Made by a program: the position numbers and the translations under genes. A stretch of 64,000 bases of DNA from a virus. Lineage: Duplodnaviria > Heunggongvirae > Uroviricota > Caudoviricetes. Under the pieces are notes generated by a model. That model was not told where the DNA came from and searched no databases. It saw only the letters and a program-made list of their open reading frames with translations. Positions 1 to 64,000 of the stretch are shown one piece after another. Numbering within the stretch: the first letter of the stretch is position 1; each line of letters begins with the position of its first letter. The stretch lies in the IMG/VR virus record IMGVR_UViG_3300031718_000177. One strand, written 5' to 3'.

Positions 1-446
1 AGGATCATATGTAATAATTCTTCTTCTTTCTTTGACGATTTGTCGTATTCGGCTAACACCCTAACTTTATTTTTACCACATATTGTTTCATCTATTCTAT
101 TTCTGCTATCTTTGTGCTTTGTAAAACCTACCTTTACAATATAGTTATCATTAATCAAACCATCTGGGAATAGGTGATGAACATACACGCGTGGATCTAT
201 TTTTGTTGCAACGTTTTTTGAATGTGAAAACTTGATTTTGTGTTCTGTACATTTAGATTTAATTTGGCCGACGTGTTCTCTAGGAACAATTTTTGTTATA
301 TTGCCGGTGCTAGGATGAATACATTCATCGACAAGATACCATAATTTATATGTATTGAGAACGGTTTTGATGCGGTTATAACGGTTCTTGCCCCAAACTT
401 GCTCGCATATGTCTGTTAGTAATGTGCCATCGTCAAAATTAATCAT
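1..446 (-). CDS. hypothetical protein, partial (C-terminus runs off the window start)
   Basis: Hand translation of the minus strand from ATG at 444-446: MINFDDGTLLTDICEQVWGKNRYNRIKTVL..., open to position 1; lies directly downstream of the RNA ligase gene on the same strand. Confidence 0.45.
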   Translation of the reverse strand, partial: MINFDDGTLLTDICEQVWGKNRYNRIKTVLNTYKLWYLVDECIHPSTGNITKIVPREHVGQIKSKCTEHKIKFSHSKNVATKIDPRVYVHHLFPDGLINDNYIVKVGFTKHKDSRNRIDETICGKNKVRVLAEYDKSSKKEEELLHMI

Positions 447-555
447 CTGAGACCCTTTCTTGCTAGGTATCAGACGAGAGTATAACAGGATTTTTGCTGG
501 AAAGCAACGGCACTCAGCGACGAAGGCAACGGCAACTGTTTTTCGGGTGAGTGTA

Positions 556-1218
556 TTACATAAGTTCTTCTAATTCTTCCCAATCTTTTTCATTTAAGTG
601 TTTCTTGGCTTCTGTTTTCCATGCGGCAGTTTTGACTTTTGCCATGAAGAGTTTATGCTTACCGCCATCAAACTTTGCGACTATGCCTTCGGGTATTGGT
701 TGTTTAATAGCGAACTTGCTTTGTAAGTTGATTGTATTGTCGATAACGCTTTGGATAAACGGCTCGTTGAATATCCCAACATAAACCTCTTGTGCGGTAT
801 GATAAAGATGACCAAACGTATCCATAAATTGTTTAGGCGGCATTAGCCCTTGCTTGTAAGGAACGCAATCAAAAATTACGAGATTTTTAGGGTCTTCCGA
901 ATCTGGGTAATGATGTCCAGAAAAGGATTTTTGGCCATACCATTCTCCGAAGAAGACTATCTGTTTCATACAGCGTAAGTACTTGTCCTTACGTATCACT
1001 TGCTCTAAACCATCAGCAAGCAGTTCGTGAAATAAGGGAATCACGCTACCAAAGTGTTTACTTGAAGAATCAAAAAGATTCTTGCGAGTTCCGAACATAC
1101 AGAAGCCACGCTTACGATCAAATAGGATACGGATATTGCTCCCATCTAATTTCAGTTGGGCTCGGCAATGCTGGTGCGGAGCACCACTTGGCCCTGGAAT
1201 ACTTGGATATTGACGCAC
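556..1218 (-). CDS. RNA ligase, Rnl2-like nucleotidyltransferase domain (ATP-dependent)
   Basis: Motif I KLDGSN (KxDGxN), motif III FFGEWYG, motif IV EGIVAKFD and motif V KHKLFMAKVK, in the canonical order of covalent nucleotidyltransferases. The N after the motif I Gly favours RNA over DNA ligase. Confidence 0.7.
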   Translation of the reverse strand: MRQYPSIPGPSGAPHQHCRAQLKLDGSNIRILFDRKRGFCMFGTRKNLFDSSSKHFGSVIPLFHELLADGLEQVIRKDKYLRCMKQIVFFGEWYGQKSFSGHHYPDSEDPKNLVIFDCVPYKQGLMPPKQFMDTFGHLYHTAQEVYVGIFNEPFIQSVIDNTINLQSKFAIKQPIPEGIVAKFDGGKHKLFMAKVKTAAWKTEAKKHLNEKDWEELEELM

Positions 1219-1282
1219 AGATTTTCCTCCATCATTATCTTACGACAAGAGAAGGCGATTTTCAAGGGGGATTTAGAAAACA

Positions 1283-1320
1283 AAACCCCGCTACCAACTT
1301 TCGCTGATAACGGGGTTTTT
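1283..1320. terminator. rho-independent terminator-like hairpin with flanking A/T runs
   Basis: aaaaCCCCGctaccaactttcgctgataaCGGGGttttt; sits between the minus-strand gene ending at 1566 and the ligase gene. Confidence 0.45.
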
Positions 1321-1565
1321 AGTACACCTTAATGAATCACTGACCCCGACGAGTCCGATTCGTCTTTCGCTTCGTGGACTTGGCGTTCGCTTGTCGCGTA
1401 TTCCAAGCCTTTTTCCCGAAGCCCGAGATTTGTTTCTCGGTATAGTTTTCACGAATTGTCTTCCACGCACGCTTCGCAGATTCACTGGACATGACACAAA
1501 TCCTTTCACAAAAAGAAACCGACGTTCCATCATATCACACAGTACAGCTAATTTCAACTGGCTCT

Positions 1566-1928
1566 TTATCGTTCATTTTCCCAATTATCGTTGTAATAGA
1601 GTTTCCCATCAACCCCTTGCACCATAATCACAGTTTTTATAGGGAACCAGTTCTGGATTTCTGGTTTCTTTTTGACTAACTCAACAATATCTTTCCAATC
1701 CGTAGAGTCCGTTTCAATATAGGAGGTACATCTAAGTCCGTTCTTATTGACGAACATTACACGATATAGTTTTTTGGTGCTTTCGTTGTGCATACGCTTT
1801 CGTTCCCTTTCTTTTCGCTGCCTTTTCATAATTCGCAATAGTAAATCTGTTGGATTATTCCTTTGTAAAAGTTCTGCGTCAAGTTCATCTAGCGACTTGT
1901 AAAGCTGAATCGCCTTGATTAAGTTCAT
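1566..1928 (-). CDS. hypothetical protein
   Basis: 120-aa ORF in the minus-strand gene chain; basic Arg/Lys-rich segment. Confidence 0.45.
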   Translation of the reverse strand: MNLIKAIQLYKSLDELDAELLQRNNPTDLLLRIMKRQRKERERKRMHNESTKKLYRVMFVNKNGLRCTSYIETDSTDWKDIVELVKKKPEIQNWFPIKTVIMVQGVDGKLYYNDNWENER

Positions 1929-2631
1929 TCTGCACCCACTCTTCCCAATCCCTTTGCCATTGTTGCATATCTAGGCCATATGCTTCTTTAATTGCCTTCG
2001 TCCAACTTCGATTTTTACCCATTTCGATGAATGATACAAATACCTTCGGGCCGTTGCGTTGGAGGAGGTATTCCACCGCTAATGATGATTGACTGTAGAA
2101 TCTTTCATTTACTTCATTGTTATTTGTATAATCAGCTTGCATCAAAGTACGCAACCGAGGGCATAATTCTACATGTGGATAATGCTTGTGGAAGCGATCC
2201 CGTTCCTCGGCTACCTCATTGAGTTCCATATGGATAGCACAGCCCTCATCTAGCCATCGGGGTGTAACACCAAAACGGTCAGCGAATAATAGATGATTGA
2301 CTTCGTGAGGTATAATATGATCGAGAATGAAATCTAACTTTGCGTCTGAACTAAGTTTACCATCTATGATTAGATTCATGTTTCTGAGCGGACGATCCCT
2401 ATATGTTACTTTAGCACCATTTGCATCTCCAAACCATATTTGGCATTTGGTTCGCCAATTAGGCAAGGAATGCCCAAACCAATAAATAGCTTGGGAAGTT
2501 CGGCATGCTTCCGCTCTCTCAACAATCCGTGTCGCGTATGCTTTATCACGAATATCAAAAGAGAAGTTAGGCGATTCAGCAGCGAATAGATTAGTTGGGA
2601 TTAGGATTATTAGGAGGGGAAGAAGACGCAT
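1885..2631 (-). CDS. secreted zinc metallopeptidase (HExxH)
   Basis: N-terminal signal peptide MRLLPLLIILIPTNLFAAE; HEVNH zinc-binding motif followed by a downstream LDEG. Confidence 0.6.
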   Translation of the reverse strand: MRLLPLLIILIPTNLFAAESPNFSFDIRDKAYATRIVERAEACRTSQAIYWFGHSLPNWRTKCQIWFGDANGAKVTYRDRPLRNMNLIIDGKLSSDAKLDFILDHIIPHEVNHLLFADRFGVTPRWLDEGCAIHMELNEVAEERDRFHKHYPHVELCPRLRTLMQADYTNNNEVNERFYSQSSLAVEYLLQRNGPKVFVSFIEMGKNRSWTKAIKEAYGLDMQQWQRDWEEWVQNELNQGDSALQVAR

Positions 2632-2749
2632 GTTGAATCACCAATGAACATTTATAGATATACATCCCCCGCATAGGAAAAACGTGAGTACACCTAGAAT
2701 TGCGACACCGACAAGTATCTCTGACCAGTGATAACTACCAGAAGTGCCT

Positions 2750-3331
2750 TTATCCAATAGGTTTAGCAGTAGAAGAATTGTTGCTACTGTTAGGAAGATC
2801 GGGATTTTCCACCACATCTTTTTTCACATCTTTCCTACACAAAAGATGTCCTTTGGCTTCAAGTTTAGCGAAACTCTCTGTGAAGACACGCTTAAAGAGG
2901 TTGATTGACCATCTGCACGTAGCCATCTCGTCCTTGTGTAAGGCGTGTCCGACTTCATGTAAGTACACCAGTACAGAAAATCTCCCGTCGCTCTCACGCT
3001 CTAAAATTATCACATTTCCTGTTGGAAAGTAGCAGCTTCCAGTAGCGAACTTATCTACAAAGACAAGCTGGGGTTCTTCTATACGATAGATTGCCGATAA
3101 CTCAGCGTTTAGCTGCCGAAACTTCTCTTGCTGATTTCCTTCCCACGGTTTACTTTTCTTAAACTTCTTTAGAACTGCTAACGTATCTTCCCTAAATCTA
3201 AGGTTATCATCGATAACCTCGGCTACCGTTTGGGGATACGGGTTTTTCTCTTGTAATTTACGTTGTTTTCGCTTTAACAACTTGCCTAAGATGTAATCTT
3301 CAATTCTCTCTTCAATCTTATTCATGTTCAT
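2750..3331 (-). CDS. putative zinc metallopeptidase (HExxH)
   Basis: VLVYLHEVGHALH motif; no signal peptide. Confidence 0.5.
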   Translation of the reverse strand: MNMNKIEERIEDYILGKLLKRKQRKLQEKNPYPQTVAEVIDDNLRFREDTLAVLKKFKKSKPWEGNQQEKFRQLNAELSAIYRIEEPQLVFVDKFATGSCYFPTGNVIILERESDGRFSVLVYLHEVGHALHKDEMATCRWSINLFKRVFTESFAKLEAKGHLLCRKDVKKDVVENPDLPNSSNNSSTAKPIG

Positions 3332-3620
3332 AGTGCCTTCATCATACCATTTCCGTAAGAAAAGTCAATCCCCCTATTAGCCGCGATTCTGTTCTATCTT
3401 GCGATAGCTGCCGTCATTTCTCTCATGTTTTTCAACATGGTGGGGTCTTTACGACTTTACCACTGCACCTACCAGCTTCACTGTGCAACTCACACACTCA
3501 GCTATTTGGCTTGCACGCTTCGCAGTTCAAACGAGTTTTAACTCTCCTACGAGGGGTTGTGTGTCGCGAACTTTCCCTCTATGGCTTACGCCACAGCGAC
3601 AGCACCGGAGGATTGACTTT

Positions 3621-4586
3621 TCACTCCTTCAACTCAAACCTTGTTTTCACTCTTTCTGGCGGCACAATATTGTACTGTAATTCCCAAGGATATATTAACT
3701 CTAAATCAACGTCCTGTAACATCGGAAACGGTTGTTGGAACGGTACATCTCGGTTGATTTTCACTTTATCCAGATTCACTATTGTTGAGATATAACCAGT
3801 CCCCACAGGAACCATTCTGGTTATCTCAGAAATATATCCATCTAGGAAGCAATACTGTTTCATCCTAGAGCGTATTTCGTTGCTAAATAACAAGGTAGCT
3901 GTTGTATCCCACATATATTGGCCGTATGGCACTTCTAACATTCTTTCCCACGATTTCCCATTAAATCCATAAATGCCAGTAAAGTAATAATGGAAAATAT
4001 AGTTCTCTTCAATCTTATGCCCGTTTTGAATTATAGATTTAAGCGGACCATAAACAGGAACTAACTTCGTCAAAACTATTTGCTTCTCCCATTCAGCACG
4101 TCTTTTATTATATGCTATTTGAGCTTCTTCCTGTTTTTTTCTAACTATGATATTGAAATAAACATTACCAGTCCTCTCTGGCGGCTTCCATCCTTCAACT
4201 AGTCCTTCGGAGTAAAGAGATACAGAAGGGTCAGTGTGCGCTACGTCTATCATAACTCTAAGTGTTAAAAGCGGGAAGCTCGTTGTCAGAAACGCACGGT
4301 CATCAAACGATTCCCAATGATTATAGGTCTTCAACTTAAATGCCGGGAACTTCTTTACACCGGCGGTATTCTCTGAACTTTGTGGCACATATATGATGTT
4401 ATAATAGTCATGTAAGGAGTTGGATAGCAGTGCTAAATCCGTTGCCCCATACTTCTCCCATTTCCTTTCCAATTCCGCTTGTAGCATTTTTGAATTGGGG
4501 CTATCATCAATCGCTATATAAATAGTTTTCTTATTATCTGCCAGTGCGGGAGTTGTCAATAAAAGAAATAGCAGGATCGCTTTCAC
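3621..4586 (-). CDS. secreted protein, paralog A of a two-member family
   Basis: Signal peptide MKAILLFLLLTTPALA; shares blocks (RAFLTTSFPLLTL / KRAFSNTTFPLLTV, C-terminal P-rich W-E-x-QYN) with the ORF at 5604..6455. Confidence 0.6.
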   Translation of the reverse strand: MKAILLFLLLTTPALADNKKTIYIAIDDSPNSKMLQAELERKWEKYGATDLALLSNSLHDYYNIIYVPQSSENTAGVKKFPAFKLKTYNHWESFDDRAFLTTSFPLLTLRVMIDVAHTDPSVSLYSEGLVEGWKPPERTGNVYFNIIVRKKQEEAQIAYNKRRAEWEKQIVLTKLVPVYGPLKSIIQNGHKIEENYIFHYYFTGIYGFNGKSWERMLEVPYGQYMWDTTATLLFSNEIRSRMKQYCFLDGYISEITRMVPVGTGYISTIVNLDKVKINRDVPFQQPFPMLQDVDLELIYPWELQYNIVPPERVKTRFELKE

Positions 4587-4587
4587 A

Positions 4588-5619
4588 TCACTTGTGTTCT
4601 TTCATCACGCTATCGAAGAAATCAACTAACCAGTTCTTTTCGGGCATTTTATCCGTTTCATATAAAGGTCGCCACTCGGGCCAAAGTACATCTTCTAGGT
4701 TGTTCAAGTGGAGCAGCTTAGGATTGCTTTTCAGATCAGCGATGCCAAAACCTGACCTTTTGATAAAGGCACCAACTTCGCCAGTCGTTGTCGTGCCATA
4801 ATATTGATAGCCACCATAAGCATAAGCTGTGCCAGGATAATTCGCACTTGGTTTTGGTTCTTCGAGTTTATCGGCAAGTGATTTACCATCTGCATATCGC
4901 TTGAAGAAATAACACAAGCCCAAACTGTGCATAAGATTTGTCTTTAAGTTACTTATGTCTCCGGTTTGATAAACATAATTTGCCAATATGCTAAAACTAT
5001 GTCCGCTATTTCTGACGTAACCAGAAAATACATAATGTAGGGCTTGGAAGAAATGTATTTTGGGATTTTTCTCCAATAACTTAACAATCAACCAAGGTAT
5101 TTGGGGTGTGCTATCGGCAAAACGATAACAACACAAAGCGGCATAGACACAATGTCTGCTTGCTCCTTTACCGTGAATAGTACAGTAGTTCCCTCCGTCT
5201 TTGGATTCAGCCGTGGTGCTTAACGGCATTAGGCCATGTTCTTTACAAAGTTCTACCCATCTGAGAAACTCAGTCGATGGAAGCACGCTCTTTAATGGTT
5301 GCTGCGGGGGTTCTACTTGCCAACCACCCATACCGTTCTGGATAAATTGCCCCTTACTATCCTTCATGTATATCGGTACTGAATTAGGGCGGCAGTTATA
5401 GATATAATCATTAAGTTTTCTGGTATAAGTTACATTTCCAAAGCACGCCGCATTTACCATTTCCGTTACTAAGGGTGGGTCATCATATGAAGTAAGTTTC
5501 ATCGATACATAATCGGTTGCAGGGGCAGCAAAGGGGATGGAGATATCGTACCAGTGGTTAGTCATCTTAATCTTTCGTAATTTGGTTAAGAACTTATACA
5601 ACACTATTCTTCTATACAA
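4588..5619 (-). CDS. hypothetical protein, aromatic-rich, flanked by the two secreted paralogs
   Basis: 343-aa ORF; no signal peptide; W/Y/F-rich composition compatible with an alpha/alpha-toroid enzyme. No family assigned. Confidence 0.55.
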   Translation of the reverse strand: MYRRIVLYKFLTKLRKIKMTNHWYDISIPFAAPATDYVSMKLTSYDDPPLVTEMVNAACFGNVTYTRKLNDYIYNCRPNSVPIYMKDSKGQFIQNGMGGWQVEPPQQPLKSVLPSTEFLRWVELCKEHGLMPLSTTAESKDGGNYCTIHGKGASRHCVYAALCCYRFADSTPQIPWLIVKLLEKNPKIHFFQALHYVFSGYVRNSGHSFSILANYVYQTGDISNLKTNLMHSLGLCYFFKRYADGKSLADKLEEPKPSANYPGTAYAYGGYQYYGTTTTGEVGAFIKRSGFGIADLKSNPKLLHLNNLEDVLWPEWRPLYETDKMPEKNWLVDFFDSVMKEHK

Positions 5620-6455
5620 TCGGATGGAAAATAATTATACTGAGGTTCCCAAGGCGGTAAAGGTTGCCTGTAAACCTTGGGGAAAGGGGCTGGGGGTATG
5701 TTGATGTCGGGTACTTTTAATTCATCGCTATTTTCATAACTCCCAAAGCCAATCAATCTTACTACTTTACCATAAACCACATGGTATTCAAGTGATTTAT
5801 CTTTCATGTACACCTTGGATGTTCTTGCGTCAATAGGTTCGCCACTGTAAACACAGTGCCATCTATTATCCTTGAAACAGTAAATAGCAGTAATTCCTTT
5901 AATCCATAGATATTGCTCGAACTTATACACTTTACGTAATCTCAAGTTTGTATCTTTAGCGAATTGGAAAAGATCACCGGTATATTTCTCCATTACTGCT
6001 GTCTGCTCTTCATCATATTGTTCGTTAATAAGGTCAATTTGCTTTAGGTCAAGATAGTATTTTACAGTTAGCAAAGGGAAAGTAGTGTTTGAGAACGCTC
6101 TTTTGTCCAGAACAATCCATTCGGAACGACGGCTATATTTAATTGCTGGACCAGGGAGCGTTACATCAGTTATATAATGTAGATTAGCCCGCCGTTTAAT
6201 CTCAGCAGAGACCGCATTATAGTGAAGCAAAGTTGGTTCGTTATCTTTATTTCTGAATGGTGTATTCAACCAATTTCTGGTTAGTTCATTCTTTAAGAAC
6301 TTTGCTTCGTTACTGTTATCTAGCCCTATGAACAGGTCTATCTTCTTTTCGCGTTCCTTCTTAGTAAGGCGTGGACGCAACGGAAAGATAGGACCAATTG
6401 CTTGTGTTTGGCTAGTGAGTAACAAAAAGACAAACATAGAAACAATAAACTTCAT
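5604..6455 (-). CDS. secreted protein, paralog B of the two-member family
   Basis: Signal peptide MKFIVSMFVFLLLTSQTQA; paralogous to 3621..4586. Confidence 0.6.
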   Translation of the reverse strand: MKFIVSMFVFLLLTSQTQAIGPIFPLRPRLTKKEREKKIDLFIGLDNSNEAKFLKNELTRNWLNTPFRNKDNEPTLLHYNAVSAEIKRRANLHYITDVTLPGPAIKYSRRSEWIVLDKRAFSNTTFPLLTVKYYLDLKQIDLINEQYDEEQTAVMEKYTGDLFQFAKDTNLRLRKVYKFEQYLWIKGITAIYCFKDNRWHCVYSGEPIDARTSKVYMKDKSLEYHVVYGKVVRLIGFGSYENSDELKVPDINIPPAPFPKVYRQPLPPWEPQYNYFPSDCIEE

Positions 6456-6469
6456 GTAGTAGATATGTT

Positions 6470-6560
6470 AAATGCTCAAAAAAGCTAGACACTCTCATTT
6501 CGGCCCTGCCTACCCCCATTTTATGGAGAAGGTCGCGAGTTATGTCTAGCTTGTTTCGAG
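6470..6560 (-). terminator. large stem-loop followed by a U-tract downstream of the acidic-protein gene
   Basis: GCTAGACA...(about 55 nt)...TGTCTAGC stem, then TTTTTTGAGCATTT on the minus strand. Confidence 0.4.
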
Positions 6561-6570
6561 CACTTCTTGA

Positions 6571-6774
6571 TTAGTCGTCTTCGTCTTCGTCCTCTTCGTC
6601 GTCGTCGTCGAGGTCTTCTTCTTCGTCGTCGTCGAGGTCGTCTTCGTCCTCGTCGTCGAAGTCGTCTTCGCCCTCAGCGTCATCCTCTTCTTCATCGAAG
6701 AGAGGGTGATCGAATTGCTGCGTTACAACATCGTCATCGTCATAAACATCGGAACCGTGACCAAAGCCGTTCAT
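6571..6774 (-). CDS. small extremely acidic protein (poly-Asp/Glu)
   Basis: 67 aa, about 60% D/E (…DEEEDDAEGEDDFDDEDEDDLDDDEEEDLDDDDEEDEDEDD). Own promoter and terminator. The plus-strand Arg-rich ORF 6567..6851 is its mirror image. Confidence 0.55.
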   Translation of the reverse strand: MNGFGHGSDVYDDDDVVTQQFDHPLFDEEEDDAEGEDDFDDEDEDDLDDDEEEDLDDDDEEDEDEDD

Positions 6775-6812
6775 TGGAACCTACTCCGCAAAAGGGGAAA
6801 AGGGAAAAGGTG

Positions 6813-6841
6813 AATCTACCACTGTTTGCCAGACTTGTCAA
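6813..6841 (-). promoter_or_regulatory. sigma70-like promoter (TTGACA-17-TAGATT) for the acidic-protein gene
   Basis: Minus-strand read: TTGACAagtctggcaaacagtggTAGATT, about 35 nt upstream of the ATG; GGAG-type RBS follows. Confidence 0.5.
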
Positions 6842-7404
6842 GTCTCTCTGAAAGCAATCTGTTTATCTTGTCTGCGTCTTTTTCTGAATAACTTTCTCAT
6901 TTTATCCTTGTCGAAATCGCCGTGTGCCATCTTGAGGAAATGTCTAATCTTCATTAGTCCTACTTCCGTCTTAAACTCTGCTTCTCTCGCAGCAACAATC
7001 GTGTTATGTGTTGATATTTGACTGGCAAGCTCGAAAGCCCAAGGACACTTCTGATAAAAGTTATTAGCAACCTTTATCGCCTCCTTCTCCATTTGGCGTC
7101 GCATATACCATTCAACCTTCTCATCGTCTATATACCGTTTGCCATAACGGTGGATAACAAAAGATAAGTCAAAGCCATCGGGATAATTCAACGACTCGAA
7201 GGTGCCGTCTTCCGTCAGTACAGCAACGAGTACGAATTCCATTTCTTTGCCATTCCAATGCGCAGCCTCCTCACACGGACTTATACGACATGCTTCTGCA
7301 TTTATGGGAATAACATTCAAGTTACCGTTGATATATTTGCCGGTATAACCTACGTTATAAATTGGAAACTCCAATTCTTCCCGTAAAAGCCTTGGACGTT
7401 TCAA
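6838..7404 (-). CDS. hypothetical protein
   Basis: 188-aa ORF in the minus chain. Confidence 0.5.
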   Translation of the reverse strand: MKRPRLLREELEFPIYNVGYTGKYINGNLNVIPINAEACRISPCEEAAHWNGKEMEFVLVAVLTEDGTFESLNYPDGFDLSFVIHRYGKRYIDDEKVEWYMRRQMEKEAIKVANNFYQKCPWAFELASQISTHNTIVAAREAEFKTEVGLMKIRHFLKMAHGDFDKDKMRKLFRKRRRQDKQIAFRET

Positions 7405-7567
7405 GAGACTATCCTCATCTTGCTTTCAAGCGTTTTTCCCACAAGGAAAGTATTGTCCGATAAACATGCATATTAGGTTGATAACTTTTGAAGAATCGTT
7501 CATCCTCATTGAAATAGATTTTCGATAAAGCCCCTGCAACTGCGGGAGAACGGGAATAGCCCATATT

Positions 7568-7870
7568 TCAATGAATCATCAAAATGTCTATCTCAAATTG
7601 GAGACGTTCAACGAACTCTAAGATAGAAGCAGCGTCACTTTCATCGAATAGACGGACATCTTTATCAACTCGTCCTTCGTCCTTGCATTCCTGTAAATAT
7701 TTTTCAGTGTCATAATCACCAAATGTGAGTTGAAGAAGCCCTATCAGTTTATTATCTGCGTGGATTTTAGGTCGGTCTTCTTCCTCTGTTACTATGGAGA
7801 TACACGCCCAAGGTTTATCGGTATGATAAACCTCTGCATTGGCTCTGCTTAGTGTGATGATTTCTTGCAT
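7568..7870 (-). CDS. hypothetical protein
   Basis: 100-aa ORF. Confidence 0.45.
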   Translation of the reverse strand: MQEIITLSRANAEVYHTDKPWACISIVTEEEDRPKIHADNKLIGLLQLTFGDYDTEKYLQECKDEGRVDKDVRLFDESDAASILEFVERLQFEIDILMIH

Positions 7871-7897
7871 TTTCTATTCTTTGGGCATATATAAGGT

Positions 7898-8107
7898 ATG
7901 AACACCGTATTACTAATCTGTGCCATCATAAGTGCTACGTTTGCTGGGGCATTTTTCTATCGTGCTTATCTTGAAATGCAAGCCCAAAAGGAAAAGAAGG
8001 GCTTTTTAATGCTTGCAGTTGGTGGTTTACTAATCTTCTTTCTTCCCGGTATATTCTTTCTGCTTTTGGTTGGTGCCATTATATTGATGATGATGCACGT
8101 CCTTTAA
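7898..8107 (+). CDS. small membrane protein (2 TM)
   Basis: 69-aa hydrophobic ORF in a gap between minus-strand genes. Confidence 0.3.
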   Translation: MNTVLLICAIISATFAGAFFYRAYLEMQAQKEKKGFLMLAVGGLLIFFLPGIFFLLLVGAIILMMMHVL

Positions 8108-8493
8108 TCGTGGAAAACAAGTTTCTTCATAAGGAAAATCGGAACAGTTGCCACGGTTGCCATGATGGCATAAAGTATACGCACTACACTTATGATCGGA
8201 CTTGATAGATAAAGTAAGACGATACCGCAAGCGTCGAGCTTGTTTACTTCCATGTATTCTCTTGTATTTTTGGATGTCCAACGGTCAGCTATCATCTTAA
8301 AATCATCCCTGCCGTTATAGACGGAGTTCAAGAAGTTTAACGTACTTCTCTTACCCATAGTAAAAAGTAAGGTGATATAACCAACGAGAAACCACCACCC
8401 AGGACTAAGAGATGAAAGCTGATTGTATAGTTGTTGCGGACTGGTGCTATAATGAAGCACTTGGCCAACTATTTGTTGGATTTGGTCTTGCAT
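8104..8493 (-). CDS. membrane protein
   Basis: 129-aa ORF with hydrophobic segments. Confidence 0.45.
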   Translation of the reverse strand: MQDQIQQIVGQVLHYSTSPQQLYNQLSSLSPGWWFLVGYITLLFTMGKRSTLNFLNSVYNGRDDFKMIADRWTSKNTREYMEVNKLDACGIVLLYLSSPIISVVRILYAIMATVATVPIFLMKKLVFHD

Positions 8494-9086
8494 TTTTTCT
8501 CATCTTTCTCAGGCGTGAACTTCGCCGAGGGCAATAGTACAGGAAAATGCTGCTTCAGAATGGGATTCAACTTCTTTATAGTTCTTGCTTTTTCTTCTCG
8601 CAATTCCTTGGTTCTGTCTCTACAATCCTCTATCTTTCGATCTATATCGGATAAGATATTGTTAAGATAGATCGTTTCGGCCAGGACGAAATGTTCTCTG
8701 TTTCTCCGGTAGAAAGATAACAAGACAGGATACAGGGACTTGCGGAAGTTCTCTTCTAATTTGGGTGATAAGTTAGATGATAAAGAGCCGTCTTCTTCTA
8801 ATGGGACGACTTGTCTTTTTGATATTTTCCCGCTAAAAGTAAAGGATACCTTATAAAGTGTCTTTGATTTTTTGTAAGTAAGTAAGGTGGAAAGACAAGA
8901 GACATTAAAGGTATTACCGCTAGTAGGAGTAATGTGTATAGTACCAGAAATTGCTTGAAAAGCAATATTTGTCTTGAAAGATGGAAAATCCATCTTTCGC
9001 AATGGACTTGTGCTGTACATCACTTTGTCCACAAAGATACCCACCAGCTTCCTACTCTGATGATAAGCGGCAGAGCAACACAACAA
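8469..9086 (-). CDS. hypothetical protein
   Basis: 205-aa ORF; true start may be an internal Met. Confidence 0.45.
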   Translation of the reverse strand: MLCCSAAYHQSRKLVGIFVDKVMYSTSPLRKMDFPSFKTNIAFQAISGTIHITPTSGNTFNVSCLSTLLTYKKSKTLYKVSFTFSGKISKRQVVPLEEDGSLSSNLSPKLEENFRKSLYPVLLSFYRRNREHFVLAETIYLNNILSDIDRKIEDCRDRTKELREEKARTIKKLNPILKQHFPVLLPSAKFTPEKDEKKCKTKSNK

Positions 9087-9422
9087 GCCAGAAACGCATA
9101 AACCATCCAGCTATATCTTTTCCAATGACCAGACGTGAAATAATTCTTACCGTTATGAAATGGCTTATCCAACGCCTGTAAATTGTTCCTCTCTTTAAGT
9201 AAAGAGAACAAATGGTCTGTGTCCATATGCATATTTATGAACTAATCTAAAGTTTTTGGGTCGATGCATAGGACGACGAGCAGGTACGTTTTGCCAATTC
9301 TGGATATTTCAGAACAATAATCGTCCGCAATCTGTTTAGACGTGATAAAGCCCTGCGGAAAGCGATATAACCGGCCTGATCTTTACGGTTTTTTCGATAA
9401 TGTGCCTCTAATCTATTAACTT

Positions 9423-9716
9423 TCAGGGTAAGATAAGCAATTTGTGCCGATAGAGAGTATCACACCAACTTCTCCTTACCGTATTACTTGGCAGCCAACT
9501 TTGTCGATATCTTTTGGCTCCTAAATCAAACCACTTTTGATATTGTTCAGAATCGTCAAAGCGTGGGCACATAAACTTTGCACCATGCTGCATCTCAATG
9601 AATAGTTGTGGTTGTGAGTCATCATTACGATAATAGATATCTTCGTTTTCAGTTTGTCCAACGAGTTTCCATACATTAGGATCGAGGCAACTGCTAAACT
9701 TTGGTTGGAGTTTCAT
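9423..9716 (-). CDS. hypothetical protein
   Basis: 97-aa ORF; 4-nt overlap with the upstream gene. Confidence 0.45.
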   Translation of the reverse strand: MKLQPKFSSCLDPNVWKLVGQTENEDIYYRNDDSQPQLFIEMQHGAKFMCPRFDDSEQYQKWFDLGAKRYRQSWLPSNTVRRSWCDTLYRHKLLILP

Positions 9717-11314
9717 TCGCCCATCTCGCGGAGTTTCTCAAACTCGGCCCGTGCTGGCTCGTAATTATCGGGTTTGTATTCCAACGTTTTTCGATCGAAT
9801 TCGAACTTCGACCAGGAACCCGCTTTCGTATAAAAACTAAATAGCGAAAAACCTTCTTTCAACCGGCGGTTGATTCTATCGTAGAATTCGTCTGTGAGAT
9901 ATTCTGTTTTGGATGTCCTAATTTCATTGTCAAAAGAATCGTTATGATAACACGCTATTAACATATAAGGAATGACCTGGCTCGTGCCGACCACCACGCC
10001 TGGACGACCGGGATAGGAGAGGCCATCGTTTCTTGCAAGTACTACAGTGTATTTATTCTTTCTCTCAACTCTTAGGATTTGATCTACTTTCATATGAAAG
10101 AAAGCGGCAATTTCTGCACTTCGGTAGCCATTCCTTGGAAAGTGAGTTGGAGACATTTTATTCTGATAACGGGTCGGCCCAACAATTTGTTCGTCAGTCA
10201 GAACAGTATCATTATTCTTCTTTCTCTCCTTGGTAAAATCTCTTTTAATAAAATCTGTGAATATAGTGAATATCGTAGCATTACTTTCATGTATAGGGAA
10301 GAGTTCAAATAACGAACGTGTTTCTAATTTTTCTAATCCTTCCTTAATTTTAAGTGCCTCAGCCGCAGAGCATTCTCTCTGCACATAAGTTTTAAGTTCA
10401 GTGCTCGTTGCGTCCATATATTCTATAGCAAACAACATATATGGCAACCAGTTGTTAGATTTTTGTAATGCCGCCAACATTAAACCGTAACTACCTATAC
10501 GTTCGTAATCTATGGACTTAGTTATAAAATTAGATGGAAATCTGGCAGTAAATTGTCTAACTTCATCATCAACGCTGATTTCAGTTATCTCCTCAATTTT
10601 CCTCTTTGAGAAGAGAAAATCTGCTAATGCTACCTGGACGTTAACGGTATCGTACGGAATGATTCCAGATAAAGAAAGTCCGTTATTTAAGCTCTGTATA
10701 ATATGAGAAGTTTGCTCTCGGGTACAATAAGCAATATCGCTATTATAATAATAAGGCCCATGCTTGTTCCATCGAACCAATTTATGTGTAAGCGGCTGCG
10801 AGCTTGGACCCTGTGTATTTTTAAGTTCTATCAACATAATAAACCGGTCGGCCTTTAGCTCTACTACTAGTACCTCATCTGGTCCAATGATACCGGAAGG
10901 AATCTCTTTTAATAGTTCATCGGTAGGTAGCGTTATTGTATCTCTTAATTTTATCTTGCCGTTTGCGTTCGCGTGCTGCTGCTCGTTTTGCTCGCCGTCT
11001 CTCGGGTTTACTTTTCCTATTTCCTTTTTTTTTTCTGCAATTATCCTTTCTTTTCTGCTCTTACAACATTTCGTACAAACGCAAGTATCGGGTTTACCGG
11101 TACAGCTTTCTTCCTTAGCTTTTTGTCTTTCTTCATATCGTTGTAAGTCGATTTCTATCGCTTTCGCATGAGCCGCCAACCTGTCTTCAATAGTAAAGAT
11201 AGAATAAGCGTAATCAGGGAGGTCCATCTTTTTATACTTCTTACCTATCTCACGAAGTTTTGTACAAACATCTGTTATCCCGGATAGAAGTTGTCTATTA
11301 TAATCTTGTGTCAT
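9713..11314 (-). CDS. hypothetical protein with a possible PD-(D/E)xK nuclease-like core
   Basis: 533-aa ORF; the segment GIIGPDEVLVVELKADRFIMLIELK carries a PD…(E)xK pattern. The nuclease assignment is tentative. Confidence 0.55.
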   Translation of the reverse strand: MTQDYNRQLLSGITDVCTKLREIGKKYKKMDLPDYAYSIFTIEDRLAAHAKAIEIDLQRYEERQKAKEESCTGKPDTCVCTKCCKSRKERIIAEKKKEIGKVNPRDGEQNEQQHANANGKIKLRDTITLPTDELLKEIPSGIIGPDEVLVVELKADRFIMLIELKNTQGPSSQPLTHKLVRWNKHGPYYYNSDIAYCTREQTSHIIQSLNNGLSLSGIIPYDTVNVQVALADFLFSKRKIEEITEISVDDEVRQFTARFPSNFITKSIDYERIGSYGLMLAALQKSNNWLPYMLFAIEYMDATSTELKTYVQRECSAAEALKIKEGLEKLETRSLFELFPIHESNATIFTIFTDFIKRDFTKERKKNNDTVLTDEQIVGPTRYQNKMSPTHFPRNGYRSAEIAAFFHMKVDQILRVERKNKYTVVLARNDGLSYPGRPGVVVGTSQVIPYMLIACYHNDSFDNEIRTSKTEYLTDEFYDRINRRLKEGFSLFSFYTKAGSWSKFEFDRKTLEYKPDNYEPARAEFEKLREMGE

Positions 11315-11329
11315 TGGTTATTCCGTATT

Positions 11330-11719
11330 CTACGATCTTTCATAATCGCCACCATGTGTTTTGGATATCAGAATTGAAAATATTTGCCCATTATAGTTGA
11401 TTGCCATTACCTCGGATACAGAAAAGGCGAGAGAATCAACACGATAACTGCCAGAGACAGGAACTTTTTTTACTTTAACCGGGTCACGAAAAAAGTTATC
11501 CTTTATTTCCATTGTGTTAAATAAACCGGGTTCTTTTGATTCCTTGCTATAATATCTGTTAAAAGCATCCCACGATGTTTCTTTCTGTGGTTCTCGCTTT
11601 TGTTCTTGTTGTAAGATACCTTCTACCGGAGGGGATTTACCAGCCGGTAATACAAAAACCTCTGTGCCCAGTAATAAATCTAATATCTGTTGAAAGAGCT
11701 TAACTACCTTGGCATCCAT
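11330..11719 (-). CDS. hypothetical protein
   Basis: 129-aa ORF directly downstream of tilS. Confidence 0.45.
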   Translation of the reverse strand: MDAKVVKLFQQILDLLLGTEVFVLPAGKSPPVEGILQQEQKREPQKETSWDAFNRYYSKESKEPGLFNTMEIKDNFFRDPVKVKKVPVSGSYRVDSLAFSVSEVMAINYNGQIFSILISKTHGGDYERS

Positions 11720-12760
11720 CTATGTCATCTTTTGGAATGTCACTATATCGCTATTACGTCGTGTTACCTGGACGTTACCAGGAAACGTGGCGGAACCACC
11801 ATCTCTAAAGAGATGATACATTTTTTGCCAATGTTCGCAAGTGAGTTTTCCAATCTCCCACTCCACTCCTTGCCAAAACTTAATCAGCACTTCTTTAGCA
11901 AGATAGGGATGTTGAGCCATAATGGGACCGGTGGGAAGTCTGTAGCTACCGTCCTTATATTGGTCTAGTTTTTTATCAAACATACGGTGGAGCACTTTTG
12001 ATACTTCTTTATCAATGAAATCCCTTACGTCCTCTGCTTGATTACCTAAGTTGGTTAAAGCTGATTTAACTTGAACGTTGTAATTACTTAATAGAGGCAA
12101 TAGCTCTTTTCTAATACGATTACGGGCATAATCCATTGAATCGTTGCTGGAATCGGTTCTAAAAGATTGTCCTTTAGATTCCAGATAAGATAACACTTCT
12201 TCTCGCGTACAGTTAAGCATCGGTCTAATGAGTTTAACATCATCATTTAACCAACGGATAGCTGGCATACCGGCAAGCCCTTTAACGCCAGTGCCGCGAA
12301 TAATACGAAATAAAATTGTTTCTGCTTGGTCATCTGCGGTATGAGCTACGGCTACATAGTCGCATTCGTGAATATCTGCCTCTTTCTCAAATGTTTTATA
12401 TCGGATATATCTCGCAGCTTCCTCGATACCATTACCGCGTTTTTCTGCTAATGCTTTAACATCGCAATCGACGATAACGCAACTTATTTTAAGATTGCTA
12501 CATAAATCTCCAACAAACCGGGCATCTTCATCTGATTCTTTGCCCCGTAGTTGATGATTGATATGGCAAGCGATTGGAGCAAGGCTATATTCGTCCCGTA
12601 GTTCATTTAAGGTAAGCAGCAAGGATACGCTATCGGCACCGCCAGATACGCCAACTAGGATTCTGCCGCCTGCAACTTCTGGCTGCATCGCATGCGGATC
12701 GCCTTCAATTTTATTCTCTTTCAAGAACTTATAAATCGGAAACAGCGTGTTCATGGTCAT
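11720..12760 (-). CDS. tilS: tRNA(Ile)-lysidine synthetase
   Basis: PP-loop ILVGVSGGADSVSLL (SGGxDS) and HINHQLRG block typical of TilS; 346 aa. Confidence 0.85.
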   Translation of the reverse strand: MTMNTLFPIYKFLKENKIEGDPHAMQPEVAGGRILVGVSGGADSVSLLLTLNELRDEYSLAPIACHINHQLRGKESDEDARFVGDLCSNLKISCVIVDCDVKALAEKRGNGIEEAARYIRYKTFEKEADIHECDYVAVAHTADDQAETILFRIIRGTGVKGLAGMPAIRWLNDDVKLIRPMLNCTREEVLSYLESKGQSFRTDSSNDSMDYARNRIRKELLPLLSNYNVQVKSALTNLGNQAEDVRDFIDKEVSKVLHRMFDKKLDQYKDGSYRLPTGPIMAQHPYLAKEVLIKFWQGVEWEIGKLTCEHWQKMYHLFRDGGSATFPGNVQVTRRNSDIVTFQKMT

Positions 12761-13407
12761 GCTACCCTCTTGACTAATCTGACCCTGCGGGCAACATAGT
12801 TTTCGTTCTTGAAAATACTATGTGTAAAATCTTGACAAGCGATATATCCGATCTTATATCCTATCCTCGGATGCTTCCTGTAACTACTCCAGTCGCCATT
12901 ACACATAGTATATAATCTCCAAAATGTTTCATAACTATCCGACTTTGATGTTGGACACGGAGCATGATTAATCAGTACAGGATCGTCTGCTTCGCACAAA
13001 TACGCTTCGATATTGTCCGCAATAGCAGCTTCTCCTGCCGCATGAGCTATTGCGTTGATTTTACCCTTGAATAGAAAGATACGACCGAAGTTAGGAGTAG
13101 TCCATTTACCTAGATTATATTCCAAATCCCAATAAGGGTCATCTTGTAAATCATATAAAGACCGAAGCCGATTGCCTTCTCTGCGCACAAGTTTATAGTA
13201 CAACTCATGGTCTAAAACATTACTGTTTATGCCTTCTTCTTCCCAGCCGAGATAATTAAATGACCTTGCGGGGTCTTCGCTTTCTTTTAAGGAATCTAGG
13301 AGGATGTGTAGTGCTTGCTTGTACGTATCGGCTACAATGCCTACTCTAGGCTTTTTTATCTGCCTGCGGTCATAAGTCGCACAATCGTACTCAAAGAAGT
13401 GGAGCAT
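12757..13407 (-). CDS. hypothetical protein, translationally coupled to tilS
   Basis: 216-aa ORF; ATGA overlap with the tilS start. Confidence 0.5.
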   Translation of the reverse strand: MLHFFEYDCATYDRRQIKKPRVGIVADTYKQALHILLDSLKESEDPARSFNYLGWEEEGINSNVLDHELYYKLVRREGNRLRSLYDLQDDPYWDLEYNLGKWTTPNFGRIFLFKGKINAIAHAAGEAAIADNIEAYLCEADDPVLINHAPCPTSKSDSYETFWRLYTMCNGDWSSYRKHPRIGYKIGYIACQDFTHSIFKNENYVARRVRLVKRVA

Positions 13408-13410
13408 GGC

Positions 13411-14226
13411 TTATGTAAATAAAAAGCCTTCTTTGGGGCAAACCTTACACTTCTTGATTTCCACTCCGTCTGTTGGAATGTCAAATGCTTCCCAGCATTT
13501 GATAACTTCCTTTGCTTCATCCAGAGTTTCTACAATTGCAATTCCACTATTGAATTGTAAGATACCATCATCTTTTACAAGAGCGTAACCATCAAGTTCC
13601 CCGAAGGATTCAGCGATAAAGGCGTTGAACTTATTTAGGAACGGCATCACTTTTGCTATCTCGTATTTAAGATTAGCTCCCATGTGAAACTTGGTATCTT
13701 CTGTCGGTTTGATTAACAGATACTCGCCACCAAGATAGTTGATAAACTCACTCACTTGAAATAAAGAATCAGAAAGATTCTTGGGACTTCTTGTTTGTAC
13801 ATCGGCACTAATAAATCCTTTCAAGCTTTCGGCGATGTGAGTGATAACAGATATGGGGTGGGGGCTCTCCCGTTCAAGATCAGACGTTCTATCCTGTGAT
13901 GGATATGTAGCGTCCACCTTCTCAAACTCATCTTTATGATGACTCAACTTACAAAATAGTCCGATTTGTATCATATCTTCGGCAGAGAACTCCTGATTTT
14001 GCCGCAGAGCGTTTACAAAGATTTCTCTTATATTGCTCACTTCTTCACAACAAGCAGGAAGCAAGCTACCTTCTGCATTTATAAGCTCAAACCATGTTTG
14101 CGGTTCAAATGGTATATGAACAGATTGCACTTGAATAACGCCATCGGAGTAATCAAATGTGCGTACATCACGCATATTGATTCCCAAATCAGCAAGAACA
14201 CCAACTAATTCTTCTTTATTTGGCAT
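13411..14226 (-). CDS. hypothetical protein
   Basis: 271-aa ORF upstream in the same operon-like run. Confidence 0.5.
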   Translation of the reverse strand: MPNKEELVGVLADLGINMRDVRTFDYSDGVIQVQSVHIPFEPQTWFELINAEGSLLPACCEEVSNIREIFVNALRQNQEFSAEDMIQIGLFCKLSHHKDEFEKVDATYPSQDRTSDLERESPHPISVITHIAESLKGFISADVQTRSPKNLSDSLFQVSEFINYLGGEYLLIKPTEDTKFHMGANLKYEIAKVMPFLNKFNAFIAESFGELDGYALVKDDGILQFNSGIAIVETLDEAKEVIKCWEAFDIPTDGVEIKKCKVCPKEGFLFT

Positions 14227-14514
14227 CTAGTAACCCCTTCCTGAAGTGTCTTGGTTGACGAAATTGTCAGGAACTTCGTCTTTCTTCAGTTTCTTGAACA
14301 GCAATTTTTTATATCCTTGTAATGCTGCAATCTCCTTGCGTGCTTCAGCAAGGTCTTTCACAAGTTTTGTATTTTCTTCTTGCTTCCTTTTTAATCTACT
14401 CTGGGCAAGTACAACTTTACCTTCGGTAAGCCGCAACTTTGCCTGTAGAGATTCCGTATCCAATAGTTCATCTATTGAAATACCGGCATCTGAGAGAGCA
14501 CGAATTACTTTCAT
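14227..14514 (-). CDS. coiled-coil protein
   Basis: 95 aa, heptad-like charged repeats. Confidence 0.45.
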   Translation of the reverse strand: MKVIRALSDAGISIDELLDTESLQAKLRLTEGKVVLAQSRLKRKQEENTKLVKDLAEARKEIAALQGYKKLLFKKLKKDEVPDNFVNQDTSGRGY

Positions 14515-16103
14515 TATACATGTTTACTAACTAGTGCAACATCCCTTAGAGGAAGACGGTGGTAAGCCGGAGCACCTGTTCTAGCGTAATAAATGCCGGG
14601 CTCGACTTCATCGATTCTCGAAACTACTACTGTATCGCCCTTGGATAAAAGAGTAGAGTTTTCTGGTTTCCAAGCACCCACAGTATTCTTCAACACCTTA
14701 ACTGTATCGCCGGGCTCAATGACTGGTTTCTTAGCACCTTTACTAACAAGTTCAACGTCGGTTAGAGGAAGCCAATTTTTACCAGTAGAAATATCGTACC
14801 AAATAGCATCTCTACTGCCCCAACCTGATTTGCCAAGACTTTTGACTACTACCGTAGGCCGCGAGCAGTTCTGCGCAGTCGCGCAGTGAAGCTCACGCGG
14901 CGAATTGCTTTCCAGTAACCTGGCGGCTAGAAAGCCGATCAAAACAGCTAGAGCACCTGCGATAATGTATGCAGTATCACCAGGTTTAAGCCGTTGTCGA
15001 AACGATATCAAAGCGCCCACATCATTCTTCAACACCTTAACTGTATCACCGGGCTCAATAACTGGTTTAACAGCTTTGCTAACAAGTTCAACGTCTGTTA
15101 GTGGCAAATAACATTCTGGGAGACCCGGATGAAGCGAATCGTACCATATACAATTTGGACCTGATTTCGTATAATACGCTTGACCGTCCGTTCTTTTAAC
15201 TATCACGGTGTCTCCGGGTTTAAGATGTTGATTTGTATCGTTTCGCCAAGCACTTACGTTATTTCTCAACACTCTAACGGTATCGCCGGGTTCAATGACT
15301 GGTTTTTCTGATTGCTTAACGGCTTTGCTAACAAGTTCAACGTCTGTTAGTGGAATGTATTGTTCGACATCAGCAGGAATCCTATTGCTATCATAGTGGA
15401 TTCTATCACCCGAAACTCTCTTGACCAGAATAGTATCGCCAGGAACACAGTTGCGACCATTTGGACTATTTGCGTCTTCCCAAGTATCTTTACATGTCCA
15501 AGCACTTACAATATTCCTCAGCACCCTAACGGTATCGCCAACTTCAATGACTGGTTTGACACCTTTGCTAACTAATTCAACGTCCTTTAAGAGAATGTAT
15601 TGTTCGACACCAGCAGGACTCCTATTGCTAGCGTAATAGATTTTATCAACCGAAACTCTCTTGACTAGAATAGTATCGTCAGGAACACAGTTGCGACCAT
15701 TTGGACTATTTGCGTCTTTCCAAGTATCTTTACATGTCCAAGCATTTACAGTATTTCTAAGTACTTTAACAGTATCACCGGGTTCGATGATTGGTTTATC
15801 TAGTTGTTTAGCGGCTAATTTCTGTAATCGCTCAACCTCAGTGTTAAGACGCTTAATCTCTCCATCTCTCTGTTGCACGACCGTTTTAAGTTCTTCATAA
15901 CGCTTTTTATCTATTTCAGCGTTATACTTCATATCTTGAACAAGTTGTGTAAGTTGCACTTTTTCTCGATAAACTTCTAAGTAAAGATTTGGGTCTATGG
16001 GCGGTTGTAGTGCGGCTAGACCCTCGGTAATATCTCGGTCAACTGACCTATCAATGATGGAAATAGGCAGTCCAATAATCGCTCTACCTAATTGCTTGAA
16101 CAT
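14514..16103 (-). CDS. leader-bearing repeat protein (6 tandem ~45-aa PGDTV(K/R)VL barrel-like repeats, one TM helix)
   Basis: N-terminus MFKQLGRAIIGLPI (leader family); coiled coil; repeats of ...IEPGDTVKVLRN...LTDVELVSK; hydrophobic segment TAYIIAGALAVLIGFLAARLL. Confidence 0.65.
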   Translation of the reverse strand: MFKQLGRAIIGLPISIIDRSVDRDITEGLAALQPPIDPNLYLEVYREKVQLTQLVQDMKYNAEIDKKRYEELKTVVQQRDGEIKRLNTEVERLQKLAAKQLDKPIIEPGDTVKVLRNTVNAWTCKDTWKDANSPNGRNCVPDDTILVKRVSVDKIYYASNRSPAGVEQYILLKDVELVSKGVKPVIEVGDTVRVLRNIVSAWTCKDTWEDANSPNGRNCVPGDTILVKRVSGDRIHYDSNRIPADVEQYIPLTDVELVSKAVKQSEKPVIEPGDTVRVLRNNVSAWRNDTNQHLKPGDTVIVKRTDGQAYYTKSGPNCIWYDSLHPGLPECYLPLTDVELVSKAVKPVIEPGDTVKVLKNDVGALISFRQRLKPGDTAYIIAGALAVLIGFLAARLLESNSPRELHCATAQNCSRPTVVVKSLGKSGWGSRDAIWYDISTGKNWLPLTDVELVSKGAKKPVIEPGDTVKVLKNTVGAWKPENSTLLSKGDTVVVSRIDEVEPGIYYARTGAPAYHRLPLRDVALVSKHV

Positions 16104-16106
16104 TGT

Positions 16107-16322
16107 TCATTCTTTCTTTTGGAAATCAGGATAACCGAGATGTTTCAACAGCATGACAAAAGCGGGGATAAACAACAACATACCGACTGCCCAATAAACG
16201 TTATGGCTTTGGAATAGTCGGTATATGCATGGAGCTACAAAGAGGAGCCAAGCAAGAAGCGTATATGGGGCTAAAGAGAACCATATATGCTTAAACCAAG
16301 CCCAATAATTTTGGAAAAACAT
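16107..16322 (-). CDS. small membrane protein
   Basis: 71 aa, two hydrophobic helices. Confidence 0.45.
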   Translation of the reverse strand: MFFQNYWAWFKHIWFSLAPYTLLAWLLFVAPCIYRLFQSHNVYWAVGMLLFIPAFVMLLKHLGYPDFQKKE

Positions 16323-16324
16323 TA

Positions 16325-16504
16325 TTACTTGCCGGGACAGTGCTTACACTTACAATTCGGGCAATGGCAGTTATGGTCTTTACAAGTACACCCTTTGCCT
16401 TCCGCACAATGACAACCTGCTTTGGAATCAACAGGACTCTCGCAACCCACACAAGAAAAACCAACAAACAACGCACAGCATACCAAACCGATCAAACTTT
16501 TCAT
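16325..16504 (-). CDS. Cys/His-rich secreted miniprotein (59 aa), below the ORF-track threshold
   Basis: Hand translation: MKSLIGLVCCALFVGFSCVGCESPVDSKAGCHCAEGKGCTCKDHNCHCPNCKCKHCPGK. Signal-peptide-like N-terminus, then about 14 Cys and 4 His in 35 residues. Its stop lies 2 nt from the next gene's ATG. Confidence 0.5.
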   Translation of the reverse strand: MKSLIGLVCCALFVGFSCVGCESPVDSKAGCHCAEGKGCTCKDHNCHCPNCKCKHCPGK

Positions 16505-16622
16505 TGAAACACCTTTCTTTGAGAAAAAACTGACTGCCTATTATATAGGCATCTCCTTTAATAATTGCCCGCTTCCGAGTTGAACGGAAATCGCGAGGGT
16601 CAGAACCTCGTGTGTTAGCCAA

Positions 16623-16946
16623 TTACACCAACGGGCCACCATCATCCTCAAACCGCATAAGTTCGAGATTTTCCATATACCAATCAATCTTACTTTGTAT
16701 ATTAAAATAACAACTTAATAGATTATGTACACCTTTCCACGACTTTTGTTCTCTAATAGCAAATACCAACATATGGCTCGCGTCAATACCTATGATGTGC
16801 ATATGAAAAAACTTACCTATCTTCAGGTTCCGTTCTATGTAAATCTCAGCATCTTCTATTTCCTTGACGCGATATAACTTCCAAGATACATTCTTGTGAT
16901 AAACTCCCTTGTCATATTCGATTAAGGTAAGGCTAGATGCCGCCAT
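16623..16946 (-). CDS. hypothetical protein
   Basis: 107-aa ORF. Confidence 0.45.
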   Translation of the reverse strand: MAASSLTLIEYDKGVYHKNVSWKLYRVKEIEDAEIYIERNLKIGKFFHMHIIGIDASHMLVFAIREQKSWKGVHNLLSCYFNIQSKIDWYMENLELMRFEDDGGPLV

Positions 16947-17088
16947 CTTTGCTCATTTTTACCTCGATACATACCAAAAGACAACTATCATAATACACAC
17001 AGCCGCAGCTATGATTGAATAGCCAAAGATTTTGTCTCTATCGTGCATGATGATGCTACCCTCATTCTACGACAAAATCACTCCAATT

Positions 17089-17724
17089 TCAAGTCGCTGG
17101 GTGCGGATTTTGCTTTTTAAGTTCATCTAGCAGTTTGTCTTGTATCTCGCCGGTAAACTGCTTCTTTGCGTTTGATGCATCAATATTTAATTCTGAGTAA
17201 ATAACATCTAGAACTTCAAGTAAAGTATATTCTCTAGTTCCCTTAAACTTCGTAGTGGCATCAATCAACAATGAACTCTCTTTATCCAAGAGAACTTCCT
17301 TAGCTAGTAAGTTCCCAATAGAAATACCATCTAACGGGTAATCTATCTTATTACCATCAGTTCCCATAAAATTGATAGAACTCTCAAGCCAACTTCTGCC
17401 ATCATAAGCATTATGCTCAAAGTAAGAGCGAATGATAAGTTTATTGATATGCTCAGCACCAACATCAAGTTTATATTGATGAAACGCCTTCGCATCGCAC
17501 GATGTATAATCCGATATGAATTGAGTTAAGCCGTAATTCTCAACTATCTCGAATATGTCCCCAAGCGTAGTGCTTTGCTCTATTTCGCAAAATAATCTGA
17601 GTTTGCTTGTTACATTACTTTTACCGACAGGGATAAGTTTAATTTGCTTGTCTATCGGGTCGAACTCAAGCAATCCTCGCTTACTGAATATAATACAATG
17701 ATTAGTGAAGATGTTATCTGTCAT
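17089..17724 (-). CDS. hypothetical protein
   Basis: 211-aa ORF; ATGA overlap with the upstream gene. Confidence 0.5.
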   Translation of the reverse strand: MTDNIFTNHCIIFSKRGLLEFDPIDKQIKLIPVGKSNVTSKLRLFCEIEQSTTLGDIFEIVENYGLTQFISDYTSCDAKAFHQYKLDVGAEHINKLIIRSYFEHNAYDGRSWLESSINFMGTDGNKIDYPLDGISIGNLLAKEVLLDKESSLLIDATTKFKGTREYTLLEVLDVIYSELNIDASNAKKQFTGEIQDKLLDELKKQNPHPAT

Positions 17725-18314
17725 GGTCTTCTCAACGGATTTCCGCCTCTATAATAATACTCAATCAAATCATCCAAATCATCCAAAACTGTTGCGGCAC
17801 AATCTATTTCTTTGGCGCAAGACGGTTTAAGTACTGTTTTGCCACTAAGAAAATCCTTAAATATATCTCTGAGACGCCGCCTTCTAAAGTACTTAGATTG
17901 CTTTATAAGCTTATCTATATTCTTGGTATGACCGTAGCTAATGCCATCCTTTAGACAAGCGGTAAACATCGCTCGTCTAAACTTATTACATCGCCAGAAA
18001 TATGCCGGTTTGATACGAATGGCTTTTTGAGCATTCTTCTTTTTATTACTTACTATTATAGTAAACTTGGTTTTGTGTTTTAGGCGTAATTTATTCTCTA
18101 TGAAACGGATATACCGGATTATATTATCTACTTCCCGCGAGCGATTAGGTTTATAGCCAAAGGATTTAGTGTCTTTATCAAAGACATAATCGTGGGCGAA
18201 CTCTCTGCAATCGTCACAGTCGAAGTAATAACCGTCATCTTCCGCCCCTGGTAATTCTTCCATCTTGAAGAAACCAGATGCTTCTATTATTCCAATTCTT
18301 ACAATTCGTTTCAT
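17721..18314 (-). CDS. hypothetical protein (basic, Cys-containing)
   Basis: 197-aa ORF. Confidence 0.5.
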   Translation of the reverse strand: MKRIVRIGIIEASGFFKMEELPGAEDDGYYFDCDDCREFAHDYVFDKDTKSFGYKPNRSREVDNIIRYIRFIENKLRLKHKTKFTIIVSNKKKNAQKAIRIKPAYFWRCNKFRRAMFTACLKDGISYGHTKNIDKLIKQSKYFRRRRLRDIFKDFLSGKTVLKPSCAKEIDCAATVLDDLDDLIEYYYRGGNPLRRP

Positions 18315-18559
18315 TAGTTTGTATTCTTCGCTATAATCATTTGTTCGGCAAATTCGTCTACATCTAATTCAGCTTCTCTTTCTATGTATCGTCCTTCGCC
18401 TTCGCCATCTTCCTCGAAGATATGAATTCTATTACACTTAAAATTACGATATCTTCCTTTTGCTTCATCTCTCTTTTGTGCAGAAGAATAGCATCCTAAA
18501 TAACTGATGCTATAATCATCATATGAACCCCTCTCGAACTCTAAATGGTAAAGTTTCAT
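18314..18559 (-). CDS. hypothetical protein
   Basis: 81-aa ORF; coupled overlaps on both sides. Confidence 0.4.
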   Translation of the reverse strand: MKLYHLEFERGSYDDYSISYLGCYSSAQKRDEAKGRYRNFKCNRIHIFEEDGEGEGRYIEREAELDVDEFAEQMIIAKNTN

Positions 18560-19053
18560 TTCTCCCCTTCCTTTGTCTCTTCCTTCTTAACAGTAAGCCA
18601 ATGGTCGAAAGATATAATAAGTTGTTCTAAAGCTTGTAGAACAAAAGCTATCCCTTTTAACTCAAATTGTACCTCTATCTTATTATTGCTGATATTGCGT
18701 ATCATTACAAGAAATGCTCTATCAACAATCTCAGGCAATCCTACTTCCCTCGTCTCTTTGGGTATAGCAATGATAAATTCACGGTGTTCGCCACGTTTAA
18801 CCCACATACCGAGCGGGCCGTCATCTTGGACAGGGACAAACTTTCTTTTGAGGAAATAGTTCCTGGTCATACGCTTACAAGCAAGACTGGTATCTTTTAT
18901 ATGAACACGCTTATGGAGACGTGCCAGCTGTTTACGTTCCTCTATCTTTGTAGCCTCTGTCTCAAGGCTTCCCTTAATAATATCATCGATGGATGGTTGG
19001 ACAGATGGTTCAGGCATAATTAAACGTCCATTGCGGGATTCTTTTTGAGCCAC
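18556..19053 (-). CDS. hypothetical protein (likely true start at the internal Met near 19017, MPEPSVQ…)
   Basis: The ORF-track start lies inside the conserved NPAMDV-coding repeat of the upstream gene; TAAttATG junction. Confidence 0.45.
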   Translation of the reverse strand: MAQKESRNGRLIMPEPSVQPSIDDIIKGSLETEATKIEERKQLARLHKRVHIKDTSLACKRMTRNYFLKRKFVPVQDDGPLGMWVKRGEHREFIIAIPKETREVGLPEIVDRAFLVMIRNISNNKIEVQFELKGIAFVLQALEQLIISFDHWLTVKKEETKEGEK

Positions 19054-19391
19054 ATAGTAAAATCTTTATTTAACGAAACTTCTGTCTTTCTCGATTTGAC
19101 TATCCACCGATAAAACTGCCATCCCTTTTTGGGATTCAATGAGAATATCGCCGAATCATGGCATCGTGAGCAAGTCATTTCAATGGTGTCTCTAGTCTCA
19201 AAATCGGTAATAAATATTATACTACCACCGTTCTTGGGATAGCCAGTAGTTATCTTAAATCTTTCTTTCTTGATAGAATCTTTATCTGATGCCCAGTTGT
19301 GGAAACCCAAACTACAAAGCAGTCCCTCGAAAAACTTGTTCATGTTAAACATCCATTGCGGGGTTTCTGATTGGTGTTTGATAGGAGGCAA
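19020..19391 (-). CDS. hypothetical protein ending in NPAMDV (likely true start MNKFFEG near 19343)
   Basis: C-terminal ...KKNPAMDV*; contains a CxxC...C..H stretch (MTCSRCHD). Confidence 0.45.
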   Translation of the reverse strand: MPPIKHQSETPQWMFNMNKFFEGLLCSLGFHNWASDKDSIKKERFKITTGYPKNGGSIIFITDFETRDTIEMTCSRCHDSAIFSLNPKKGWQFYRWIVKSRKTEVSLNKDFTMWLKKNPAMDV

Positions 19392-19614
19392 TATCGACTT
19401 TCACTTTACTACGCTTGCGGACTTCCGTGATTTTCTTTTTAGGTTTCAATGTTTCAACAGATACGTCGTGTGCCAAAGTAGTATCTAATCCTATCCAACG
19501 CTGCTCTTCCTTGACCTTACGGAATGCTTCTTTTTTACTAGCTGCCTTTACAGTGAAAAAGCCTTTAGCTTTTAGTACGAACGGGACTCTAAATGTTTTA
19601 TACTTAGCCATCAC
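19345..19614 (-). CDS. hypothetical basic protein ending in NPAMDV
   Basis: 89 aa, Lys-rich; C-terminal ...IRNPAMDV* encoded by the same conserved 20-nt element as the next gene. Confidence 0.45.
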   Translation of the reverse strand: MMAKYKTFRVPFVLKAKGFFTVKAASKKEAFRKVKEEQRWIGLDTTLAHDVSVETLKPKKKITEVRKRSKVKVDIASYQTPIRNPAMDV

Positions 19615-20063
19615 TATTCTTTCGCAGCGAACTTCTCAAGAAACATCTTATAACGATCCGGCATGTAGTCAGAAGGTAAGCAATGTTCTGGGGCCAACGG
19701 TTCTGTAAGAATATCGCCAGCAAGCAATCCCTTGATAATCTTCGCATATTCCTTGGCAACTTTCTTACGTTCGGATTCTTTCGTAGCAACACTAAACCTT
19801 GTAACTAATAGATCAAGATTTTCTAGTTGTTCATCGTGCTTACGTTCTTTGACTTTCTCAACAGGGGCTTTCCCGCTAATAAGCCGTTCCAGTTTCTCTC
19901 GTTCTTTTTTAGCACCTACCCCCTTACCTAGTCGGAAGTCCAACGCAGCTAATTGCTGCTTAGGAGTACGTTCGGCTCTATCAAGAGAGCGTTTCTTTGC
20001 TTCCTCAATCCGAACATTTTTGGAACTCATGCTAACCTTTCTATTCGGGCAACTTGTCGCCAA
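19614..20063 (-). CDS. hypothetical protein
   Basis: 149-aa ORF. Confidence 0.5.
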   Translation of the reverse strand: MATSCPNRKVSMSSKNVRIEEAKKRSLDRAERTPKQQLAALDFRLGKGVGAKKEREKLERLISGKAPVEKVKERKHDEQLENLDLLVTRFSVATKESERKKVAKEYAKIIKGLLAGDILTEPLAPEHCLPSDYMPDRYKMFLEKFAAKE

Positions 20064-20391
20064 GAAAAAGCCTTGCTTTGACCCACGGACAATCGTGACT
20101 GTGATGTTTCAGATTACGCCCAGCATATAATCCCTTTCGGGGTGGCATTCCTCCGCACCATACACAACCGCCTTGTTCGTCTTGATTCATCGGGTCAGAT
20201 GGTGCTAATTCTTCTATAAGACCAGAAATATTTTCGACCTTTATATTATCTACGTTTAAACCCATGATAAACTCGGCACGCTCTTCATTCGTCGCTAGGT
20301 TCCACGCTGCTTTCAACATGTCTCGCGGATTACCCACGAGTGTTCCATCAGATAATTTTATATAAGGAGGAGGCCCAAGTGGATTGCTCAT
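20041..20391 (-). CDS. hypothetical protein
   Basis: 116-aa ORF with CVWCGG...HSHDCPW Cys/His motifs. Confidence 0.45.
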   Translation of the reverse strand: MSNPLGPPPYIKLSDGTLVGNPRDMLKAAWNLATNEERAEFIMGLNVDNIKVENISGLIEELAPSDPMNQDEQGGCVWCGGMPPRKGLYAGRNLKHHSHDCPWVKARLFLGDKLPE

Positions 20392-20696
20392 TTCATTTTC
20401 CCGTCCAACATCGGAAGTTTCTTGGTCAAAACAGTATAATCTTTATCTTCGCCTTTGATAATCTCAATTACAACGTCTTCGTGTATAAACTCAATATTCT
20501 TGTGTTGGGGCTCGCCCTTAGTGTTGTAAGTACAGGTGGGTTCGCCAAGCCCGGCTTCCTTACATAACCCTACTATTTCTCTACGTAAATCCCTACTTTC
20601 GTTTGTTAAATCAGTTATACTTTGACCTATTTCTACTATTCTGGTAATCTTACGCAAGATTTCATTATGGAGTTTGACCATTTTTGACTTTACCAA
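20388..20696 (-). CDS. hypothetical protein
   Basis: 102-aa ORF; ATGA overlap. Confidence 0.45.
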   Translation of the reverse strand: MVKSKMVKLHNEILRKITRIVEIGQSITDLTNESRDLRREIVGLCKEAGLGEPTCTYNTKGEPQHKNIEFIHEDVVIEIIKGEDKDYTVLTKKLPMLDGKMK

Positions 20697-20769
20697 GTGA
20701 AATCATTGGAAATGTACGACGATTTAGAAATATCTGATTTCGCTTTACGAACCCTTTCTTTACGACGTG

Positions 20770-21303
20770 CTAGTTCCCAGGCTTCTCTGTTAAAGAATTT
20801 TGAGATGAACATTCTTCACTCCTCATAATCTCCTCAATCGGAATATTGGCAGTTGCTAAAGACAATCCACCGCGTTTATTTTCTAAATAAGCATTCTTTA
20901 ACATAATAAACTCTTCAGTATAACCGAATCTTACGGGGTTAGAGTATTGTTTTGGTTCCTTTGGCAGCCACAATACTAAGTCATCAAACGAAGGGTTATT
21001 TATGTTGTAAGGTTCGCACTCTACATACCATTTCTTGTCGGCTGATGCTTTAACATGTATATCTATATTAAACTCTGCAACAGGATAGTGGAGGGCGAAG
21101 GGTTTATTGGGGATAGCTTCATATGTTATATTTAATACCCTGCCTATCCTATAGTACCATAAACTAAGATAAACATTACCCAAGGTAAGCAATTCATCTA
21201 TCGGTACTGGTGATACTTGTGATTCACAAGATTGTGCTAAATCTTCACTCGGATATGATGTTTTACATATCTCGCAAATATATTGTGTTATGGCTTTAAC
21301 CAT
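20770..21303 (-). CDS. hypothetical protein
   Basis: 177-aa ORF; its start overlaps the upstream stop (TAATG). Confidence 0.5.
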   Translation of the reverse strand: MVKAITQYICEICKTSYPSEDLAQSCESQVSPVPIDELLTLGNVYLSLWYYRIGRVLNITYEAIPNKPFALHYPVAEFNIDIHVKASADKKWYVECEPYNINNPSFDDLVLWLPKEPKQYSNPVRFGYTEEFIMLKNAYLENKRGGLSLATANIPIEEIMRSEECSSQNSLTEKPGN

Positions 21304-21587
21304 TAGATATCAATGTGTCTTACAATCTCTATTTGTGGAACACAACTCGGCTTGGTTAGTGAAATAAACGGAGGTTCATTACTAAAGAATATATGATGAA
21401 TGACTACGCCCATAATCCAGATAGAACCAATAAATAATGTTATAAAACATGTCCACCAGTATTGTGACCCTCCCGCAACTTGAAGGGCAAAAACAACATA
21501 GGCTACACCGGCAGGAGGGATAAGAAATGTAAGAATGCCTGTAAGTAAAGTATTTATAGCGTATTCTGCTATCTTACGTAAAATCAT
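21303..21587 (-). CDS. small membrane protein (3 TM)
   Basis: 94 aa hydrophobic; its 3' end is a 30-nt element duplicated at 21592..21625. Confidence 0.45.
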   Translation of the reverse strand: MILRKIAEYAINTLLTGILTFLIPPAGVAYVVFALQVAGGSQYWWTCFITLFIGSIWIMGVVIHHIFFSNEPPFISLTKPSCVPQIEIVRHIDI

Positions 21588-21610
21588 ATATCAATGTGCC
21601 TGACAATCTC

Positions 21611-21751
21611 TATTTGCGATTCTACCGTGGGGATTTGTGTAAACTTCGCTTTAACAAAATCTATGAACATTATTGTAAGCCCTAGTATGGCAATTGGAAT
21701 AATAGGAAAAAATATACATACAGCAACGGCATTTTCAATGAAAACAGTCAT
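21611..21751 (-). CDS. small membrane protein (46 aa), likely a paralog of 21303..21587, sub-threshold
   Basis: Hand translation MTVFIENAVAVCIFFPIIPIAILGLTIMFIDFVKAKFTQSPTVESQ; ATGA overlap with the upstream gene stop; shares the 3'-junction repeat. Confidence 0.35.
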
Positions 21752-22029
21752 ATACCTTCACCCATCACCATATCCAAAATATTGTCAATGACAATTCCGT
21801 TCCCTTGGCCAACAACCCAACGGCTACCGTCGCCATCTACACTCTCTATTTGGCACTGCATAACAGGCCAAGTGCCGTTAGCTTTCTTACGCTCAATAAC
21901 TGGCTTATCCCAAACTACTTCGGGACTCTCGAAGATTTCTATCACCTTGCCGATTCGGCCAAAGGCATAAACTAAATCACCAACTTTAGCATCTTTCATT
22001 TTGTCTCTCCAATCGAGTCTTCGCCCCAA
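21748..22029 (-). CDS. hypothetical protein
   Basis: 93-aa ORF. Confidence 0.45.
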   Translation of the reverse strand: MGRRLDWRDKMKDAKVGDLVYAFGRIGKVIEIFESPEVVWDKPVIERKKANGTWPVMQCQIESVDGDGSRWVVGQGNGIVIDNILDMVMGEGI

Positions 22030-22328
22030 TCATCTAGTTTATCATCGTCGGTTGCCATAAAGAGATTTATACCAGCACGATGATGAGAGCCATTAGGAGG
22101 ATAGATGATAGTTATAGTTTCGCCATTATCAAAACTTATGCGATATTCTTCGTTTGCTTTCTTAACACCTGCAACCTTATGTCCTACCAGCTTATTATAA
22201 AACGCTACCTGCTTTTGTATTCGTCGTTCCCACCTACGATCCACCTTATCTTCATGCTTCCACATGAAGATGACTGTACCTATTATTAGGACAGCAGGCG
22301 CCCACATAAAGATTGTTGAAAACTTCAT
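21996..22328 (-). CDS. membrane-anchored protein (paralog 1)
   Basis: 110 aa; N-terminal TM; its paralog lies immediately upstream. Confidence 0.5.
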   Translation of the reverse strand: MKFSTIFMWAPAVLIIGTVIFMWKHEDKVDRRWERRIQKQVAFYNKLVGHKVAGVKKANEEYRISFDNGETITIIYPPNGSHHRAGINLFMATDDDKLDDWGEDSIGETK

Positions 22329-22630
22329 TTTGGTGCCTCTTGGTTGGTTAGATTAACCTTTTCCGTAGCGAAAAAAATGTTTACGCCATCACGACGTGAG
22401 ATATTAGGTGGGTAGACAAGTATCATCGTATCACCCGTATCAAAGTCATACGATATTCATGCTACTGACTCAAACTCTGTAACCTTATGCCCAACCAATT
22501 TTTGGAAGATAAAAGTTTGTTTTTGTATTAGTTTCTCCTGTCCGGTTTTTTCTTGTTTCATATAAAGCCATCCGAAGACAGCCATACCTACGAGAATAAC
22601 AATCGTAGTCCACGCAAGAATTGTTCTCAT
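22325..22630 (-). pseudogene. tandem paralog of 21996..22328 interrupted by an in-frame TGA at 22457..22459
   Basis: Hand translation: 57-aa MRTILAWTTIVILVGMAVFGWLYMKQEKTGQEKLIQKQTFIFQKLVGHKVTEFESVA, then TGA, then in frame ISYDFDTGDTMILVYPPNISRRDGVNIFFATEKVNL…; both halves align to the downstream 110-aa paralog. Confidence 0.5.
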
Positions 22631-22637
22631 CTTTTCC

Positions 22638-22871
22638 TCACAACTTAAAATGTTTATTCTCGTAAATCAACCGCTTGCCTTTTTCTGGTCCTTCATCACC
22701 GTCAAGGACTTCAACTCTAATAATGGCTTGATAAGGCATATCTTTACGAGAATAAGGGTTCTCGCTCAACGCTTTAACAGCACTAGCGAAATCCCTGCAT
22801 CTTACTTTAAGATAAGCAGAAACTCTACGACCAGCCCGAGATAAATAGACAATTCTAGTGATGACTTGCAT
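22638..22871 (-). CDS. hypothetical protein
   Basis: 77-aa ORF. Confidence 0.4.
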   Translation of the reverse strand: MQVITRIVYLSRAGRRVSAYLKVRCRDFASAVKALSENPYSRKDMPYQAIIRVEVLDGDEGPEKGKRLIYENKHFKL

Positions 22872-23760
22872 TTCTCTCCTTCATTATCTCGTCATAAGCC
22901 TCTCCAACTTCCTTGAATCTTTGTATCGCCCCAGGACTCTTGTTAAGGTCTGGATGGTGCCTACGGCGAAGTTGTTTGTACCTTTTAGTAAGTTCTTCAG
23001 TTGATATGGTTCTCTTAACATCAAGAACCTTATAGTAATCTTTGGTGAGCAACCGCCACGCAGCCGGACGACTAAAGACATAATACCATCCATGTACAGC
23101 ATTTACAAGGTCATCGTGGGCGAAATCCGTATATCCATCAAGAAACCTCTCAAACGCCTGTCTCGTATCCCTCAGATAAGACATTGACAGACATTCCTCA
23201 AAGTTATCGTATCTCACTGAATACGATAATCCTACTCTCAGTAGGATGGTAAATAGCGATATACGAAACCGACGCTGCGTCCAAAACGGCGATATTCTCA
23301 TTCGTATAACACCGGGAACATCAATAGGATTAAATACTGTTTTTTTAATCTTTAATCTTGTTTCTACTTGGTCAATAAAGTATGCTACCGATTGAAATAA
23401 CTTTCCTGTTTCGATGTCCTTGTTAGTACCTAGTGTGAATAATAATCTTTCTTGTTTTATTTTAGAATTAAACCATGCTTTAAGGAATTGTTCCCGACTT
23501 CTATAAAATGTTTTAGAGTCAATAAGAGTAGCATACGCTCCTTTTAATTTGCCTATATCTGGATTTTTGCTCTTCCATTTAAGATTATTACCAAACTTCG
23601 GATGGGTTATATGCCATGCTTCTTTTGTGAGCGTTATTTTGTAGTTCTTGTAGAGAGTATGGATAAAAACAGCACCATCCTTGATTTCTGCCGAGATAAT
23701 ACCTGGATTGTCCCTAACTCCTGCATTACGTAGTAATTCAGCAGCAACTTCCTTCTCCAT
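22855..23760 (-). CDS. J-domain protein fused to a member of the W-x2-S-x-LRR...TALLK family
   Basis: C-terminal DnaJ J-domain with HPD (DYYKVLDVKRTISTEELTKRYKQLRRRHHPDLNKS…); central RISPFWTQRRFRISLFTILLRVGLSY aligns with three paralogs elsewhere. Confidence 0.7.
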   Translation of the reverse strand: MEKEVAAELLRNAGVRDNPGIISAEIKDGAVFIHTLYKNYKITLTKEAWHITHPKFGNNLKWKSKNPDIGKLKGAYATLIDSKTFYRSREQFLKAWFNSKIKQERLLFTLGTNKDIETGKLFQSVAYFIDQVETRLKIKKTVFNPIDVPGVIRMRISPFWTQRRFRISLFTILLRVGLSYSVRYDNFEECLSMSYLRDTRQAFERFLDGYTDFAHDDLVNAVHGWYYVFSRPAAWRLLTKDYYKVLDVKRTISTEELTKRYKQLRRRHHPDLNKSPGAIQRFKEVGEAYDEIMKERNASHH

Positions 23761-23797
23761 GTTTCATCTCATCACGTTCGATCTCGTCTAGAATGTG

Positions 23798-26700
23798 CTA
23801 TATTCGTCTTTCATATGCTATATTCTCCGTAAGCGAAACTCGAACGTGGTTAGGAGGTAATAACTTGGTAATCTTACCACGACGCATACCGTTAACCAAA
23901 AACTCATCACCCACCTTGAAGCCGCGAAGTTCTTTAGGAACTTCCTCGTCGTAATGTTCAACGTCACTGGCGAAAAACGACAGGCCCGGATTTCCTTCTC
24001 CAAATGACAGTGACCGGACATATAAAACATCTCTTTGCCTATTACCATTAGTAGAAGGTGCTATCTCAGTAATATCTCCGATACAACCTTTACGATTACC
24101 TCGTATAATTCTAACTTTATCACCAACCCCGAATGTTGAAGATTTCTCGTGTTCCAGAAGATCTATATTTACAAAAGCATGGCTTCCACTGCCAAGCATA
24201 ATATCAACCGTTTCTCCACCAATCTTCCAAATCGTTCCGCTTAAAGCACCTTTCGCATAATTTACAAAATCTCCAGCCTTGAACTTGCTGGGCAGTGTCT
24301 CTCCCTCTGCAAGGTTCGTTTCATCAACATGCTGTAAGCGTTCAAGTCCTACTGGTGAATCGTAATCCCAGGATGGATTGCCACGATCCGCAATAAAGCG
24401 TTTCAGGCCGGTAGCAACACCAACCTTGTACTCTAACACACCGTTATTATATGTTCCTTCGCTACCAGAGTAATCAGTGCTGTGAAGCGGGGCATAATGT
24501 CCCTCTCTTTTGATATTGGCTTGACCATTAGTAATTCCTATAATAGTGCCTCGCCATACTGCTACGCCAGGACATGAAGAAAACCTAACTCTATCGCCAA
24601 CCTTGAATGTAGTATAGTTATCGGGAAGTTTGACAAGTTCCTTAAACGGAAAAGGATATCGAGTGTTTGTGATTTCCGTTTCTTGAGCGGCCTGTAGGAC
24701 TGCAATTCTTTCGGCTCCAGCCAGATGCCCAGCATTGTATATGTCGCATATCTTACCGCAGCATGTTCCTTTGTAATCTCTTACCGTGTCTCCGATCTTG
24801 AATTGTTCTTTATGAGGAACAGGCGGTTTCTCTCGCTCTAATTTATCGTAAGGGCAAGGGATATTTACAAGGCTGCCCTCGGTATTTACTTCGATATATG
24901 CCAAATTATCATATGGTCCACTCTTTCCCCTGTTTTCAATACTCCGAAGGATACCCCTGTATGTCTTACCGTTTGACGTATATTGCACCCTTTCGCCAAT
25001 GGCCGGTCGGAAGATAGGTAATGTCTTTGTCTTTTCTGGTTGTTTCGTTAGAAAATCAACCTCAATATAGTCACTAGGGGCAGAATGCTCATACTCGTGA
25101 GGGCCAAAATACGCCATCGCAGTACTGTAAGCCATCTTTCCAAAAGAAAGAATAGGACGATATTCTTTATGGCAAGCACTTTTAGCCATATCGCCAATAT
25201 GGAAAGTGATGTTGTGTTTATTGGTGGCAACTACAAGTTTGTCTACATTGTCTGGCTTCGGTTGTTTCTCTAAAATATCAATGTCGCTTCGATATTCCCG
25301 AAAATTGCCTATTTGTTGATCACCTTCGGTTCTAATAGCAATTATTTGTTCGCCAATATGCTCAAAACGCTTGATGGGGAGCCAACCAGGATAGTCAGAT
25401 TTCGCACGAACCATATCACCAACAGTGAAGGTAATGCCACGTTCATTGATAGCAGTTGTAAGTTTATCTTCGTTGTCTGGTTGTTTCTCAACCAACTTTG
25501 TAATATCAGTATTTTCGTGAACTACGTTATCCGCCAACCAATAACCATCTCCTTTTATTCCAACCTCGTTTCTTCCATCAGGGAGTAGAGTTTCTACTGT
25601 AAAACCATAACCCATTTCTTTACCATTAAAGTGCCTCACTCTATCACCGACCTTGAATACTTGTCCATATTTATTAGGTTTAGTAGTAGTTGGCTTTTCC
25701 TCTTTCACTGCATTGTTAGCCAAGCAAGATATGGTTTTGCCGGTGAGAGGTTCGGTAGGGTGAGTTTCATAATGAAATATAACTATCGCACCCTTCGAAC
25801 CGCGTCCAAATCCTTTAATCTCTTGATAACCAGCCATCATTGATAAATCGCGACGAGCCATATCACCAATGCGGAAATGGACACCTTGCTTGTTTATGAC
25901 TTCTGTAATTTTTTCGTTCGGATCATATTTAACTGTCTCTCCGGTCTCGAATGCAGACCAGCCGTCATTCGCCGGAATAACTGGTTTGGGCAACTCTTCG
26001 TGCTTGGAATAATCGCCTACCCGAGTTATATTAACATCTCCAGTTAGGCCATCTCGAATGTCCGCAGCAGTCAAATACTCTGTAAAGCCATCTCTATCTG
26101 GTTTGGGTTCAGGAGGAGGATATTGGGCGAACTTTGACGGGACATTATTTTGCTTTACAACAAATGCTTGTAGTTTTTCGTATTCAGTTTTCCAGTAATC
26201 ACGGTCTTTCGTCAATATTCCATATTCTCTTTTCCAGGTGATATCACGCTTCTTAAAAAGATCAAGTTCCATTCTGTCAAGTTCCATCTTCGCTGCTTCA
26301 TACGATAATCCTTCTGTATGTTGATGTTGAACATCAGCCACCGCTTTATTTGTCGCTTGTATAACCTTATTGGTTTCATTGAACTTCTCTAGTATAGCGA
26401 AGGAATACCAAGATGATACAGGGCAAAGGCCGCGACAAAGTGCCACTTTTTTTCCAAATCGCTCCGCTATTTCTTTGATTTCCATTTTATTAACTTCAGT
26501 ATGCTCCTCGCCCTTGAAGACAACATAATTGCCAACTTGGAATTCACTGGTTTCACTTTCGTCAAGGGCAAGAAGCTGTTTTTTAAGATGATCGTCTATT
26601 ACTATCTTATTACCATCGACAACAACATGATCCCCGACCTTGAAAAGAGGCGTAGGTTTGGCGTGTTGTAAATAACGAACATTGTAAAATCCACTCAAAC

Positions 26701-27484
26701 CACTTAATTTAGCTCCTGTATCAGAGCCCCACTTATTTGGAGTCAATGATTCTATCTTGTGGGTCTCAGTGGGATCGTGGCCATTGTAGGATAAACGTTC
26801 ATTCCTAACCGTAACTTCGTCCCCAACCTTGAATTCACTACCATCAGACGTAGCGACATTGTTATACGAAACGACACCAACCTCAACCGGCTGGAACTTA
26901 TTCCGTAATTCATCTCCTAGAAGATTAGCACACCTTTTACTATGAAAACGGACGGCCTGCCGATAATCAGAATGCCATGTTGAATCTTTCGTCCAGTAGA
27001 ATACTCCGTCCGCAATCTGTCCTTTTTCATTACGTCGTATAATCCAATCTTGAGGACAATTCGCACCGTTAGACTCTTTGGACTTCTCTAAATTATTAGT
27101 ATGTACGTTCCACTCTATCCCGTTATCATCAACGCAATACGCTACATTACCCATCGGATTAAAACTCTTGATAGTTACATTTATTGGTTCTGAATGGACA
27201 GAACGTAGCCAATCGTGAGTGTGTCTGAAGTGAGCAACAACTTTATCCCCAACCTTGAATGGTTCATAAACATCATACTTCGGATTGGGGTCTAAGCCCA
27301 CTTCCTTACACCTACTATTTATCTGCTCCACAAAGTCAGCAAAGCCGATAGGGTCAGATGGCAGAGCCTTACCACAGGTATAGGGATATACAAAAGACAT
27401 TGGTTTAAGGGACATATCGACCTTGCCGTGTTCAACTTTCCTAATTGGCAATCCAGCAATCGCTTTGACTAGGTTTCTAAACAT
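23798..27484 (-). CDS. giant leader-bearing repeat protein (1228 aa) with 13 or more F-[KR]-[VI]-G-D-x-V SH3/KOW-like repeats
   Basis: N-terminus MFRNLVKAIAGLPI; repeats FKVGDKVVAHF, FKVGDEVTVRN, FKVGDHVVVDG, FRIGDMARRD, FKVGDRVRHF, FTVGDMVRAK, FKIGDTVRDY, FKVGDRVRFS, FKAGDFVNYA, FGVGDKVRII, FKVGDEFLVNG. Confidence 0.7.
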   Translation of the reverse strand: MFRNLVKAIAGLPIRKVEHGKVDMSLKPMSFVYPYTCGKALPSDPIGFADFVEQINSRCKEVGLDPNPKYDVYEPFKVGDKVVAHFRHTHDWLRSVHSEPINVTIKSFNPMGNVAYCVDDNGIEWNVHTNNLEKSKESNGANCPQDWIIRRNEKGQIADGVFYWTKDSTWHSDYRQAVRFHSKRCANLLGDELRNKFQPVEVGVVSYNNVATSDGSEFKVGDEVTVRNERLSYNGHDPTETHKIESLTPNKWGSDTGAKLSGLSGFYNVRYLQHAKPTPLFKVGDHVVVDGNKIVIDDHLKKQLLALDESETSEFQVGNYVVFKGEEHTEVNKMEIKEIAERFGKKVALCRGLCPVSSWYSFAILEKFNETNKVIQATNKAVADVQHQHTEGLSYEAAKMELDRMELDLFKKRDITWKREYGILTKDRDYWKTEYEKLQAFVVKQNNVPSKFAQYPPPEPKPDRDGFTEYLTAADIRDGLTGDVNITRVGDYSKHEELPKPVIPANDGWSAFETGETVKYDPNEKITEVINKQGVHFRIGDMARRDLSMMAGYQEIKGFGRGSKGAIVIFHYETHPTEPLTGKTISCLANNAVKEEKPTTTKPNKYGQVFKVGDRVRHFNGKEMGYGFTVETLLPDGRNEVGIKGDGYWLADNVVHENTDITKLVEKQPDNEDKLTTAINERGITFTVGDMVRAKSDYPGWLPIKRFEHIGEQIIAIRTEGDQQIGNFREYRSDIDILEKQPKPDNVDKLVVATNKHNITFHIGDMAKSACHKEYRPILSFGKMAYSTAMAYFGPHEYEHSAPSDYIEVDFLTKQPEKTKTLPIFRPAIGERVQYTSNGKTYRGILRSIENRGKSGPYDNLAYIEVNTEGSLVNIPCPYDKLEREKPPVPHKEQFKIGDTVRDYKGTCCGKICDIYNAGHLAGAERIAVLQAAQETEITNTRYPFPFKELVKLPDNYTTFKVGDRVRFSSCPGVAVWRGTIIGITNGQANIKREGHYAPLHSTDYSGSEGTYNNGVLEYKVGVATGLKRFIADRGNPSWDYDSPVGLERLQHVDETNLAEGETLPSKFKAGDFVNYAKGALSGTIWKIGGETVDIMLGSGSHAFVNIDLLEHEKSSTFGVGDKVRIIRGNRKGCIGDITEIAPSTNGNRQRDVLYVRSLSFGEGNPGLSFFASDVEHYDEEVPKELRGFKVGDEFLVNGMRRGKITKLLPPNHVRVSLTENIAYERRI

Positions 27485-27487
27485 TGA

Positions 27488-28147
27488 CTAGTCCTCAAAA
27501 AGATGCACAGACGAATCGTGAATCCGAATACCACGCTTAGATAACTTATAGAGAAACCATTGATAATCAGGATGGTCTAGATTGATAGAAATATCCCTCT
27601 TACAACTCCGACAATGATAATTGCGGTCGTAATTTATCATGCGACGAATCTTGATATGAGTAAGTTTAATGTATTTGCCACAATCGCAATAATAGATATA
27701 TTTCGGTAATTTCTCTCGTCGCTTACGTTCTACCGGAATACTATGGCATCTTTTAGCGTTTGGATAGCCCATCATAAGCATATTGTACCGCCATAAATCT
27801 CCGTGATGCCTATACGATCTTGTAGTTTCGTCTGTAACTATATGAGCGACTTCATGGAAGGTAGTTTCTCGTCTTTGTTCCTGTGTCGCTCGTTCCCAAA
27901 GAGGAATACTCAAAGTGATGATACCATGCTTTAATTCGTAGTTATAATTGGCTAAGCCAGCCGTAGACGTAAGACGATTACTCCACAGTACAGTTAGTTT
28001 CCCAAGAAGGTCGGGCTTGCCCACCATGTCACAGGCGGTTCTAAGCCACGATACTACGTCCTTAAAGAATGGGGTATCATACATAGCCAAGACCACCTGG
28101 GTCGCCATGATAAACTTCAAGAATAGTATATTCGTCAGATGCCTCAT
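27488..28147 (-). CDS. SprT-like zinc metallopeptidase with C-terminal zinc ribbon
   Basis: TTFHEVAHIV HExxH core plus YYCDCGKY…YHCRSCKR zinc ribbon; start may be an internal Met (around 28084..28108). Confidence 0.6.
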   Translation of the reverse strand: MRHLTNILFLKFIMATQVVLAMYDTPFFKDVVSWLRTACDMVGKPDLLGKLTVLWSNRLTSTAGLANYNYELKHGIITLSIPLWERATQEQRRETTFHEVAHIVTDETTRSYRHHGDLWRYNMLMMGYPNAKRCHSIPVERKRREKLPKYIYYCDCGKYIKLTHIKIRRMINYDRNYHCRSCKRDISINLDHPDYQWFLYKLSKRGIRIHDSSVHLFED

Positions 28148-28307
28148 GGAAACGTGGATTTTTAATCCACCTGTCTAGGAAATCATCTGCTGCCTTACGG
28201 TCTATGCTTCTAAATAATTCACGAAATAACTTTTGATCATTTAACTTACTGATACGTTCAATTCTAAAAACTATGAATCTTTTTTGTATCTTTCCCATGT
28301 GAATTAT

Positions 28308-28667
28308 CTACTCCAACAACTCGGTGACAGTGTAATCAAGATAATATCTGTCTCCATTATCGCTAACATCATAAGCCCGTCTAAGTAAGAACTTACGTGT
28401 TTGACCATCCCGACGAGTTTCGCTAGGCAATGTAAACATTACCCACCCGTTTCCAAGATATTTAACATCGGCAGCATTAGGAGGCAATGTTCTTTTCGCT
28501 TCCAATTCCAGTTTCTCTTCTCCCTTGACGACGTTGTAACTGTTGTTAAATGGTGTATCTGGCAGAGAATTGGTTTTATCGGTATAACGCAATAATAAGC
28601 TCAGGCCAAAAGGAAGCACGATGACTCCAACTAAGATTGTAATCCATAACCACATGCGATTTGACAT
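28308..28667 (-). CDS. membrane-anchored protein
   Basis: 119 aa, N-terminal TM. Confidence 0.45.
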   Translation of the reverse strand: MSNRMWLWITILVGVIVLPFGLSLLLRYTDKTNSLPDTPFNNSYNVVKGEEKLELEAKRTLPPNAADVKYLGNGWVMFTLPSETRRDGQTRKFLLRRAYDVSDNGDRYYLDYTVTELLE

Positions 28668-28668
28668 T

Positions 28669-29226
28669 TTACACGTCCTTAGCCGACTTTGGCAACCACA
28701 CGCAAGGGATTTTGGTCATGCCCAGTGCTACATAATGATGTAAGCGGTTCCAGCCGTCGCTAAATAATCCCCACTCTCTGATAGTGTGAGTGGAGTTTAA
28801 GATAACTGGCCACGGATTCTCTGACCCATAAGTTGATTTCGAGTTCCTACGATATACAATATCAATCTTTTGATAATGACGCATCAAAGCGGCGAAAGTG
28901 GGGCAATCTTCCTTGAAACTCTCATTCTCATAATAATCAAAAAGAGTATGTAATAGAACTAGAGTAGGAATAATGACTAAGCCAAATCTACGGTTCCCGT
29001 ATGTTTTAGAATAAAAGGATAAAGAGGAAACCGCCGGTTCTTCTTGGATACTGTAGGTTTCCCACGACCCAAGTTCTGTCATATATCGAGCAACAGCATA
29101 TTGGGCGGCTGGTATTAAGCTAGAAATTGGATAAATATTCCCCTTGTATTTGTCTATGAGGGGCTTTAATATTTCAAGATTACATCGGGGATAATCACGT
29201 TCCGTTAGCGAAATCCGTCTTCTCAC
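28669..29226 (-). CDS. hypothetical protein
   Basis: 185-aa ORF. Confidence 0.5.
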   Translation of the reverse strand: MRRRISLTERDYPRCNLEILKPLIDKYKGNIYPISSLIPAAQYAVARYMTELGSWETYSIQEEPAVSSLSFYSKTYGNRRFGLVIIPTLVLLHTLFDYYENESFKEDCPTFAALMRHYQKIDIVYRRNSKSTYGSENPWPVILNSTHTIREWGLFSDGWNRLHHYVALGMTKIPCVWLPKSAKDV

Positions 29227-29241
29227 AGGAATTATCCTATT

Positions 29242-29610
29242 TCATTCCTCTTCGTCGAAGATTTTGATATCAGGGTCGGTTTTAAGATATTCTCTACATG
29301 CTACCACGAGTTCTGGATTTGATTCCATTATCTCGATGCTTTTTTCCGTTACTCCAAACTTATTGTAAATCGTCCCGACATAAGCCACACAAGACAACCT
29401 GAAGTCTTCTATATTTTCCCATTTGATATATTTTTCTATTGTTTTCATAAATGGAGACGGACTATCAACTTTTATCTTTAGACGCTCGCCCGTCCAATCA
29501 GTAACTTCATTTAGATATTTCCGCACTAAGAGACGTATTGTTTCCTTAAAATACGATGTTTGTGTTATATCAATACCCAAGTCGGCTAAGTCCATTTCAC
29601 TCATTCTCAT
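29242..29610 (-). CDS. hypothetical protein
   Basis: 122-aa ORF. Confidence 0.45.
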   Translation of the reverse strand: MRMSEMDLADLGIDITQTSYFKETIRLLVRKYLNEVTDWTGERLKIKVDSPSPFMKTIEKYIKWENIEDFRLSCVAYVGTIYNKFGVTEKSIEIMESNPELVVACREYLKTDPDIKIFDEEE

Positions 29611-29613
29611 CTT

Positions 29614-30303
29614 TCAATCCTTTGGCGTCTCTCTTTCTGCTTGTTCCCAAAACTCTTTATCTCTACCGAAGGGCTTACCATTGGCTTCCCAAATGTAATA
29701 CGCTTTTTCTCTTATCTTCGGTATTAAGGGATTAACAAGGCGATCCCAGTTTAGTTTATACTGCATATGCCATTGCCAACTGTATTTAGTGGTAAAAAGT
29801 GCATGTCCTGTTTTGAGTGGCGGATCGTTGTTGAGTTCAGTACAGCCGCCAAGGAACTTGTGCAGAGCCGGAACGGAAGCTGAAAAGTATATCGAAGCTC
29901 CGCACGCTGTATCAAAATCACCAACAGGATGATACAATCCAGCTTTCAATAAAGCAGTATATACTGACCTACGTAATAGTGAAGAACGCCACCAAGCGGG
30001 TACATCTATCGCTATCATGTATGTCTGTTTACCACTCGTTCCTAAAAGGTGAGCTACATTGAACACACTCCTATTTCTAAGTCCAAGTCGCTCTTCTGCT
30101 TCCCTAACGAGTCTTACAGAACTATCTGGATTAGCCGAAGCGTATCCTAAAAATATTCTTTTTTCTGCGCCATCCCATATGCTAAGGAAGCCCTCGCGAC
30201 AAAGGCTATAGGCACCGTGATAATCAACAACTCGCTTATATAGTCCCCCATGTTGAGCCAAATTACTGTCTATAAATGGAACCTCTATATCAATAGCATT
30301 CAT
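29614..30303 (-). CDS. member of the W-x2-S-x-LRR...TALLK paralog family
   Basis: IDVPAWWRSSLLRRSVYTALLKAGLYH; the upstream LVREAEERLGLRNRSVF block aligns with 49032..49607 and 32792..33358. Confidence 0.55.
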   Translation of the reverse strand: MNAIDIEVPFIDSNLAQHGGLYKRVVDYHGAYSLCREGFLSIWDGAEKRIFLGYASANPDSSVRLVREAEERLGLRNRSVFNVAHLLGTSGKQTYMIAIDVPAWWRSSLLRRSVYTALLKAGLYHPVGDFDTACGASIYFSASVPALHKFLGGCTELNNDPPLKTGHALFTTKYSWQWHMQYKLNWDRLVNPLIPKIREKAYYIWEANGKPFGRDKEFWEQAERETPKD

Positions 30304-30313
30304 ACCTTACCCT

Positions 30314-30610
30314 TTATAAGATTTCTTTCTGAAACGCGTTACATAGTATGGCGAAAACTGTGTATCCAAGCGATATTGCGAATGTGTATTGCCAAGGCCA
30401 CGCAAACATCAACCATATTGCTAAGCCAACAGTAGCCATACCCATCAATGTTTGTAAGAACAAGTAGCACAATCCAAATAGTATCACGCCACCTTCACCA
30501 CACCACATCAGAACTAACGGGATGCCGCATGCAAGCCAATTCCAGCCGTATCCAATAGTGTAGAATACATCAAGTAAGCCGGTATCGTCCCACCTTTCCT
30601 TATACTGCAT
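30314..30610 (-). CDS. small membrane protein
   Basis: 98 aa, multi-TM, Trp-rich. Confidence 0.45.
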   Translation of the reverse strand: MQYKERWDDTGLLDVFYTIGYGWNWLACGIPLVLMWCGEGGVILFGLCYLFLQTLMGMATVGLAIWLMFAWPWQYTFAISLGYTVFAILCNAFQKEIL

Positions 30611-30666
30611 GGTTTTCTATTCTACCGTCTTATTTCGGGTTAGCAAGTTTCACGCCGCTAATGAGT

Positions 30667-30969
30667 TTACATCCACTTCGGAAGTTTATCCCATACCCAT
30701 AACGCTCTAACTAAAACAATAAAGGAGAGTACTATCGCTGCGATTAACCTCGCATGCAGCGTACAAAATGGATTCATACATATAAGCATAGGAATTGAAA
30801 TTATAATCATTGCCACAATGAATCGCCACGGGTCTTGCAACTTGGCATACGCCCTAAAGAATGAGTTAAACATTGAAACCAACCTCCTGAAAAAGTAACT
30901 AACTTTTCTTTTTCGGATCATCCAACGGTTTCTTGTTCGGTGGACACTTTTTCCTTTGCCCAGAATCAA
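30667..30969 (-). CDS. small membrane protein
   Basis: 100 aa, 2 TM. Confidence 0.45.
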   Translation of the reverse strand: MILGKGKSVHRTRNRWMIRKRKVSYFFRRLVSMFNSFFRAYAKLQDPWRFIVAMIIISIPMLICMNPFCTLHARLIAAIVLSFIVLVRALWVWDKLPKWM

Positions 30970-31051
30970 TCACTTCTGTTATCGCTTTATATCGACCTTT
31001 ATTGCTTTTATCCCTTAAAGATTTCCTAATACTACTACGGTCTAACATCGT

Positions 31052-31465
31052 TTAACCTATCACCACTTTAGAAAGAAGATGGAAAGCACCGCCTACCACC
31101 TTTAGTGGTGTCTTGAGTCCCAAAGTATATACGACATATAGCGGGGTAAATAGGAGAGCAACACCATTTGCAATCGTCTCAAACTTATCTCCCTTCATCG
31201 TTTTTCTAATGTTTTCAAGAGATTCTTTATCAGTCATATACCGCACTACCCCATCAGGAGAAACATTCTTACCTGTGAGAACAGAGTTCATCCGAACGAG
31301 GAATTGCCGCCCGAACACTATAATTGACATCACGTAGGCAACCGCCCAAGCCGTATGACTATGAACCAATTGACTAACCGTGATATCTTGGTGTAAAGCA
31401 TTCTGAACAAACTGTTGCAAATGTTGGATATCCATTGCTTTCTTCCTTTGACAAAAAGAGAACAA
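31052..31465 (-). CDS. membrane protein
   Basis: 137 aa. Confidence 0.45.
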   Translation of the reverse strand: MFSFCQRKKAMDIQHLQQFVQNALHQDITVSQLVHSHTAWAVAYVMSIIVFGRQFLVRMNSVLTGKNVSPDGVVRYMTDKESLENIRKTMKGDKFETIANGVALLFTPLYVVYTLGLKTPLKVVGGAFHLLSKVVIG

Positions 31466-31477
31466 ACTCCTGACCGT

Positions 31478-32518
31478 TTACTCGGCAACTTTCTTTTCTG
31501 GTTTCGCCAGATGATGACGTGGAACATTATTTCCATCCAACTTTACACTGGCATCGTTTAATATCAAGGGCAAACCATTACCGCTACCGCCGATAACAAT
31601 GATTTTCGCATTCGGAGAGTCGGCTAACAGTGTAGTGGCTTCAATGCCCTTCCACAATAGCAACTTGTCGCTAATGCCTTCCATAACAATCTTCTGGAAC
31701 TTCTGAATGCCGTTGGCTTCAATAACCTTACGGTCAGCTTCAAGAGATTCTTTCTTCAAGCGGAAAGTCATCGCTTGAGCCTCTTGATCGGCACTAACTT
31801 TCTTTTCGATCGCTATCTTTACAGTATCGGGAACATCTACTTTACCAATTAGGACTTCTGGCACAGAGATAACTTCAGTCGGAGCATCCTTATATCGCTC
31901 GACAATCTTTCTAACTTCCGCGTCTATATTCTTCTTGATGGTTTCTGCTAATTCTCCACGTTTGCCGCCAGTGGTAACATCACTCGAATAACATTCATGG
32001 TCGGTATATTTCGCAACAGCATCGGTTACAGCACTGCGAGCGGCCGGACGCACTAGTTTATCAATATACTCGCTGCCGAAGTTCTCATAAACCCACGGAG
32101 CAGAAGATTCTACGAGCCGATAGGGAATGCTAATTTCAAGATGCATTTGCATACCGTTGCTACTCATAGCAATAACGGAATCATTCCCTGGCTTTGCTCC
32201 CTCATTATCGTTCGGACTCATACGATAGTTGTCGGTTCTCACGGACATTTCATCCACAAAACAAAGCGGGTTGATTAAGTGCAATCCAGCGTGCAATGGC
32301 TCGTGATAGACATGCCCAAACAGCACTTGAACAGCCGTGTTACCGGCTTTAACAGTTACAATGCCTGATAAGAGACACAATAAGAATCCGAAACCAGCAG
32401 CACCTACCGCATACTTCCTGAGTGGAACAGCCCCTTTTGCACCTTGCGGAGCAAGGAAACGAATCGCAGCATATGCGAAAGCCGCACAACAAAGAACGAA
32501 AAAGCCGAGCCAAAACAT
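31478..32518 (-). CDS. SPFH/band-7 (prohibitin/HflKC-like) membrane protein
   Basis: N-terminal TM, then an SPFH core with a coiled-coil tail (AQAMTFRLKKESLEADRKVIEANGIQKF…; …NAKIIVIGGSG). Confidence 0.65.
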   Translation of the reverse strand: MFWLGFFVLCCAAFAYAAIRFLAPQGAKGAVPLRKYAVGAAGFGFLLCLLSGIVTVKAGNTAVQVLFGHVYHEPLHAGLHLINPLCFVDEMSVRTDNYRMSPNDNEGAKPGNDSVIAMSSNGMQMHLEISIPYRLVESSAPWVYENFGSEYIDKLVRPAARSAVTDAVAKYTDHECYSSDVTTGGKRGELAETIKKNIDAEVRKIVERYKDAPTEVISVPEVLIGKVDVPDTVKIAIEKKVSADQEAQAMTFRLKKESLEADRKVIEANGIQKFQKIVMEGISDKLLLWKGIEATTLLADSPNAKIIVIGGSGNGLPLILNDASVKLDGNNVPRHHLAKPEKKVAE

Positions 32519-32536
32519 TGCTTACCCTTTCGGAAA

Positions 32537-32725
32537 CTACTTGCCTTTCAACGGGAAAAACAAAGCACGGATGACGCCAGCAATACCGCCCCACAAGCAA
32601 GCACCTTGCCAGCCATTACCACTAATACCTACGCCCATCGCGTACCCTATGCTTGCCGCACTGATTACGAAGATTGCCGACGCAAAAAGGTATCTCGCCA
32701 TTGTTCTCACCTTTTGAGCGACCAA
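32537..32725 (-). CDS. small Gly-rich membrane protein upstream of the SPFH gene
   Basis: 62 aa, GxxxG-rich TM. Confidence 0.4.
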   Translation of the reverse strand: MVAQKVRTMARYLFASAIFVISAASIGYAMGVGISGNGWQGACLWGGIAGVIRALFFPLKGK

Positions 32726-32791
32726 ACCACTTCAAGAGCGTCTGAGTGTTGCGATAGTACAGCCCAAAACTAAGTGTTCCCTCATAAATCT

Positions 32792-33358
32792 TTAACCAAC
32801 CTTTGCACCGTTCGGCTTCCTTAGCTGTTTCCAAGTGTCTTGATAATGAAATGTATCGACCCAACCGTACCAAACATTCGAGCAAATCGTATAACCTTGT
32901 AGGAATCTATTAAATGCCTTGTTTGTATTCCCCCCGCCGATATAAGGCAAACCAATTATCTTCTTGTTCTTATAATACCTGCCGCCTTTAATAATAGCAG
33001 ACAAAAGGCTCATTCGTAACGGCGATCTTCGCCAAAACGGAGATACTTTTATTATCATAATGTTGTTATAGCCATAATAATAGTGCGTGTAAGTCGATTT
33101 CTCTTTAAGTTTGAGTCTCCTCTCGCAATAGATTAGTAATCTCTTTATATTGCAAGACATCGCATAAGAGCAAGACCATCCTATTCTAGCTTTGGAAGCA
33201 TAGGAAGCAGCAAACCCCTCTCGGCAGCCACCCATACTAGTAAAACGTCTTCCATCATAATTCCAAAATGAGTCGCCATAAACACCAGCACAAGCTATAT
33301 TCTTTATTCGCAGTGACTTTCGTTTAATCTTCCGCTTTGTTGGCTTTCGCTTTTTCAC
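32792..33358 (-). CDS. member of the W-x2-S-x-LRR...TALLK paralog family
   Basis: VSPFWRRSPLRMSLLSAIIKGGRYY; LLIYCERRLKLKEKSTY block; very basic N-terminus. Confidence 0.55.
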   Translation of the reverse strand: MKKRKPTKRKIKRKSLRIKNIACAGVYGDSFWNYDGRRFTSMGGCREGFAASYASKARIGWSCSYAMSCNIKRLLIYCERRLKLKEKSTYTHYYYGYNNIMIIKVSPFWRRSPLRMSLLSAIIKGGRYYKNKKIIGLPYIGGGNTNKAFNRFLQGYTICSNVWYGWVDTFHYQDTWKQLRKPNGAKVG

Positions 33359-33426
33359 GGCAATTCACAAATCTCTACCAAGAAACAAAAGCAAAAGAGC
33401 AAATAACGGAGCGGCCTGCATCCAAG

Positions 33427-34197
33427 TCATTTACTTACAACCTCACCATACGAACGAACCTTATGTGCCATCCATAAATCAACCCTAGTAAGTAATGCTT
33501 CTGCTCTTTCTAAGGAAAACTTATTCGCTTCATCCCGCACACCGGATTCAGAACCAATCCAGATATTCGCAGGTGGATCATTATCTTCTTTAACCATTTC
33601 AAGACGATCAACCATCATATCAAGATAATCTACAATATTTTCGGCTCTTAATCCGCCAGCATATCCTGTAAGTACGCCCTTGAAAGGTGGTAGCCACTCA
33701 GTTGGAACACCATGACCACCAGACGCATCATATAAGGGAAACACACAACCAAAGTCGTGAAACCATCCTAGAACATATTTAAGTTTTACATAATCGCCAG
33801 CAAAGATAAACGGTGTAAGACAATTCCTGAATTGAGCTAACCTTGTAAATAAATCACGATCAAGTAAAGATTTACCAAGTCGCTTTTTAGTCATATTAAG
33901 TTGATAACGATTGAATAGGAGCGAGTACGGCTCTTGTAGTATCGTACAACTTCTCATTGATTTCTCGTCTTTTACGATATCCGCTACATATTTGCCACAA
34001 AGGTGAGCACAAAGGTTTAAGTTTAGACCTTCAAGCGACCGAACCCATTTAAGAGTCGGAAAACGGTCTACGCCTTCTTTTTTCGGTGAAAGTAGGATAC
34101 CCCATTCAATAAACTTAAACCTCTCTGATAACGCAAGCATTTGCTTTGGGTCTACGGCATCATCTGCCCCATCAATACTGACGTATTTTATGAACAC
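33427..34197 (-). CDS. TIM-barrel protein resembling phosphoribosylanthranilate isomerase (TrpF-like)
   Basis: N-terminal GADDAVD…FIEWGILLSPK and C-terminal LYDASGGHGVPTEW…LTGYAGGLRAENIV blocks match the TrpF pattern (GAD…SPR; GGsG…W…AGGL..EN). Confidence 0.45.
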   Translation of the reverse strand: MFIKYVSIDGADDAVDPKQMLALSERFKFIEWGILLSPKKEGVDRFPTLKWVRSLEGLNLNLCAHLCGKYVADIVKDEKSMRSCTILQEPYSLLFNRYQLNMTKKRLGKSLLDRDLFTRLAQFRNCLTPFIFAGDYVKLKYVLGWFHDFGCVFPLYDASGGHGVPTEWLPPFKGVLTGYAGGLRAENIVDYLDMMVDRLEMVKEDNDPPANIWIGSESGVRDEANKFSLERAEALLTRVDLWMAHKVRSYGEVVSK

Positions 34198-34676
34198 TTC
34201 TTTTTTCTTTCTTTGCTATGTAATCGACGATGACAGTTGGCACATAATATATCACACTTACTAATTTCGGACATGATGACATCTTTCGAGTATTCGCCGG
34301 AAATTAAATACATTATACCATACTTCTTCTTGGACGGCTCTCTGTGGTGAAAATCAAGTACAACCGGATCGTATTCGTAGCAATTTTTACACCCTCTCGC
34401 AGCCTTATAGTTGGCTATCTCTTCCATAGTTCTTTGATAGCGAATTTTTTTATTCCTGGCCTTAACATCCTTAAAATCTGGATTGTTTTCACGATATTTT
34501 CGATTTCTTTTCAATATAGCCGTCGAGTTTTCCGCATAATATTTTTTAGACCGTTCGCTAATTTTACTTCTATTTTTGTAATAGTAATCAATTTGACTTT
34601 TACGAATTTTCTTCTTGTTTTTTCGATAATATTCGGCTTTTTGCCGGCGATTCTTATTTGTATATTTTCTGCTCAT
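34188..34676 (-). CDS. HNH endonuclease (free-standing)
   Basis: VLDFHHREPSKK…CDILCANCHRRLH HNH core; Lys/Arg-rich N-terminus. Confidence 0.7.
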   Translation of the reverse strand: MSRKYTNKNRRQKAEYYRKNKKKIRKSQIDYYYKNRSKISERSKKYYAENSTAILKRNRKYRENNPDFKDVKARNKKIRYQRTMEEIANYKAARGCKNCYEYDPVVLDFHHREPSKKKYGIMYLISGEYSKDVIMSEISKCDILCANCHRRLHSKERKKKCS

Positions 34677-34741
34677 GTATTAAATGAGTAAAGAAAGCAA
34701 AATTTCCCACAACAAAGGGGTTATCCGCATTAAATAAATAT

Positions 34742-35188
34742 TTAAGCTGCATTTTTAATCTCTGAATGAAACATGAGTTTACCAACTAAAGCGACCGGGT
34801 AATATACCGTGCTGATACCAAGGCGAAAGACGGATATTACTGGGCTGAACAAAGCTGTAATTCCCAACATAAATACGGACCCATGAAACATAAGTTTGTG
34901 TTTGATCGCACATCCAATCATCTGCTTTACATTATTCTCGGTAAGCGGTACATCATGGAGCACATCCTCACTCCACTCCTTCATATAACAAGCTCCGACT
35001 GCTCTGCGTAAATCGGTATTATCGGCCCACAACTTCGTCAAAACCTTAACAGTAGATGATTTGCCCATAGTTATTAATAAAACACCGTAAAGTGCGATGT
35101 ATGTCCAATACGAATGTAGTGCCGTGTCTACACTAATCTGTGAATGTGCTAGGCGGTCGAGGTTGATTAAAAAGTCGTTGATGTTCAC
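34742..35188 (-). CDS. membrane protein
   Basis: 148 aa. Confidence 0.45.
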   Translation of the reverse strand: MNINDFLINLDRLAHSQISVDTALHSYWTYIALYGVLLITMGKSSTVKVLTKLWADNTDLRRAVGACYMKEWSEDVLHDVPLTENNVKQMIGCAIKHKLMFHGSVFMLGITALFSPVISVFRLGISTVYYPVALVGKLMFHSEIKNAA

Positions 35189-35511
35189 TGTTTTTCCTTT
35201 TGTAAAGCACTCTCAGTAAATGTATCTTCATGGACAACGCCAAGATTGTCGGCATACTGGACGGTATATTCATACTCGTCGGCATAATGATGAATGTTCC
35301 CAACCACGCCCTTCTTGTTGTTTACTTTAATAATCACGGTATCTCCCCTTGAAAACTTAGATGGCGGCAAGGAATCACCCTCACTACCACATCCAAGAGC
35401 AATGAATACAATACTACTTAACAACAGACGTGAGAAACTCATTATCGGCTTCCTCTTTTGGTTGAAGAGAGACGACACGTTTATCATACGCCACTTGGGA
35501 CGAAACTTCAA
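35185..35511 (-). CDS. probable lipoprotein with a small beta-barrel (GDTVIIKV) domain
   Basis: Signal/lipobox-like FIALGCGSEG; likely starts at the internal MSFSRLLL. Confidence 0.45.
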   Translation of the reverse strand: MKFRPKWRMINVSSLFNQKRKPIMSFSRLLLSSIVFIALGCGSEGDSLPPSKFSRGDTVIIKVNNKKGVVGNIHHYADEYEYTVQYADNLGVVHEDTFTESALQKEKQ

Positions 35512-36196
35512 CTTGAAATTGGAATTGTAGTTCGAGCCATTCGTGAATCCAGTAAAGTAGCAACTTTTTAGTCCTTGAAAATCGTGTTCGCCCGCTAAAA
35601 GGCCGCCAATCTCGCTTTTCTACAATCCAACATCCGGTCTTTCTTAGATTCCACATATTGATGGCGTTATTCTTTTTGGCTTCTTTAATGATGTCCTTAT
35701 CTTCTACCCAATATTGTCTTATATAATATTTGGCTATGCCGTGAGCCGTATCTATATGCACTATAATTCCGCTATCTTCTACCCTAAGTATATCATCCTT
35801 CTTAGTAAGGAAAATTATCTTTTCAGTACGAACCCATTTATCTCGTGTATGCCAAAGAAAATCACGAAACTTATGTTGCATGAAGTACCAATCATTTAGT
35901 TCGACTGTTGTGCGGATACCAGTTTCATCTAAATCTAGTTTGCCATCATCATCATAAGTTTTCGTTATGCTTCCGACTTTGTGAATACCAAAAAGAACCG
36001 CTCTTTCGCCATAAAAAGCTGGTGCTGCATTCTCTGCTGGCGGATTCTTAACAGTAAACGGATACAGTACGAATATCTTTCTACCCGGAGAAGCAAATCC
36101 TAAGAAGAATAAAGGTTTAGGAAGAGTACGTCGCCAAGAGCAAGAGTGTATGCTATAAACGCAGTAGTAGGGGTTGGGGTTGAGATTGAGGGGCAT
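35414..36196 (-). CDS. hypothetical protein
   Basis: 260-aa ORF. Confidence 0.5.
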   Translation of the reverse strand: MPLNLNPNPYYCVYSIHSCSWRRTLPKPLFFLGFASPGRKIFVLYPFTVKNPPAENAAPAFYGERAVLFGIHKVGSITKTYDDDGKLDLDETGIRTTVELNDWYFMQHKFRDFLWHTRDKWVRTEKIIFLTKKDDILRVEDSGIIVHIDTAHGIAKYYIRQYWVEDKDIIKEAKKNNAINMWNLRKTGCWIVEKRDWRPFSGRTRFSRTKKLLLYWIHEWLELQFQFQVEVSSQVAYDKRVVSLQPKEEADNEFLTSVVK

Positions 36197-36399
36197 TTGG
36201 CACGCGAGTTACAACTCCAACGGGGTTTTGTTTCTCCTAAAAGTGGCCCCCCGGTGAATCGGACACCGCTCAGCGGCTTATACTGGTGGTTTAACCAAAG
36301 AGACCGCTGCATCGCCACAATGCTTGGGGGCCAAAACTATCAAACAATAATACCATAAGACTTGATCCATCTCCTCACTGCGTTCGAATATTTCTGTTT

Positions 36400-36690
36400 T
36401 CACCCTTTCCCTTCTCCCAACATCCTCCCTACCTCTCCTGCTTCTTCTGCTAATGTTTTACTACCATCGGGGTTTCTTGGATAAGGTCTATACACTCCCT
36501 TACCCCTTGTTGTCCACGCTTGGCGTATGCTATATGTAGCTTTTGAGGTTGTATCTCTTTCACATAATCGCATAATACAGTCGCACGCATCGTCAGATGA
36601 ATCGCAATCTTCGACTACGACGTTCTTTTCAACATCAACGACCTGATATACCATTCGCATCGGTCTAACTCCGTTCGCATTCACACTCAT
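36400..36690 (-). CDS. hypothetical protein
   Basis: 96-aa ORF. Confidence 0.4.
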   Translation of the reverse strand: MSVNANGVRPMRMVYQVVDVEKNVVVEDCDSSDDACDCIMRLCERDTTSKATYSIRQAWTTRGKGVYRPYPRNPDGSKTLAEEAGEVGRMLGEGKG

Positions 36691-36917
36691 CGTTTATCCT
36701 TTCTTCTGCTAAGTAAGATTCCAAGGCAATCTCAACTTGCCTATCACTTTCTCCTGTGAAAATCAACTCCTGGCACGATAAACACTTTGTAAGCGGCAGG
36801 TCTTCAACCACAAGGTCAATTATTCTGCCTTGTGCTTTCACCTTTATAGGATAACTGGCGATAGTTGTTTCTTCTAACTTCTTACTCGAACAAGACGGGC
36901 AACGACTTACGAAATGT

Positions 36918-38861
36918 TTAATTTGCGATCCTTTCTTTAGCTTTAGCTGCGTGAGCTAAAAGGTTCTCTGCAACTGCTTCCCCGCTACCATATTCCTCGC
37001 CATCTTCATCGTCCAAAAGATAGTGATAACATCCGTCACTATAAACTCCCGCACATTTAGACACGGTAAAGACACCTTTTTCTTGGAGAGATAACGCCCC
37101 TTCATGTAAAGGAGATTTCATCATTAAGACCCGACTGCCCCTCATATACTTGGGCGGCTCAGTAGGCATACTTTTCATCTGCATCAAATATTTTTCTTCT
37201 ATTCTCTTCTTCGAAACCTCTCCATTTTCTTCACCTTTGTATGCCACAGTATACCAGGGTAAGTTTACAGCATCATAAAAATAATCAAGCACACAACCAA
37301 CTGGCACTACTATGTCTGCTGGAGTAGTCACGCTCCATATAGGGTTGTAAACGTAGCTACCTATCTTGAACTTAGGTTCGGACTTTACAAAAGTTTCAGG
37401 TCGGGACTTATGCTCATGTTCATCATCTATCGTTTCTTCGGCCCCCGGCTTACCTTTATTGACCCACTCGGCAAAATCTTCGTGTGATTTAGTTACTTCC
37501 TTTGGCTTCGTATCAGACAAAAGATATTCCGCAATACCAGTGTATACAGGACGATTGTTTACATTCACAAGATCATAATAAAAATCGCCATTTTCAACAT
37601 ATGATTTTGATACTTTTCCAAATCCCACTACTGGATATCGCTTAGAAGGAAGAATATAAACTCTCTCACCAACTTGGAACTTCATCCTTCTACCAGTAGT
37701 TAAATAATCCGTTAAATAATCCGCACTAAAAAGCCAATCTTCCGCAAATTGGGCTCCCTTAGAAAGCAATCGACCCTTAACATCCCTAACTTTATAGTAG
37801 TAATCTCCCTCTATGTCCCCACCGCCTATACCTATATATTCTCTTTCTGCCACTAGGCCAACATTAGATTCGTCTTTATCAAGTTGAGAAGCATGAACGC
37901 ATACTCTATCTCCGATCTTAAACTTGGGCTCCCCCATCAAGGTAAGATTATCTTCTCGGACGGAACTTGGGAGTAATCGGCCATCATCATCTTTAACTGT
38001 ATAATAATTCTTCCCATCATTATGATGTCCTTTTACAACTATTCCAAATTGGGATTCAGGATATCCTGCCGTTGGACTAACCATAACTCTATCGCCTACC
38101 TTAAACTTGAACTCATCTTCCGCTTCACTGGTAATAATGGATGGCCGAGGAATATGCACAAGTTCATGTAACTTAAAGTTTAAGCCACCAATAATATCAG
38201 AAAGCTCACTCGCATCACGAGTATGAGCAACAGCATTCACAAGGTTCGCGATACCTTGACTACGTTTTGCTTCTTCATATTTCCTATATGCTCCGGTCAA
38301 GTCCGAAAGAAGAAGATTGATATCATTTTCTGACCAAGTATTACATACCTGCATTACAAAACGACCAAGGGCAATCGTAACTGCTCGTCGTTTGTTGTAA
38401 TTCTCTTTGTAGAGACATCTTATTGTAAAAGTATAGGCTTTACCATGATGCTCGTAGGAATAGTCCTTCTTAGCTTCAACTGGATTCTCTTTGTAAGTTT
38501 GAGGAACAGTTAGAATAACTTGAAACTTGCCACCCTTAGGCAGAATACCATTAGGGTTCATCGCCGATAGGTTTCGATAATCCTTGCGACGATTATGCCG
38601 AACTGAGACGCCCCAACCACTCATAAAGAGAGTATCAAGGTTGAGAACTTCGCGAATCCTCTCGCTATACTTGTAGTAATTAGCACTGCGAGCGTTCTGC
38701 CAAAGCGAATTATCCCGCCTCAACGATTTAAGCGTATGTTTCGCTAGTTCAATACGTCCGCGTTCATATGGGCTACAATTCGTTGGGTCTTGTTCAGCCA
38801 ATTCACGCAACGTTGTCAAAGTTTCAACGCTATTTGTCATCGTTCTTTTCCTTCGGTTCAT
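36918..38861 (-). CDS. large protein with four (F/K)K(V/I)GDRV SH3/KOW-like repeats
   Basis: 647 aa; FKFKVGDRVMVSP, PKFKIGDRVCVHAS, MKFQVGERVYILPS, PKFKIGSYVYNP. Confidence 0.6.
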   Translation of the reverse strand: MNRRKRTMTNSVETLTTLRELAEQDPTNCSPYERGRIELAKHTLKSLRRDNSLWQNARSANYYKYSERIREVLNLDTLFMSGWGVSVRHNRRKDYRNLSAMNPNGILPKGGKFQVILTVPQTYKENPVEAKKDYSYEHHGKAYTFTIRCLYKENYNKRRAVTIALGRFVMQVCNTWSENDINLLLSDLTGAYRKYEEAKRSQGIANLVNAVAHTRDASELSDIIGGLNFKLHELVHIPRPSIITSEAEDEFKFKVGDRVMVSPTAGYPESQFGIVVKGHHNDGKNYYTVKDDDGRLLPSSVREDNLTLMGEPKFKIGDRVCVHASQLDKDESNVGLVAEREYIGIGGGDIEGDYYYKVRDVKGRLLSKGAQFAEDWLFSADYLTDYLTTGRRMKFQVGERVYILPSKRYPVVGFGKVSKSYVENGDFYYDLVNVNNRPVYTGIAEYLLSDTKPKEVTKSHEDFAEWVNKGKPGAEETIDDEHEHKSRPETFVKSEPKFKIGSYVYNPIWSVTTPADIVVPVGCVLDYFYDAVNLPWYTVAYKGEENGEVSKKRIEEKYLMQMKSMPTEPPKYMRGSRVLMMKSPLHEGALSLQEKGVFTVSKCAGVYSDGCYHYLLDDEDGEEYGSGEAVAENLLAHAAKAKERIAN

Positions 38862-39129
38862 TGTGATTTGGGTTTAACCAATAGTTGGTGTAAATGTCAA
38901 TAGCTGCCGCTACTACGATCGTTAGAACTCCGCCCACTATAACTTCTGTTGATTGAAGTACAGCACCGGCAGCAAGCATGATTGCCCCAATTAAGACAAT
39001 GATAACTGCCGCTCCAAACATCTTATCTTGATTAGTCATGTTAATCGTGAAAAGGGTTAGATAAGTCTGCATTTTCCTTGCAAGGGACGTGAATCGGTTC
39101 CACATACGCTTGCAGCATATCCTCATCAA
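38830..39129 (-). CDS. membrane protein
   Basis: 99 aa, 2 TM. Confidence 0.4.
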   Translation of the reverse strand: MMRICCKRMWNRFTSLARKMQTYLTLFTINMTNQDKMFGAAVIIVLIGAIMLAAGAVLQSTEVIVGGVLTIVVAAAIDIYTNYWLNPNHNEPKEKNDDK

Positions 39130-39310
39130 AATCGGGGAGCGAAACTGTCGCGGTCATACCGGAGCCAGGAGGATTGTTACTATGAGGGTTGGGACATTCC
39201 TCAACATCCAATTTTATTAAGATTGGAGGATACCCCTTGATAGCAATCTCAATATCACGAATATAGGGCAACTCAGTGACTACTTGGCGGCGACGTGTTT
39301 CTTTTGCCAT
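39041..39310 (-). CDS. hypothetical protein
   Basis: 89-aa ORF overlapping the previous one; one of the two is probably shorter than called. Confidence 0.3.
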   Translation of the reverse strand: MAKETRRRQVVTELPYIRDIEIAIKGYPPILIKLDVEECPNPHSNNPPGSGMTATVSLPDFDEDMLQAYVEPIHVPCKENADLSNPFHD

Positions 39311-39488
39311 TGCTCATTCTTCCGGTGCTTGATGGTTCTCGGGCCAACCTCTTAGAAGTACGGAAACATAGAAAAATGCAGTCTTAACCAGTAGGACAAG
39401 GACACTCACGATAATGAGGAAAAAGACGCCTTGACCCAGGGGTTCCCACTTAGAGATGATATCCCAAAAGTGTTCCATTGTTTAATCC

Positions 39489-40175
39489 TCAATCTTTTTC
39501 GATTCTGCGAAATGCTTCGGCCAGCATAGTGAACTTATCTAAGTGTGTTTCAATGTACAACCTGCTGGCACTGTGAAAATCGTGGTCGTTATCACCATAT
39601 CGTGCCAAAACTGAGTGGTCAAGCGTCTCAGTACAGTGATACAAATCGTGGCCTTGGAAATGGCCGAGGAACGTACAGTTTGGGCAGACGTGCTTAAATC
39701 TAGGCTGTTCTTTACTCATGTTTTTTCCTTCTGGGTCAATACTTTTTAACGCATCGTCCGTAGGATCAACTTGTAAACTATATATTAAATAAGACGTTAG
39801 ATTTTCAATATTCTCAAGATACATGTCGATAGCCGAATAGACATTACGTTCTACTTGCTTTAACTGTGCTTCAATGGTTCCTTTATACTTCTCCCACTTA
39901 TCCAACGCCTCGTCTGGCGTTTTATGACAAGGGGCCTTTACAAATGCTTCCTTTAACTTATACTTATTTGCTTCCCATCCCATACGGGTTAAATAATATG
40001 GGTAACTCTTTTTACTCCCCTTTGGTGCCGGTAACTTAGTTCCCGGTTCTAACTGACAAATCCAATTATCCGGTACTTCCTCCGATTCTATTGGAGTGAC
40101 TCTATGGGTGTTTATTTCCAGAGTCATGTTTCCATGACTAGCATAAAACAATATAGCGTCTTTAGGGAGTAGCAT
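39489..40175 (-). CDS. hypothetical protein
   Basis: 228-aa ORF. Confidence 0.5.
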   Translation of the reverse strand: MLLPKDAILFYASHGNMTLEINTHRVTPIESEEVPDNWICQLEPGTKLPAPKGSKKSYPYYLTRMGWEANKYKLKEAFVKAPCHKTPDEALDKWEKYKGTIEAQLKQVERNVYSAIDMYLENIENLTSYLIYSLQVDPTDDALKSIDPEGKNMSKEQPRFKHVCPNCTFLGHFQGHDLYHCTETLDHSVLARYGDNDHDFHSASRLYIETHLDKFTMLAEAFRRIEKD

Positions 40176-40176
40176 G

Positions 40177-40377
40177 TTATTCGTGTTGCAAAAAGTCCCA
40201 CATGCGACTTATCAATCCGGGTTTGGCACTAACTCTTTTTTTCTTTTGCTTCTTGATTTGCTTGGATCGCTTCTTCTCGAAGTTAAGCGAATCTTCCAAG
40301 TCAGGCGGAAAATCACTTAACTTGACTTTGCCGCTCTGCCAGCTTGGCTCGAAATCTGTGTATTTGCTTTCTTTCAT
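40177..40377 (-). CDS. small basic protein
   Basis: 66 aa. Confidence 0.35.
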   Translation of the reverse strand: MKESKYTDFEPSWQSGKVKLSDFPPDLEDSLNFEKKRSKQIKKQKKKRVSAKPGLISRMWDFLQHE

Positions 40378-40734
40378 TTAGTCATTCCCAATTCTTGCTT
40401 CACTCTCAATATAAGGAACTAATTGTTCTCTGCTGATGTGCGGCGTCACTGCTTTGTGTCGCATGGTTTGTAATTGCTGAAGTAAATCAGCTACGACCAA
40501 TTTGATGTGTGTTGGCTGTTTGTTAAATACTCTATGTGTATTGCCCAAAAGGTCTTTCAATGAATCCGCTTCCTCTTCGGTAAACTTCTTATCTGCCAAA
40601 GCGATATCAACCAGTCCCAGCATTTGAGCATGAAGTTCTTCGGAGAAATTAAGCATATCTCCCACTGGGTCTGCTTCCTTGATAAAATCATTCTGTCTGG
40701 CTTCTTCTAAGGCGTTAGCTACTCGGTTTGACAT
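40378..40734 (-). CDS. hypothetical protein
   Basis: 118 aa. Confidence 0.45.
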   Translation of the reverse strand: MSNRVANALEEARQNDFIKEADPVGDMLNFSEELHAQMLGLVDIALADKKFTEEEADSLKDLLGNTHRVFNKQPTHIKLVVADLLQQLQTMRHKAVTPHISREQLVPYIESEARIGND

Positions 40735-40978
40735 CTTTACCGTCTTTCTGTTTCTCGTTCAGGTAATCTTTGAGAGATTGAGTATAACCGCTTTTGCCAA
40801 TGAAGTTAAGTAAAATCCTTACCTGGTGACTGCGAGACCAACCGTTCTTAACGATGGCTTCACCGAAGACGACAGAAGCATCGAGAGAATCTTGTTTGGT
40901 CATCAATTTCTTTCTAAGTACAGCAAGAGCAAGGCTTGAAACGTCACCATAGACAACACGATACAGTAAGACACCCAT
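40715..40978 (-). CDS. hypothetical protein
   Basis: 87 aa. Confidence 0.4.
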   Translation of the reverse strand: MGVLLYRVVYGDVSSLALAVLRKKLMTKQDSLDASVVFGEAIVKNGWSRSHQVRILLNFIGKSGYTQSLKDYLNEKQKDGKDVKPSS

Positions 40979-41283
40979 TTTTTACAATATTCGTTGATGA
41001 TAATCATGGCTATTATTGCCAGTACAGTTCCCACTGCCTTAAACAATAGAAAACTGTGTACATCGTAATTTGATATAAACCAACGCCCTACTGGGTTTTG
41101 CTCAAAGTCCAATATAATACTACCAGTGCGAATTACTAGATAGCCATCATAAACAGAAACCCCTCCGATAAAAAGGAGGCATAAAAACAAACATACCCTA
41201 TTCACTACTCCATAAGATAGTGAAGTAAAAATGAAAATAATCCCATCCCCTCGACAAGGTAAACCGGCGGCACACCATTGCAC
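40903..41283 (-). CDS. membrane protein
   Basis: 126 aa multi-TM. Confidence 0.4.
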   Translation of the reverse strand: MQWCAAGLPCRGDGIIFIFTSLSYGVVNRVCLFLCLLFIGGVSVYDGYLVIRTGSIILDFEQNPVGRWFISNYDVHSFLLFKAVGTVLAIIAMIIINEYCKKWVSYCIVLSMVTFQALLLLYLERN

Positions 41284-41412
41284 CTTGAAGATAGGATTAT
41301 ATTCGTTTGGAAGCTAAGGCACGACCAGGATTTCGGAAGTTGCTTCCTACCTACTAGCAATTCGTTGCCTTGCGGGCAATAGGGTTGCCAGTATAACCCT
41401 ACCGGTGTTTCC

Positions 41413-41934
41413 TTATGGTTTAGGTGGAACAATAGCTGGGCCGTGGCTACCCGGCTTAACGGGCTCGCCTTGTTTACCGGAATGAGGCCCAGGAGTAGGT
41501 ACTGGTTTGCTTGTCATTGCCTTCTCCATTTCCTTCGTTTGTTCTAATGCTTTCAATCTTTTTAATGCTGCTTCTCGCGAATCTTCTTCGCCACTTGTTA
41601 TCGGTGGCAAAGGTATAGGTATAGGCGTTGGATGTGGAGTCGGATGAGGATGTGGTGGCTCAGGTCTCGGTGATGGTTCGGGTTCTTTTTCTGATATAGT
41701 TCCTACTGCATCGCATTCTAAACAACACAATAACTCGGGGTTAGTTTCAGCCAATCGAAGCATTTTTTTCAAGAGTTTCGCACTACCATATTCTCCGGTA
41801 ACTTCATCGGCAGCCAACGCGCCTGTTAGCTTTCCATCCTTTTTATGCCATACTTCACAAACAACACCAGCATCGTCATCGTCTAGGGTAGCAATCTTAC
41901 TTTCTTCACCACAGCTAGAGCAAATCCAAGTCAT
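41413..41934 (-). CDS. hypothetical protein with Pro-rich linker and N-terminal Cys cluster
   Basis: 173 aa; CSSCGEE…CCLECD; PEPSPRPEPPHPHPTPHPTPIPIPLPP linker. Confidence 0.5.
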   Translation of the reverse strand: MTWICSSCGEESKIATLDDDDAGVVCEVWHKKDGKLTGALAADEVTGEYGSAKLLKKMLRLAETNPELLCCLECDAVGTISEKEPEPSPRPEPPHPHPTPHPTPIPIPLPPITSGEEDSREAALKRLKALEQTKEMEKAMTSKPVPTPGPHSGKQGEPVKPGSHGPAIVPPKP

Positions 41935-42174
41935 GTATAACTCCTAAAACCACGATTTAAAAAAGCCCTTGAAGAAATTAGGATAACGCTGTGAAATCAC
42001 AGCCGCAACTAGAAAACCAACCATCAAACCAATGATGAACATCCACATGATTTACTTCTTTACATTAGGACAATCGGGTAATACGTCTTTCTTTTCTGTT
42101 ATATTGGGACATTTAGGAGCCAATTCTGCGTTTAGTGCTATATAATCTTTCCTCCGAACTCCAACCAAAGCAAT

Positions 42175-43582
42175 TCACAAATGAACTGCCCTTACCCCAT
42201 CGGATTGAGTAAGTAGAAACCAAAAGTCGTTTGTTCCATTAGTAAAACTCCGTAGTTCTACTAGCGAATCTCTGTTGAGAACTTTCTTCGGCCTCTTATT
42301 GAGTAGGTTCCATTGCGACCAACTATGCTTTGCTCTTTCTCCACTGCGGAGTAGCGAAGCAATTTTGGATGGCACCTTCTCATTATACCCTTGTCCTCTC
42401 CTGCCTACAACCTGCGCTGCACAAGAATGAACGCTCCTGCCAAGCGGGATAGCATACTTTAACTTCGCAATTACACTCGTATAAGCAGGATTAGTTTCTT
42501 TAACTAATACGCCGTTCTTGACCGCACAGGATTTTAAGTAAGTAATAAACTTCCTATAAGTAATCAAACTAACTTTTCTGTTTATTCGCTTGTTATAACC
42601 AAATTGTTTTTTACCTAAGTCAATATTTTCAATAACTATATTTGCTTTATTTTCTTTTGCCTGCTTTACAACTGCTCTAGCTATTTGTATTATCTTTTCT
42701 TTAACTTGATTACTTTTAAGTTCTGAATTATATTTGTAGTCAGTATAACTTTCAGGATTGCCATCTGCTTTTAACAGGCAGGTATTAAACATATTATAGT
42801 TTATATCTACGCCGACCGCTCTTAATTGACTTGGACACTCGTTATTAAACTTAAAACTTACTTGTACATACAGTTGCCGTTTTCTCTCTGGAATATCTGA
42901 TAAGTTAGCGGTTTTCCCTCACTAATTGCTTGAATTAAGTATTGATATATCTCTTTTTTATGTGTAAAATCAACATTAAGAATAAGTTTATTTTGCTCAA
43001 ATGAGTAAGGTAAAGTAAGTACTAATTTAGTTAAAGTTTGTAATTGGCAAAGTTGATTACCGAAACTCTCATCTTTACTGCCTACTAAATAGATAAAGTT
43101 ATTCCTTTTACGCCGCCACTCACTTAACCACTCCTTATGACTTTTATGTTGCCACTGCTTCTTATAGTATTGATACCCGCTCCAAGTCGCTTTTGCTATT
43201 CCTTTATTAAGTTTGGCGTTATTTAATCTTTGCTTTGTCCTGTTAAGTTTGTTATTAAGATGATAAATATTAAACTGGCTTTTACACTTCTTTAACTTTT
43301 GTTCTATTTCTGCTACTTTTGCTTCAATATACTTAACTTTATTTATATTAGCCGAAAGTATTGACTACCTTTAACATCTATATGGATAGCATTAAGTAAT
43401 CTTGCGTGGATATGATAATCTTTAAGTAATTGTTTCTTTAATTGAGAGGAATAAGTATTGTTATCAGTTAAGATATTAAACAATTTTCTTGATAAAGTTT
43501 GCTGTAAAGTGCCGTATTTGACAAGTAAATCCTGATTAGGATTGTAAATCTTTGACTCAACTGTTAAAACTATTGTTTTCAC
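42175..43582 (-). pseudogene. decayed IS200/IS605-family tnpB (three frame-shifted fragments)
   Basis: N-terminal fragment 43343..43582; C-terminal RuvC-like fragment 42175..42792 (IVIENIDL, NPAYTS, HSCAAQVVGRRG). The middle lies in a third frame with no start codon. Confidence 0.6.
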
Positions 43583-43637
43583 TGTTCTTTATTATAACAA
43601 TTTTGTCCTTAAAAGCAATAGGAATATTCTTAATTTT

Positions 43638-43859
43638 TCATTTTCTACTCCCCGCTATACAAATAAAACACTTCCTCGGTACTTTACGGGCAACACTTTC
43701 GTCTGCAAACTCTAAATCCACGGTGTCATCACCATTATCTTTGATAATCTTGGCTATTCTTTCTTCGCCCATTCTAAAACATTCAGTAAATGATATTACC
43801 GAACTATTCGGATTAGCGGATATCAACTTTAACTCCATCGCTTTTGTAAAACGAATCAT
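43638..43859 (-). CDS. hypothetical protein
   Basis: 73 aa. Confidence 0.35.
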   Translation of the reverse strand: MIRFTKAMELKLISANPNSSVISFTECFRMGEERIAKIIKDNGDDTVDLEFADESVARKVPRKCFICIAGSRK

Positions 43860-44440
43860 ACGAGTGGCTTCGGCATGAACCGTTTTAGGAAGTCCCGAAA
43901 CGGCGTGTCTGTTACGTAAGTTTGCAATCTTTCCTCGAAAGGGGGTGGCGATGGTATGCCCCTACCTCCTCCCCACCCATTGAGAGGAACTTTAGTATCT
44001 TTACCGCTTGAATACAAAAGTCCTTTCTCCCGGTCGTAGTCAGATTCTAAATTAGCTAAAATTGGTAACTTAGAATCTATCCCTGTGTTATACCCTAACC
44101 TGGGAGCAGTAGCACCTCTTGATGCTTTTTCAGAAGCACGAGCTTTCATACTATCGTTGAACGCTTTAGCTTCTTTAATCTCGTTCTGCCATTGTTCCAG
44201 TCCTTGATTTTCAGAAAAAACACCATTGGCAGCGTCATCAATTTGTAGGTCTACGCCACAACTTACATGCTCTGAAAGTAAACTTGGATATTTAGCACAT
44301 TGAATATTACTATCGTTAAGATATTTATTCAATATCTCTATGCTGGGAGCCTCTACCCACTTCATTAAATCAGAGTTTAATTTTAATGAAGCGGGAGCCA
44401 TGTCGAACCACCCATCCAAAAATAGCTCATAGACAGCCAT
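43856..44440 (-). CDS. hypothetical protein
   Basis: 194 aa. Confidence 0.5.
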   Translation of the reverse strand: MAVYELFLDGWFDMAPASLKLNSDLMKWVEAPSIEILNKYLNDSNIQCAKYPSLLSEHVSCGVDLQIDDAANGVFSENQGLEQWQNEIKEAKAFNDSMKARASEKASRGATAPRLGYNTGIDSKLPILANLESDYDREKGLLYSSGKDTKVPLNGWGGGRGIPSPPPFEERLQTYVTDTPFRDFLKRFMPKPLV

Positions 44441-44516
44441 CTTTTCCTCCGCTATCTATGGTAACAAAAGTTTCGGCAGTGCCAAGAGCATCTTTGATGT
44501 GTTCTTCGATAGCCAT

Positions 44517-44903
44517 TTAAAACCAACCAGCAAACGAACCAATCGCTCGGACCAAACAGTAAAGAAGAGGGACAACAAATAAAACTAAAACTACCAAAAT
44601 GAGCTTATCTGTAAGATCAAACTCATTTCCCCTTTGAGGTGGATGTAAGTCGTAATCGCCATGAAAATCAACACACCACTTTTGTTTGCGTCTCTTAAAA
44701 AGAACATTTAACGTCATAGTTCCGTTAGAAATCTTTGCCGAAGGATGACCATTCATCGGAAAACATAAGGATTGTATTACAAACTTATTTTGCCCTTGAA
44801 GTTTGATTGAAGATTCCAGTGAGGGTATATAAACGGCATCGCCTTTTTTGAGGCTTCTCGCCGGTCTTATAGGATTTAATTGATGAAGCACTAATTCGGT
44901 CAT
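44517..44903 (-). CDS. membrane-anchored protein
   Basis: 128 aa, C-terminal TM. Confidence 0.45.
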   Translation of the reverse strand: MTELVLHQLNPIRPARSLKKGDAVYIPSLESSIKLQGQNKFVIQSLCFPMNGHPSAKISNGTMTLNVLFKRRKQKWCVDFHGDYDLHPPQRGNEFDLTDKLILVVLVLFVVPLLYCLVRAIGSFAGWF

Positions 44904-45307
44904 TTAGCGTCTAATCTTTCAGTCCTACGCAATATGTTTAACATAGAATATAACAGCACTGGCTATGAGCAGTGTCGTAAAACATAAACCTATAAAGAAA
45001 TAAGTGCTACCCTCATCTGGTTCCATAACTTATATAGGGTTATTATAATAACAAACAAGGGGGCAGCTTTCGCTAAAACCCCCTTGCGGGAAGCTATTCG
45101 CCACCCTAGTCTTTGATTGGCTCAAAAACCGAAAACCACTACGTTTGGGTGATCCGCAGCGTATCAGCGATATAGTTATCCGCGAAACATCTGTTTGTCA
45201 GACGGATGTTAATGTAAGCAAGTTCCTCTGGGGACACCGTGAGGCACTAACCCCTTCGTAGCCAACTTACAATGCAGACAACAGCAACACCGCCAAGCTA
45301 AACGTTT

Positions 45308-45334
45308 AATGCCTGTTCCGGGCATTGGTTTTTA
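45308..45334 (+). terminator. rho-independent terminator-like hairpin
   Basis: AATGCCtgttccGGGCATTggttttt. Confidence 0.4.
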
Positions 45335-45627
45335 GAGTACCACAACTCGGATGACGTTACGACACATCAACACTCCATTCGCGAAATGCCGATGCAATCA
45401 GTTAAACGTCCCAAAACTTTAATCTTTAACCGAGTCGGTGTGATGGTCGCGGCTGTGCTTTTGCACGGACGAGAAGAATTGCCAGCCTGTGAGAAAAGCA
45501 GCGACCAAGCATGCGATCATGTACACCCACATTCGCCACCGTTATCCTCTGGATTTACAGTAACCGAAAGTGTCTTTACATAGTCCTTCGGCATATCTTT
45601 TTTAATTGTTTCGTTGACTTTCATTTT

Positions 45628-46236
45628 TTATTCCATATGCAAAGTGAAGTAGTACTTATTACTGTGCTCCCTAATCATATTATCGTGTTTAAGATGATTT
45701 AGGGTTTCGCGAATGTGACCGTCTTCTACCATGTTGTCGTATTTTTGTTTTACTCGCTTACATATTGTTTCGTATGAAACACCTGGATTATGCGTCAAAA
45801 AGTTACAAATAAAGTAGTTAAGAGAAATCCCTATTTCTTCAATTTCCTCATCAATTTCATCTTCCTTACAATCTAAGCACAATTTTAACTTACTTATATC
45901 CAATTGGAAGTTTTCGCAGCAACTACGGCATATCTGTATCGGCCCGCCACAACTATCACATTCTAGTCCCTGATAGCTACCATACTTTTTGTCAAAACAT
46001 ACGCGACACGGAATACCAATATCCTTAGCCCATAGTTCGCGGTTTAACGCTCGGTGTTCCTTAACAGTCCATTTCGCAGGTAAATCTAATGCGAACACAT
46101 AGTCATCGCGTTCTAGACCGGGAGGATCAACTTTATGGATAGATGGCTCTAGACCATGACTTCTGCATATCTCAATTGTACGACTATAAGCCCCGCAATT
46201 GCAATCAGGGCCGCACACGTCAAACTTTTTCCGCAT
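45628..46236 (-). CDS. Cys-rich (multi zinc-finger) protein beginning MRKKFD
   Basis: 202 aa; several CxxC pairs; shares a 45-nt 5' repeat with 46496..46711. Confidence 0.5.
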   Translation of the reverse strand: MRKKFDVCGPDCNCGAYSRTIEICRSHGLEPSIHKVDPPGLERDDYVFALDLPAKWTVKEHRALNRELWAKDIGIPCRVCFDKKYGSYQGLECDSCGGPIQICRSCCENFQLDISKLKLCLDCKEDEIDEEIEEIGISLNYFICNFLTHNPGVSYETICKRVKQKYDNMVEDGHIRETLNHLKHDNMIREHSNKYYFTLHME

Positions 46237-46283
46237 TTGCGCAGTATACCATATTTGGATTCAGAAATCAATGGTCGGAATGC

Positions 46284-46499
46284 CTACCTGATACCGAACA
46301 ACGCACGTTGTTGCCGAGATATCTCTTCGTTACGTTTTCGGTTACGTTCTCTTTGTTCCGCACGCCTATCAGCATCTCTAAGTGCTTCTGCCAATTCGTG
46401 TCCGCTTAACCCTTCATTTCTTAAACTGTTTATAAAATCTATCCTATCGGCAAGTGCCTCAAGTTGGCTAGCTTCTTCATCAGTAATTTCTCTGCTCAT
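46284..46499 (-). CDS. hypothetical protein
   Basis: 71 aa, charged helical. Confidence 0.4.
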   Translation of the reverse strand: MSREITDEEASQLEALADRIDFINSLRNEGLSGHELAEALRDADRRAEQRERNRKRNEEISRQQRALFGIR

Positions 46500-46711
46500 C
46501 GTTCAATCCTTCTTCTCGCGTTATCTGAATTGTAAAGATGCCATTGACGTTCTAGCCATTCTTTATACTTTTCATCTTCATAAACTTTATGTAGCGTATT
46601 ATATCGCCGTTCTGGGCTGGTAGCAATCAATTCATCCTCAAACTTAGCTAAATCATTGGCATTTGGTCTGGTCATTTTGTTTTTATCCGCACAGTCAAAC
46701 TTTTTCCGCAT
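46496..46711 (-). CDS. hypothetical protein beginning MRKKFD
   Basis: 71 aa; same 5' repeat as 45628..46236. Confidence 0.4.
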   Translation of the reverse strand: MRKKFDCADKNKMTRPNANDLAKFEDELIATSPERRYNTLHKVYEDEKYKEWLERQWHLYNSDNARRRIER

Positions 46712-47012
46712 TTGCGCAGTATACCATATTTATGTGGGGCTCGGAAGAGCGAATCTGGCCCAAGTCATCTGTTTTAATAAAAAAGCTATGTTTAGGTATA
46801 AGAGTATCCATACGGAATGCAGTGATGTATTCGCGAACCCATATGTTAACGCGATAACACGCTTCTTTTATCTTGGTAACGGATACTCTTTGTAAAGTAT
46901 CGGGGCGACCCAAGAGTTGTAATACCTGTGTTTTAACAAGGTCTTGGATTTCCTCCTCGGTTTTCTGAACTGGCACCGCGATAACCTCTGATGATAACTT
47001 TGGATTTTCCAT
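46695..47012 (-). CDS. hypothetical protein
   Basis: 105 aa. Confidence 0.4.
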   Translation of the reverse strand: MENPKLSSEVIAVPVQKTEEEIQDLVKTQVLQLLGRPDTLQRVSVTKIKEACYRVNIWVREYITAFRMDTLIPKHSFFIKTDDLGQIRSSEPHINMVYCANAEKV

Positions 47013-47278
47013 TTTATCCCTTTAAAAATCTAAAAGCTCACAGACAACCCAAAATAAACAAAAAAGTCCTACCAGAACTATAATGATAGGAAACAGCATA
47101 ACGATAAGCGGTAGTAACGCAACGAATAAGGCGATTAAAATTACTCCGACGATAAGACAGCTACAGCCGTCCTTCATTAAGTCACCAAGAGTAAAAGCAC
47201 AATCCCGCCAATGCCCAACAAAATAAAGAATACAACCACTCCGACAGTTGAGTTTTCGTCACGCAGTCCATTCATGGT

Positions 47279-48547
47279 TTACCAATCATGATTTTTCTTG
47301 ATTTTCTGATACTTTTTCTTGAAGGAGAGCAATTCTAACGGTTTGTTCTCAAGTTGGCAAGCCATGTCAAACGGCTCCTCAGCATAAATCATCTCAATAG
47401 TTGATGGTTCTGACAAACTCAGACTCTCCCGCCGAGCAGTGCAGATAGCCATCGCTTGAGGCACGGATCGTTCGTGGAATACGACGAGACATTCGGTAAC
47501 AACATCCCAAAACTTATCATTAAGCTCTTCTTGCATAACTTCACTTTTAGAAGTGTATAATTCTGAGGCGATATTGTCTAAGTGCTCAATGACAGTTAAA
47601 TAGTCCATATTGTAAAACTCAATTCCGGGCGCTCTCTTAACCGCCAACGCATTTGCCGTTTTTGTATCACAATGCATTTCGTAGAAATACCGAACCCAAT
47701 ATTTAAGGCACTCAATCGTATATTCAATTTCGTTCTTCACACCATAATCAATACACTTTTCTGCCCATGCTTTAACTTCTTCCTCGGAAGTGCCGTGTAA
47801 TTTACAAGGACAATCGCCAGTGCAAGATACACGAGGGAAACCAAGTTCAAGCGTATAAGGTGCGAGCGGGACATAATAGGGACTATTGACGCCGCGATTG
47901 GAGTTGTTTTCTGATTTAGCAGGAAACTTATAGCCGCATACGGAGCAAATATGTGATCTACTCCCTAGAATTGAATTACATTTAATACATCGCTTACGTC
48001 CGCGACCTTCTTCCTCATAAGTAGGAACATCATTAGCTTTTTTAGTAAAGTCCTCATTACCACAGAGGCATCGCAAAGCGCAAGCCGGAATATACTGGCC
48101 GCAATTTGAGCAATATTTACGTCCCTTACCACTTTCCTCATAAGTGGTCATCGGCTTATGTTCTGGCTTGGCCGCTTTGATGAATTCAGTTGAGGAGCAG
48201 ATACATTGAGAATGGCGTGCGCCAATGAATTTTTTACATTTAGCACATTGCTTCTTACCTTGACCACCTTCGTCAAAGGTTTTAATTATATGTTCCCCTT
48301 CGGGAACTACTGCTCTCTTAACGAATTCTGTGGACTGGCAAATCGGACAGAGACCTACGCGGGCACCTATAAAGGTAGTTCTGCCTTTCTGTAAACAACC
48401 GGCACATTGCTTTCTACCTCTACCGCCTTCGGTATAAGTAGTAGTATTGACAAGACCACAAGCCATCTCAATCAATTCTTCTTCGGTTGGCATCTTAACT
48501 CCTTGCTGTCTCGTTTTTCGATCCATCCAGGTCCAAAAAAGTCCCAT
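47279..48547 (-). CDS. protein with four tandem zinc-ribbon repeats plus a C-terminal domain (start probably the internal MPTEEEL near 48493)
   Basis: Four copies of T-x-[YD]-[ET]-E-x-G-x-G-[RK]-[KR]-x-C-x-x-C…C-x-[IV]-C (TTYTEGGRGRKQCAGC…CPIC, KTFDEGGQGKKQCAKC…CIC, TTYEESGKGRKYCSNC…CLC, PTYEEEGRGRKRCIKC…CSVC). Confidence 0.6.
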   Translation of the reverse strand: MGLFWTWMDRKTRQQGVKMPTEEELIEMACGLVNTTTYTEGGRGRKQCAGCLQKGRTTFIGARVGLCPICQSTEFVKRAVVPEGEHIIKTFDEGGQGKKQCAKCKKFIGARHSQCICSSTEFIKAAKPEHKPMTTYEESGKGRKYCSNCGQYIPACALRCLCGNEDFTKKANDVPTYEEEGRGRKRCIKCNSILGSRSHICSVCGYKFPAKSENNSNRGVNSPYYVPLAPYTLELGFPRVSCTGDCPCKLHGTSEEEVKAWAEKCIDYGVKNEIEYTIECLKYWVRYFYEMHCDTKTANALAVKRAPGIEFYNMDYLTVIEHLDNIASELYTSKSEVMQEELNDKFWDVVTECLVVFHERSVPQAMAICTARRESLSLSEPSTIEMIYAEEPFDMACQLENKPLELLSFKKKYQKIKKNHDW

Positions 48548-48735
48548 GTATAACCCATCTCATAATCGTCCCATTGTACCCGAAAGCTCCTGAGTTCGAT
48601 TTTGACGACCTTCCCAAAAATGCCATGATAGCAAGCCGTATATCCCGGTTCAGGCCAGATTCGCTTAATACGGCAATCTTCAACAGTGTCGCCAACTACA
48701 AGTGGGAGCATCTTAACTTTCCTTTGGTTAACCAA
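48472..48735 (-). CDS. hypothetical protein (start probably the internal MLPLVVGDT)
   Basis: Repeat-borne RBS AAGGAAAGTTAAGATG. Confidence 0.4.
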   Translation of the reverse strand: MVNQRKVKMLPLVVGDTVEDCRIKRIWPEPGYTACYHGIFGKVVKIELRSFRVQWDDYEMGYTWDFFGPGWIEKRDSKELRCQPKKN

Positions 48736-49030
48736 ACTTGATTGTAATCACATGGGTATAATGATAGTCATTTGATACTTCTTTTTGATTTTCTGTGATA
48801 TTTACTACGTTTTCTGTCTTGAAAACTACCATTGCCCCGTCGCTAGAATCGCCATCGGATATAGCCACATAGTACAAACTTTCATCATCAAGGTCTTTTC
48901 TTAATTCTCCATCCAGAACGAGGGCACAACAACAATCGGGATGTCCGTCAATCCGAATACGAACCCTATTGCCCACGTATCCTGCTGGCGTAAGCAAATC
49001 TAATTGTTTGCGGGCTTCTTCAGTTGGCAT
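48728..49030 (-). CDS. hypothetical protein beginning MPTEE
   Basis: 100 aa; same RBS-containing repeat. Confidence 0.45.
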   Translation of the reverse strand: MPTEEARKQLDLLTPAGYVGNRVRIRIDGHPDCCCALVLDGELRKDLDDESLYYVAISDGDSSDGAMVVFKTENVVNITENQKEVSNDYHYTHVITIKFG

Positions 49031-49031
49031 C

Positions 49032-49607
49032 TTAACTTTCCTTTGGTTCGTACAAGGTTCCCCAACGCTCTTTCTGTCCCTGCATATAACACTTCCAATT
49101 AGCGCGACTGGTGAATGTTAGCGTAGAAGCTGTTTTACCAGATAAAAACATTTCTAGGGCAGGATACGATCCCCAAAAATAACCAGCTTTACACGCATAC
49201 CTGAAAGGCAATCTTGTATGCTGGTAGCCACTTTTCAACAAGGCAGTAAATACACCCTTCCGCAGCATTGATTGCATCCAGAAATCGGCTACATGGATAC
49301 TCAGTACAGTTATAGGTTTGTGTATACCGCACTTCAATTTCACCAATAAGAAGGTAGTTTTGTCTTTAAGGTTTAGTTTCTTTTCTGCGTGAACAATAAG
49401 ACGAATAACTCTTTGTGGATTTTTCCCCCCGTAGGTAAAATATATATCGGGGTTATCAAAGTGACTATGAAATGTTTCTCTACAATGGAAGATAAATAAC
49501 GAGTTTTCAAGCGAAGTACAAAACCGTCCCCACTTTCGTATGTCGGCCGCCATATATGCTACGTTCTTTTCGGTGATTTCTAGTTTGGAGAAGGGAGACC
49601 ACATCAC
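49032..49607 (-). CDS. member of the W-x2-S-x-LRR...TALLK paralog family
   Basis: IHVADFWMQSMLRKGVFTALLKSGYQH; RLIVHAEKKLNLKDKTTF block. Confidence 0.55.
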   Translation of the reverse strand: MMWSPFSKLEITEKNVAYMAADIRKWGRFCTSLENSLFIFHCRETFHSHFDNPDIYFTYGGKNPQRVIRLIVHAEKKLNLKDKTTFLLVKLKCGIHKPITVLSIHVADFWMQSMLRKGVFTALLKSGYQHTRLPFRYACKAGYFWGSYPALEMFLSGKTASTLTFTSRANWKCYMQGQKERWGTLYEPKES

Positions 49608-49918
49608 AAGACTTTCTTTACTGGCAATTCCATCTTTATTTGATGTTCATGGCGACGATCTAGCAAATCAATTTGGCTATCGGCAGCTTCTAACCGATAC
49701 AATGTTGCTTTACCCATAGGTTCGTGTCCTAACTTAAACTTAATGTTTTTGCCGAAATTATAAGGTTCAACTAAATCTTCGTCGGTCCAAGTTTTTCCTG
49801 TAGCAAGATGATAACGACCCATAATTTCTGCAACATGCAGGTATTTTGTAATCCAACTGCCGGCACGCAATATCGTTAAAGATGGATTCGGAGAACCGTG
49901 ATAATACGTTCGTATCAT
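49604..49918 (-). CDS. hypothetical protein
   Basis: 104 aa. Confidence 0.45.
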   Translation of the reverse strand: MIRTYYHGSPNPSLTILRAGSWITKYLHVAEIMGRYHLATGKTWTDEDLVEPYNFGKNIKFKLGHEPMGKATLYRLEAADSQIDLLDRRHEHQIKMELPVKKVL

Positions 49919-49920
49919 TT

Positions 49921-51012
49921 TTAAGCCGCGTCAAGTTCTTTCTCTTTAGTACAGTGTTGGGCTTTGTAAATTGCTCCCTCGGGCAACAAAGTAATCCCCT
50001 TGGGGGTCAATTTGATCCAATTCTGTCCCATCCCAATCAAACCCGGAATAATTTCATCCACTACTTCTATATAAGACCTGCCACTCATACACACCAGACG
50101 TTCAATACCCGTATATTCACCCTCGTTCAACGCCCCGATAACCTCACGGGTACTTCTGTCAATACCCAAAGAATCTATGCCTTTATTTACAACAATACGA
50201 GCGACAGCTTCTTCCCAACTAGAGCCGGCATAATTCTTTTCGTGCTTGAAGGACTTAATAAAACCAATAGCCAATCGGGGAACATTTTTACCATATTTAG
50301 CAGCACAAGCGGCTACTGGCCTGGGAACCTTTGGGAACCTAGCCAAGAGTATATCTACGACTTCATTCTTAGAATAGGGACGAAGTTCAATTACCTCAAA
50401 TCTATCACGAAATGGTTTGGGCAACTGATGCCAATCAGTCGTAGATACAATCCAACAGATTTGTCTACAATCCAATGTCCATTGACCTTGTTTGGTCAAA
50501 ATAGAATCATCGGGTTCGGTGGCTTTTAGAAGTTCTGCCATGATACCGTTCGGCACTTTGCGGGTTTTGCCTACGTATTTGTGAACTTCATCAACAAAAA
50601 TAGTACAAGGTGGAACGAGGCATTTATCATCTTCTTCATACAACGGAGTTTCGTATTTATCCATTGCGTCAGCGATAGCGTCATAGATTTGCTGAATGTC
50701 GCTAATTCTGCCGAGTTCAATGAAAGGCAAAACAACTGTTTGAGCAAACTTTCTGGCAAGGGTGGTTTTACCAAAACCAGCAGGGCCAACCAGAGCGATA
50801 TTGGTTTTTTCGCCATGACCAGCAGAATAATCTACTACGGCGTGATTACTATTACGCCAAGCACAGAAAGCGATTGCAGACAATATACGTAGTGCTTCTT
50901 CGTTGCCTATGAAAGAACTTAGCGGACATTCTTTATTAGACCTAGCTAGAATTGCCCGGATTTCTTGGTCTGTCGGCTTGTGGTCGGCATCAAAGAGAAC
51001 TTCCGTGTACAT
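49921..51012 (-). CDS. RuvB-like AAA+ ATPase
   Basis: Walker A ALVGPAGFGKTTLA, Walker B TIFVDEVH, C-terminal RuvB-type winged helix (…IEVVDEIIPGLIGMGQNWIKLTPKGI…). Confidence 0.6.
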   Translation of the reverse strand: MYTEVLFDADHKPTDQEIRAILARSNKECPLSSFIGNEEALRILSAIAFCAWRNSNHAVVDYSAGHGEKTNIALVGPAGFGKTTLARKFAQTVVLPFIELGRISDIQQIYDAIADAMDKYETPLYEEDDKCLVPPCTIFVDEVHKYVGKTRKVPNGIMAELLKATEPDDSILTKQGQWTLDCRQICWIVSTTDWHQLPKPFRDRFEVIELRPYSKNEVVDILLARFPKVPRPVAACAAKYGKNVPRLAIGFIKSFKHEKNYAGSSWEEAVARIVVNKGIDSLGIDRSTREVIGALNEGEYTGIERLVCMSGRSYIEVVDEIIPGLIGMGQNWIKLTPKGITLLPEGAIYKAQHCTKEKELDAA

Positions 51013-51223
51013 TTGTTGTTGCTTTCTTGTTTGCTTTTTGCCGCGCTAGTTCTTCAAGGTAATATTTACCTCCAATTCGCCATAATGGATCGCTCTGTGT
51101 CCATTCTTCATCTAACCGAACAGGTACTTGACCTAGCGCTTTATAATGACGCCACAAAAGACTTAACTGTTTCCGTGAAAACTTTGACCAGTCGGTGTCA
51201 TCAATCGTAGTAATTCGGGTCAT
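50990..51223 (-). CDS. hypothetical protein
   Basis: 77 aa. Confidence 0.35.
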   Translation of the reverse strand: MTRITTIDDTDWSKFSRKQLSLLWRHYKALGQVPVRLDEEWTQSDPLWRIGGKYYLEELARQKANKKATTNVHGSSL

Positions 51224-51491
51224 CCATTTTACCTTTCATATCATATTGTAGAGAAGATACATCGTTATGGAGATTCGTGAGGTACATTTCCACATAATGC
51301 TTCCAGCCGTTATTGCGTATTTCGTCAATCTTGACTTTAAGTTCTGCTTGTCTTTCTTCCTTCCGTTTCTTAGTTGCGAATAACATACAACTGCGGTCTA
51401 ACAGCGTGTAGGAGTTTTCCCACGCTTGCTCTTCCGTAAGACCGCCGTTTTTTACTCTCTCAAAATAGTTTAGAATCTCGAATTCGTTCAT
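51201..51491 (-). CDS. hypothetical protein
   Basis: 96 aa. Confidence 0.4.
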   Translation of the reverse strand: MNEFEILNYFERVKNGGLTEEQAWENSYTLLDRSCMLFATKKRKEERQAELKVKIDEIRNNGWKHYVEMYLTNLHNDVSSLQYDMKGKMDDPNYYD

Positions 51492-51748
51492 TTCTCAAAC
51501 TTCTTTCTAAGTTTCTCGTATTGTTCACGGTCTGTTTGATTTTCCTTTTCTTTCTTCTCATTGCGCATTGCGTTAAGGTCTAATTTCTTTCGCCCAGCAA
51601 TAGCGAATATCGTCGCCTTATCTATACCTTGTTCATCTTGCCTTCGCCTCTTCCGTCGTATCTATCTCTTTTGGCAACATTACAAACTTCTGACCACAAG
51701 CAATACTATAATCACAGCCGCCACCTTGACAGTACAGGACAGCGAATC

Positions 51749-52108
51749 TCATTTTGATTCTCCACAAGCTGGACAAGTCTTACCGTCTTCTGATTCCCAT
51801 TCGTGTTTGCAGGCGGTACAACGCCAAAGTCCTATTTGTTTGCCCTGTGTAATATCGTAAACATTTGCATCCGTTTTACATAAAGGACAGGAACAATCGG
51901 CATATACCGGAGGGTCAATCTCGGGGTTGTCCTTGACTCTCCATTCCAAGCCACACCGAACACACTTTAGATCATGCTCGTGTGAACAGAATTGCCCGAT
52001 ATGCTCATGTCCAAACCAAAACAAACGGGGAATAGCTGTCTCTGGCAGTTGTCCGCTTTCAACTAGCGTTGCCATCTTGCTTAATTCGTCAGCGAACTCT
52101 TGCCGCAT
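51749..52108 (-). CDS. zinc-ribbon protein
   Basis: 119 aa; CVRCG…CSCPLC…CTAC…CPAC. Confidence 0.45.
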   Translation of the reverse strand: MRQEFADELSKMATLVESGQLPETAIPRLFWFGHEHIGQFCSHEHDLKCVRCGLEWRVKDNPEIDPPVYADCSCPLCKTDANVYDITQGKQIGLWRCTACKHEWESEDGKTCPACGESK

Positions 52109-52114
52109 TATTTG

Positions 52115-53014
52115 CTACCCCGCCTCTCTCTCGATATTCATATTGTGATAAGCTCTCTGTATCTTTTCGTGTATTCGTACCATTATATCGTGTGCAGTTT
52201 GAGAAGTTACGGGCTTACCTGTTTTGGGGTTCATTATATCACGAGCGATTCTGGATTTCAAGCCCCAATCATTACCGAAACTTGAAGTCATAACCGCTTC
52301 TAAAACTTGTTTTTCTACCGGGCTAAGGTCTGCGCTATCAACTGCCTTTTGCCAATCCGGATTAAACTTATGATTATCCTCGTATACGCCCTCATTGATG
52401 TCGTCATCATCACGACTTAACTGTGAACGCGAGATAACCTTACACCTTGCCCGCGTTAATTTACGATAATCATTTTGAGTTACATTATGACGAACACAAG
52501 CTTCATCAAAGGTAATGGGCTCAGGAAGACCAGAACGATAATCCTCTAAGGTTTGCAGCAATTCTTGGATACGACGGGAAGCAATATTTTGGTGAGCACG
52601 CTGACAATCGATAATATGATTTTTAATAGAACAACTCACGAAGGTACTGCATTTACTCTTAGTCGGGTCTGTATATCCATAGATACCTTTAAGCAAGCCG
52701 TTGATGGCTTCTTCTTGTACATCAAATAGACAATTCAGATAGCGGTATCTACGAGCAAACCTCTTAGCTAAACGGCAGTAATGTGCCATAAGCTGAGGCA
52801 CAACTTCGGATAGCATAATATTTACCAAAGATTGTTCATTGGTAGTTAAAGTAATGTTTAATTCGCCAGAAAAGAACTTAACTCTAAACGTATTATACTC
52901 TAAGTTAAGTCCTTCGGCTTTTGTTCGGAGCATTTTATTACAAGAAATAGCAACTTTTAAGAGTCTTTTACGAATAGATTGATTTAATGTGATGGGAGAG
53001 ATTCCACAAATCAA
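52115..53014 (-). CDS. sigma-70 family sigma factor
   Basis: Region 2 match (LFDVQEEAINGLLKGIYGYTDP…KCSTFVSCSIKNHI versus DLIQEGNIGLMKAVEKFDP…KFSTYATWWIR); region 4-like LSPVEKQVLEAV…VTSQTAHDIMVRIHEKI. Confidence 0.55.
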   Translation of the reverse strand: MICGISPITLNQSIRKRLLKVAISCNKMLRTKAEGLNLEYNTFRVKFFSGELNITLTTNEQSLVNIMLSEVVPQLMAHYCRLAKRFARRYRYLNCLFDVQEEAINGLLKGIYGYTDPTKSKCSTFVSCSIKNHIIDCQRAHQNIASRRIQELLQTLEDYRSGLPEPITFDEACVRHNVTQNDYRKLTRARCKVISRSQLSRDDDDINEGVYEDNHKFNPDWQKAVDSADLSPVEKQVLEAVMTSSFGNDWGLKSRIARDIMNPKTGKPVTSQTAHDIMVRIHEKIQRAYHNMNIEREAG

Positions 53015-53091
53015 GGGTCTAACTCCATTTACGAGATTTGGGCGACTGAAACAGTACAGAGACAGATGGAGGTGAACGGGGGTATAGGTCG

Positions 53092-53487
53092 TTAATGTCT
53101 GCGATAATAGCCGTTCGCTAAGAACAATTTTTGGCTAACGTGAAGTATATCAGATTGCGTTAGATTTTCAACCAGAGCATCGGGGAAAAACTTATTCTCG
53201 GTAACTCCGCACCTCCCGACATCTCTATTTATCCGAAAACGGTCTCCTTCTTGAGCCATTATTCCGATTTCAGGATGAAAAGAAAGAATAATCTTAAATG
53301 ATGGACTCGGATAACCCCCGAAAAACCCCGACCAAATCCGCACAATAGGATAAAGTACAAAATCGTTATCGTTATTTAACTCGTCAGGTAGTGGTTCGCC
53401 AATCGCATTATAGTGCTGCCGCAAAATACTTAACTGTGCGAAAGAGAACATGAGTGATATAGTACAGGAAGAAGAGAGGAGGGGCAA
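53092..53487 (-). CDS. hypothetical protein
   Basis: 131 aa. Confidence 0.45.
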   Translation of the reverse strand: MPLLSSSCTISLMFSFAQLSILRQHYNAIGEPLPDELNNDNDFVLYPIVRIWSGFFGGYPSPSFKIILSFHPEIGIMAQEGDRFRINRDVGRCGVTENKFFPDALVENLTQSDILHVSQKLFLANGYYRRH

Positions 53488-53499
53488 GGGATTTTAATA

Positions 53500-53910
53500 C
53501 TAACCGGATAAACTCTGAACCATCTGGAGCGACATGCGGAGCGAATCATTTAGCTGCAAGACAATTAACTGAACTTGATTGTAAAGATCACTTATGGAAT
53601 AATTGTCTCTTCCAAAGAATTGCTGCAAACCATTCCTATCCACTTCTAAAGTATAGGTTGACATTATGCCGGTTCCTAGCGGAGTGTTCTTAATTACGTA
53701 CTTCCAAGTAACAGGTGAACCGGTAATTGGTTGCGAAATATTACCAGGAGTTCCTGGCGTTGTACCTACTGCTTGTGTTGCTGTTGCCGTAAAAGTAATA
53801 CCATCACCTAATGATGTCCAGTTAAGTTTACCAGATGTAGTGGCTTGAATTAACTCTCCCACAAGGTTTGTTGCATACGAATTTTGGAGATCCAAAAGGG
53901 TTGTGGACAT
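53500..53910 (-). CDS. hypothetical protein (Thr/Gly-rich)
   Basis: 136 aa; first gene of the long minus-strand block. Confidence 0.45.
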   Translation of the reverse strand: MSTTLLDLQNSYATNLVGELIQATTSGKLNWTSLGDGITFTATATQAVGTTPGTPGNISQPITGSPVTWKYVIKNTPLGTGIMSTYTLEVDRNGLQQFFGRDNYSISDLYNQVQLIVLQLNDSLRMSLQMVQSLSG

Positions 53911-54127
53911 GTAAGTATATATCTATACTAACTTTAATTTTCTTCTCGGCTTAGGAACAAAATTACCCTAATCACAATCAGGAAAGTTTAAGTAACACCC
54001 TTGTCCTCCTGTAAATCCCGCACTATCAGTTCCCTTATTTTCTCGCTAACCGTCTTGTATTCCTTTTTACACTTTTTTTCCAATTTCTCAAAAAGAGAGG
54101 GTTGTATCACAACCGAAATTAACCGTG

Positions 54128-54156
54128 TTGTCAGTTCTTTCTTCATATACTATAAT
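54128..54156 (+). promoter_or_regulatory. sigma70-like promoter TTGTCA-17-TATAAT for the plus-strand module
   Basis: ttgtcagttctttcttcatatacTATAAT in the divergent intergenic region. Confidence 0.5.
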
Positions 54157-54190
54157 ATAGTATCTCAAAACGAAAATTAAGAAAAAATTA

Positions 54191-54427
54191 TTGAAAATCT
54201 TCCTCCTCTTGCCATTTTCCCTGGCGTGTGGTAGAGTGAGAGGTACGAATATGAAGGGAAAATCGTCTGCGAATTACGTTTGCTCCAAATGCAATAAACC
54301 ATTCACTTATGACGGACAGACCGATAATTTTATCATTTATGATGCAAAAGATGATAAAGTCCTAATCCTATGCAGGAGTTGTAGTAAAGTAGCACGATCA
54401 CGATTGAAAATAAGGAAAATAAAATGA
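54191..54427 (+). CDS. small zinc-ribbon protein (likely starts at the internal MKGKSS)
   Basis: CSKCN…CRSC. Confidence 0.4.
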   Translation: MKIFLLLPFSLACGRVRGTNMKGKSSANYVCSKCNKPFTYDGQTDNFIIYDAKDDKVLILCRSCSKVARSRLKIRKIK

Positions 54428-54642
54428 AAACCCCTAAGGAAAAGTTTGATGGAGTAATTATATTTAACATATGCGTAGGGAATGCCTCACTAGATGCCGC
54501 TATGGAATATATTGAAAAAAGGAAAAAAGCAAACGATTTCAATAGGTGGCCAGATAATTATGACCGTTTGTGGCTACCCACATGGAACGATAATAAGGAC
54601 AGCATACAGTTAATGCCCTTTAATCAATTAGGAAACAAATAA
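54424..54642 (+). CDS. hypothetical protein
   Basis: 72 aa; ATGA coupling. Confidence 0.4.
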   Translation: MKTPKEKFDGVIIFNICVGNASLDAAMEYIEKRKKANDFNRWPDNYDRLWLPTWNDNKDSIQLMPFNQLGNK

Positions 54643-55352
54643 TGTCGCAACGAGTAGCTACCAGAAATGGTAATAAAAACCTGTTATTAGTATGTCCACA
54701 TGGGTTTGATGATACCAATACGGATATCATAACCGAAGAGTTAGCATCTTCGCTTGATTGCTTCTCTCTCATCAATTACGGATGGGAAAGGACGCGAAAG
54801 CCGGATGATGTTAAAGGGTGGGCCGATTGTAATAACAGCAAACACGTTATGGATAAAAATTCGGTTGTGTTCGCCGAATTCGGCAAACCGTTCATACAAA
54901 TGCGGGCAAAGATATACAAGTTTAACAAGTCATTTTACACTCTTTATATTCACGGTTGTGGCAGCCGTGTTAGAAAAGTCACTAAAGACCCCGATTTGGG
55001 TATGATTATCGGTTTCGGACAAGGTACTACTCCGTCACTAACTTGTGAAAAATGGATGGCCGAGGTATTAGCAATTCATGCTACTGCGAACAATATCAAA
55101 ACATACTTGGGCAAAGCCGATGGCGATTATGCAGCATGGCTACAAAACAATATGTGCCAATATTATCGCAAGAAACGACCTGAACCGCTTATTCACAGTA
55201 TGCAGTTAGAAATCGTGAGTGCTTTGCGTAAAGACAGTAATTGTAAAGCGACAGCTACGCTGCTAGCTAAAGCCATTGACGAATTACTTAAATTAGATAT
55301 CAAAGGTGGAGACCCGAATGCAGGGAAGCAGTTGAATATACCGGAGTGTTAG
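54642..55352 (+). CDS. putative amidohydrolase (N-formylglutamate amidohydrolase-like)
   Basis: N-terminal LLLVCPHGFDD resembles the FGase-family HxG motif; family assignment is weak. Confidence 0.4.
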   Translation: MSQRVATRNGNKNLLLVCPHGFDDTNTDIITEELASSLDCFSLINYGWERTRKPDDVKGWADCNNSKHVMDKNSVVFAEFGKPFIQMRAKIYKFNKSFYTLYIHGCGSRVRKVTKDPDLGMIIGFGQGTTPSLTCEKWMAEVLAIHATANNIKTYLGKADGDYAAWLQNNMCQYYRKKRPEPLIHSMQLEIVSALRKDSNCKATATLLAKAIDELLKLDIKGGDPNAGKQLNIPEC

Positions 55353-55649
55353 ATGTGTCAAAACGGTAAGTGCGATTATCCCGCTCAATTTCACATAACT
55401 TCTGATAGTCCTTACATCTGGGTTGAAAAAGATTTAAGGGGCACAAACACATCTCTCAAGAAGTTGCTTGCTGATATGTCTGACGAACAAAGAAAGGCCA
55501 TTTCACATCAATTTCATAAGCAAAGAGGAGGGACAGTAAAGATAAGTGATGTTACTGAATTATATGTATGTCCAGAAAGTTTCCAGAAAGTTGTAAAGAT
55601 AAATGGCCTTAAGTTATATGTGCAAGCAGAAAGCTTCCAACAATGCTAG
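55353..55649 (+). CDS. hypothetical protein
   Basis: 98 aa. Confidence 0.4.
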   Translation: MCQNGKCDYPAQFHITSDSPYIWVEKDLRGTNTSLKKLLADMSDEQRKAISHQFHKQRGGTVKISDVTELYVCPESFQKVVKINGLKLYVQAESFQQC

Positions 55650-56287
55650 TCATTATATTCGGTCGTCCAGGTGCCGGCAAAGGTACTCACGGAAAAACCT
55701 TAGCCAAAGCTTTTGGCATACCATATATTGGAACTGGCGATATTCTAAGACAAAGAGCAGCATGCGACCTTAAAATTGGCAACTTAATGGAAGAATATGC
55801 GGCCAAAGGCCACTTATTGCCCGATGAAATCCTGAATCCAATTGTATTAGATTGTTTATCAAAACATAAGGATAAAGGGGCTATCATCGATGGCTACCCA
55901 CGCAACGAGACACAAGCCCGTTTCTTATTAGGATATCATACAAGTAATGAAATAAGAATCGATTGGATATTGAACTTTGTTGTATCCGAACTAGTAGCCA
56001 TTAAACGTCTTATGAAGCGAGGCAGAAGTGATGATTCTGATATTTCCGTTATCCGAGATAGAATGGAAGTTTATGAAAAGGAAACCTTGCCTGCTCTGTG
56101 CTTACTAGAACAACATTTACTAGTTAGTACGGTAGACGGCGAAGGAAGTATTGAAGAAGTGAAAGAAAAAATCATCTTGGCTTGGGAGGACTACTCGCGG
56201 AAGGTCTTACGAGCATATTACGACAAATTTATCGATCAAGAATTAAGAAGTAAAAAATACATCTTGCAACGTAATATGGAAACATAA
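55643..56287 (+). CDS. adk: adenylate kinase
   Basis: P-loop IIFGRPGAGKGT, NMP-binding region, IIDGYPRNETQA, LID-like RGRSDDS…RDRMEVY. Confidence 0.8.
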   Translation: MLVIIFGRPGAGKGTHGKTLAKAFGIPYIGTGDILRQRAACDLKIGNLMEEYAAKGHLLPDEILNPIVLDCLSKHKDKGAIIDGYPRNETQARFLLGYHTSNEIRIDWILNFVVSELVAIKRLMKRGRSDDSDISVIRDRMEVYEKETLPALCLLEQHLLVSTVDGEGSIEEVKEKIILAWEDYSRKVLRAYYDKFIDQELRSKKYILQRNMET

Positions 56288-56560
56288 ATGAACCAATGGG
56301 AAGAGTTGAAGCGTATTAAGAGCAAGGTAGGGATTTTATTCATCACGGAGGATTTCGGTCGGACAAACTATTGGCTTATAGAGAGTATTCAATTCAGGGA
56401 GAATTGGGGCGGGGGCTTCGCGGTTAAACTGGATAGTATTACAAATCCAGTCTTCGATAAGGGAGAAGTAGCAATAACTTATTTTAACAAATACTACAAA
56501 GAAGTTCCGAAGAATGAAGTGCCAAAAGAGTTGCAACAATATGATAGGAGATTCCAATGA
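56288..56560 (+). CDS. hypothetical protein
   Basis: 90 aa. Confidence 0.4.
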   Translation: MNQWEELKRIKSKVGILFITEDFGRTNYWLIESIQFRENWGGGFAVKLDSITNPVFDKGEVAITYFNKYYKEVPKNEVPKELQQYDRRFQ

Positions 56561-56775
56561 ATGTCTGGCAAATTCAAGGGCAAATACGTGCAGTTAAAAA
56601 AGAAGCATTAAAGAAATATAAGGGGAAGAAATTAGACGAAAAAGCATGCAAGAAATTGGTTAAGGATATTATTGAAGCAGTAAATCAAATCTGTCGCGTA
56701 GATATAATAGTTTCCAAAGAATGGATCGTTGAAGATATTATCATAGACACAGGGATGGGGATGATGCCGGTGTGA
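56557..56775 (+). CDS. hypothetical protein
   Basis: 72 aa. Confidence 0.4.
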   Translation: MNVWQIQGQIRAVKKEALKKYKGKKLDEKACKKLVKDIIEAVNQICRVDIIVSKEWIVEDIIIDTGMGMMPV

Positions 56776-57179
56776 TTTCCATAGCTAACCGAATTATACC
56801 AACGATAAATCTTAAAGAAGAAGATAGTGCCTATAAGATCATATATGCTATCATTCCCTGGCCTGATAAAAGTATAACCTATTATTTAAGTTATGGAGAT
56901 TGGCCGTTACTACGAAACACTGGCGGCGGGATCTGTCATAGCGAGATACTCCGAAAGTACGATAAGACTAGCTATTTTACTAATGTAGTCAATAGCGAAA
57001 AAGATTCTGCCGGAATATGTATAGGTGCTCTCGTTAAGCTTGTATTGATTAAGAACCCCCAAAATATACCGATGGTACTGGCTTTTCTAACACAAGTCCC
57101 ATATGATAGCAGTAAGTTTTTAATCAATACATTTACGAATAAACCAAGTATTCTTTATCCACCATCGAACGGACGGTAA
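56772..57179 (+). CDS. hypothetical protein
   Basis: 135 aa. Confidence 0.45.
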   Translation: MISIANRIIPTINLKEEDSAYKIIYAIIPWPDKSITYYLSYGDWPLLRNTGGGICHSEILRKYDKTSYFTNVVNSEKDSAGICIGALVKLVLIKNPQNIPMVLAFLTQVPYDSSKFLINTFTNKPSILYPPSNGR

Positions 57180-57249
57180 CTTGAGGTGAGCACCCCAATC
57201 GTATGCTGAAAATGACGAAAACCGACGAATTGCGGTTATGATTGGGGAA

Positions 57250-57891
57250 TCATCTAATCAATTTATCCAATGCTTTACTGGCTCTGTCGCCATATGTAAT
57301 ATTCGTAGGTTTTCTATTGATTTTCCAATCGTCGCCGATAGAAATGTATTCATTATTGTTTGTAGTTTTCCGAGCGACGGCGGCGTTCTCATCATTAGCT
57401 ATCGCTAACAACCAAACCTTCTTCTGAACTTCTAATAAATCGTGGTGACTTTGCTCGGACAATCTATCTACTGCCGCTTTCAAGTTATTATATGCCCTTT
57501 CAGAGTCAAACTTCTCTGATTTGTTATTATCTACTTCTCTGCTGGCGACTGGATTAGTTTGGTCACTTGTACTGCCGTGAATCAAACTACCAAATTTGTC
57601 GGGAAACATCCACGCAAAAATACATATTAAAATTAGAATTAGCACTACAATTCCAAGACCAACCGTTAATAAATTGGATTTATGTGACGGTCCATTTGGT
57701 TCACCTACATCTTCTCGCAATTTATTTTCCCAATCATCAGTTGTTACTACGATTGGTTTGCTTACAGTTGGTTGACTTGCCACTTTAAGTTGCTCAAGTC
57801 GTTTACGAGCAACTGCTTTTTCTACTTCTAGACGTAATTGTTCTCGGTTCATACTATATCTATACCTTGTAGAGCGGTTTTCAACGACCAA
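57250..57891 (-). CDS. membrane-anchored protein
   Basis: 213 aa; TM near residue 80. Confidence 0.5.
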   Translation of the reverse strand: MVVENRSTRYRYSMNREQLRLEVEKAVARKRLEQLKVASQPTVSKPIVVTTDDWENKLREDVGEPNGPSHKSNLLTVGLGIVVLILILICIFAWMFPDKFGSLIHGSTSDQTNPVASREVDNNKSEKFDSERAYNNLKAAVDRLSEQSHHDLLEVQKKVWLLAIANDENAAVARKTTNNNEYISIGDDWKINRKPTNITYGDRASKALDKLIR

Positions 57892-59380
57892 GTTTACTCT
57901 GGAGGAAATTGGTGAACTTCAATAGTTCTTTGCCAACCGAGGCTAATTTCCACGCTCGGTAATTATCCTTATCATATTGATTATGTTTTTCTTCGTCTGG
58001 GTTGTAATGTTGCTCTACCGCTTGACGCCAAACTTGAAGATTTTGTTGTATGAGTTTCATCGCTGCTTGTGGTAAGTTGGCCATCACCTCCTTTTCGGAT
58101 ATCTCGCCTTTGCCGTATAAGCCAAAGAAATTACCCATATAGTTTGCAGCCGATGTTGATGTGTTTCTAGGTTCTTTCAGTATAAAATTACACCAAAATG
58201 CGGCATCTTCCCGATATCTCGATGCGGCGTGATAACCTAAGTTAATCATAAACGTGCCTTGTGGATAAACTTTTACGTAGTCGGCAGTTTCGCCTTGAAC
58301 CTTGGGGGCTTTACCGAAACCCAATAATGTACAAATCTGCTGAATAAGCATCTGTGTATATCGGCCTCTATCTTGTCTAAAATTGTTCGGGTTAGCAAGA
58401 TAAGTGTGAATATTTGATATCATCCTTTCTAAATTGCTATCTAGAGTTTCTTCATCATCGAGTGGAATTTCAAAGTTTTCAGTATGGTAATCATGCCCGT
58501 GTTGCAGTGAGAGAAAGATTTGACCTCTTAAAGAGTGTCTTAATATATTTTTCTCGTGCGGCTCGGATGGTTCTTCGTAATTCAACGACAAAGTTCCGGA
58601 CATTCCATTTATTTCACCTCTTGCGGTCATACGAACTCTGTTTCTGTAGGAACTATCCCTTGCCATACTAGTACGATGGTCTTGAAAGATAGCTTCGCCT
58701 AATTTGTTCAGCATTCGTGTTGCTAGATTTTTATAGATATTTACCGGACTAACTTGGAACTTTTCAAGCTGCGTAAATGCCATTGGATTTAATATAACCA
58801 CCTGGGATGGTTCGTTGCTGTGGATTATAGAATCTCCGTCATCGATAAGAGCATCAAAGCCACCTGCCTTCTTAAAGAGTTTGTTCCAAGTTATGTTTTT
58901 TTGCCAATTATGATAACGACCACTGGGGGCATATTTTTCATATTGGGCATTTACGGCTTTATCCATAGTTTGCCAGAGGAAATGACCTGCTTTTGCAACT
59001 ATACCAGGGCGCTGGTGGGTAGCATGTTGACGATATTCACCAATTCCCATCTTATCAATTAAGTTATCGGCCTCTGTGTGGGTCAATTTGGATAGGTTTA
59101 GAACTTTGGCATTGTCTTTAAGTTTCAGGATGAATGTATAGGGCATCCCGAAGAAATGACTATTTCTATTAAATGTCTTATTCAGCACATAGGATTTTGG
59201 AAATGTAAAGATACCTACTGGGTCCGTATGAGTAGGATTAGGGTTGATGCCTACCTTATCGACATTACTAAAATGCACCAATACATCATCAGGTTGGTTC
59301 CGTAAATAGTCGAATAGTTTAGGTAAATAGTCAGATACAGCCTCCAAAATATTCTGTTCTAGCCAATTCTTAAATTGCAT
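57881..59380 (-). CDS. hypothetical protein
   Basis: 499-aa ORF, no recognised motifs. Confidence 0.55.
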   Translation of the reverse strand: MQFKNWLEQNILEAVSDYLPKLFDYLRNQPDDVLVHFSNVDKVGINPNPTHTDPVGIFTFPKSYVLNKTFNRNSHFFGMPYTFILKLKDNAKVLNLSKLTHTEADNLIDKMGIGEYRQHATHQRPGIVAKAGHFLWQTMDKAVNAQYEKYAPSGRYHNWQKNITWNKLFKKAGGFDALIDDGDSIIHSNEPSQVVILNPMAFTQLEKFQVSPVNIYKNLATRMLNKLGEAIFQDHRTSMARDSSYRNRVRMTARGEINGMSGTLSLNYEEPSEPHEKNILRHSLRGQIFLSLQHGHDYHTENFEIPLDDEETLDSNLERMISNIHTYLANPNNFRQDRGRYTQMLIQQICTLLGFGKAPKVQGETADYVKVYPQGTFMINLGYHAASRYREDAAFWCNFILKEPRNTSTSAANYMGNFFGLYGKGEISEKEVMANLPQAAMKLIQQNLQVWRQAVEQHYNPDEEKHNQYDKDNYRAWKLASVGKELLKFTNFLQSKLGR

Positions 59381-60277
59381 AAATATATATATAGTATGAA
59401 AATTATTATCGCTCTTATGCTTCTATTCTGTGCTTCTACTGCCCTGGCTCAGGATATAAAGCTTGAAGGAAAAGGGTCCGTTGGACATATCTCAGGATAT
59501 GCAGGGGCATCAAAATGGAATATTAGAATGCTTGTACTACGGCACTGCCCAGATGAGAACGGTGTTAGTGATGCCGCATTAGCGATGCAAGCCGCTAATT
59601 TAGGAGCCTCCAAGGGATTACACATTAAAGACCTTGGCGATTTTCGCGTGAATAGCGAGGGACTAACGGGTACCGAAGCCAAATTCGCATGGAACGAGCA
59701 AAAATATACTGGGGAAAGCCTCAAAGAGTTTATTGGTCGAGAGATGAAAGTTGATGCTAGGCCGGGCGATACATTTATTGTATATACCATCGGACATGGC
59801 GGAGAAGATGGCGGTATGGCAACATTAGGACAAAGAAGCGACTTTATGAATATTGTTGCTTCATTAAGCGAAGAGCAAAAACAGAGAACATTATGGTGGC
59901 AAATGAGTTGTCATGCGGCTGCATGTCTGCCGCCTATTTCGTCGCTGCCTGAAAAAGGACAAAAGTTATTCACCATGATTGCTAGTTCTACTGCCGAAAA
60001 TCTCAGTTATTTCGGCGTTGAGGGCGAAATCCTACAACAATTATTTGTTGCCTTAGCAGAAAATAGTCCATCTATAAATCCAAATAGAGGCAATACTATC
60101 ACTGCCGATGATTTGCGTGGGTTTCTTCTTTCAATAAATAGCGGAATAGATAAACTAGTTTTCGCCAGAAGTGGCGATACGGTAATATTTGGCGTTGGCG
60201 GATTCCCTCATGTACCTATTGTAGACGAGAATAATCCTCAAGGCACTTATCCTGATGACTACGTAACAGTGCCGTGA
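59375..60277 (+). CDS. secreted caspase-like (clan CD) cysteine peptidase (likely start at 59396, MKIIIALMLL…)
   Basis: Signal peptide MKIIIALMLLFCASTALA; His in TFIVYTIGHGG and Cys in TLWWQMSCHAAA, spaced as in clan CD peptidases. Confidence 0.55.
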   Translation: MHKYIYSMKIIIALMLLFCASTALAQDIKLEGKGSVGHISGYAGASKWNIRMLVLRHCPDENGVSDAALAMQAANLGASKGLHIKDLGDFRVNSEGLTGTEAKFAWNEQKYTGESLKEFIGREMKVDARPGDTFIVYTIGHGGEDGGMATLGQRSDFMNIVASLSEEQKQRTLWWQMSCHAAACLPPISSLPEKGQKLFTMIASSTAENLSYFGVEGEILQQLFVALAENSPSINPNRGNTITADDLRGFLLSINSGIDKLVFARSGDTVIFGVGGFPHVPIVDENNPQGTYPDDYVTVP

Positions 60278-60290
60278 CTTACTAATATTT

Positions 60291-60602
60291 CTATTGTAGA
60301 AAATCGTCTTTACCGTGATATTCTGGTTCGGGATGACGAGGTACGAAGTGGGTTTCCCACCACGGTCTATTATCCTCTTTAACTGGTGGTTGAGTTACAT
60401 GAGGATTACTTGCTTGAACCAGAGATTCAATTCTTCGTAGTAAAGTCAAGATTTCGCTACTAGATGAATCTAGTTTCTGTTCTAGCTGTACGATTCTTGC
60501 TTCAAGTTTTACAACTGGATTTGGACGATAGCCCGTTGGTTCAGGAGTAATCTTCTCTCCTACACTCAACCATAAAATCGCTTTTGTGATATTCCGTAGC
60601 AT
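60291..60602 (-). CDS. short leader-bearing protein
   Basis: N-terminus MLRNITKAILWLSVGEKITPEP (leader family); 103 aa. Confidence 0.5.
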   Translation of the reverse strand: MLRNITKAILWLSVGEKITPEPTGYRPNPVVKLEARIVQLEQKLDSSSSEILTLLRRIESLVQASNPHVTQPPVKEDNRPWWETHFVPRHPEPEYHGKDDFLQ

Positions 60603-60688
60603 TTTTTACAATCCTTGATAATGCGGACAATTACATGATCCCCGGATCCCACGACTTCGGAGCAAACACGCTAACAGAGGCAACGGCT

Positions 60689-62194
60689 TTAATTCTTGTT
60701 TGTCGCCAATAACTTTGGGTAATAGATAATATCATAATTGATTCCAGGTAGTAGATGTTGTTTCTGGTATTCGGCGTTAGCTACAAGTAGGTCCGAAACA
60801 ATTTTATCGGCTGCGACCTTAGTTAAAAAACTTGCTTGCTTTATCTCAGAACCCCAACTGTTACCATTTATGTAATAGCTTTTGTTTGACGTATTCTTGA
60901 TTATATACCTCTGTTCATCTTGTTTATCAGCTTTATAGGGCGTCAAGCAATGCGTAGGACATATTAATGTTTCTTTCCCAATCAACTTAGCGAAGTGTAT
61001 GTCTATTTTAAGAACAATATATGGTACATCTGGATATTCGGCGAAGGCAAGGAACTGCTTAGAGACACGCACTTTATCATTTGGCTTAATTGTGAAAGAA
61101 CTCGGAGTTGTGTTGTTTGGCGTGTGAAAATAACCACTCGGTTTAGTATTCGGCTTCCGTTCTTTTGAGTAAATTGTATCGCCTTTATCGACGTAATATT
61201 TATCTTTCTCATTCAGAACTTTAACCAATTCGTCAGCTTCCTTTGCGGTAATTTCAACAGCATCTTCTATCTTCCCGCTCCATCTATAAGGATATCCTAT
61301 GGAGGGCTCAATACAATAATAAGGGTAGTTAAGGTGCGACGATTTAACAACCCACTCTTTTTTGTCTTTCTTCATATCTATAGGGATGCCGCCATGCTTT
61401 CTTGCATTTTCCTTTGCTTCTTCTTCGGTTAGGTATGTCGCATTATCCAAATTGCCCCAAGGCCAAGCATGCTCACTGCTGCTGCCTCCATAAGTAGGAA
61501 AACCAAAATAAACGGGAGTGCCCTTAAAGTTCCATGTAATAACCCAGTTCTTTTCCACCTCCGGTTTATCAAGAGGCTTACCATTCACATCAACCGTGTT
61601 CGGAGTAACCATATCTACTCTAATTGAAATAATTGTGTTGTAAGTTCCCCAAGTAGCATAATAACGTCCTATTTCCTTTTTTGCCTCTTCCTTAGTGTAA
61701 AAAGAAGCATGTTGGAAATCATTTCGCCATTCACCGGAGCCATATGAGGCAGGAGACTTAGAATAGTAATACTTCTTATGCCCAACATGACTCGTGTGTT
61801 GGATAACCCAGATTTTGTCATTTTTGATTTCTATGGCATGGCCGCCGTGCTTTCTTGCTTCTTCCTTTGCTTCTTCTTCGGTTAAATATGTCGCATTATC
61901 CAAATCAGTCCAAGCGTAGCTAGTACCACCATTAAAACGAAGATAAATCTTGTCGCTCTCATAACCGTTATTATATTCAACAACCCAATTCTTTTCTTTG
62001 TTAAAAGTTCCATCGCCCATCACTGATTCGTACTGCTCTTGTGTAAGAGGAGGTATTTGAGAACTCCAACCATATGCACTGCCGTAGCCAACGGGGTTAG
62101 GAACATCTCTTACATAGCCGGGTGGTAAGCAATGTTCTACTGGTTCAGCGTCAATTTTCTGCCCTAGAACTGCTCTGACGATGTTTTTCAGCAT
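60689..62194 (-). CDS. leader-bearing protein with duplicated NLDNATYLTEEEAKE-ARKHGG modules
   Basis: N-terminus MLKNIVRAVLGQKI; two near-identical about 40-aa repeats plus two degenerate copies (ASFYTKEEAKKEI, ASFLTKVAADKIV). Confidence 0.65.
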   Translation of the reverse strand: MLKNIVRAVLGQKIDAEPVEHCLPPGYVRDVPNPVGYGSAYGWSSQIPPLTQEQYESVMGDGTFNKEKNWVVEYNNGYESDKIYLRFNGGTSYAWTDLDNATYLTEEEAKEEARKHGGHAIEIKNDKIWVIQHTSHVGHKKYYYSKSPASYGSGEWRNDFQHASFYTKEEAKKEIGRYYATWGTYNTIISIRVDMVTPNTVDVNGKPLDKPEVEKNWVITWNFKGTPVYFGFPTYGGSSSEHAWPWGNLDNATYLTEEEAKENARKHGGIPIDMKKDKKEWVVKSSHLNYPYYCIEPSIGYPYRWSGKIEDAVEITAKEADELVKVLNEKDKYYVDKGDTIYSKERKPNTKPSGYFHTPNNTTPSSFTIKPNDKVRVSKQFLAFAEYPDVPYIVLKIDIHFAKLIGKETLICPTHCLTPYKADKQDEQRYIIKNTSNKSYYINGNSWGSEIKQASFLTKVAADKIVSDLLVANAEYQKQHLLPGINYDIIYYPKLLATNKN

Positions 62195-62217
62195 TTTTGC
62201 GAAACTCCTGTCCCGTC

Positions 62218-62246
62218 AGCATATCAGGATTGGGATTTGATGTCAA
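62218..62246 (-). promoter_or_regulatory. sigma70-like promoter TTGACA-17-TATGCT upstream of 60689..62194, inside the tnpB 3' flank
   Basis: Minus-strand read TTGACAtcaaatcccaatcctgaTATGCT, about 25 nt before the ATG. Confidence 0.4.
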
Positions 62247-62259
62247 GTTTTTCAAGGAA

Positions 62260-63480
62260 CTAAAATGATGGTGACAATAATTTCTCAGTTCTACGACGAC
62301 CACTGCCACAAACGGCTGTAACCTTATCGTCTCCATGAGCGTTAATTCGGACGTGTCCCGTCCTATTTTTCCCTAAGTTTTCAATTAAACTTTGGCGATT
62401 AAAAGCAAAATCTTTAATGTTATTTGCGGCTAATACATCCCTATCATGTGTCCTACCGCATTCGCATGTCCATTCTCTTTCGTTAAGTTTAAGGTTACTG
62501 TTGATTTTGCCACAACTACACATTTTACTGCTCGGCTCAAATCTACCAATTTGTAAAATATTGCTTCCATACCACTCACCCTTGTATTGAAGCATCCTTA
62601 CGAAATTGCTCCAACCAGCCGAGGATATTGAATATGCTAAATTGTGATTCTGCAACATTTCCTTTACACTTAAATCTTCAAGACAAATAGATTGGTTCTC
62701 TCGTATTAGTCTTGTTGATAACTTTTGTAAGAAGTCATTTCTTTGATTTGCTACTTTTTCGTGAAGTAAAGCTAACTTCAATCTTGCTTTCTCTCTGCGA
62801 TTGCTGCCTTTTACTTTTCTATCTTTCCATCGTGAAAATAGTTTCAATTTATCTGCGGATTTCTCTAAGTATTTAGGATTTTCTACTCTCTCGCCAGTGG
62901 ACAGAGTAATAAAATGTCTCAGTCCCAAGTCAATTCCGATTGCTTTCTTTCTATCCGGTTTCCTTTTCTTTTTTGGTTGTTCAGTTGTTTCAACCACTAC
63001 CGAAGCAAAATATTTATTTGTCGGCGTCTTACTTATAGTAACTGTTTTAATCGTCCCGTTAAACTTGCGATGCAATGTTGCTTTAATATTTTTGATTTTT
63101 GGTACAGTAATTGTTTCCTTATCAAAATCTACTTTGTTACTTTGCGGACACTGGAACGACTGGTAACTTGATTTCTTCTTAAACTTTGGGAAACCATTCT
63201 TCTCTCGGAAGAAACGAGTATAAGCGTTGTCCAAGTTTCTTAATGCCATTTGTAGCGACTGGGCATTAACTTCGGTAAGCCATTCTATTTTTTGTTTCAA
63301 TTTAGTTAATTCGCCGTTCAGGTCTATACAAGATAGACCTTTCTTTGTTTCTTTATATGTTTGTATTTTAGTTTCTAGCCCCCAATTGTAAACAAATCTT
63401 GAACAACCAAAATGTTTGCTGAAAAGTGCCTTCTGTTCTTCTGTGGGATAAATCCTATATTTGTACGCTTTCAATATCAT
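62260..63480 (-). CDS. tnpB: IS200/IS605-family TnpB (OrfB), intact
   Basis: RuvC-I IGIDLG, RuvC-II ICLEDLSVKEM, zinc finger CSCGK…CECG, RuvC-III RDVLAANNI; 406 aa. Confidence 0.85.
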   Translation of the reverse strand: MILKAYKYRIYPTEEQKALFSKHFGCSRFVYNWGLETKIQTYKETKKGLSCIDLNGELTKLKQKIEWLTEVNAQSLQMALRNLDNAYTRFFREKNGFPKFKKKSSYQSFQCPQSNKVDFDKETITVPKIKNIKATLHRKFNGTIKTVTISKTPTNKYFASVVVETTEQPKKKRKPDRKKAIGIDLGLRHFITLSTGERVENPKYLEKSADKLKLFSRWKDRKVKGSNRREKARLKLALLHEKVANQRNDFLQKLSTRLIRENQSICLEDLSVKEMLQNHNLAYSISSAGWSNFVRMLQYKGEWYGSNILQIGRFEPSSKMCSCGKINSNLKLNEREWTCECGRTHDRDVLAANNIKDFAFNRQSLIENLGKNRTGHVRINAHGDDKVTAVCGSGRRRTEKLLSPSF

Positions 63481-63575
63481 TACAACTTATATAGTAATAT
63501 AATTTAGAAAAAATCTAATTTTTTCTAAATATTTAGAAAATTTTCCAAAATATACTCCACTAAATATAGAGAGTG

Positions 63576-64000
63576 TATGCGTTATAGGGCTGCAGCTAAT
63601 ATAAGTATCGAGTTTGAGAGCGATGACACTCATATTGCTGCTTCAAATAATTTCAAGAATATAATAGATAAACTTTTTGAGAGCAGCAAAATAGGCGACT
63701 ACAACTCATACTCATCACAAGTCAATTTGTTAAATGTACCGACCAAACGCCACCCAAAGAGAATCGGCGAGTTTACAATTGAGGAAGTTCTTCCGTATAT
63801 TACGGAATATGAGTCCTATAAAACATATACCGTAAATGGACAGAAATACGAAGTACGAATGAATATAGACAAGTACTTTGTGTTTCTCGAACATATCCAT
63901 TGTGCTGCTTGTAACTTAGAAGGAACAAAGATGATGTTGGAATTGAGTACGGAAGACATTCCTCATTTCAACTTGTACGGAGTTGATAATGGTAAGTTAG
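63576..64000 (+). CDS. hypothetical protein, partial (runs off the window end)
   Basis: ORF from ATG at 63576: MRYRAAANISIEFESDD…HCAACNLEGT…; no stop before 64000. Confidence 0.4.

Follow-up and report, generated by a model that had tools for sequence, protein, structure and literature searches.

A 14-residue N-terminal leader on four otherwise dissimilar proteins of a huge-phage-like genome, possibly a membrane-surface tag

The window analysed here, a 64,000-nt stretch of DNA, originates from a 292,671-bp (~293-kb) metagenomic contig of an uncultivated virus with a huge-phage-like gene content. Its minus strand harbours four ORFs, coding for p1228 (23798..27484, 1228 aa), p529 (14514..16103, 529 aa), p501 (60689..62194, 501 aa) and p103 (60291..60602, 103 aa), the translations of which start with one and the same motif: MFRNLVKAIAGLPI in p1228 (codons 1-14, 27443..27484), MFKQLGRAIIGLPI in p529 (16062..16103), MLKNIVRAVLGQKI in p501 (62153..62194) and MLRNITKAILWLSV in p103 (60561..60602), all on the minus strand. 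These N-termini are exactly those quoted in the original prediction, which had been based on the letters of the window. The four genes occupy three separate loci lying at most 46 kb apart, the p103 gene being situated directly downstream of p501, and their near neighbours encode an SprT-like protease, a J-domain protein, TnpB (adjoining p501) and a tRNA. The J-domain protein, 301 aa in length and with the J domain at its C-terminus, is encoded 38 nt downstream of p1228, and its N-terminal domain belongs to a paralogue family with five members in the window. Paralogue families other than the leader-bearing set are present in the genome as well. In each of the four ORFs the ATG is the first start codon past an in-frame stop located 1-7 codons upstream. 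SD-like sequences (GAGGA, GGAG or AAGGA) were found ~7-10 nt upstream of the start in three of the four (p1228, p501 and p103), and in p529 this position is taken only by the purine-rich stretch AAAGAAAGAA. The A preceding the ATG is conserved in the comparison of all leaders.

The 14 residues of the leader conform to the consensus M[FL][KR][NQ][LI]x[KR]A[IV]x[GW][LQ]x[IV], and a six-frame regex scan of the window placed this pattern at an ORF start in these four cases only. The leave-one-out BLOSUM62 scores of p1228, p529, p501 and p103 were 37.3, 32.3, 32.3 and 30.0, respectively, the best of the 3,322 other start-codon 14-mers of the window reaching 19 (mean -7, sd 7) and the maximum among the 34,769 start-codon 14-mers of the 595-kb relative LR756511 being 20.2. 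In the same order, the leave-one-out HMM scores amounted to 17.0, 12.6, 12.0 and 12.4 bits, and the other called genes (~116 in all) scored no higher than 4 bits with the four-member leader HMM. Over positions 2-14, five of the six leader pairs have 5 or more residues in common; in the background, 5 identities were reached by only 4 of 4,465 gene pairs and 6 by none. Pairwise identity within the leader is 4-9 of 14 residues (29-64%), compared with 2-8% over the next 86 residues. The replacements are conservative (K/R, N/Q, L/I, I/V), and the polar or small residues N/Q4, A8 and G11 are conserved as strongly as the hydrophobic face.

The proteins that carry the leader had been described as unrelated, which is correct as far as their general dissimilarity is concerned but needs qualification in two respects. 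The first 30 residues of p103 align to residues 1-35 of p501 (BLASTP E=0.001), the aligned part comprising the leader and a ..EP..GY..PNPV stretch, and p1228 and p529 are both composed of small 'GD.V' beta-type modules, the similarity of which is not significant (E ~0.2). In p1228, the leader is followed by a Pro-rich N-terminal region of ~60 residues and a series of small, putatively SH3-like beta modules, 'F(K/R)(V/I)GD.V', of which at least 13 divergent copies are present. Sub-threshold matches to R67 DHFR/DfrB, which has an SH3-like fold, were obtained and an AlphaFold2 model of one module contains 4 strands (pLDDT 57); a search of a 5.8-billion-protein database returned only p1228 itself. 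Protein p529 consists of the leader, a linker, a charged heptad-like stretch (residues ~40-100), by eye a probable coiled coil, and 5-6 copies of a ~67-aa module, 'PGDTVRVLRN.V.A...GD..V...Y...LPL.DVELV', with a 240-bp DNA tandem repeat at 15246-15816. Repeat 5 contains a TM-like hydrophobic insertion (residues 374-399, PGDTAYIIAGALAVLIGFLAARLLES, 14907..14984, minus strand) with a Kyte-Doolittle 19-residue maximum of 2.21; a frameshift artefact was rejected as its source, since neither of the other two frames is open there. An exhaustive search with p529 led to eight remote homologues, which match the repeat module only and none of which carries the leader. Four of the six Met-start homologues have an N-terminal TM helix at the position of the leader, with a charged spacer between it and the modules, and the remaining two lack any anchor. 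Meanwhile, p501 is made up of the leader, a Pro-rich linker and ~5 copies of a ~60-aa 'W.V...Y...W...A.(F/Y)(L/Y)T.EEA' repeat; it has no match in Pfam, PHROG, NCBIfam or PDB and matches only itself in the protein database. For p103, AlphaFold2 predicted a leader helix (residues 3-14, with a low confidence, pLDDT ~55), a disordered linker in coil conformation (15-28), a long helix (29-65, pLDDT 76-80) and a disordered tail.

The leader module may accordingly be described as a cationic amphipathic helix (residues ~2-13) and a 15-60-residue linker in which proline and acidic residues abound, after which come coiled coils or beta-rich repeats; this terminal helix with a flexible linker is the anatomy expected of the kind of tag that had been proposed. 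Over residues 2-13, the hydrophobic moment (muH) is 0.72 in p1228, 0.63 in p529 and 0.46 in each of the other two, compared with 0.27 +/- 0.13 for background N-termini, and the net charge is +2 in p1228 and p529 and +2 or +3 over the four leaders. Over residues 1-14, muH of p501 is 0.31, close to the background. The HeliQuest-type discriminant D of the leaders (1.10-1.42) falls within the values of SpoVM (0.85-1.70), although D >= 1.0 is also found in 19% of ordinary N-termini of the window. The Kyte-Doolittle 19-residue maximum of the four N-termini is just 0.23-0.71, compared with 1.7-2.6 for the real TM helices of the homologues, and no A-x-A, RR or Cys occurs within residues 1-20. Sec, Tat and lipoprotein signals were ruled out, as a Sec-type hydrophobic core, a cleavage site, a twin arginine and a lipobox Cys are all missing.

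The leader was searched for in other phages, as had been suggested, and no copy of it turned up in IMG/VR, the closest phage record, JGI metagenomes or GTDB genomes. Each of the four proteins is a singleton, and their N-termini are not covered by any match in Pfam, PHROGs or NCBIfam. The only genuine N-termini retrieved elsewhere with leader DNA patterns belong to Sec signal peptides (L005, L033) and a TM anchor (L041), which begin with ML(K/R)N(F/I)xKAI. Owing to this likeness, the leader resembles the beginning of a membrane-directed N-terminus, halted after ~7 hydrophobic residues. When the leader HMM was compared with seven known targeting peptides, it matched only the membrane-embedded helix of SpoVM (6.8 bits over 7 residues, IVRAMLG of SpoVM versus IVRAVLG of p501; the SpoVM sequence was checked against PDB 2MVH), a score that does not amount to homology. 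The encapsulation peptides of PduD and PduP gave no more than 1.9 bits, and no match to the T4 CTS (the N-terminus of IPIII) was reported. The view that the leader fits no described class is thus upheld for Sec, Tat and lipoprotein signals, the T4 CTS and the N-terminal families of the three databases; the leader represents a known kind of tag in a new sequence family, with four members in one genome.

Judged by sequence, this family is real and is conserved through selection at the level of the peptide. As predicted, the underlying DNA has diverged: 16 of the 32 degenerate codons for identical residues are synonymously different, the DNA upstream of the four leaders cannot be aligned, the conserved columns coincide with first and second codon positions, and equivalent residues are encoded by different codons (AGA/AAG/AAA/CGG; TTT/TTC/CTG/CTA). 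Since half of the silent sites differ and the upstream DNA is unrelated, selection on the peptide is indicated; as no orthologues are available, the conservation rests on four paralogous copies in a single metagenomic genome. The codon evidence argues strongly against a nucleic-acid element, that is, a shared translation-initiation region or a regulatory RNA site without any role of the peptide. Such an element would account for the position of the motif at the extreme 5' end of the CDS and for the conserved A before the ATG, but with unalignable upstream regions and no Rfam family at the leader sites it seems extremely improbable. The leader may also be an evolutionary vestige, a 5' segment duplicated or recombined onto several genes that reflects shared ancestry and has no present function. 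The adjacency of p501 and p103 and the ~35 N-terminal residues they have in common are typical of local duplication, and both the other paralogue families of the genome and TnpB next to p501 are in agreement with it. However, the four genes lie at three loci up to 46 kb apart, and because the silent sites, the flanks and the downstream protein have all diverged while the 14 residues have kept an identity of 29-64%, the pattern requires purifying selection, which makes a functionless relic quite improbable.

The leader is most likely a localisation tag, and the remaining alternatives concern what it binds and where it leads. Packaging into the capsid, processing by the prohead protease or ejection had been put forward originally. 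In such a scheme the leader would attach its passengers to the scaffold or core of the head during assembly and be removed by the prohead protease, so that the proteins are packaged and possibly ejected, as in the case of the T4 CTS, an N-terminal address of 10-20 residues that is common to unrelated phage proteins and sufficient to target foreign ones (PMC5694885). The anatomy fits, as the T4 CTS and the head propeptides of giant phages are likewise short N-terminal peptides found on several unrelated proteins of one phage; moreover, giant phages package many fast-evolving orphans, all four leader proteins are orphans, and Glu or Asp occurs 2-13 residues past the leader in each of them. Prohead proteases recognise L/I-x-E in T4 and S/A/G-x-E in phiKZ/SPN3US. 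Neither motif, however, is found at a common fixed distance past the four leaders (I-T-E at residues 25-27 occurs in p529 only), although the consensus may not be that of this phage, and the leader is basic and does not match the T4 CTS in sequence, the latter being acidic and terminating in such a site. In addition, none of 30 window proteins matched a structural family of PHROGs, the leader genes lie outside any recognisable head module, with no head genes among the neighbours listed above, and p529 has its TM-like segment and membrane-anchored homologues. Nothing indicates capsid packaging, prohead-protease processing or ejection in particular, and delivery to the capsid seems rather unlikely. 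A similarly modest chance may be given to a peptide that docks to a soluble partner common to all four proteins, either a chaperone or co-chaperone, or an AAA+ unfoldase/protease reading an N-terminal degron, classes of which exist for ClpX (PMC12723719). One candidate partner would be the J-domain protein whose gene follows that of p1228, with DnaK recruited by it; either kind of partner would ensure a common handling or lifetime of the four proteins. Next to the hydrophobic face, the stripe of small and polar residues N/Q4-A8-G11 hints at a specific contact of the helix with a groove. DnaK classically binds a hydrophobic core between basic residues, and the leader follows this pattern. The ClpX N-motif-1, e.g. 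the tag of phage lambda O, is said to have been defined by Flynn and co-workers in 2003 as polar-(T/hydrophobic)-hydrophobic-basic-hydrophobic; it is likewise a short N-terminal tag, unstructured or helical, and by eye NLVKA, NIVRA, QLGRA and NITKA, i.e. the core [NQ]-[LI]-x-[KR]-A, fit this loose consensus. Both motifs are so degenerate, however, that the match is weak evidence, and the leader extends far beyond the five residues of the ClpX motif, with G11, L12 and I14 conserved; the J-domain gene adjoins only one of the four genes, and there is no obvious reason why a 1228-aa repeat protein should carry a degron. Very improbable is an atypical export signal, a minimal signal peptide or anchor sending the passengers, e.g. 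cell-wall-binding beta modules, across or into the membrane. The first 9-10 residues, M-(L/F)-(K/R)-N-hydrophobic-x-(K/R)-A-(I/V), are indistinguishable from the n-region and the h-region onset of L005 and L033 (and of the anchor L041), and a hydrophobic run of 10 residues, AIIGLPISII, is found in p529. Besides the low hydrophobicity and the missing signal features described above, the hydrophobic run is limited to 7 residues in p1228 and interrupted by Q and K in p501, and charged residues follow directly after it. Finally, the leader could be the address label of a new phage-encoded sorting system (CTS-like or specific for a compartment) of a huge-phage lineage, which would deliver a set of fast-evolving orphans to the virion or to some structure built by the phage in the cell, would have further members in the remaining 209 kb and would be portable to foreign proteins; we regard this bolder proposal as unlikely. 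Encapsulation peptides of bacterial microcompartments (BMC) and encapsulin cargo-loading peptides resemble the leader in being amphipathic helices with a poorly conserved linker on unrelated cargos of one element, but they dock on a protein shell and are acidic or neutral with a different pattern, and no BMC-H/T/P or encapsulin Pfam domain was found among 24 window proteins and the precomputed Pfam hits of its flanks (together 84 of 293 kb).

We favour, with a probability of about 0.38, the reading in which the leader is a membrane-surface anchor that tethers its passengers to the cytoplasmic face of the host membrane. The leader would form the helical head of a small N-terminal module that is peculiar to this lineage of phages, retained on four dissimilar passengers while the rest of the protein and the silent positions diverged, and it would bring them to one common surface inside the infected cell. 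The helix may lie in the plane of the bilayer in the manner of the membrane-targeting helices of MinD and FtsA (C-terminal), MreB and SepF (N-terminal) and SpoVM, the last of which is a 26-residue amphipathic helix parallel to the membrane (PMC4307972). These, too, are terminal cationic amphipathic helices of 10-15 residues with a flexible linker, each of which binds weakly and is strengthened by oligomerisation; similarly, a lone 12-residue helix would bind weakly, and avidity could come from oligomerisation through coiled coils (p529 and p103) or from long repetitive passengers. The present case differs in that one family occurs on four different passengers of one genome and that the polar positions N/Q4 and G11 are conserved. 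The membrane-surface anchor is favoured because of the TM helix that replaces the leader in homologues of p529, and the evidence on destination as a whole (these helices, the internal TM-like segment of p529 and SpoVM as the closest peptide) points to the membrane. The chemistry of residues 2-13 fits a lipid-binding helix, although the conserved N/Q4, A8 and G11 fit specific protein recognition no worse. Both the binding of the leader helix to membrane and a single destination for all four proteins are inferred. Against the membrane reading it must be said that the amphipathicity is only moderate, that the SpoVM likeness is limited to 7 residues and was noticed post hoc, that the TM-anchor argument holds for p529 alone, that the AlphaFold2 confidence of the leader helix is low (pLDDT ~55), and that the data comprise 84 kb of a 293-kb genome with four paralogous copies. 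Sequence by itself does not decide between the membrane, the virion and a partner protein as the destination.

The genomes of huge phages code for hundreds of orphan proteins to which no location or role has been assigned. A short portable N-terminal address on several such orphans would offer a handle on their site of action, and the orphans could then be grouped by destination instead of homology. Should the leader prove sufficient for targeting, it would provide a compact tag for bringing cargo to a membrane or into a large capsid.

All four ORFs of the original prediction are present on the minus strand of the window, p1228 at 23798-27484, p529 at 14514-16103, p501 at 60689-62194 and p103 at 60291-60602 (handles give the protein length in amino acids), and their N-termini read exactly as had been quoted. 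The leader of 14 residues follows the consensus M[FL][KR][NQ][LI]x[KR]A[IV]x[GW][LQ]x[IV] (n = 4) and is succeeded further along by repeat modules in p1228 and p529, by repeats in p501, and by a linker and a long helix in p103. Its location at the true N-terminus is secure, since an in-frame stop lies 1-7 codons before each ATG, leaving no earlier start possible in any of the four, and GAGGA, GGAG or AAGGA is found ~7-10 nt upstream of the ATG in three of them; at the same place p529 has a purine-rich stretch only.

A regular expression of the motif, run over the six frames of the window, returned these four ORF starts and no others. Leave-one-out BLOSUM62 scores of the leaders were 30-37, the next best value in the window being 19 (null set of 3,322 start-codon 14-mers, mean -7, sd 7), and an independent null of 34,769 start-codon 14-mers from the whole 595-kb genome of LR756511, a related phage record, reached a maximum of 20.2, always in spurious short ORFs. 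Profile HMMs built from three leaders gave the fourth 12-17 bits, while none of the other called genes (~116) exceeded 4 bits against the four-member model. At least five identities at positions 2-14 were counted in five of the six leader pairs; among 4,465 background gene pairs, four had five identities and none had six. One of those four pairs consists of two neighbouring ORFs, 45628-46236 and 46496-46711 (both minus), with the common N-terminus MRKKFD, which may point to another, smaller mini-family of N-termini or have arisen by local duplication. A 26-aa antisense ORF on the minus strand of locus L004 (start 12710), opening MFEKFINSILGNKI, scored 22.2 against the leaders, slightly above the 20.2 maximum of the null genome; being very short and antisense to a 189-aa gene, it probably resembles them by chance.

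The claim that conservation resides in the peptide was borne out: 16 of the 32 degenerate codons specifying identical residues differ synonymously, the K/R, N/Q, L/I and I/V exchanges among the leaders involve unrelated codons, and the upstream DNA is unalignable. It had also been stated that the proteins are unrelated beyond the leader. This holds for the next 86 residues, where ungapped identity between proteins is 2-8%, but not entirely for the adjacent p501 and p103, which have the linker ...EP..GY..PNPV in common as well (BLASTP E = 0.001).

Relatives of the leader were sought in other phages and databases, as the original prediction had proposed, and none was found in IMG/VR, JGI, GTDB or LR756511. 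In a database of 5.8 billion proteins, p1228 and p501 (the latter queried as a p501+p103 chimera) matched only themselves, and p529, p501 and p103 each form a singleton cluster. Searching such a database with the peptide alone is unworkable, as the 12-17 bits of an unseen member correspond to E-values of 1e3-5e4 at this size. A 38-bit DNA pattern encoding the leader gave no match in IMG/VR, four in JGI metagenomes and six in GTDB genomes, all at chance level and one of them a Sec signal peptide. The 17 IMG/VR matches of two looser patterns were of the same kinds as the chance ones, namely very small ORFs in non-coding AT-rich DNA, internal methionines and ordinary signal peptides or TM anchors. 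The flanking 20 kb held no further copy, nor did a start-codon 14-mer scan detect the leader anywhere in LR756511, which is weak evidence because homologues of only five window genes occur in that genome. Neither the three long passengers nor the leader profile had a meaningful match among PDB sequences, and no leader of this kind was found described in the literature on jumbo and huge phages. So far, the family is thus confined to four members in this one genome, of which 84 kb of 292,671 bp was read.

Residues 2-13 of the leader display an amphipathic pattern, with F/L2, L/I5, A8, I/V9 and L12 on one helix face and K/R3, K/R7, N/Q4 and G11 on the opposite one. The helix hydrophobic moment (muH) of this segment is 0.72, 0.63, 0.46 and 0.46 in the four proteins and the net charge is +2 or +3, the muH of ordinary window N-termini being 0.27 +/- 0.13. 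The HeliQuest-type discriminant D, for which values >0.68 denote a possible and >1.34 a likely lipid-binding helix, is 1.10-1.42 for the leaders and at least 1.0 in 19% of ordinary N-termini. AlphaFold2 modelling of p103, using the four N-termini as the alignment, yielded a low-confidence helix at residues 3-14 (pLDDT ~55), a coil at 15-28 and a long helix at 29-65 (pLDDT 76-80). Proline and acidic residues abound in the stretch that comes after the leader in each of the four proteins. A Sec, Tat or lipoprotein signal is ruled out: the hydrophobic run ends after ~7 residues, the Kyte-Doolittle 19-residue maxima are 0.23-0.71, and A-x-A, RR and Cys are absent from the four N-termini. Genuine signal peptides or TM anchors opening ML(K/R)(K/N)(I/F)xKAI(A/C) were encountered on unrelated metagenomic and viral contigs (L005, L033/L046, L041), so the leader opens, over its first 9-10 residues, in the way that membrane-directed N-termini commonly do.

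The leader HMM was also used to score seven known targeting peptides, including the T4 capsid targeting sequence (CTS) and bacterial microcompartment (BMC) encapsulation peptides. No match was reported for the T4 CTS, and the encapsulation peptides reached at most 1.9 bits. The sole match, of 6.8 bits, was SpoVM, whose IVRAMLG resembles the IVRAVLG of p501 and whose sequence was checked against PDB 2MVH. SpoVM is an amphipathic helix of 26 residues lying in the plane of the membrane (PMC4307972). This resemblance serves as a lead and is not homology.

As for the passengers, p1228 comprises at least 13 divergent F(K/R)(V/I)GD.V modules, which are plausibly, if not provably, SH3-like: matches to the SH3-like R67 DHFR fell below threshold, and AlphaFold2 modelled one module as all-beta, but poorly (pLDDT 57). 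A fifth protein with FK(V/I)GD modules (36918-38861) has no leader, so the leader is not simply co-inherited with the module. About five repeats of the type W.V..Y..W..A.(F/Y)(L/Y)T.EEA occur in p501, and p103 is scarcely more than tag, linker and long helix. In p529, a charged heptad-like stretch precedes a 67-aa module that is repeated in five to six copies. Repeat 5 contains an insertion of ~35 residues with a TM-like segment (14907-14984, minus strand, residues 374-399; AYIIAGALAVLIGFLAARLL, Kyte-Doolittle 2.21); the insertion is genuinely encoded, given that the other reading frames are closed, and a membrane-spanning type of segment amid a repeat array is odd. The repeat strand VLRN.V.A resembles the leader's ML(R/K)NI.KAI, and its VL(R/K)N.V.A(W/L) sites occupy residues ~113-121, 193-201, 277-285, 356-364 and 469-477 (window 14673-15767, minus strand). 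Derivation of the leader from this strand was rejected, as the repeat HMM gives at most 0.3 bits and aligns to the leaders no better than to other N-termini.

An exhaustive HMMER search with p529 among 1.84 billion representative proteins recovered eight remote homologues, each of them matched in the repeat module (PGDTVRVLRN.V.A...GD..V...Y..YIPL.DVELV), which defines a small uncharacterised family. The homologues (P0005-P0012; loci L022-L026) reside on phage-like contigs otherwise unrelated to the window, and several combine an N-terminal TM helix with CxxC pairs and a charged spacer ahead of the modules. None of the eight carries the leader, and four of the six that start with Met (P0005, P0008, P0011 and P0012) have an N-terminal TM helix (Kyte-Doolittle 1.7-2.6), after which come a charged spacer and the modules, so that in this family the leader position of p529 is normally taken by a membrane anchor.

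Through p1228 the window was mapped to ENA metagenome contig ERZ27256860 k141_3387926 (292,671 bp), where it spans ~114.7-178.7 kb in reverse orientation; together with flanks of 20 kb, the 84 kb read make up 29% of the contig. The genes, mostly orphan ORFs, are laid out in long one-directional blocks. They include RNA ligase, PP-loop ATPase, AAA ATPase, J-domain protein, SprT-like protease and TnpB; the window or its flanks also encode adenylate kinase, Cpn10, a sigma-70-like protein and an aminoacyl-tRNA synthetase, a gene content of the huge-phage type. The phage identity of the element is deduced from this content, since no virion gene was seen within the 84 kb; none of 30 window proteins matched a structural PHROG. 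LR756511.1 ("uncultured phage"), the one record of the phage collection that is related, has 5 of the ~116 window genes in common with it, at 29-43% identity. When p1228 and p501 were compared with 50,697 phage records by Megablast and tblastn, nothing was found, nor did a related-locus search of IMG/VR return anything for p1228, p501 or the AAA ATPase.

Several further features were noted, of which the tRNA, the TnpB, the five paralogues and the SPFH protein lie on the minus strand. A tRNA-Gln (anticodon CTG; 16564-16638), the only RNA gene of the window according to ARAGORN and Rfam, separates p529 from the next gene block. An IS605-type TnpB with OrfB_IS605/Cas12f-like TNB domains (62260-63480; phrog_506, E = 2e-120) is situated directly upstream of the p501-p103 pair, and an HNH-like ORF follows just past it in the flank. 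Five paralogues (17721-18314, 22855-23760, 29614-30303, 32792-33358 and 49032-49607; BLASTP 1e-5 to 2e-24) have a common domain of ~100-150 aa; one, directly downstream of p1228, is a C-terminal J-domain fusion and another contains DUF2934. Band_7/SPFH proteins build membrane scaffolds, and one of 346 aa with a hydrophobic N-terminal segment is encoded at 31478-32518 (phrog_200, E = 1e-34); p529 itself matched the C-terminal domain of NfeD, a partner of SPFH proteins, below the cut-off (E = 0.001). A (GTC)n-type tandem repeat of ~32 triplets at 6574-6681 (period 3 and 24), reading GAC on the minus strand, probably encodes an Asp-rich stretch of a short ORF.

The best-supported reading of the leader is that of a localisation tag; where it directs its passengers is a more tentative matter. 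An address for the virion similar to the T4 CTS would fit the anatomy. Neither the charge and sequence of the leader nor its gene context suit this reading, no shared cleavage motif was seen, and we consider it unlikely. Docking to a soluble partner, for instance to the J-domain protein next to p1228 acting together with DnaK, or to ClpX through an N-motif-1-like degron, is favoured by the conserved N4-A8-G11 stripe, but the motifs are degenerate; we consider it equally unlikely. That the leader is a functionless vestige of duplication is contradicted by the pattern of selection and appears quite improbable. An export signal of atypical kind is very improbable, and an element acting at the RNA level is the least credible of all.

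Anchoring in the plane of the cytoplasmic membrane is the destination that we tentatively favour, at a probability of roughly 0.38; avidity for the membrane would then be contributed by the coiled coils or repeats of the passengers. That unrelated passengers can carry a short address at one terminus is already known from the T4 CTS, membrane-targeting sequences and encapsulation peptides. The leader is hence a device of a familiar kind, built from an undescribed sequence family.

Follow-up and report, generated by a model that had tools for sequence, protein, structure and literature searches.

The window analysed here is a 64-kb stretch of viral DNA, close to the end of which a tnpB gene of the IS200/IS605 family lies on the minus strand between a gene for a divergent HNH endonuclease and an ORFan of 501 aa; the features of the locus are collected in Table 1. 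The source contig (L001) is 292,671 bp long, and 74 kb of it were examined, including 10 kb past the end of the window. A contig recovered in a different data set (L002) agrees with it at every position along 12,350 bp (100% identity); one variant of the genome is known. The replicon consists mostly of ORFans and auxiliary genes, the latter encoding a clamp-loader-like AAA protein, a PP-loop ATPase, a DnaJ-domain protein, an adenylate kinase and one tRNA. It would fit a huge phage, a reading drawn from its gene content and not from hallmark phage genes, none of which occurs among the 20 large ORFs examined (auxiliary genes only). The HNH gene carries its motif at the Pfam HNH threshold, and beyond it lie two sulfotransferase-like genes followed by genes for an NTP-transferase, Cpn10 and a class-I tRNA synthetase.

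An earlier note on this DNA, made from the sequence of the window, had described an intact solo TnpB without tnpA, and had pointed to a tnpA just beyond the window end as one finding that would speak against it. No Y1 or serine transposase is present in the 10 kb beyond that end, and tnpA is likewise missing from the 10 kb upstream and the 62 kb downstream of tnpB (74 kb of the 293-kb contig), so that the assignment to a solo TnpB of the IS200/IS605 family is upheld. An 'HIH' in the partial ORF at the window end had raised the possibility of an HUH transposase; Y1_Tnp does not match the ORF, which encodes the HNH endonuclease. A 220-aa gene upstream of tnpB in one related locus (L005) was likewise considered as a recurring partner of the 220-aa HNH gene of the window, and the two are unrelated. 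Neither the 64-kb window nor L001 has another tnpB or scaffold, which makes the unit single-copy in the 74 kb.

The 406-aa ORF has three Pfam domains, namely HTH_OrfB_IS605 (78.3 bits), OrfB_IS605, which is the RuvC domain (97.1 bits), and the Cas12f1-like_TNB zinc finger (67.8 bits), all of them scoring above the curated cut-offs. It matches PHROG 506 'transposase' with E 1.9e-120 and the ISDra2 TnpB structures 8bf8, 8exa and 8h1j with E 2e-71. The RuvC residues D184 (GIDLG), E268 (LEDL) and D348 (HDRD) align with D191, E278 and D361 of ISDra2, and the zinc ligands are the cysteines C321/C323 and C339/C341, in the arrangement CxC...CxC. We considered this spacing of the zinc knuckle as a possible defect and dismissed it, as the CxC spacing of the second knuckle is shared by 23 of 85 close family members. 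Judged by its residues, TnpB is catalytically complete, and the motifs listed in the earlier note are confirmed by Pfam and by the alignment with ISDra2. The nearest TnpBs (P0002-P0011) are 69-74% identical, come from metagenomes only and lie at loci in unrelated contexts; the closest in bacterial genomes are at most 55% identical and belong mainly to Ignavibacteriota and Bacteroidota MAGs.

Table 1. Position and strand of the features at the tnpB locus, in the coordinates of the window.
Feature	Position	Strand	Basis or remark
Divergent 220-aa HNH endonuclease gene, 5' part	63577..64000	+	Complete in L001 at 9242-9904; neighbour, outside the element
Retained proximal left-end region	63481..63565	-	Alignment with relatives
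Palindromes	63502..63540		13+13 at 63502-63530 and overlapping 20-nt palindrome at 63521-63540
ACTATATAA motif	63487..63495	-	Invariant in the ten close relatives aligned; ends 6 nt before the ATG
tnpB ORF	62260..63480	-	406 aa; intact RuvC D184/E268/D348 and four zinc-finger cysteines
Omega-RNA (reRNA) scaffold	62271..62384	-	Covariance model R1, 101.9 bits, E 2.7e-23, full model covered
Scaffold helix 1	62363-62359/62353-62349	-	Covariation
Scaffold helix 2	62339-62336/62288-62285	-	Covariation
Scaffold helix 3	62331-62326/62300-62295	-	Covariation
Scaffold helix 4	62316-62314/62307-62305	-	Covariation
Scaffold pseudoknot	GACA 62357-62354 with UGUC 62276-62273	-	Covariation; not in the model
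Right-end terminal motif GTCAC	62271..62275	-	Element ends at 62271; boundary in relatives
Predicted guide CATCATTTTAGTTCCTTGAA	62251..62270	-	Position directly 3' of pseudoknot and right end
Sigma-70-like TTGACA-17-TATGCT, TG-extended -10	62218..62246	-	Motif scan; upstream of the 501-aa ORFan

The omega-RNA scaffold sits inside the 3' end of tnpB, with helices 1-4 and the guide-adjacent pseudoknot retained. When the 3' ends of relatives are aligned as DNA, the last ~110 nt of the ORF are strongly conserved at the nucleotide level, while the frame of the C-terminal tail differs among them (SGRRRTEK as against CSVVV); nucleotides that are kept across shifted frames are the signature of constraint on the nucleic acid itself. 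The last ~45 codons of the gene are thus read from the scaffold. A structure of five helices was read from 11 sequences, in whose alignment 95.9% of cells are paired compared with 33-40% in slid controls, and was then made into the covariance model R1. The covariance search for a scaffold over the tnpB 3' end, which the earlier note had suggested, was run with this model and finds it there at the score given in Table 1.

R1 has 45 matches in 86 sources, nearly all of them at the 3' end of a tnpB, and the exceptions include standalone or duplicated copies of the scaffold in L003, L013, L044 and L049. In the 39 distinct sequences the paired share of cells comes to 96.4% (slid controls, ~40%), and compensatory changes on both sides occur in 29 of the 30 scaffold pairs; both figures are biased in favour of the model, because the alignment was fitted to it. 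The pseudoknot is independent of R1. It joins the helix-1 loop (GGACN or GGAAC) to NGUC or GUUC at positions -6 to -3 before the guide, and over its four pairs 92.8% are paired, compared with 13-50% in slid controls. The window copy has an A of its own in the loop that pairs with a U likewise specific to the window, so that the pseudoknot stays at four base pairs; one pair of its helix 2 is broken (U.C). An Rfam scan of 60000-64000 at E<=10 returned two matches at chance level (E 4-7), neither of them at the scaffold, and a search of bacterial-genome loci with R1 gave weak matches only, which provide no clue to the host.

Relatives place the right end of the element with precision. Nine right-end copies (two each in L003 and L013, and one each in L004, L012, L016, L019 and L021) end in GTCAC or GTTAC, those of L005 and L020 in GGCAC, and directly past this motif the sequences diverge at once into flanks that are unrelated from copy to copy. 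Because the right end of the window copy stops at GTCAC, the guide is predicted to be the adjoining stretch of flanking DNA, which holds the tnpB stop codon (TAG, 62262..62260); its length of 20 nt was assumed from TnpB systems, and might also be given as ~16-20 nt. The earlier note had placed the guide RNA in the 65-nt gap between tnpB and the next gene (62195..62259). It was right to predict a right-end guide RNA, but the scaffold belongs to the ORF, and the predicted guide begins 8 nt before the stop codon and enters the gap with its final 9 nt only.

Between helix 2 and the terminal UA-NGUCAC the family has a fifth helix, a GC hairpin of 9 bp. In the window copy this is deleted, with AUUAU in its stead, and the RNA reads GAGAA-AUUAU-UGUCAC. 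The window copy is alone in this: every other R1 match above 30 bits has a stem, reduced to 3-5 bp in L021, L005, L050 and L051, of which 3 bp is the shortest. By position, helix 5 corresponds to stem 4 of the ISDra2 omega-RNA, which contacts the WED domain of the protein (PMC10097598), and the deletion may for that reason disable the ribonucleoprotein and leave the ORF as a recent relic. The locus would then be in decay, truncated at both ends and with an omega-RNA crippled by the loss of its guide-proximal stem, so that TnpB is non-functional although not yet disrupted. The losses of helix 5 and of the distal left end (described below), the protein contact in ISDra2 and the broken pair in helix 2 all point that way. 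Against it stand the full-length ORF with all its catalytic and zinc residues, a clean deletion that spares the 3' strand of the pseudoknot, the copy-specific A-U pair that keeps the latter at four base pairs, and the natural variation in helix-5 length, which suggests tolerance. On this evidence we consider decay unlikely.

At the left end, the resemblance to relatives dies away ~85-95 nt ahead of the tnpB ATG, within a few bases of where the HNH gene starts, but full-length left ends reach ~220 nt upstream of the ATG. Six of these were seen in independent copies or contexts, in L012, L016, L018 and L019 and in two miniature derivatives in L003, and all stop sharply at TTATAAT, followed by GGCGGCGTAAAACC. 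The additional distal block of ~130 nt is GC-rich and folds better than its shuffles (z = -4.2). The base of its main stem recurs in helix 5 of the element concerned, and both vary in concert, with CCGCA/TGCGG at both ends of L016 and CCAYG/CGTGG at both ends of L019; this is expected if a single protein, a Y1 TnpA, recognises both ends, since TnpA requires stem-loops at the left and right end (PMC10055086). Neither the window nor L001 contains the block, and no boundary of the TTATAAT type lies upstream of the window tnpB. Hence the window copy lacks both of the hairpins presumed to bind TnpA, the distal left end and helix 5. L004, L005 and L021 also lack the distal block, and the short left end could accordingly be a legitimate variant and not erosion.

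In the proximal region that remains, the most conspicuous feature is the palindrome. The earlier note had recorded perfect arms of 12 bp at 63503..63529; the palindrome is real, and its arms extend to 13 nt on either side of a 3-nt loop (63502-63514 and 63518-63530). The palindromic region lies 22-60 nt upstream of the tnpB ATG, and no other inverted repeat in the whole 64-kb window is perfect over 12 bp or more with a loop of 10 nt or less (shuffle mean 0.03). An equivalent hairpin of other sequence occurs at a similar position in four relatives, its 3' foot 22-29 nt before the ATG and its stem 16 bp long in L004, 13 bp in L016, 10 bp in L019 and 8-11 bp in L005, and is degenerate in L012, L018 and L021. 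The arms have the loose consensus TTTAAGGAAAA / TTTTCCTTAAA, with compensated variants such as ACGG/CCGT in L019 and AGAAAAAA/TTTTTTCT in the window. Half-sites do not recur elsewhere in the window beyond chance, and the palindrome was on these grounds rejected as a recurring phage operator.

These observations bear on whether the element could still move, with the AT-rich palindrome serving as its left-end hairpin and a TnpA encoded elsewhere acting in trans. The palindrome is highly non-random, it is retained with compensating changes at the same place in several relatives, the terminal GTCAC at the cleavage site of mobile IS200/IS605 elements is kept, and most tnpB genes are without tnpA and non-autonomous (PMC10055086). 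However, the hairpin is internal in the full-length relatives, whose left end runs ~130 nt further, which also disposes of the suggestion in the earlier note that it marks an IS200/IS605 end. It is AT-rich, unlike the GC-rich right-end hairpin, which the distal left-end stem resembles and with which that stem co-varies. Of the two subterminal hairpins found in mobile members, the right one has gone with helix 5, and at the left there is none abutting a TAM; the copy is moreover single in the window and L001 and is without the upstream TTATAAT-type boundary. We therefore regard continued mobility as very unlikely. The earlier note had itself named a tnpB without terminal structures as an outcome contrary to its proposal, and in part this is what we observe, terminal hairpins being absent at both ends of the window copy.

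Since relatives have the hairpin equally far from the ATG, it is part of the tnpB unit and lies inside the left end, not at its terminus. Its likeliest role is that of a control element of the tnpB promoter, the main alternative being an insulating hairpin; in IS605 elements, the -35 box of tnpB promoters is overlapped by motifs in opposite orientation to which Arc-type repressors bind (bioRxiv 10.64898/2026.09.24.754181). The nearby ACTATATAA motif may be the -10-like element of a leaderless or short-leader tnpB transcript.

Past the right end, the sigma-70-like motif that the earlier note had reported in the 65-nt interval is indeed found, at 62246..62218, though not above chance, with 12 promoter-like motifs in the 4-kb region against 11.9 expected from shuffles, and two motifs with an exact TTGACA in the whole window against 3.1 expected. 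Measured to the start of its -35 box, the motif is 24 nt past the right end and 4 nt past the 20-nt guide; it is intergenic, and AGGAG stands 8 nt before the ATG of the 501-aa ORF. It is position only that argues for a function here, and at most the motif serves the neighbouring 501-aa ORFan. The DNA beyond the right end is unrelated among relatives, from which it follows that the motif is flanking sequence and did not arrive with the element. The further suggestion that the element had been co-opted for expression accordingly finds no support, the motif lying outside it.

A 20-mer across the junction of right end and flank recurs with 17 of 20 positions in the HNH gene, at 63920-63939, and a second match of this kind arose in 0 of 100 shuffles. 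Mismatches fall at seed/guide positions 7 and 10, and no TTAT-type sequence adjoins the match; both points argue against its being a target.

One might propose from the same region that TnpB has been exapted to serve the phage, for instance to attack competitors by RNA-guided means or to regulate the gene beside it, with its guide retargeted away from the empty site. The loss of the ends while nuclease and scaffold are kept would suit such a role, as would the proximity of the guide to the promoter-like -35 box, the 17/20 copy of the junction in the HNH gene, and the precedent of phage-borne domesticated TnpB relatives, the TldRs (bioRxiv 10.1101/2023.11.30.569447). But the catalytic triad is intact, unlike that of TldR; the guide is plain adjacent flank, like that of any IS copy; and the HNH-gene copy has the mismatches and the missing neighbour just described. 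The guide 16-mer, moreover, has 48 exact matches in IMG/VR, none of them extending beyond chance. We regard exaptation of this kind, like continued mobility, as very unlikely.

Comparisons beyond the contig gave no insertion-free allele. Among 50,697 phage records megablast found no match to the locus, scans of IMG/VR with the 501-aa and HNH proteins returned no relatives, and the 501-aa neighbour is without a homologue among 5.8 billion proteins, that is, an ORFan. Exact look-ups of TnpB and the 501-aa neighbour recovered only the two identical contigs, and no empty site was found among them.

Taken together, the evidence leads us to favour, with moderate confidence, the view that the locus is a non-autonomous, end-eroded and probably immobilised tnpB-omega-RNA unit of IS200/IS605 descent (IS1341-like, tnpB-only), possibly a homing nuclease. 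Such a unit would comprise the intact tnpB with the omega-RNA in its 3' end and, ahead of the gene, a short control region that contains the conserved palindrome. If the lost hairpins were the binding sites of a Y1 TnpA, excision and pasting by a transposase would have been lost with them, and the unit would persist by vertical inheritance. Should TnpB load the omega-RNA that lacks stem 4, the unit could also maintain itself through RNA-guided cutting of genomes in which the target beside the TAM is uninterrupted, an allele that would read TTAT followed directly by CATCATTTTAG. Cutting, and then recombinational copying, would amount to homing between co-infecting genomes, and by analogy with TnpB elsewhere, which acts as a homing nuclease (PMC10055086), the unit may act in this way.

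A bolder version, which we offer as a conjecture with only a small chance of being right, would make the locus an intermediate on the way from transposon helper to free-standing gene, an intact TnpB with a minimal, stem-4-less omega-RNA that has shed its ends and serves a huge phage as an RNA-guided nuclease for homing or competition. Its neighbour is a protein-guided HNH homing endonuclease, and the 17/20 match to the junction inside the gene for this enzyme could then be a trace of acquisition or of a former target.

Solo tnpB genes are very common, in phages too (425 phage records contain a relative of this TnpB), and the locus in itself is unsurprising. What it contributes is a clean omega-RNA model supported by covariation, together with an exact boundary between right end and guide, for an uncharacterised metagenomic clade of TnpB. 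It also presents a natural variant of the scaffold from which the guide-proximal stem has gone while the pseudoknot is kept, and which, if active, would represent a smaller functional omega-RNA. The end stems that co-vary in full-length relatives and are both lost here illustrate how a tnpB unit may become fixed in a viral genome. An active stem-4-less ribonucleoprotein would make the unit an RNA-guided homing nuclease of a virus, and the literature already lists 'transposon non-restorative homing' between co-infecting phages (PMC13565253).

The best-known system for comparison is the TnpB-omega-RNA of ISDra2 from Deinococcus radiodurans. The order of domains, the RuvC D-E-D and the zinc-finger residues are those of the window TnpB, and in both the scaffold overlaps the 3' end of tnpB such that the C-terminal tail is encoded by the RNA region. 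In both, too, an upstream loop forms a pseudoknot with the stretch immediately 5' of the guide, and DNA past the right end provides the guide; in the ISDra2 omega-RNA, stem 4 accompanies this guide-adjacent pseudoknot (PMC10097598), whereas the window scaffold is without the guide-proximal stem. The proteins are related but distant, and the window unit has no tnpA in cis and no Rfam match. The TAM of ISDra2 is TTGAT, that of the window copy probably TTAT-like, to judge from relatives at ~70% identity.

Among insertion sequences, the closest counterparts are the IS1341-type, non-autonomous IS200/IS605 elements, which have tnpB without tnpA as does the window unit, where the right-end terminal motif is kept. 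Canonical members retain subterminal hairpins at both ends for a TnpA acting in trans, and the window copy has lost both. Relatives at ~50% identity carry a divergent 136-aa Y1_Tnp gene, which links the family to a Y1 TnpA. The sister elements (L003, L004, L005, L012, L013 and L016-L021) share with the window copy the TnpB clade, the omega-RNA model, ACTATATAA and the position of the hairpin. Most of them have helix 5, and the left end is full in L003, L012/L013, L016/L017, L018 and L019; L003, an IMG/VR viral contig, holds its two miniature derivatives with both ends, and L013 a tandem second scaffold.

Two further systems resemble the locus in its way of life. TldRs are likewise TnpB-derived proteins with an adjacent guide RNA outside a functional transposon, but they are without the RuvC catalytic residues and their guides lead to promoters elsewhere, whereas the window TnpB keeps D184, E268 and D348 and its guide is its own flank; with the triad intact, we do not assign it to the TldRs. 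Free-standing homing endonucleases of phages, such as Seg and Mob of T4 and the product of the adjacent HNH gene, are in the same manner single-copy nucleases wedged between phage genes. Their spread, by cutting the allele without the gene, would be like that proposed here, with the difference that the window unit would recognise its site through an RNA guide and a TAM and not by protein.

Taken together with the contig from which it derives (L001), the window belongs to a replicon of 293 kb with 40% GC, in which nearly all genes are ORFans. The exceptions encode a tRNA-Gln, a class-I tRNA synthetase, Cpn10, a DnaJ-domain protein, a PP-loop ATPase, an adenylate kinase, sulfotransferases and a clamp-loader-like AAA protein. 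By its gene content the replicon looks like a huge phage, but the portions of the window and of L001 that were inspected showed neither a capsid nor a terminase gene.

On one side, tnpB is flanked by a divergently oriented HNH endonuclease gene (Pfam HNH, 21.4 bits; HNH_5, 25.3 bits), so that genes for a protein-guided and an RNA-guided nuclease are neighbours. Between the stop of the HNH gene and the start of a sulfotransferase-like gene there is a 4-nt overlap. On the other side lies a gene for a 501-residue protein, for which a search of 5.8 billion proteins yielded no homologue. Within this protein a repeat (…W..LDNATYLTEEEAKE.ARKHGG…) occurs twice, and its N-terminus has the motif MLKNI..A.L....KI in common with the product of the ORF that follows.

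The 20-mer spanning the junction between the right end of the element and its flank has a second copy, with three mismatches, within the HNH gene approximately 440 nt upstream of tnpB, and a second match of this kind occurred in 0 of 100 shuffles. Cleavage at this copy is unlikely, since it has mismatches in the seed and no neighbouring TTAT, the probable TAM to judge by the relatives.

Features of the tnpB locus and of related metagenomic loci
Feature	Location	Strand	Remark
HNH endonuclease gene, 220 aa	window 63577-64000	+	5' part; Pfam match
Same gene, complete	L001 9242-9904	-	
501-aa gene	60689-62194	-	downstream of tnpB
103-aa ORF	60291-60602	-	next after 501-aa gene
Junction 20-mer	62254-62273		CAC/CATCATTTTAGTTCCTT
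Second copy	63920-63939	-	
Tandem omega-RNA scaffolds	L013 5091-5224, 5226-5359		after one tnpB
Miniature derivatives (two)	L003 1043-1685, 4840-5667		viral contig, IMG/VR UViG 3300043543_000044
Distal left-end block, ~130 nt	L016 1281-1430		equivalents in L012, L018, L019, L003

Among the loci of sister elements, L013 carries two scaffolds, the second of which begins right after the GTCAC of the first, and hence the ‘guide’ of scaffold 1 is the start of scaffold 2. In both miniature derivatives of L003 the distal left end is present in full and the right end with its scaffold is complete, but tnpB is missing or truncated. They are MITE/PATE-like copies and imply recent mobility of this TnpB element family in a virus. 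The distal left-end block of the full-length relatives, a presumed TnpA-binding site, has a strong predicted structure (z = -4.2) with a GGCGGC/GCCGCC closing stem, and the classical IS200/IS605 left-end hairpin is much smaller than this block.
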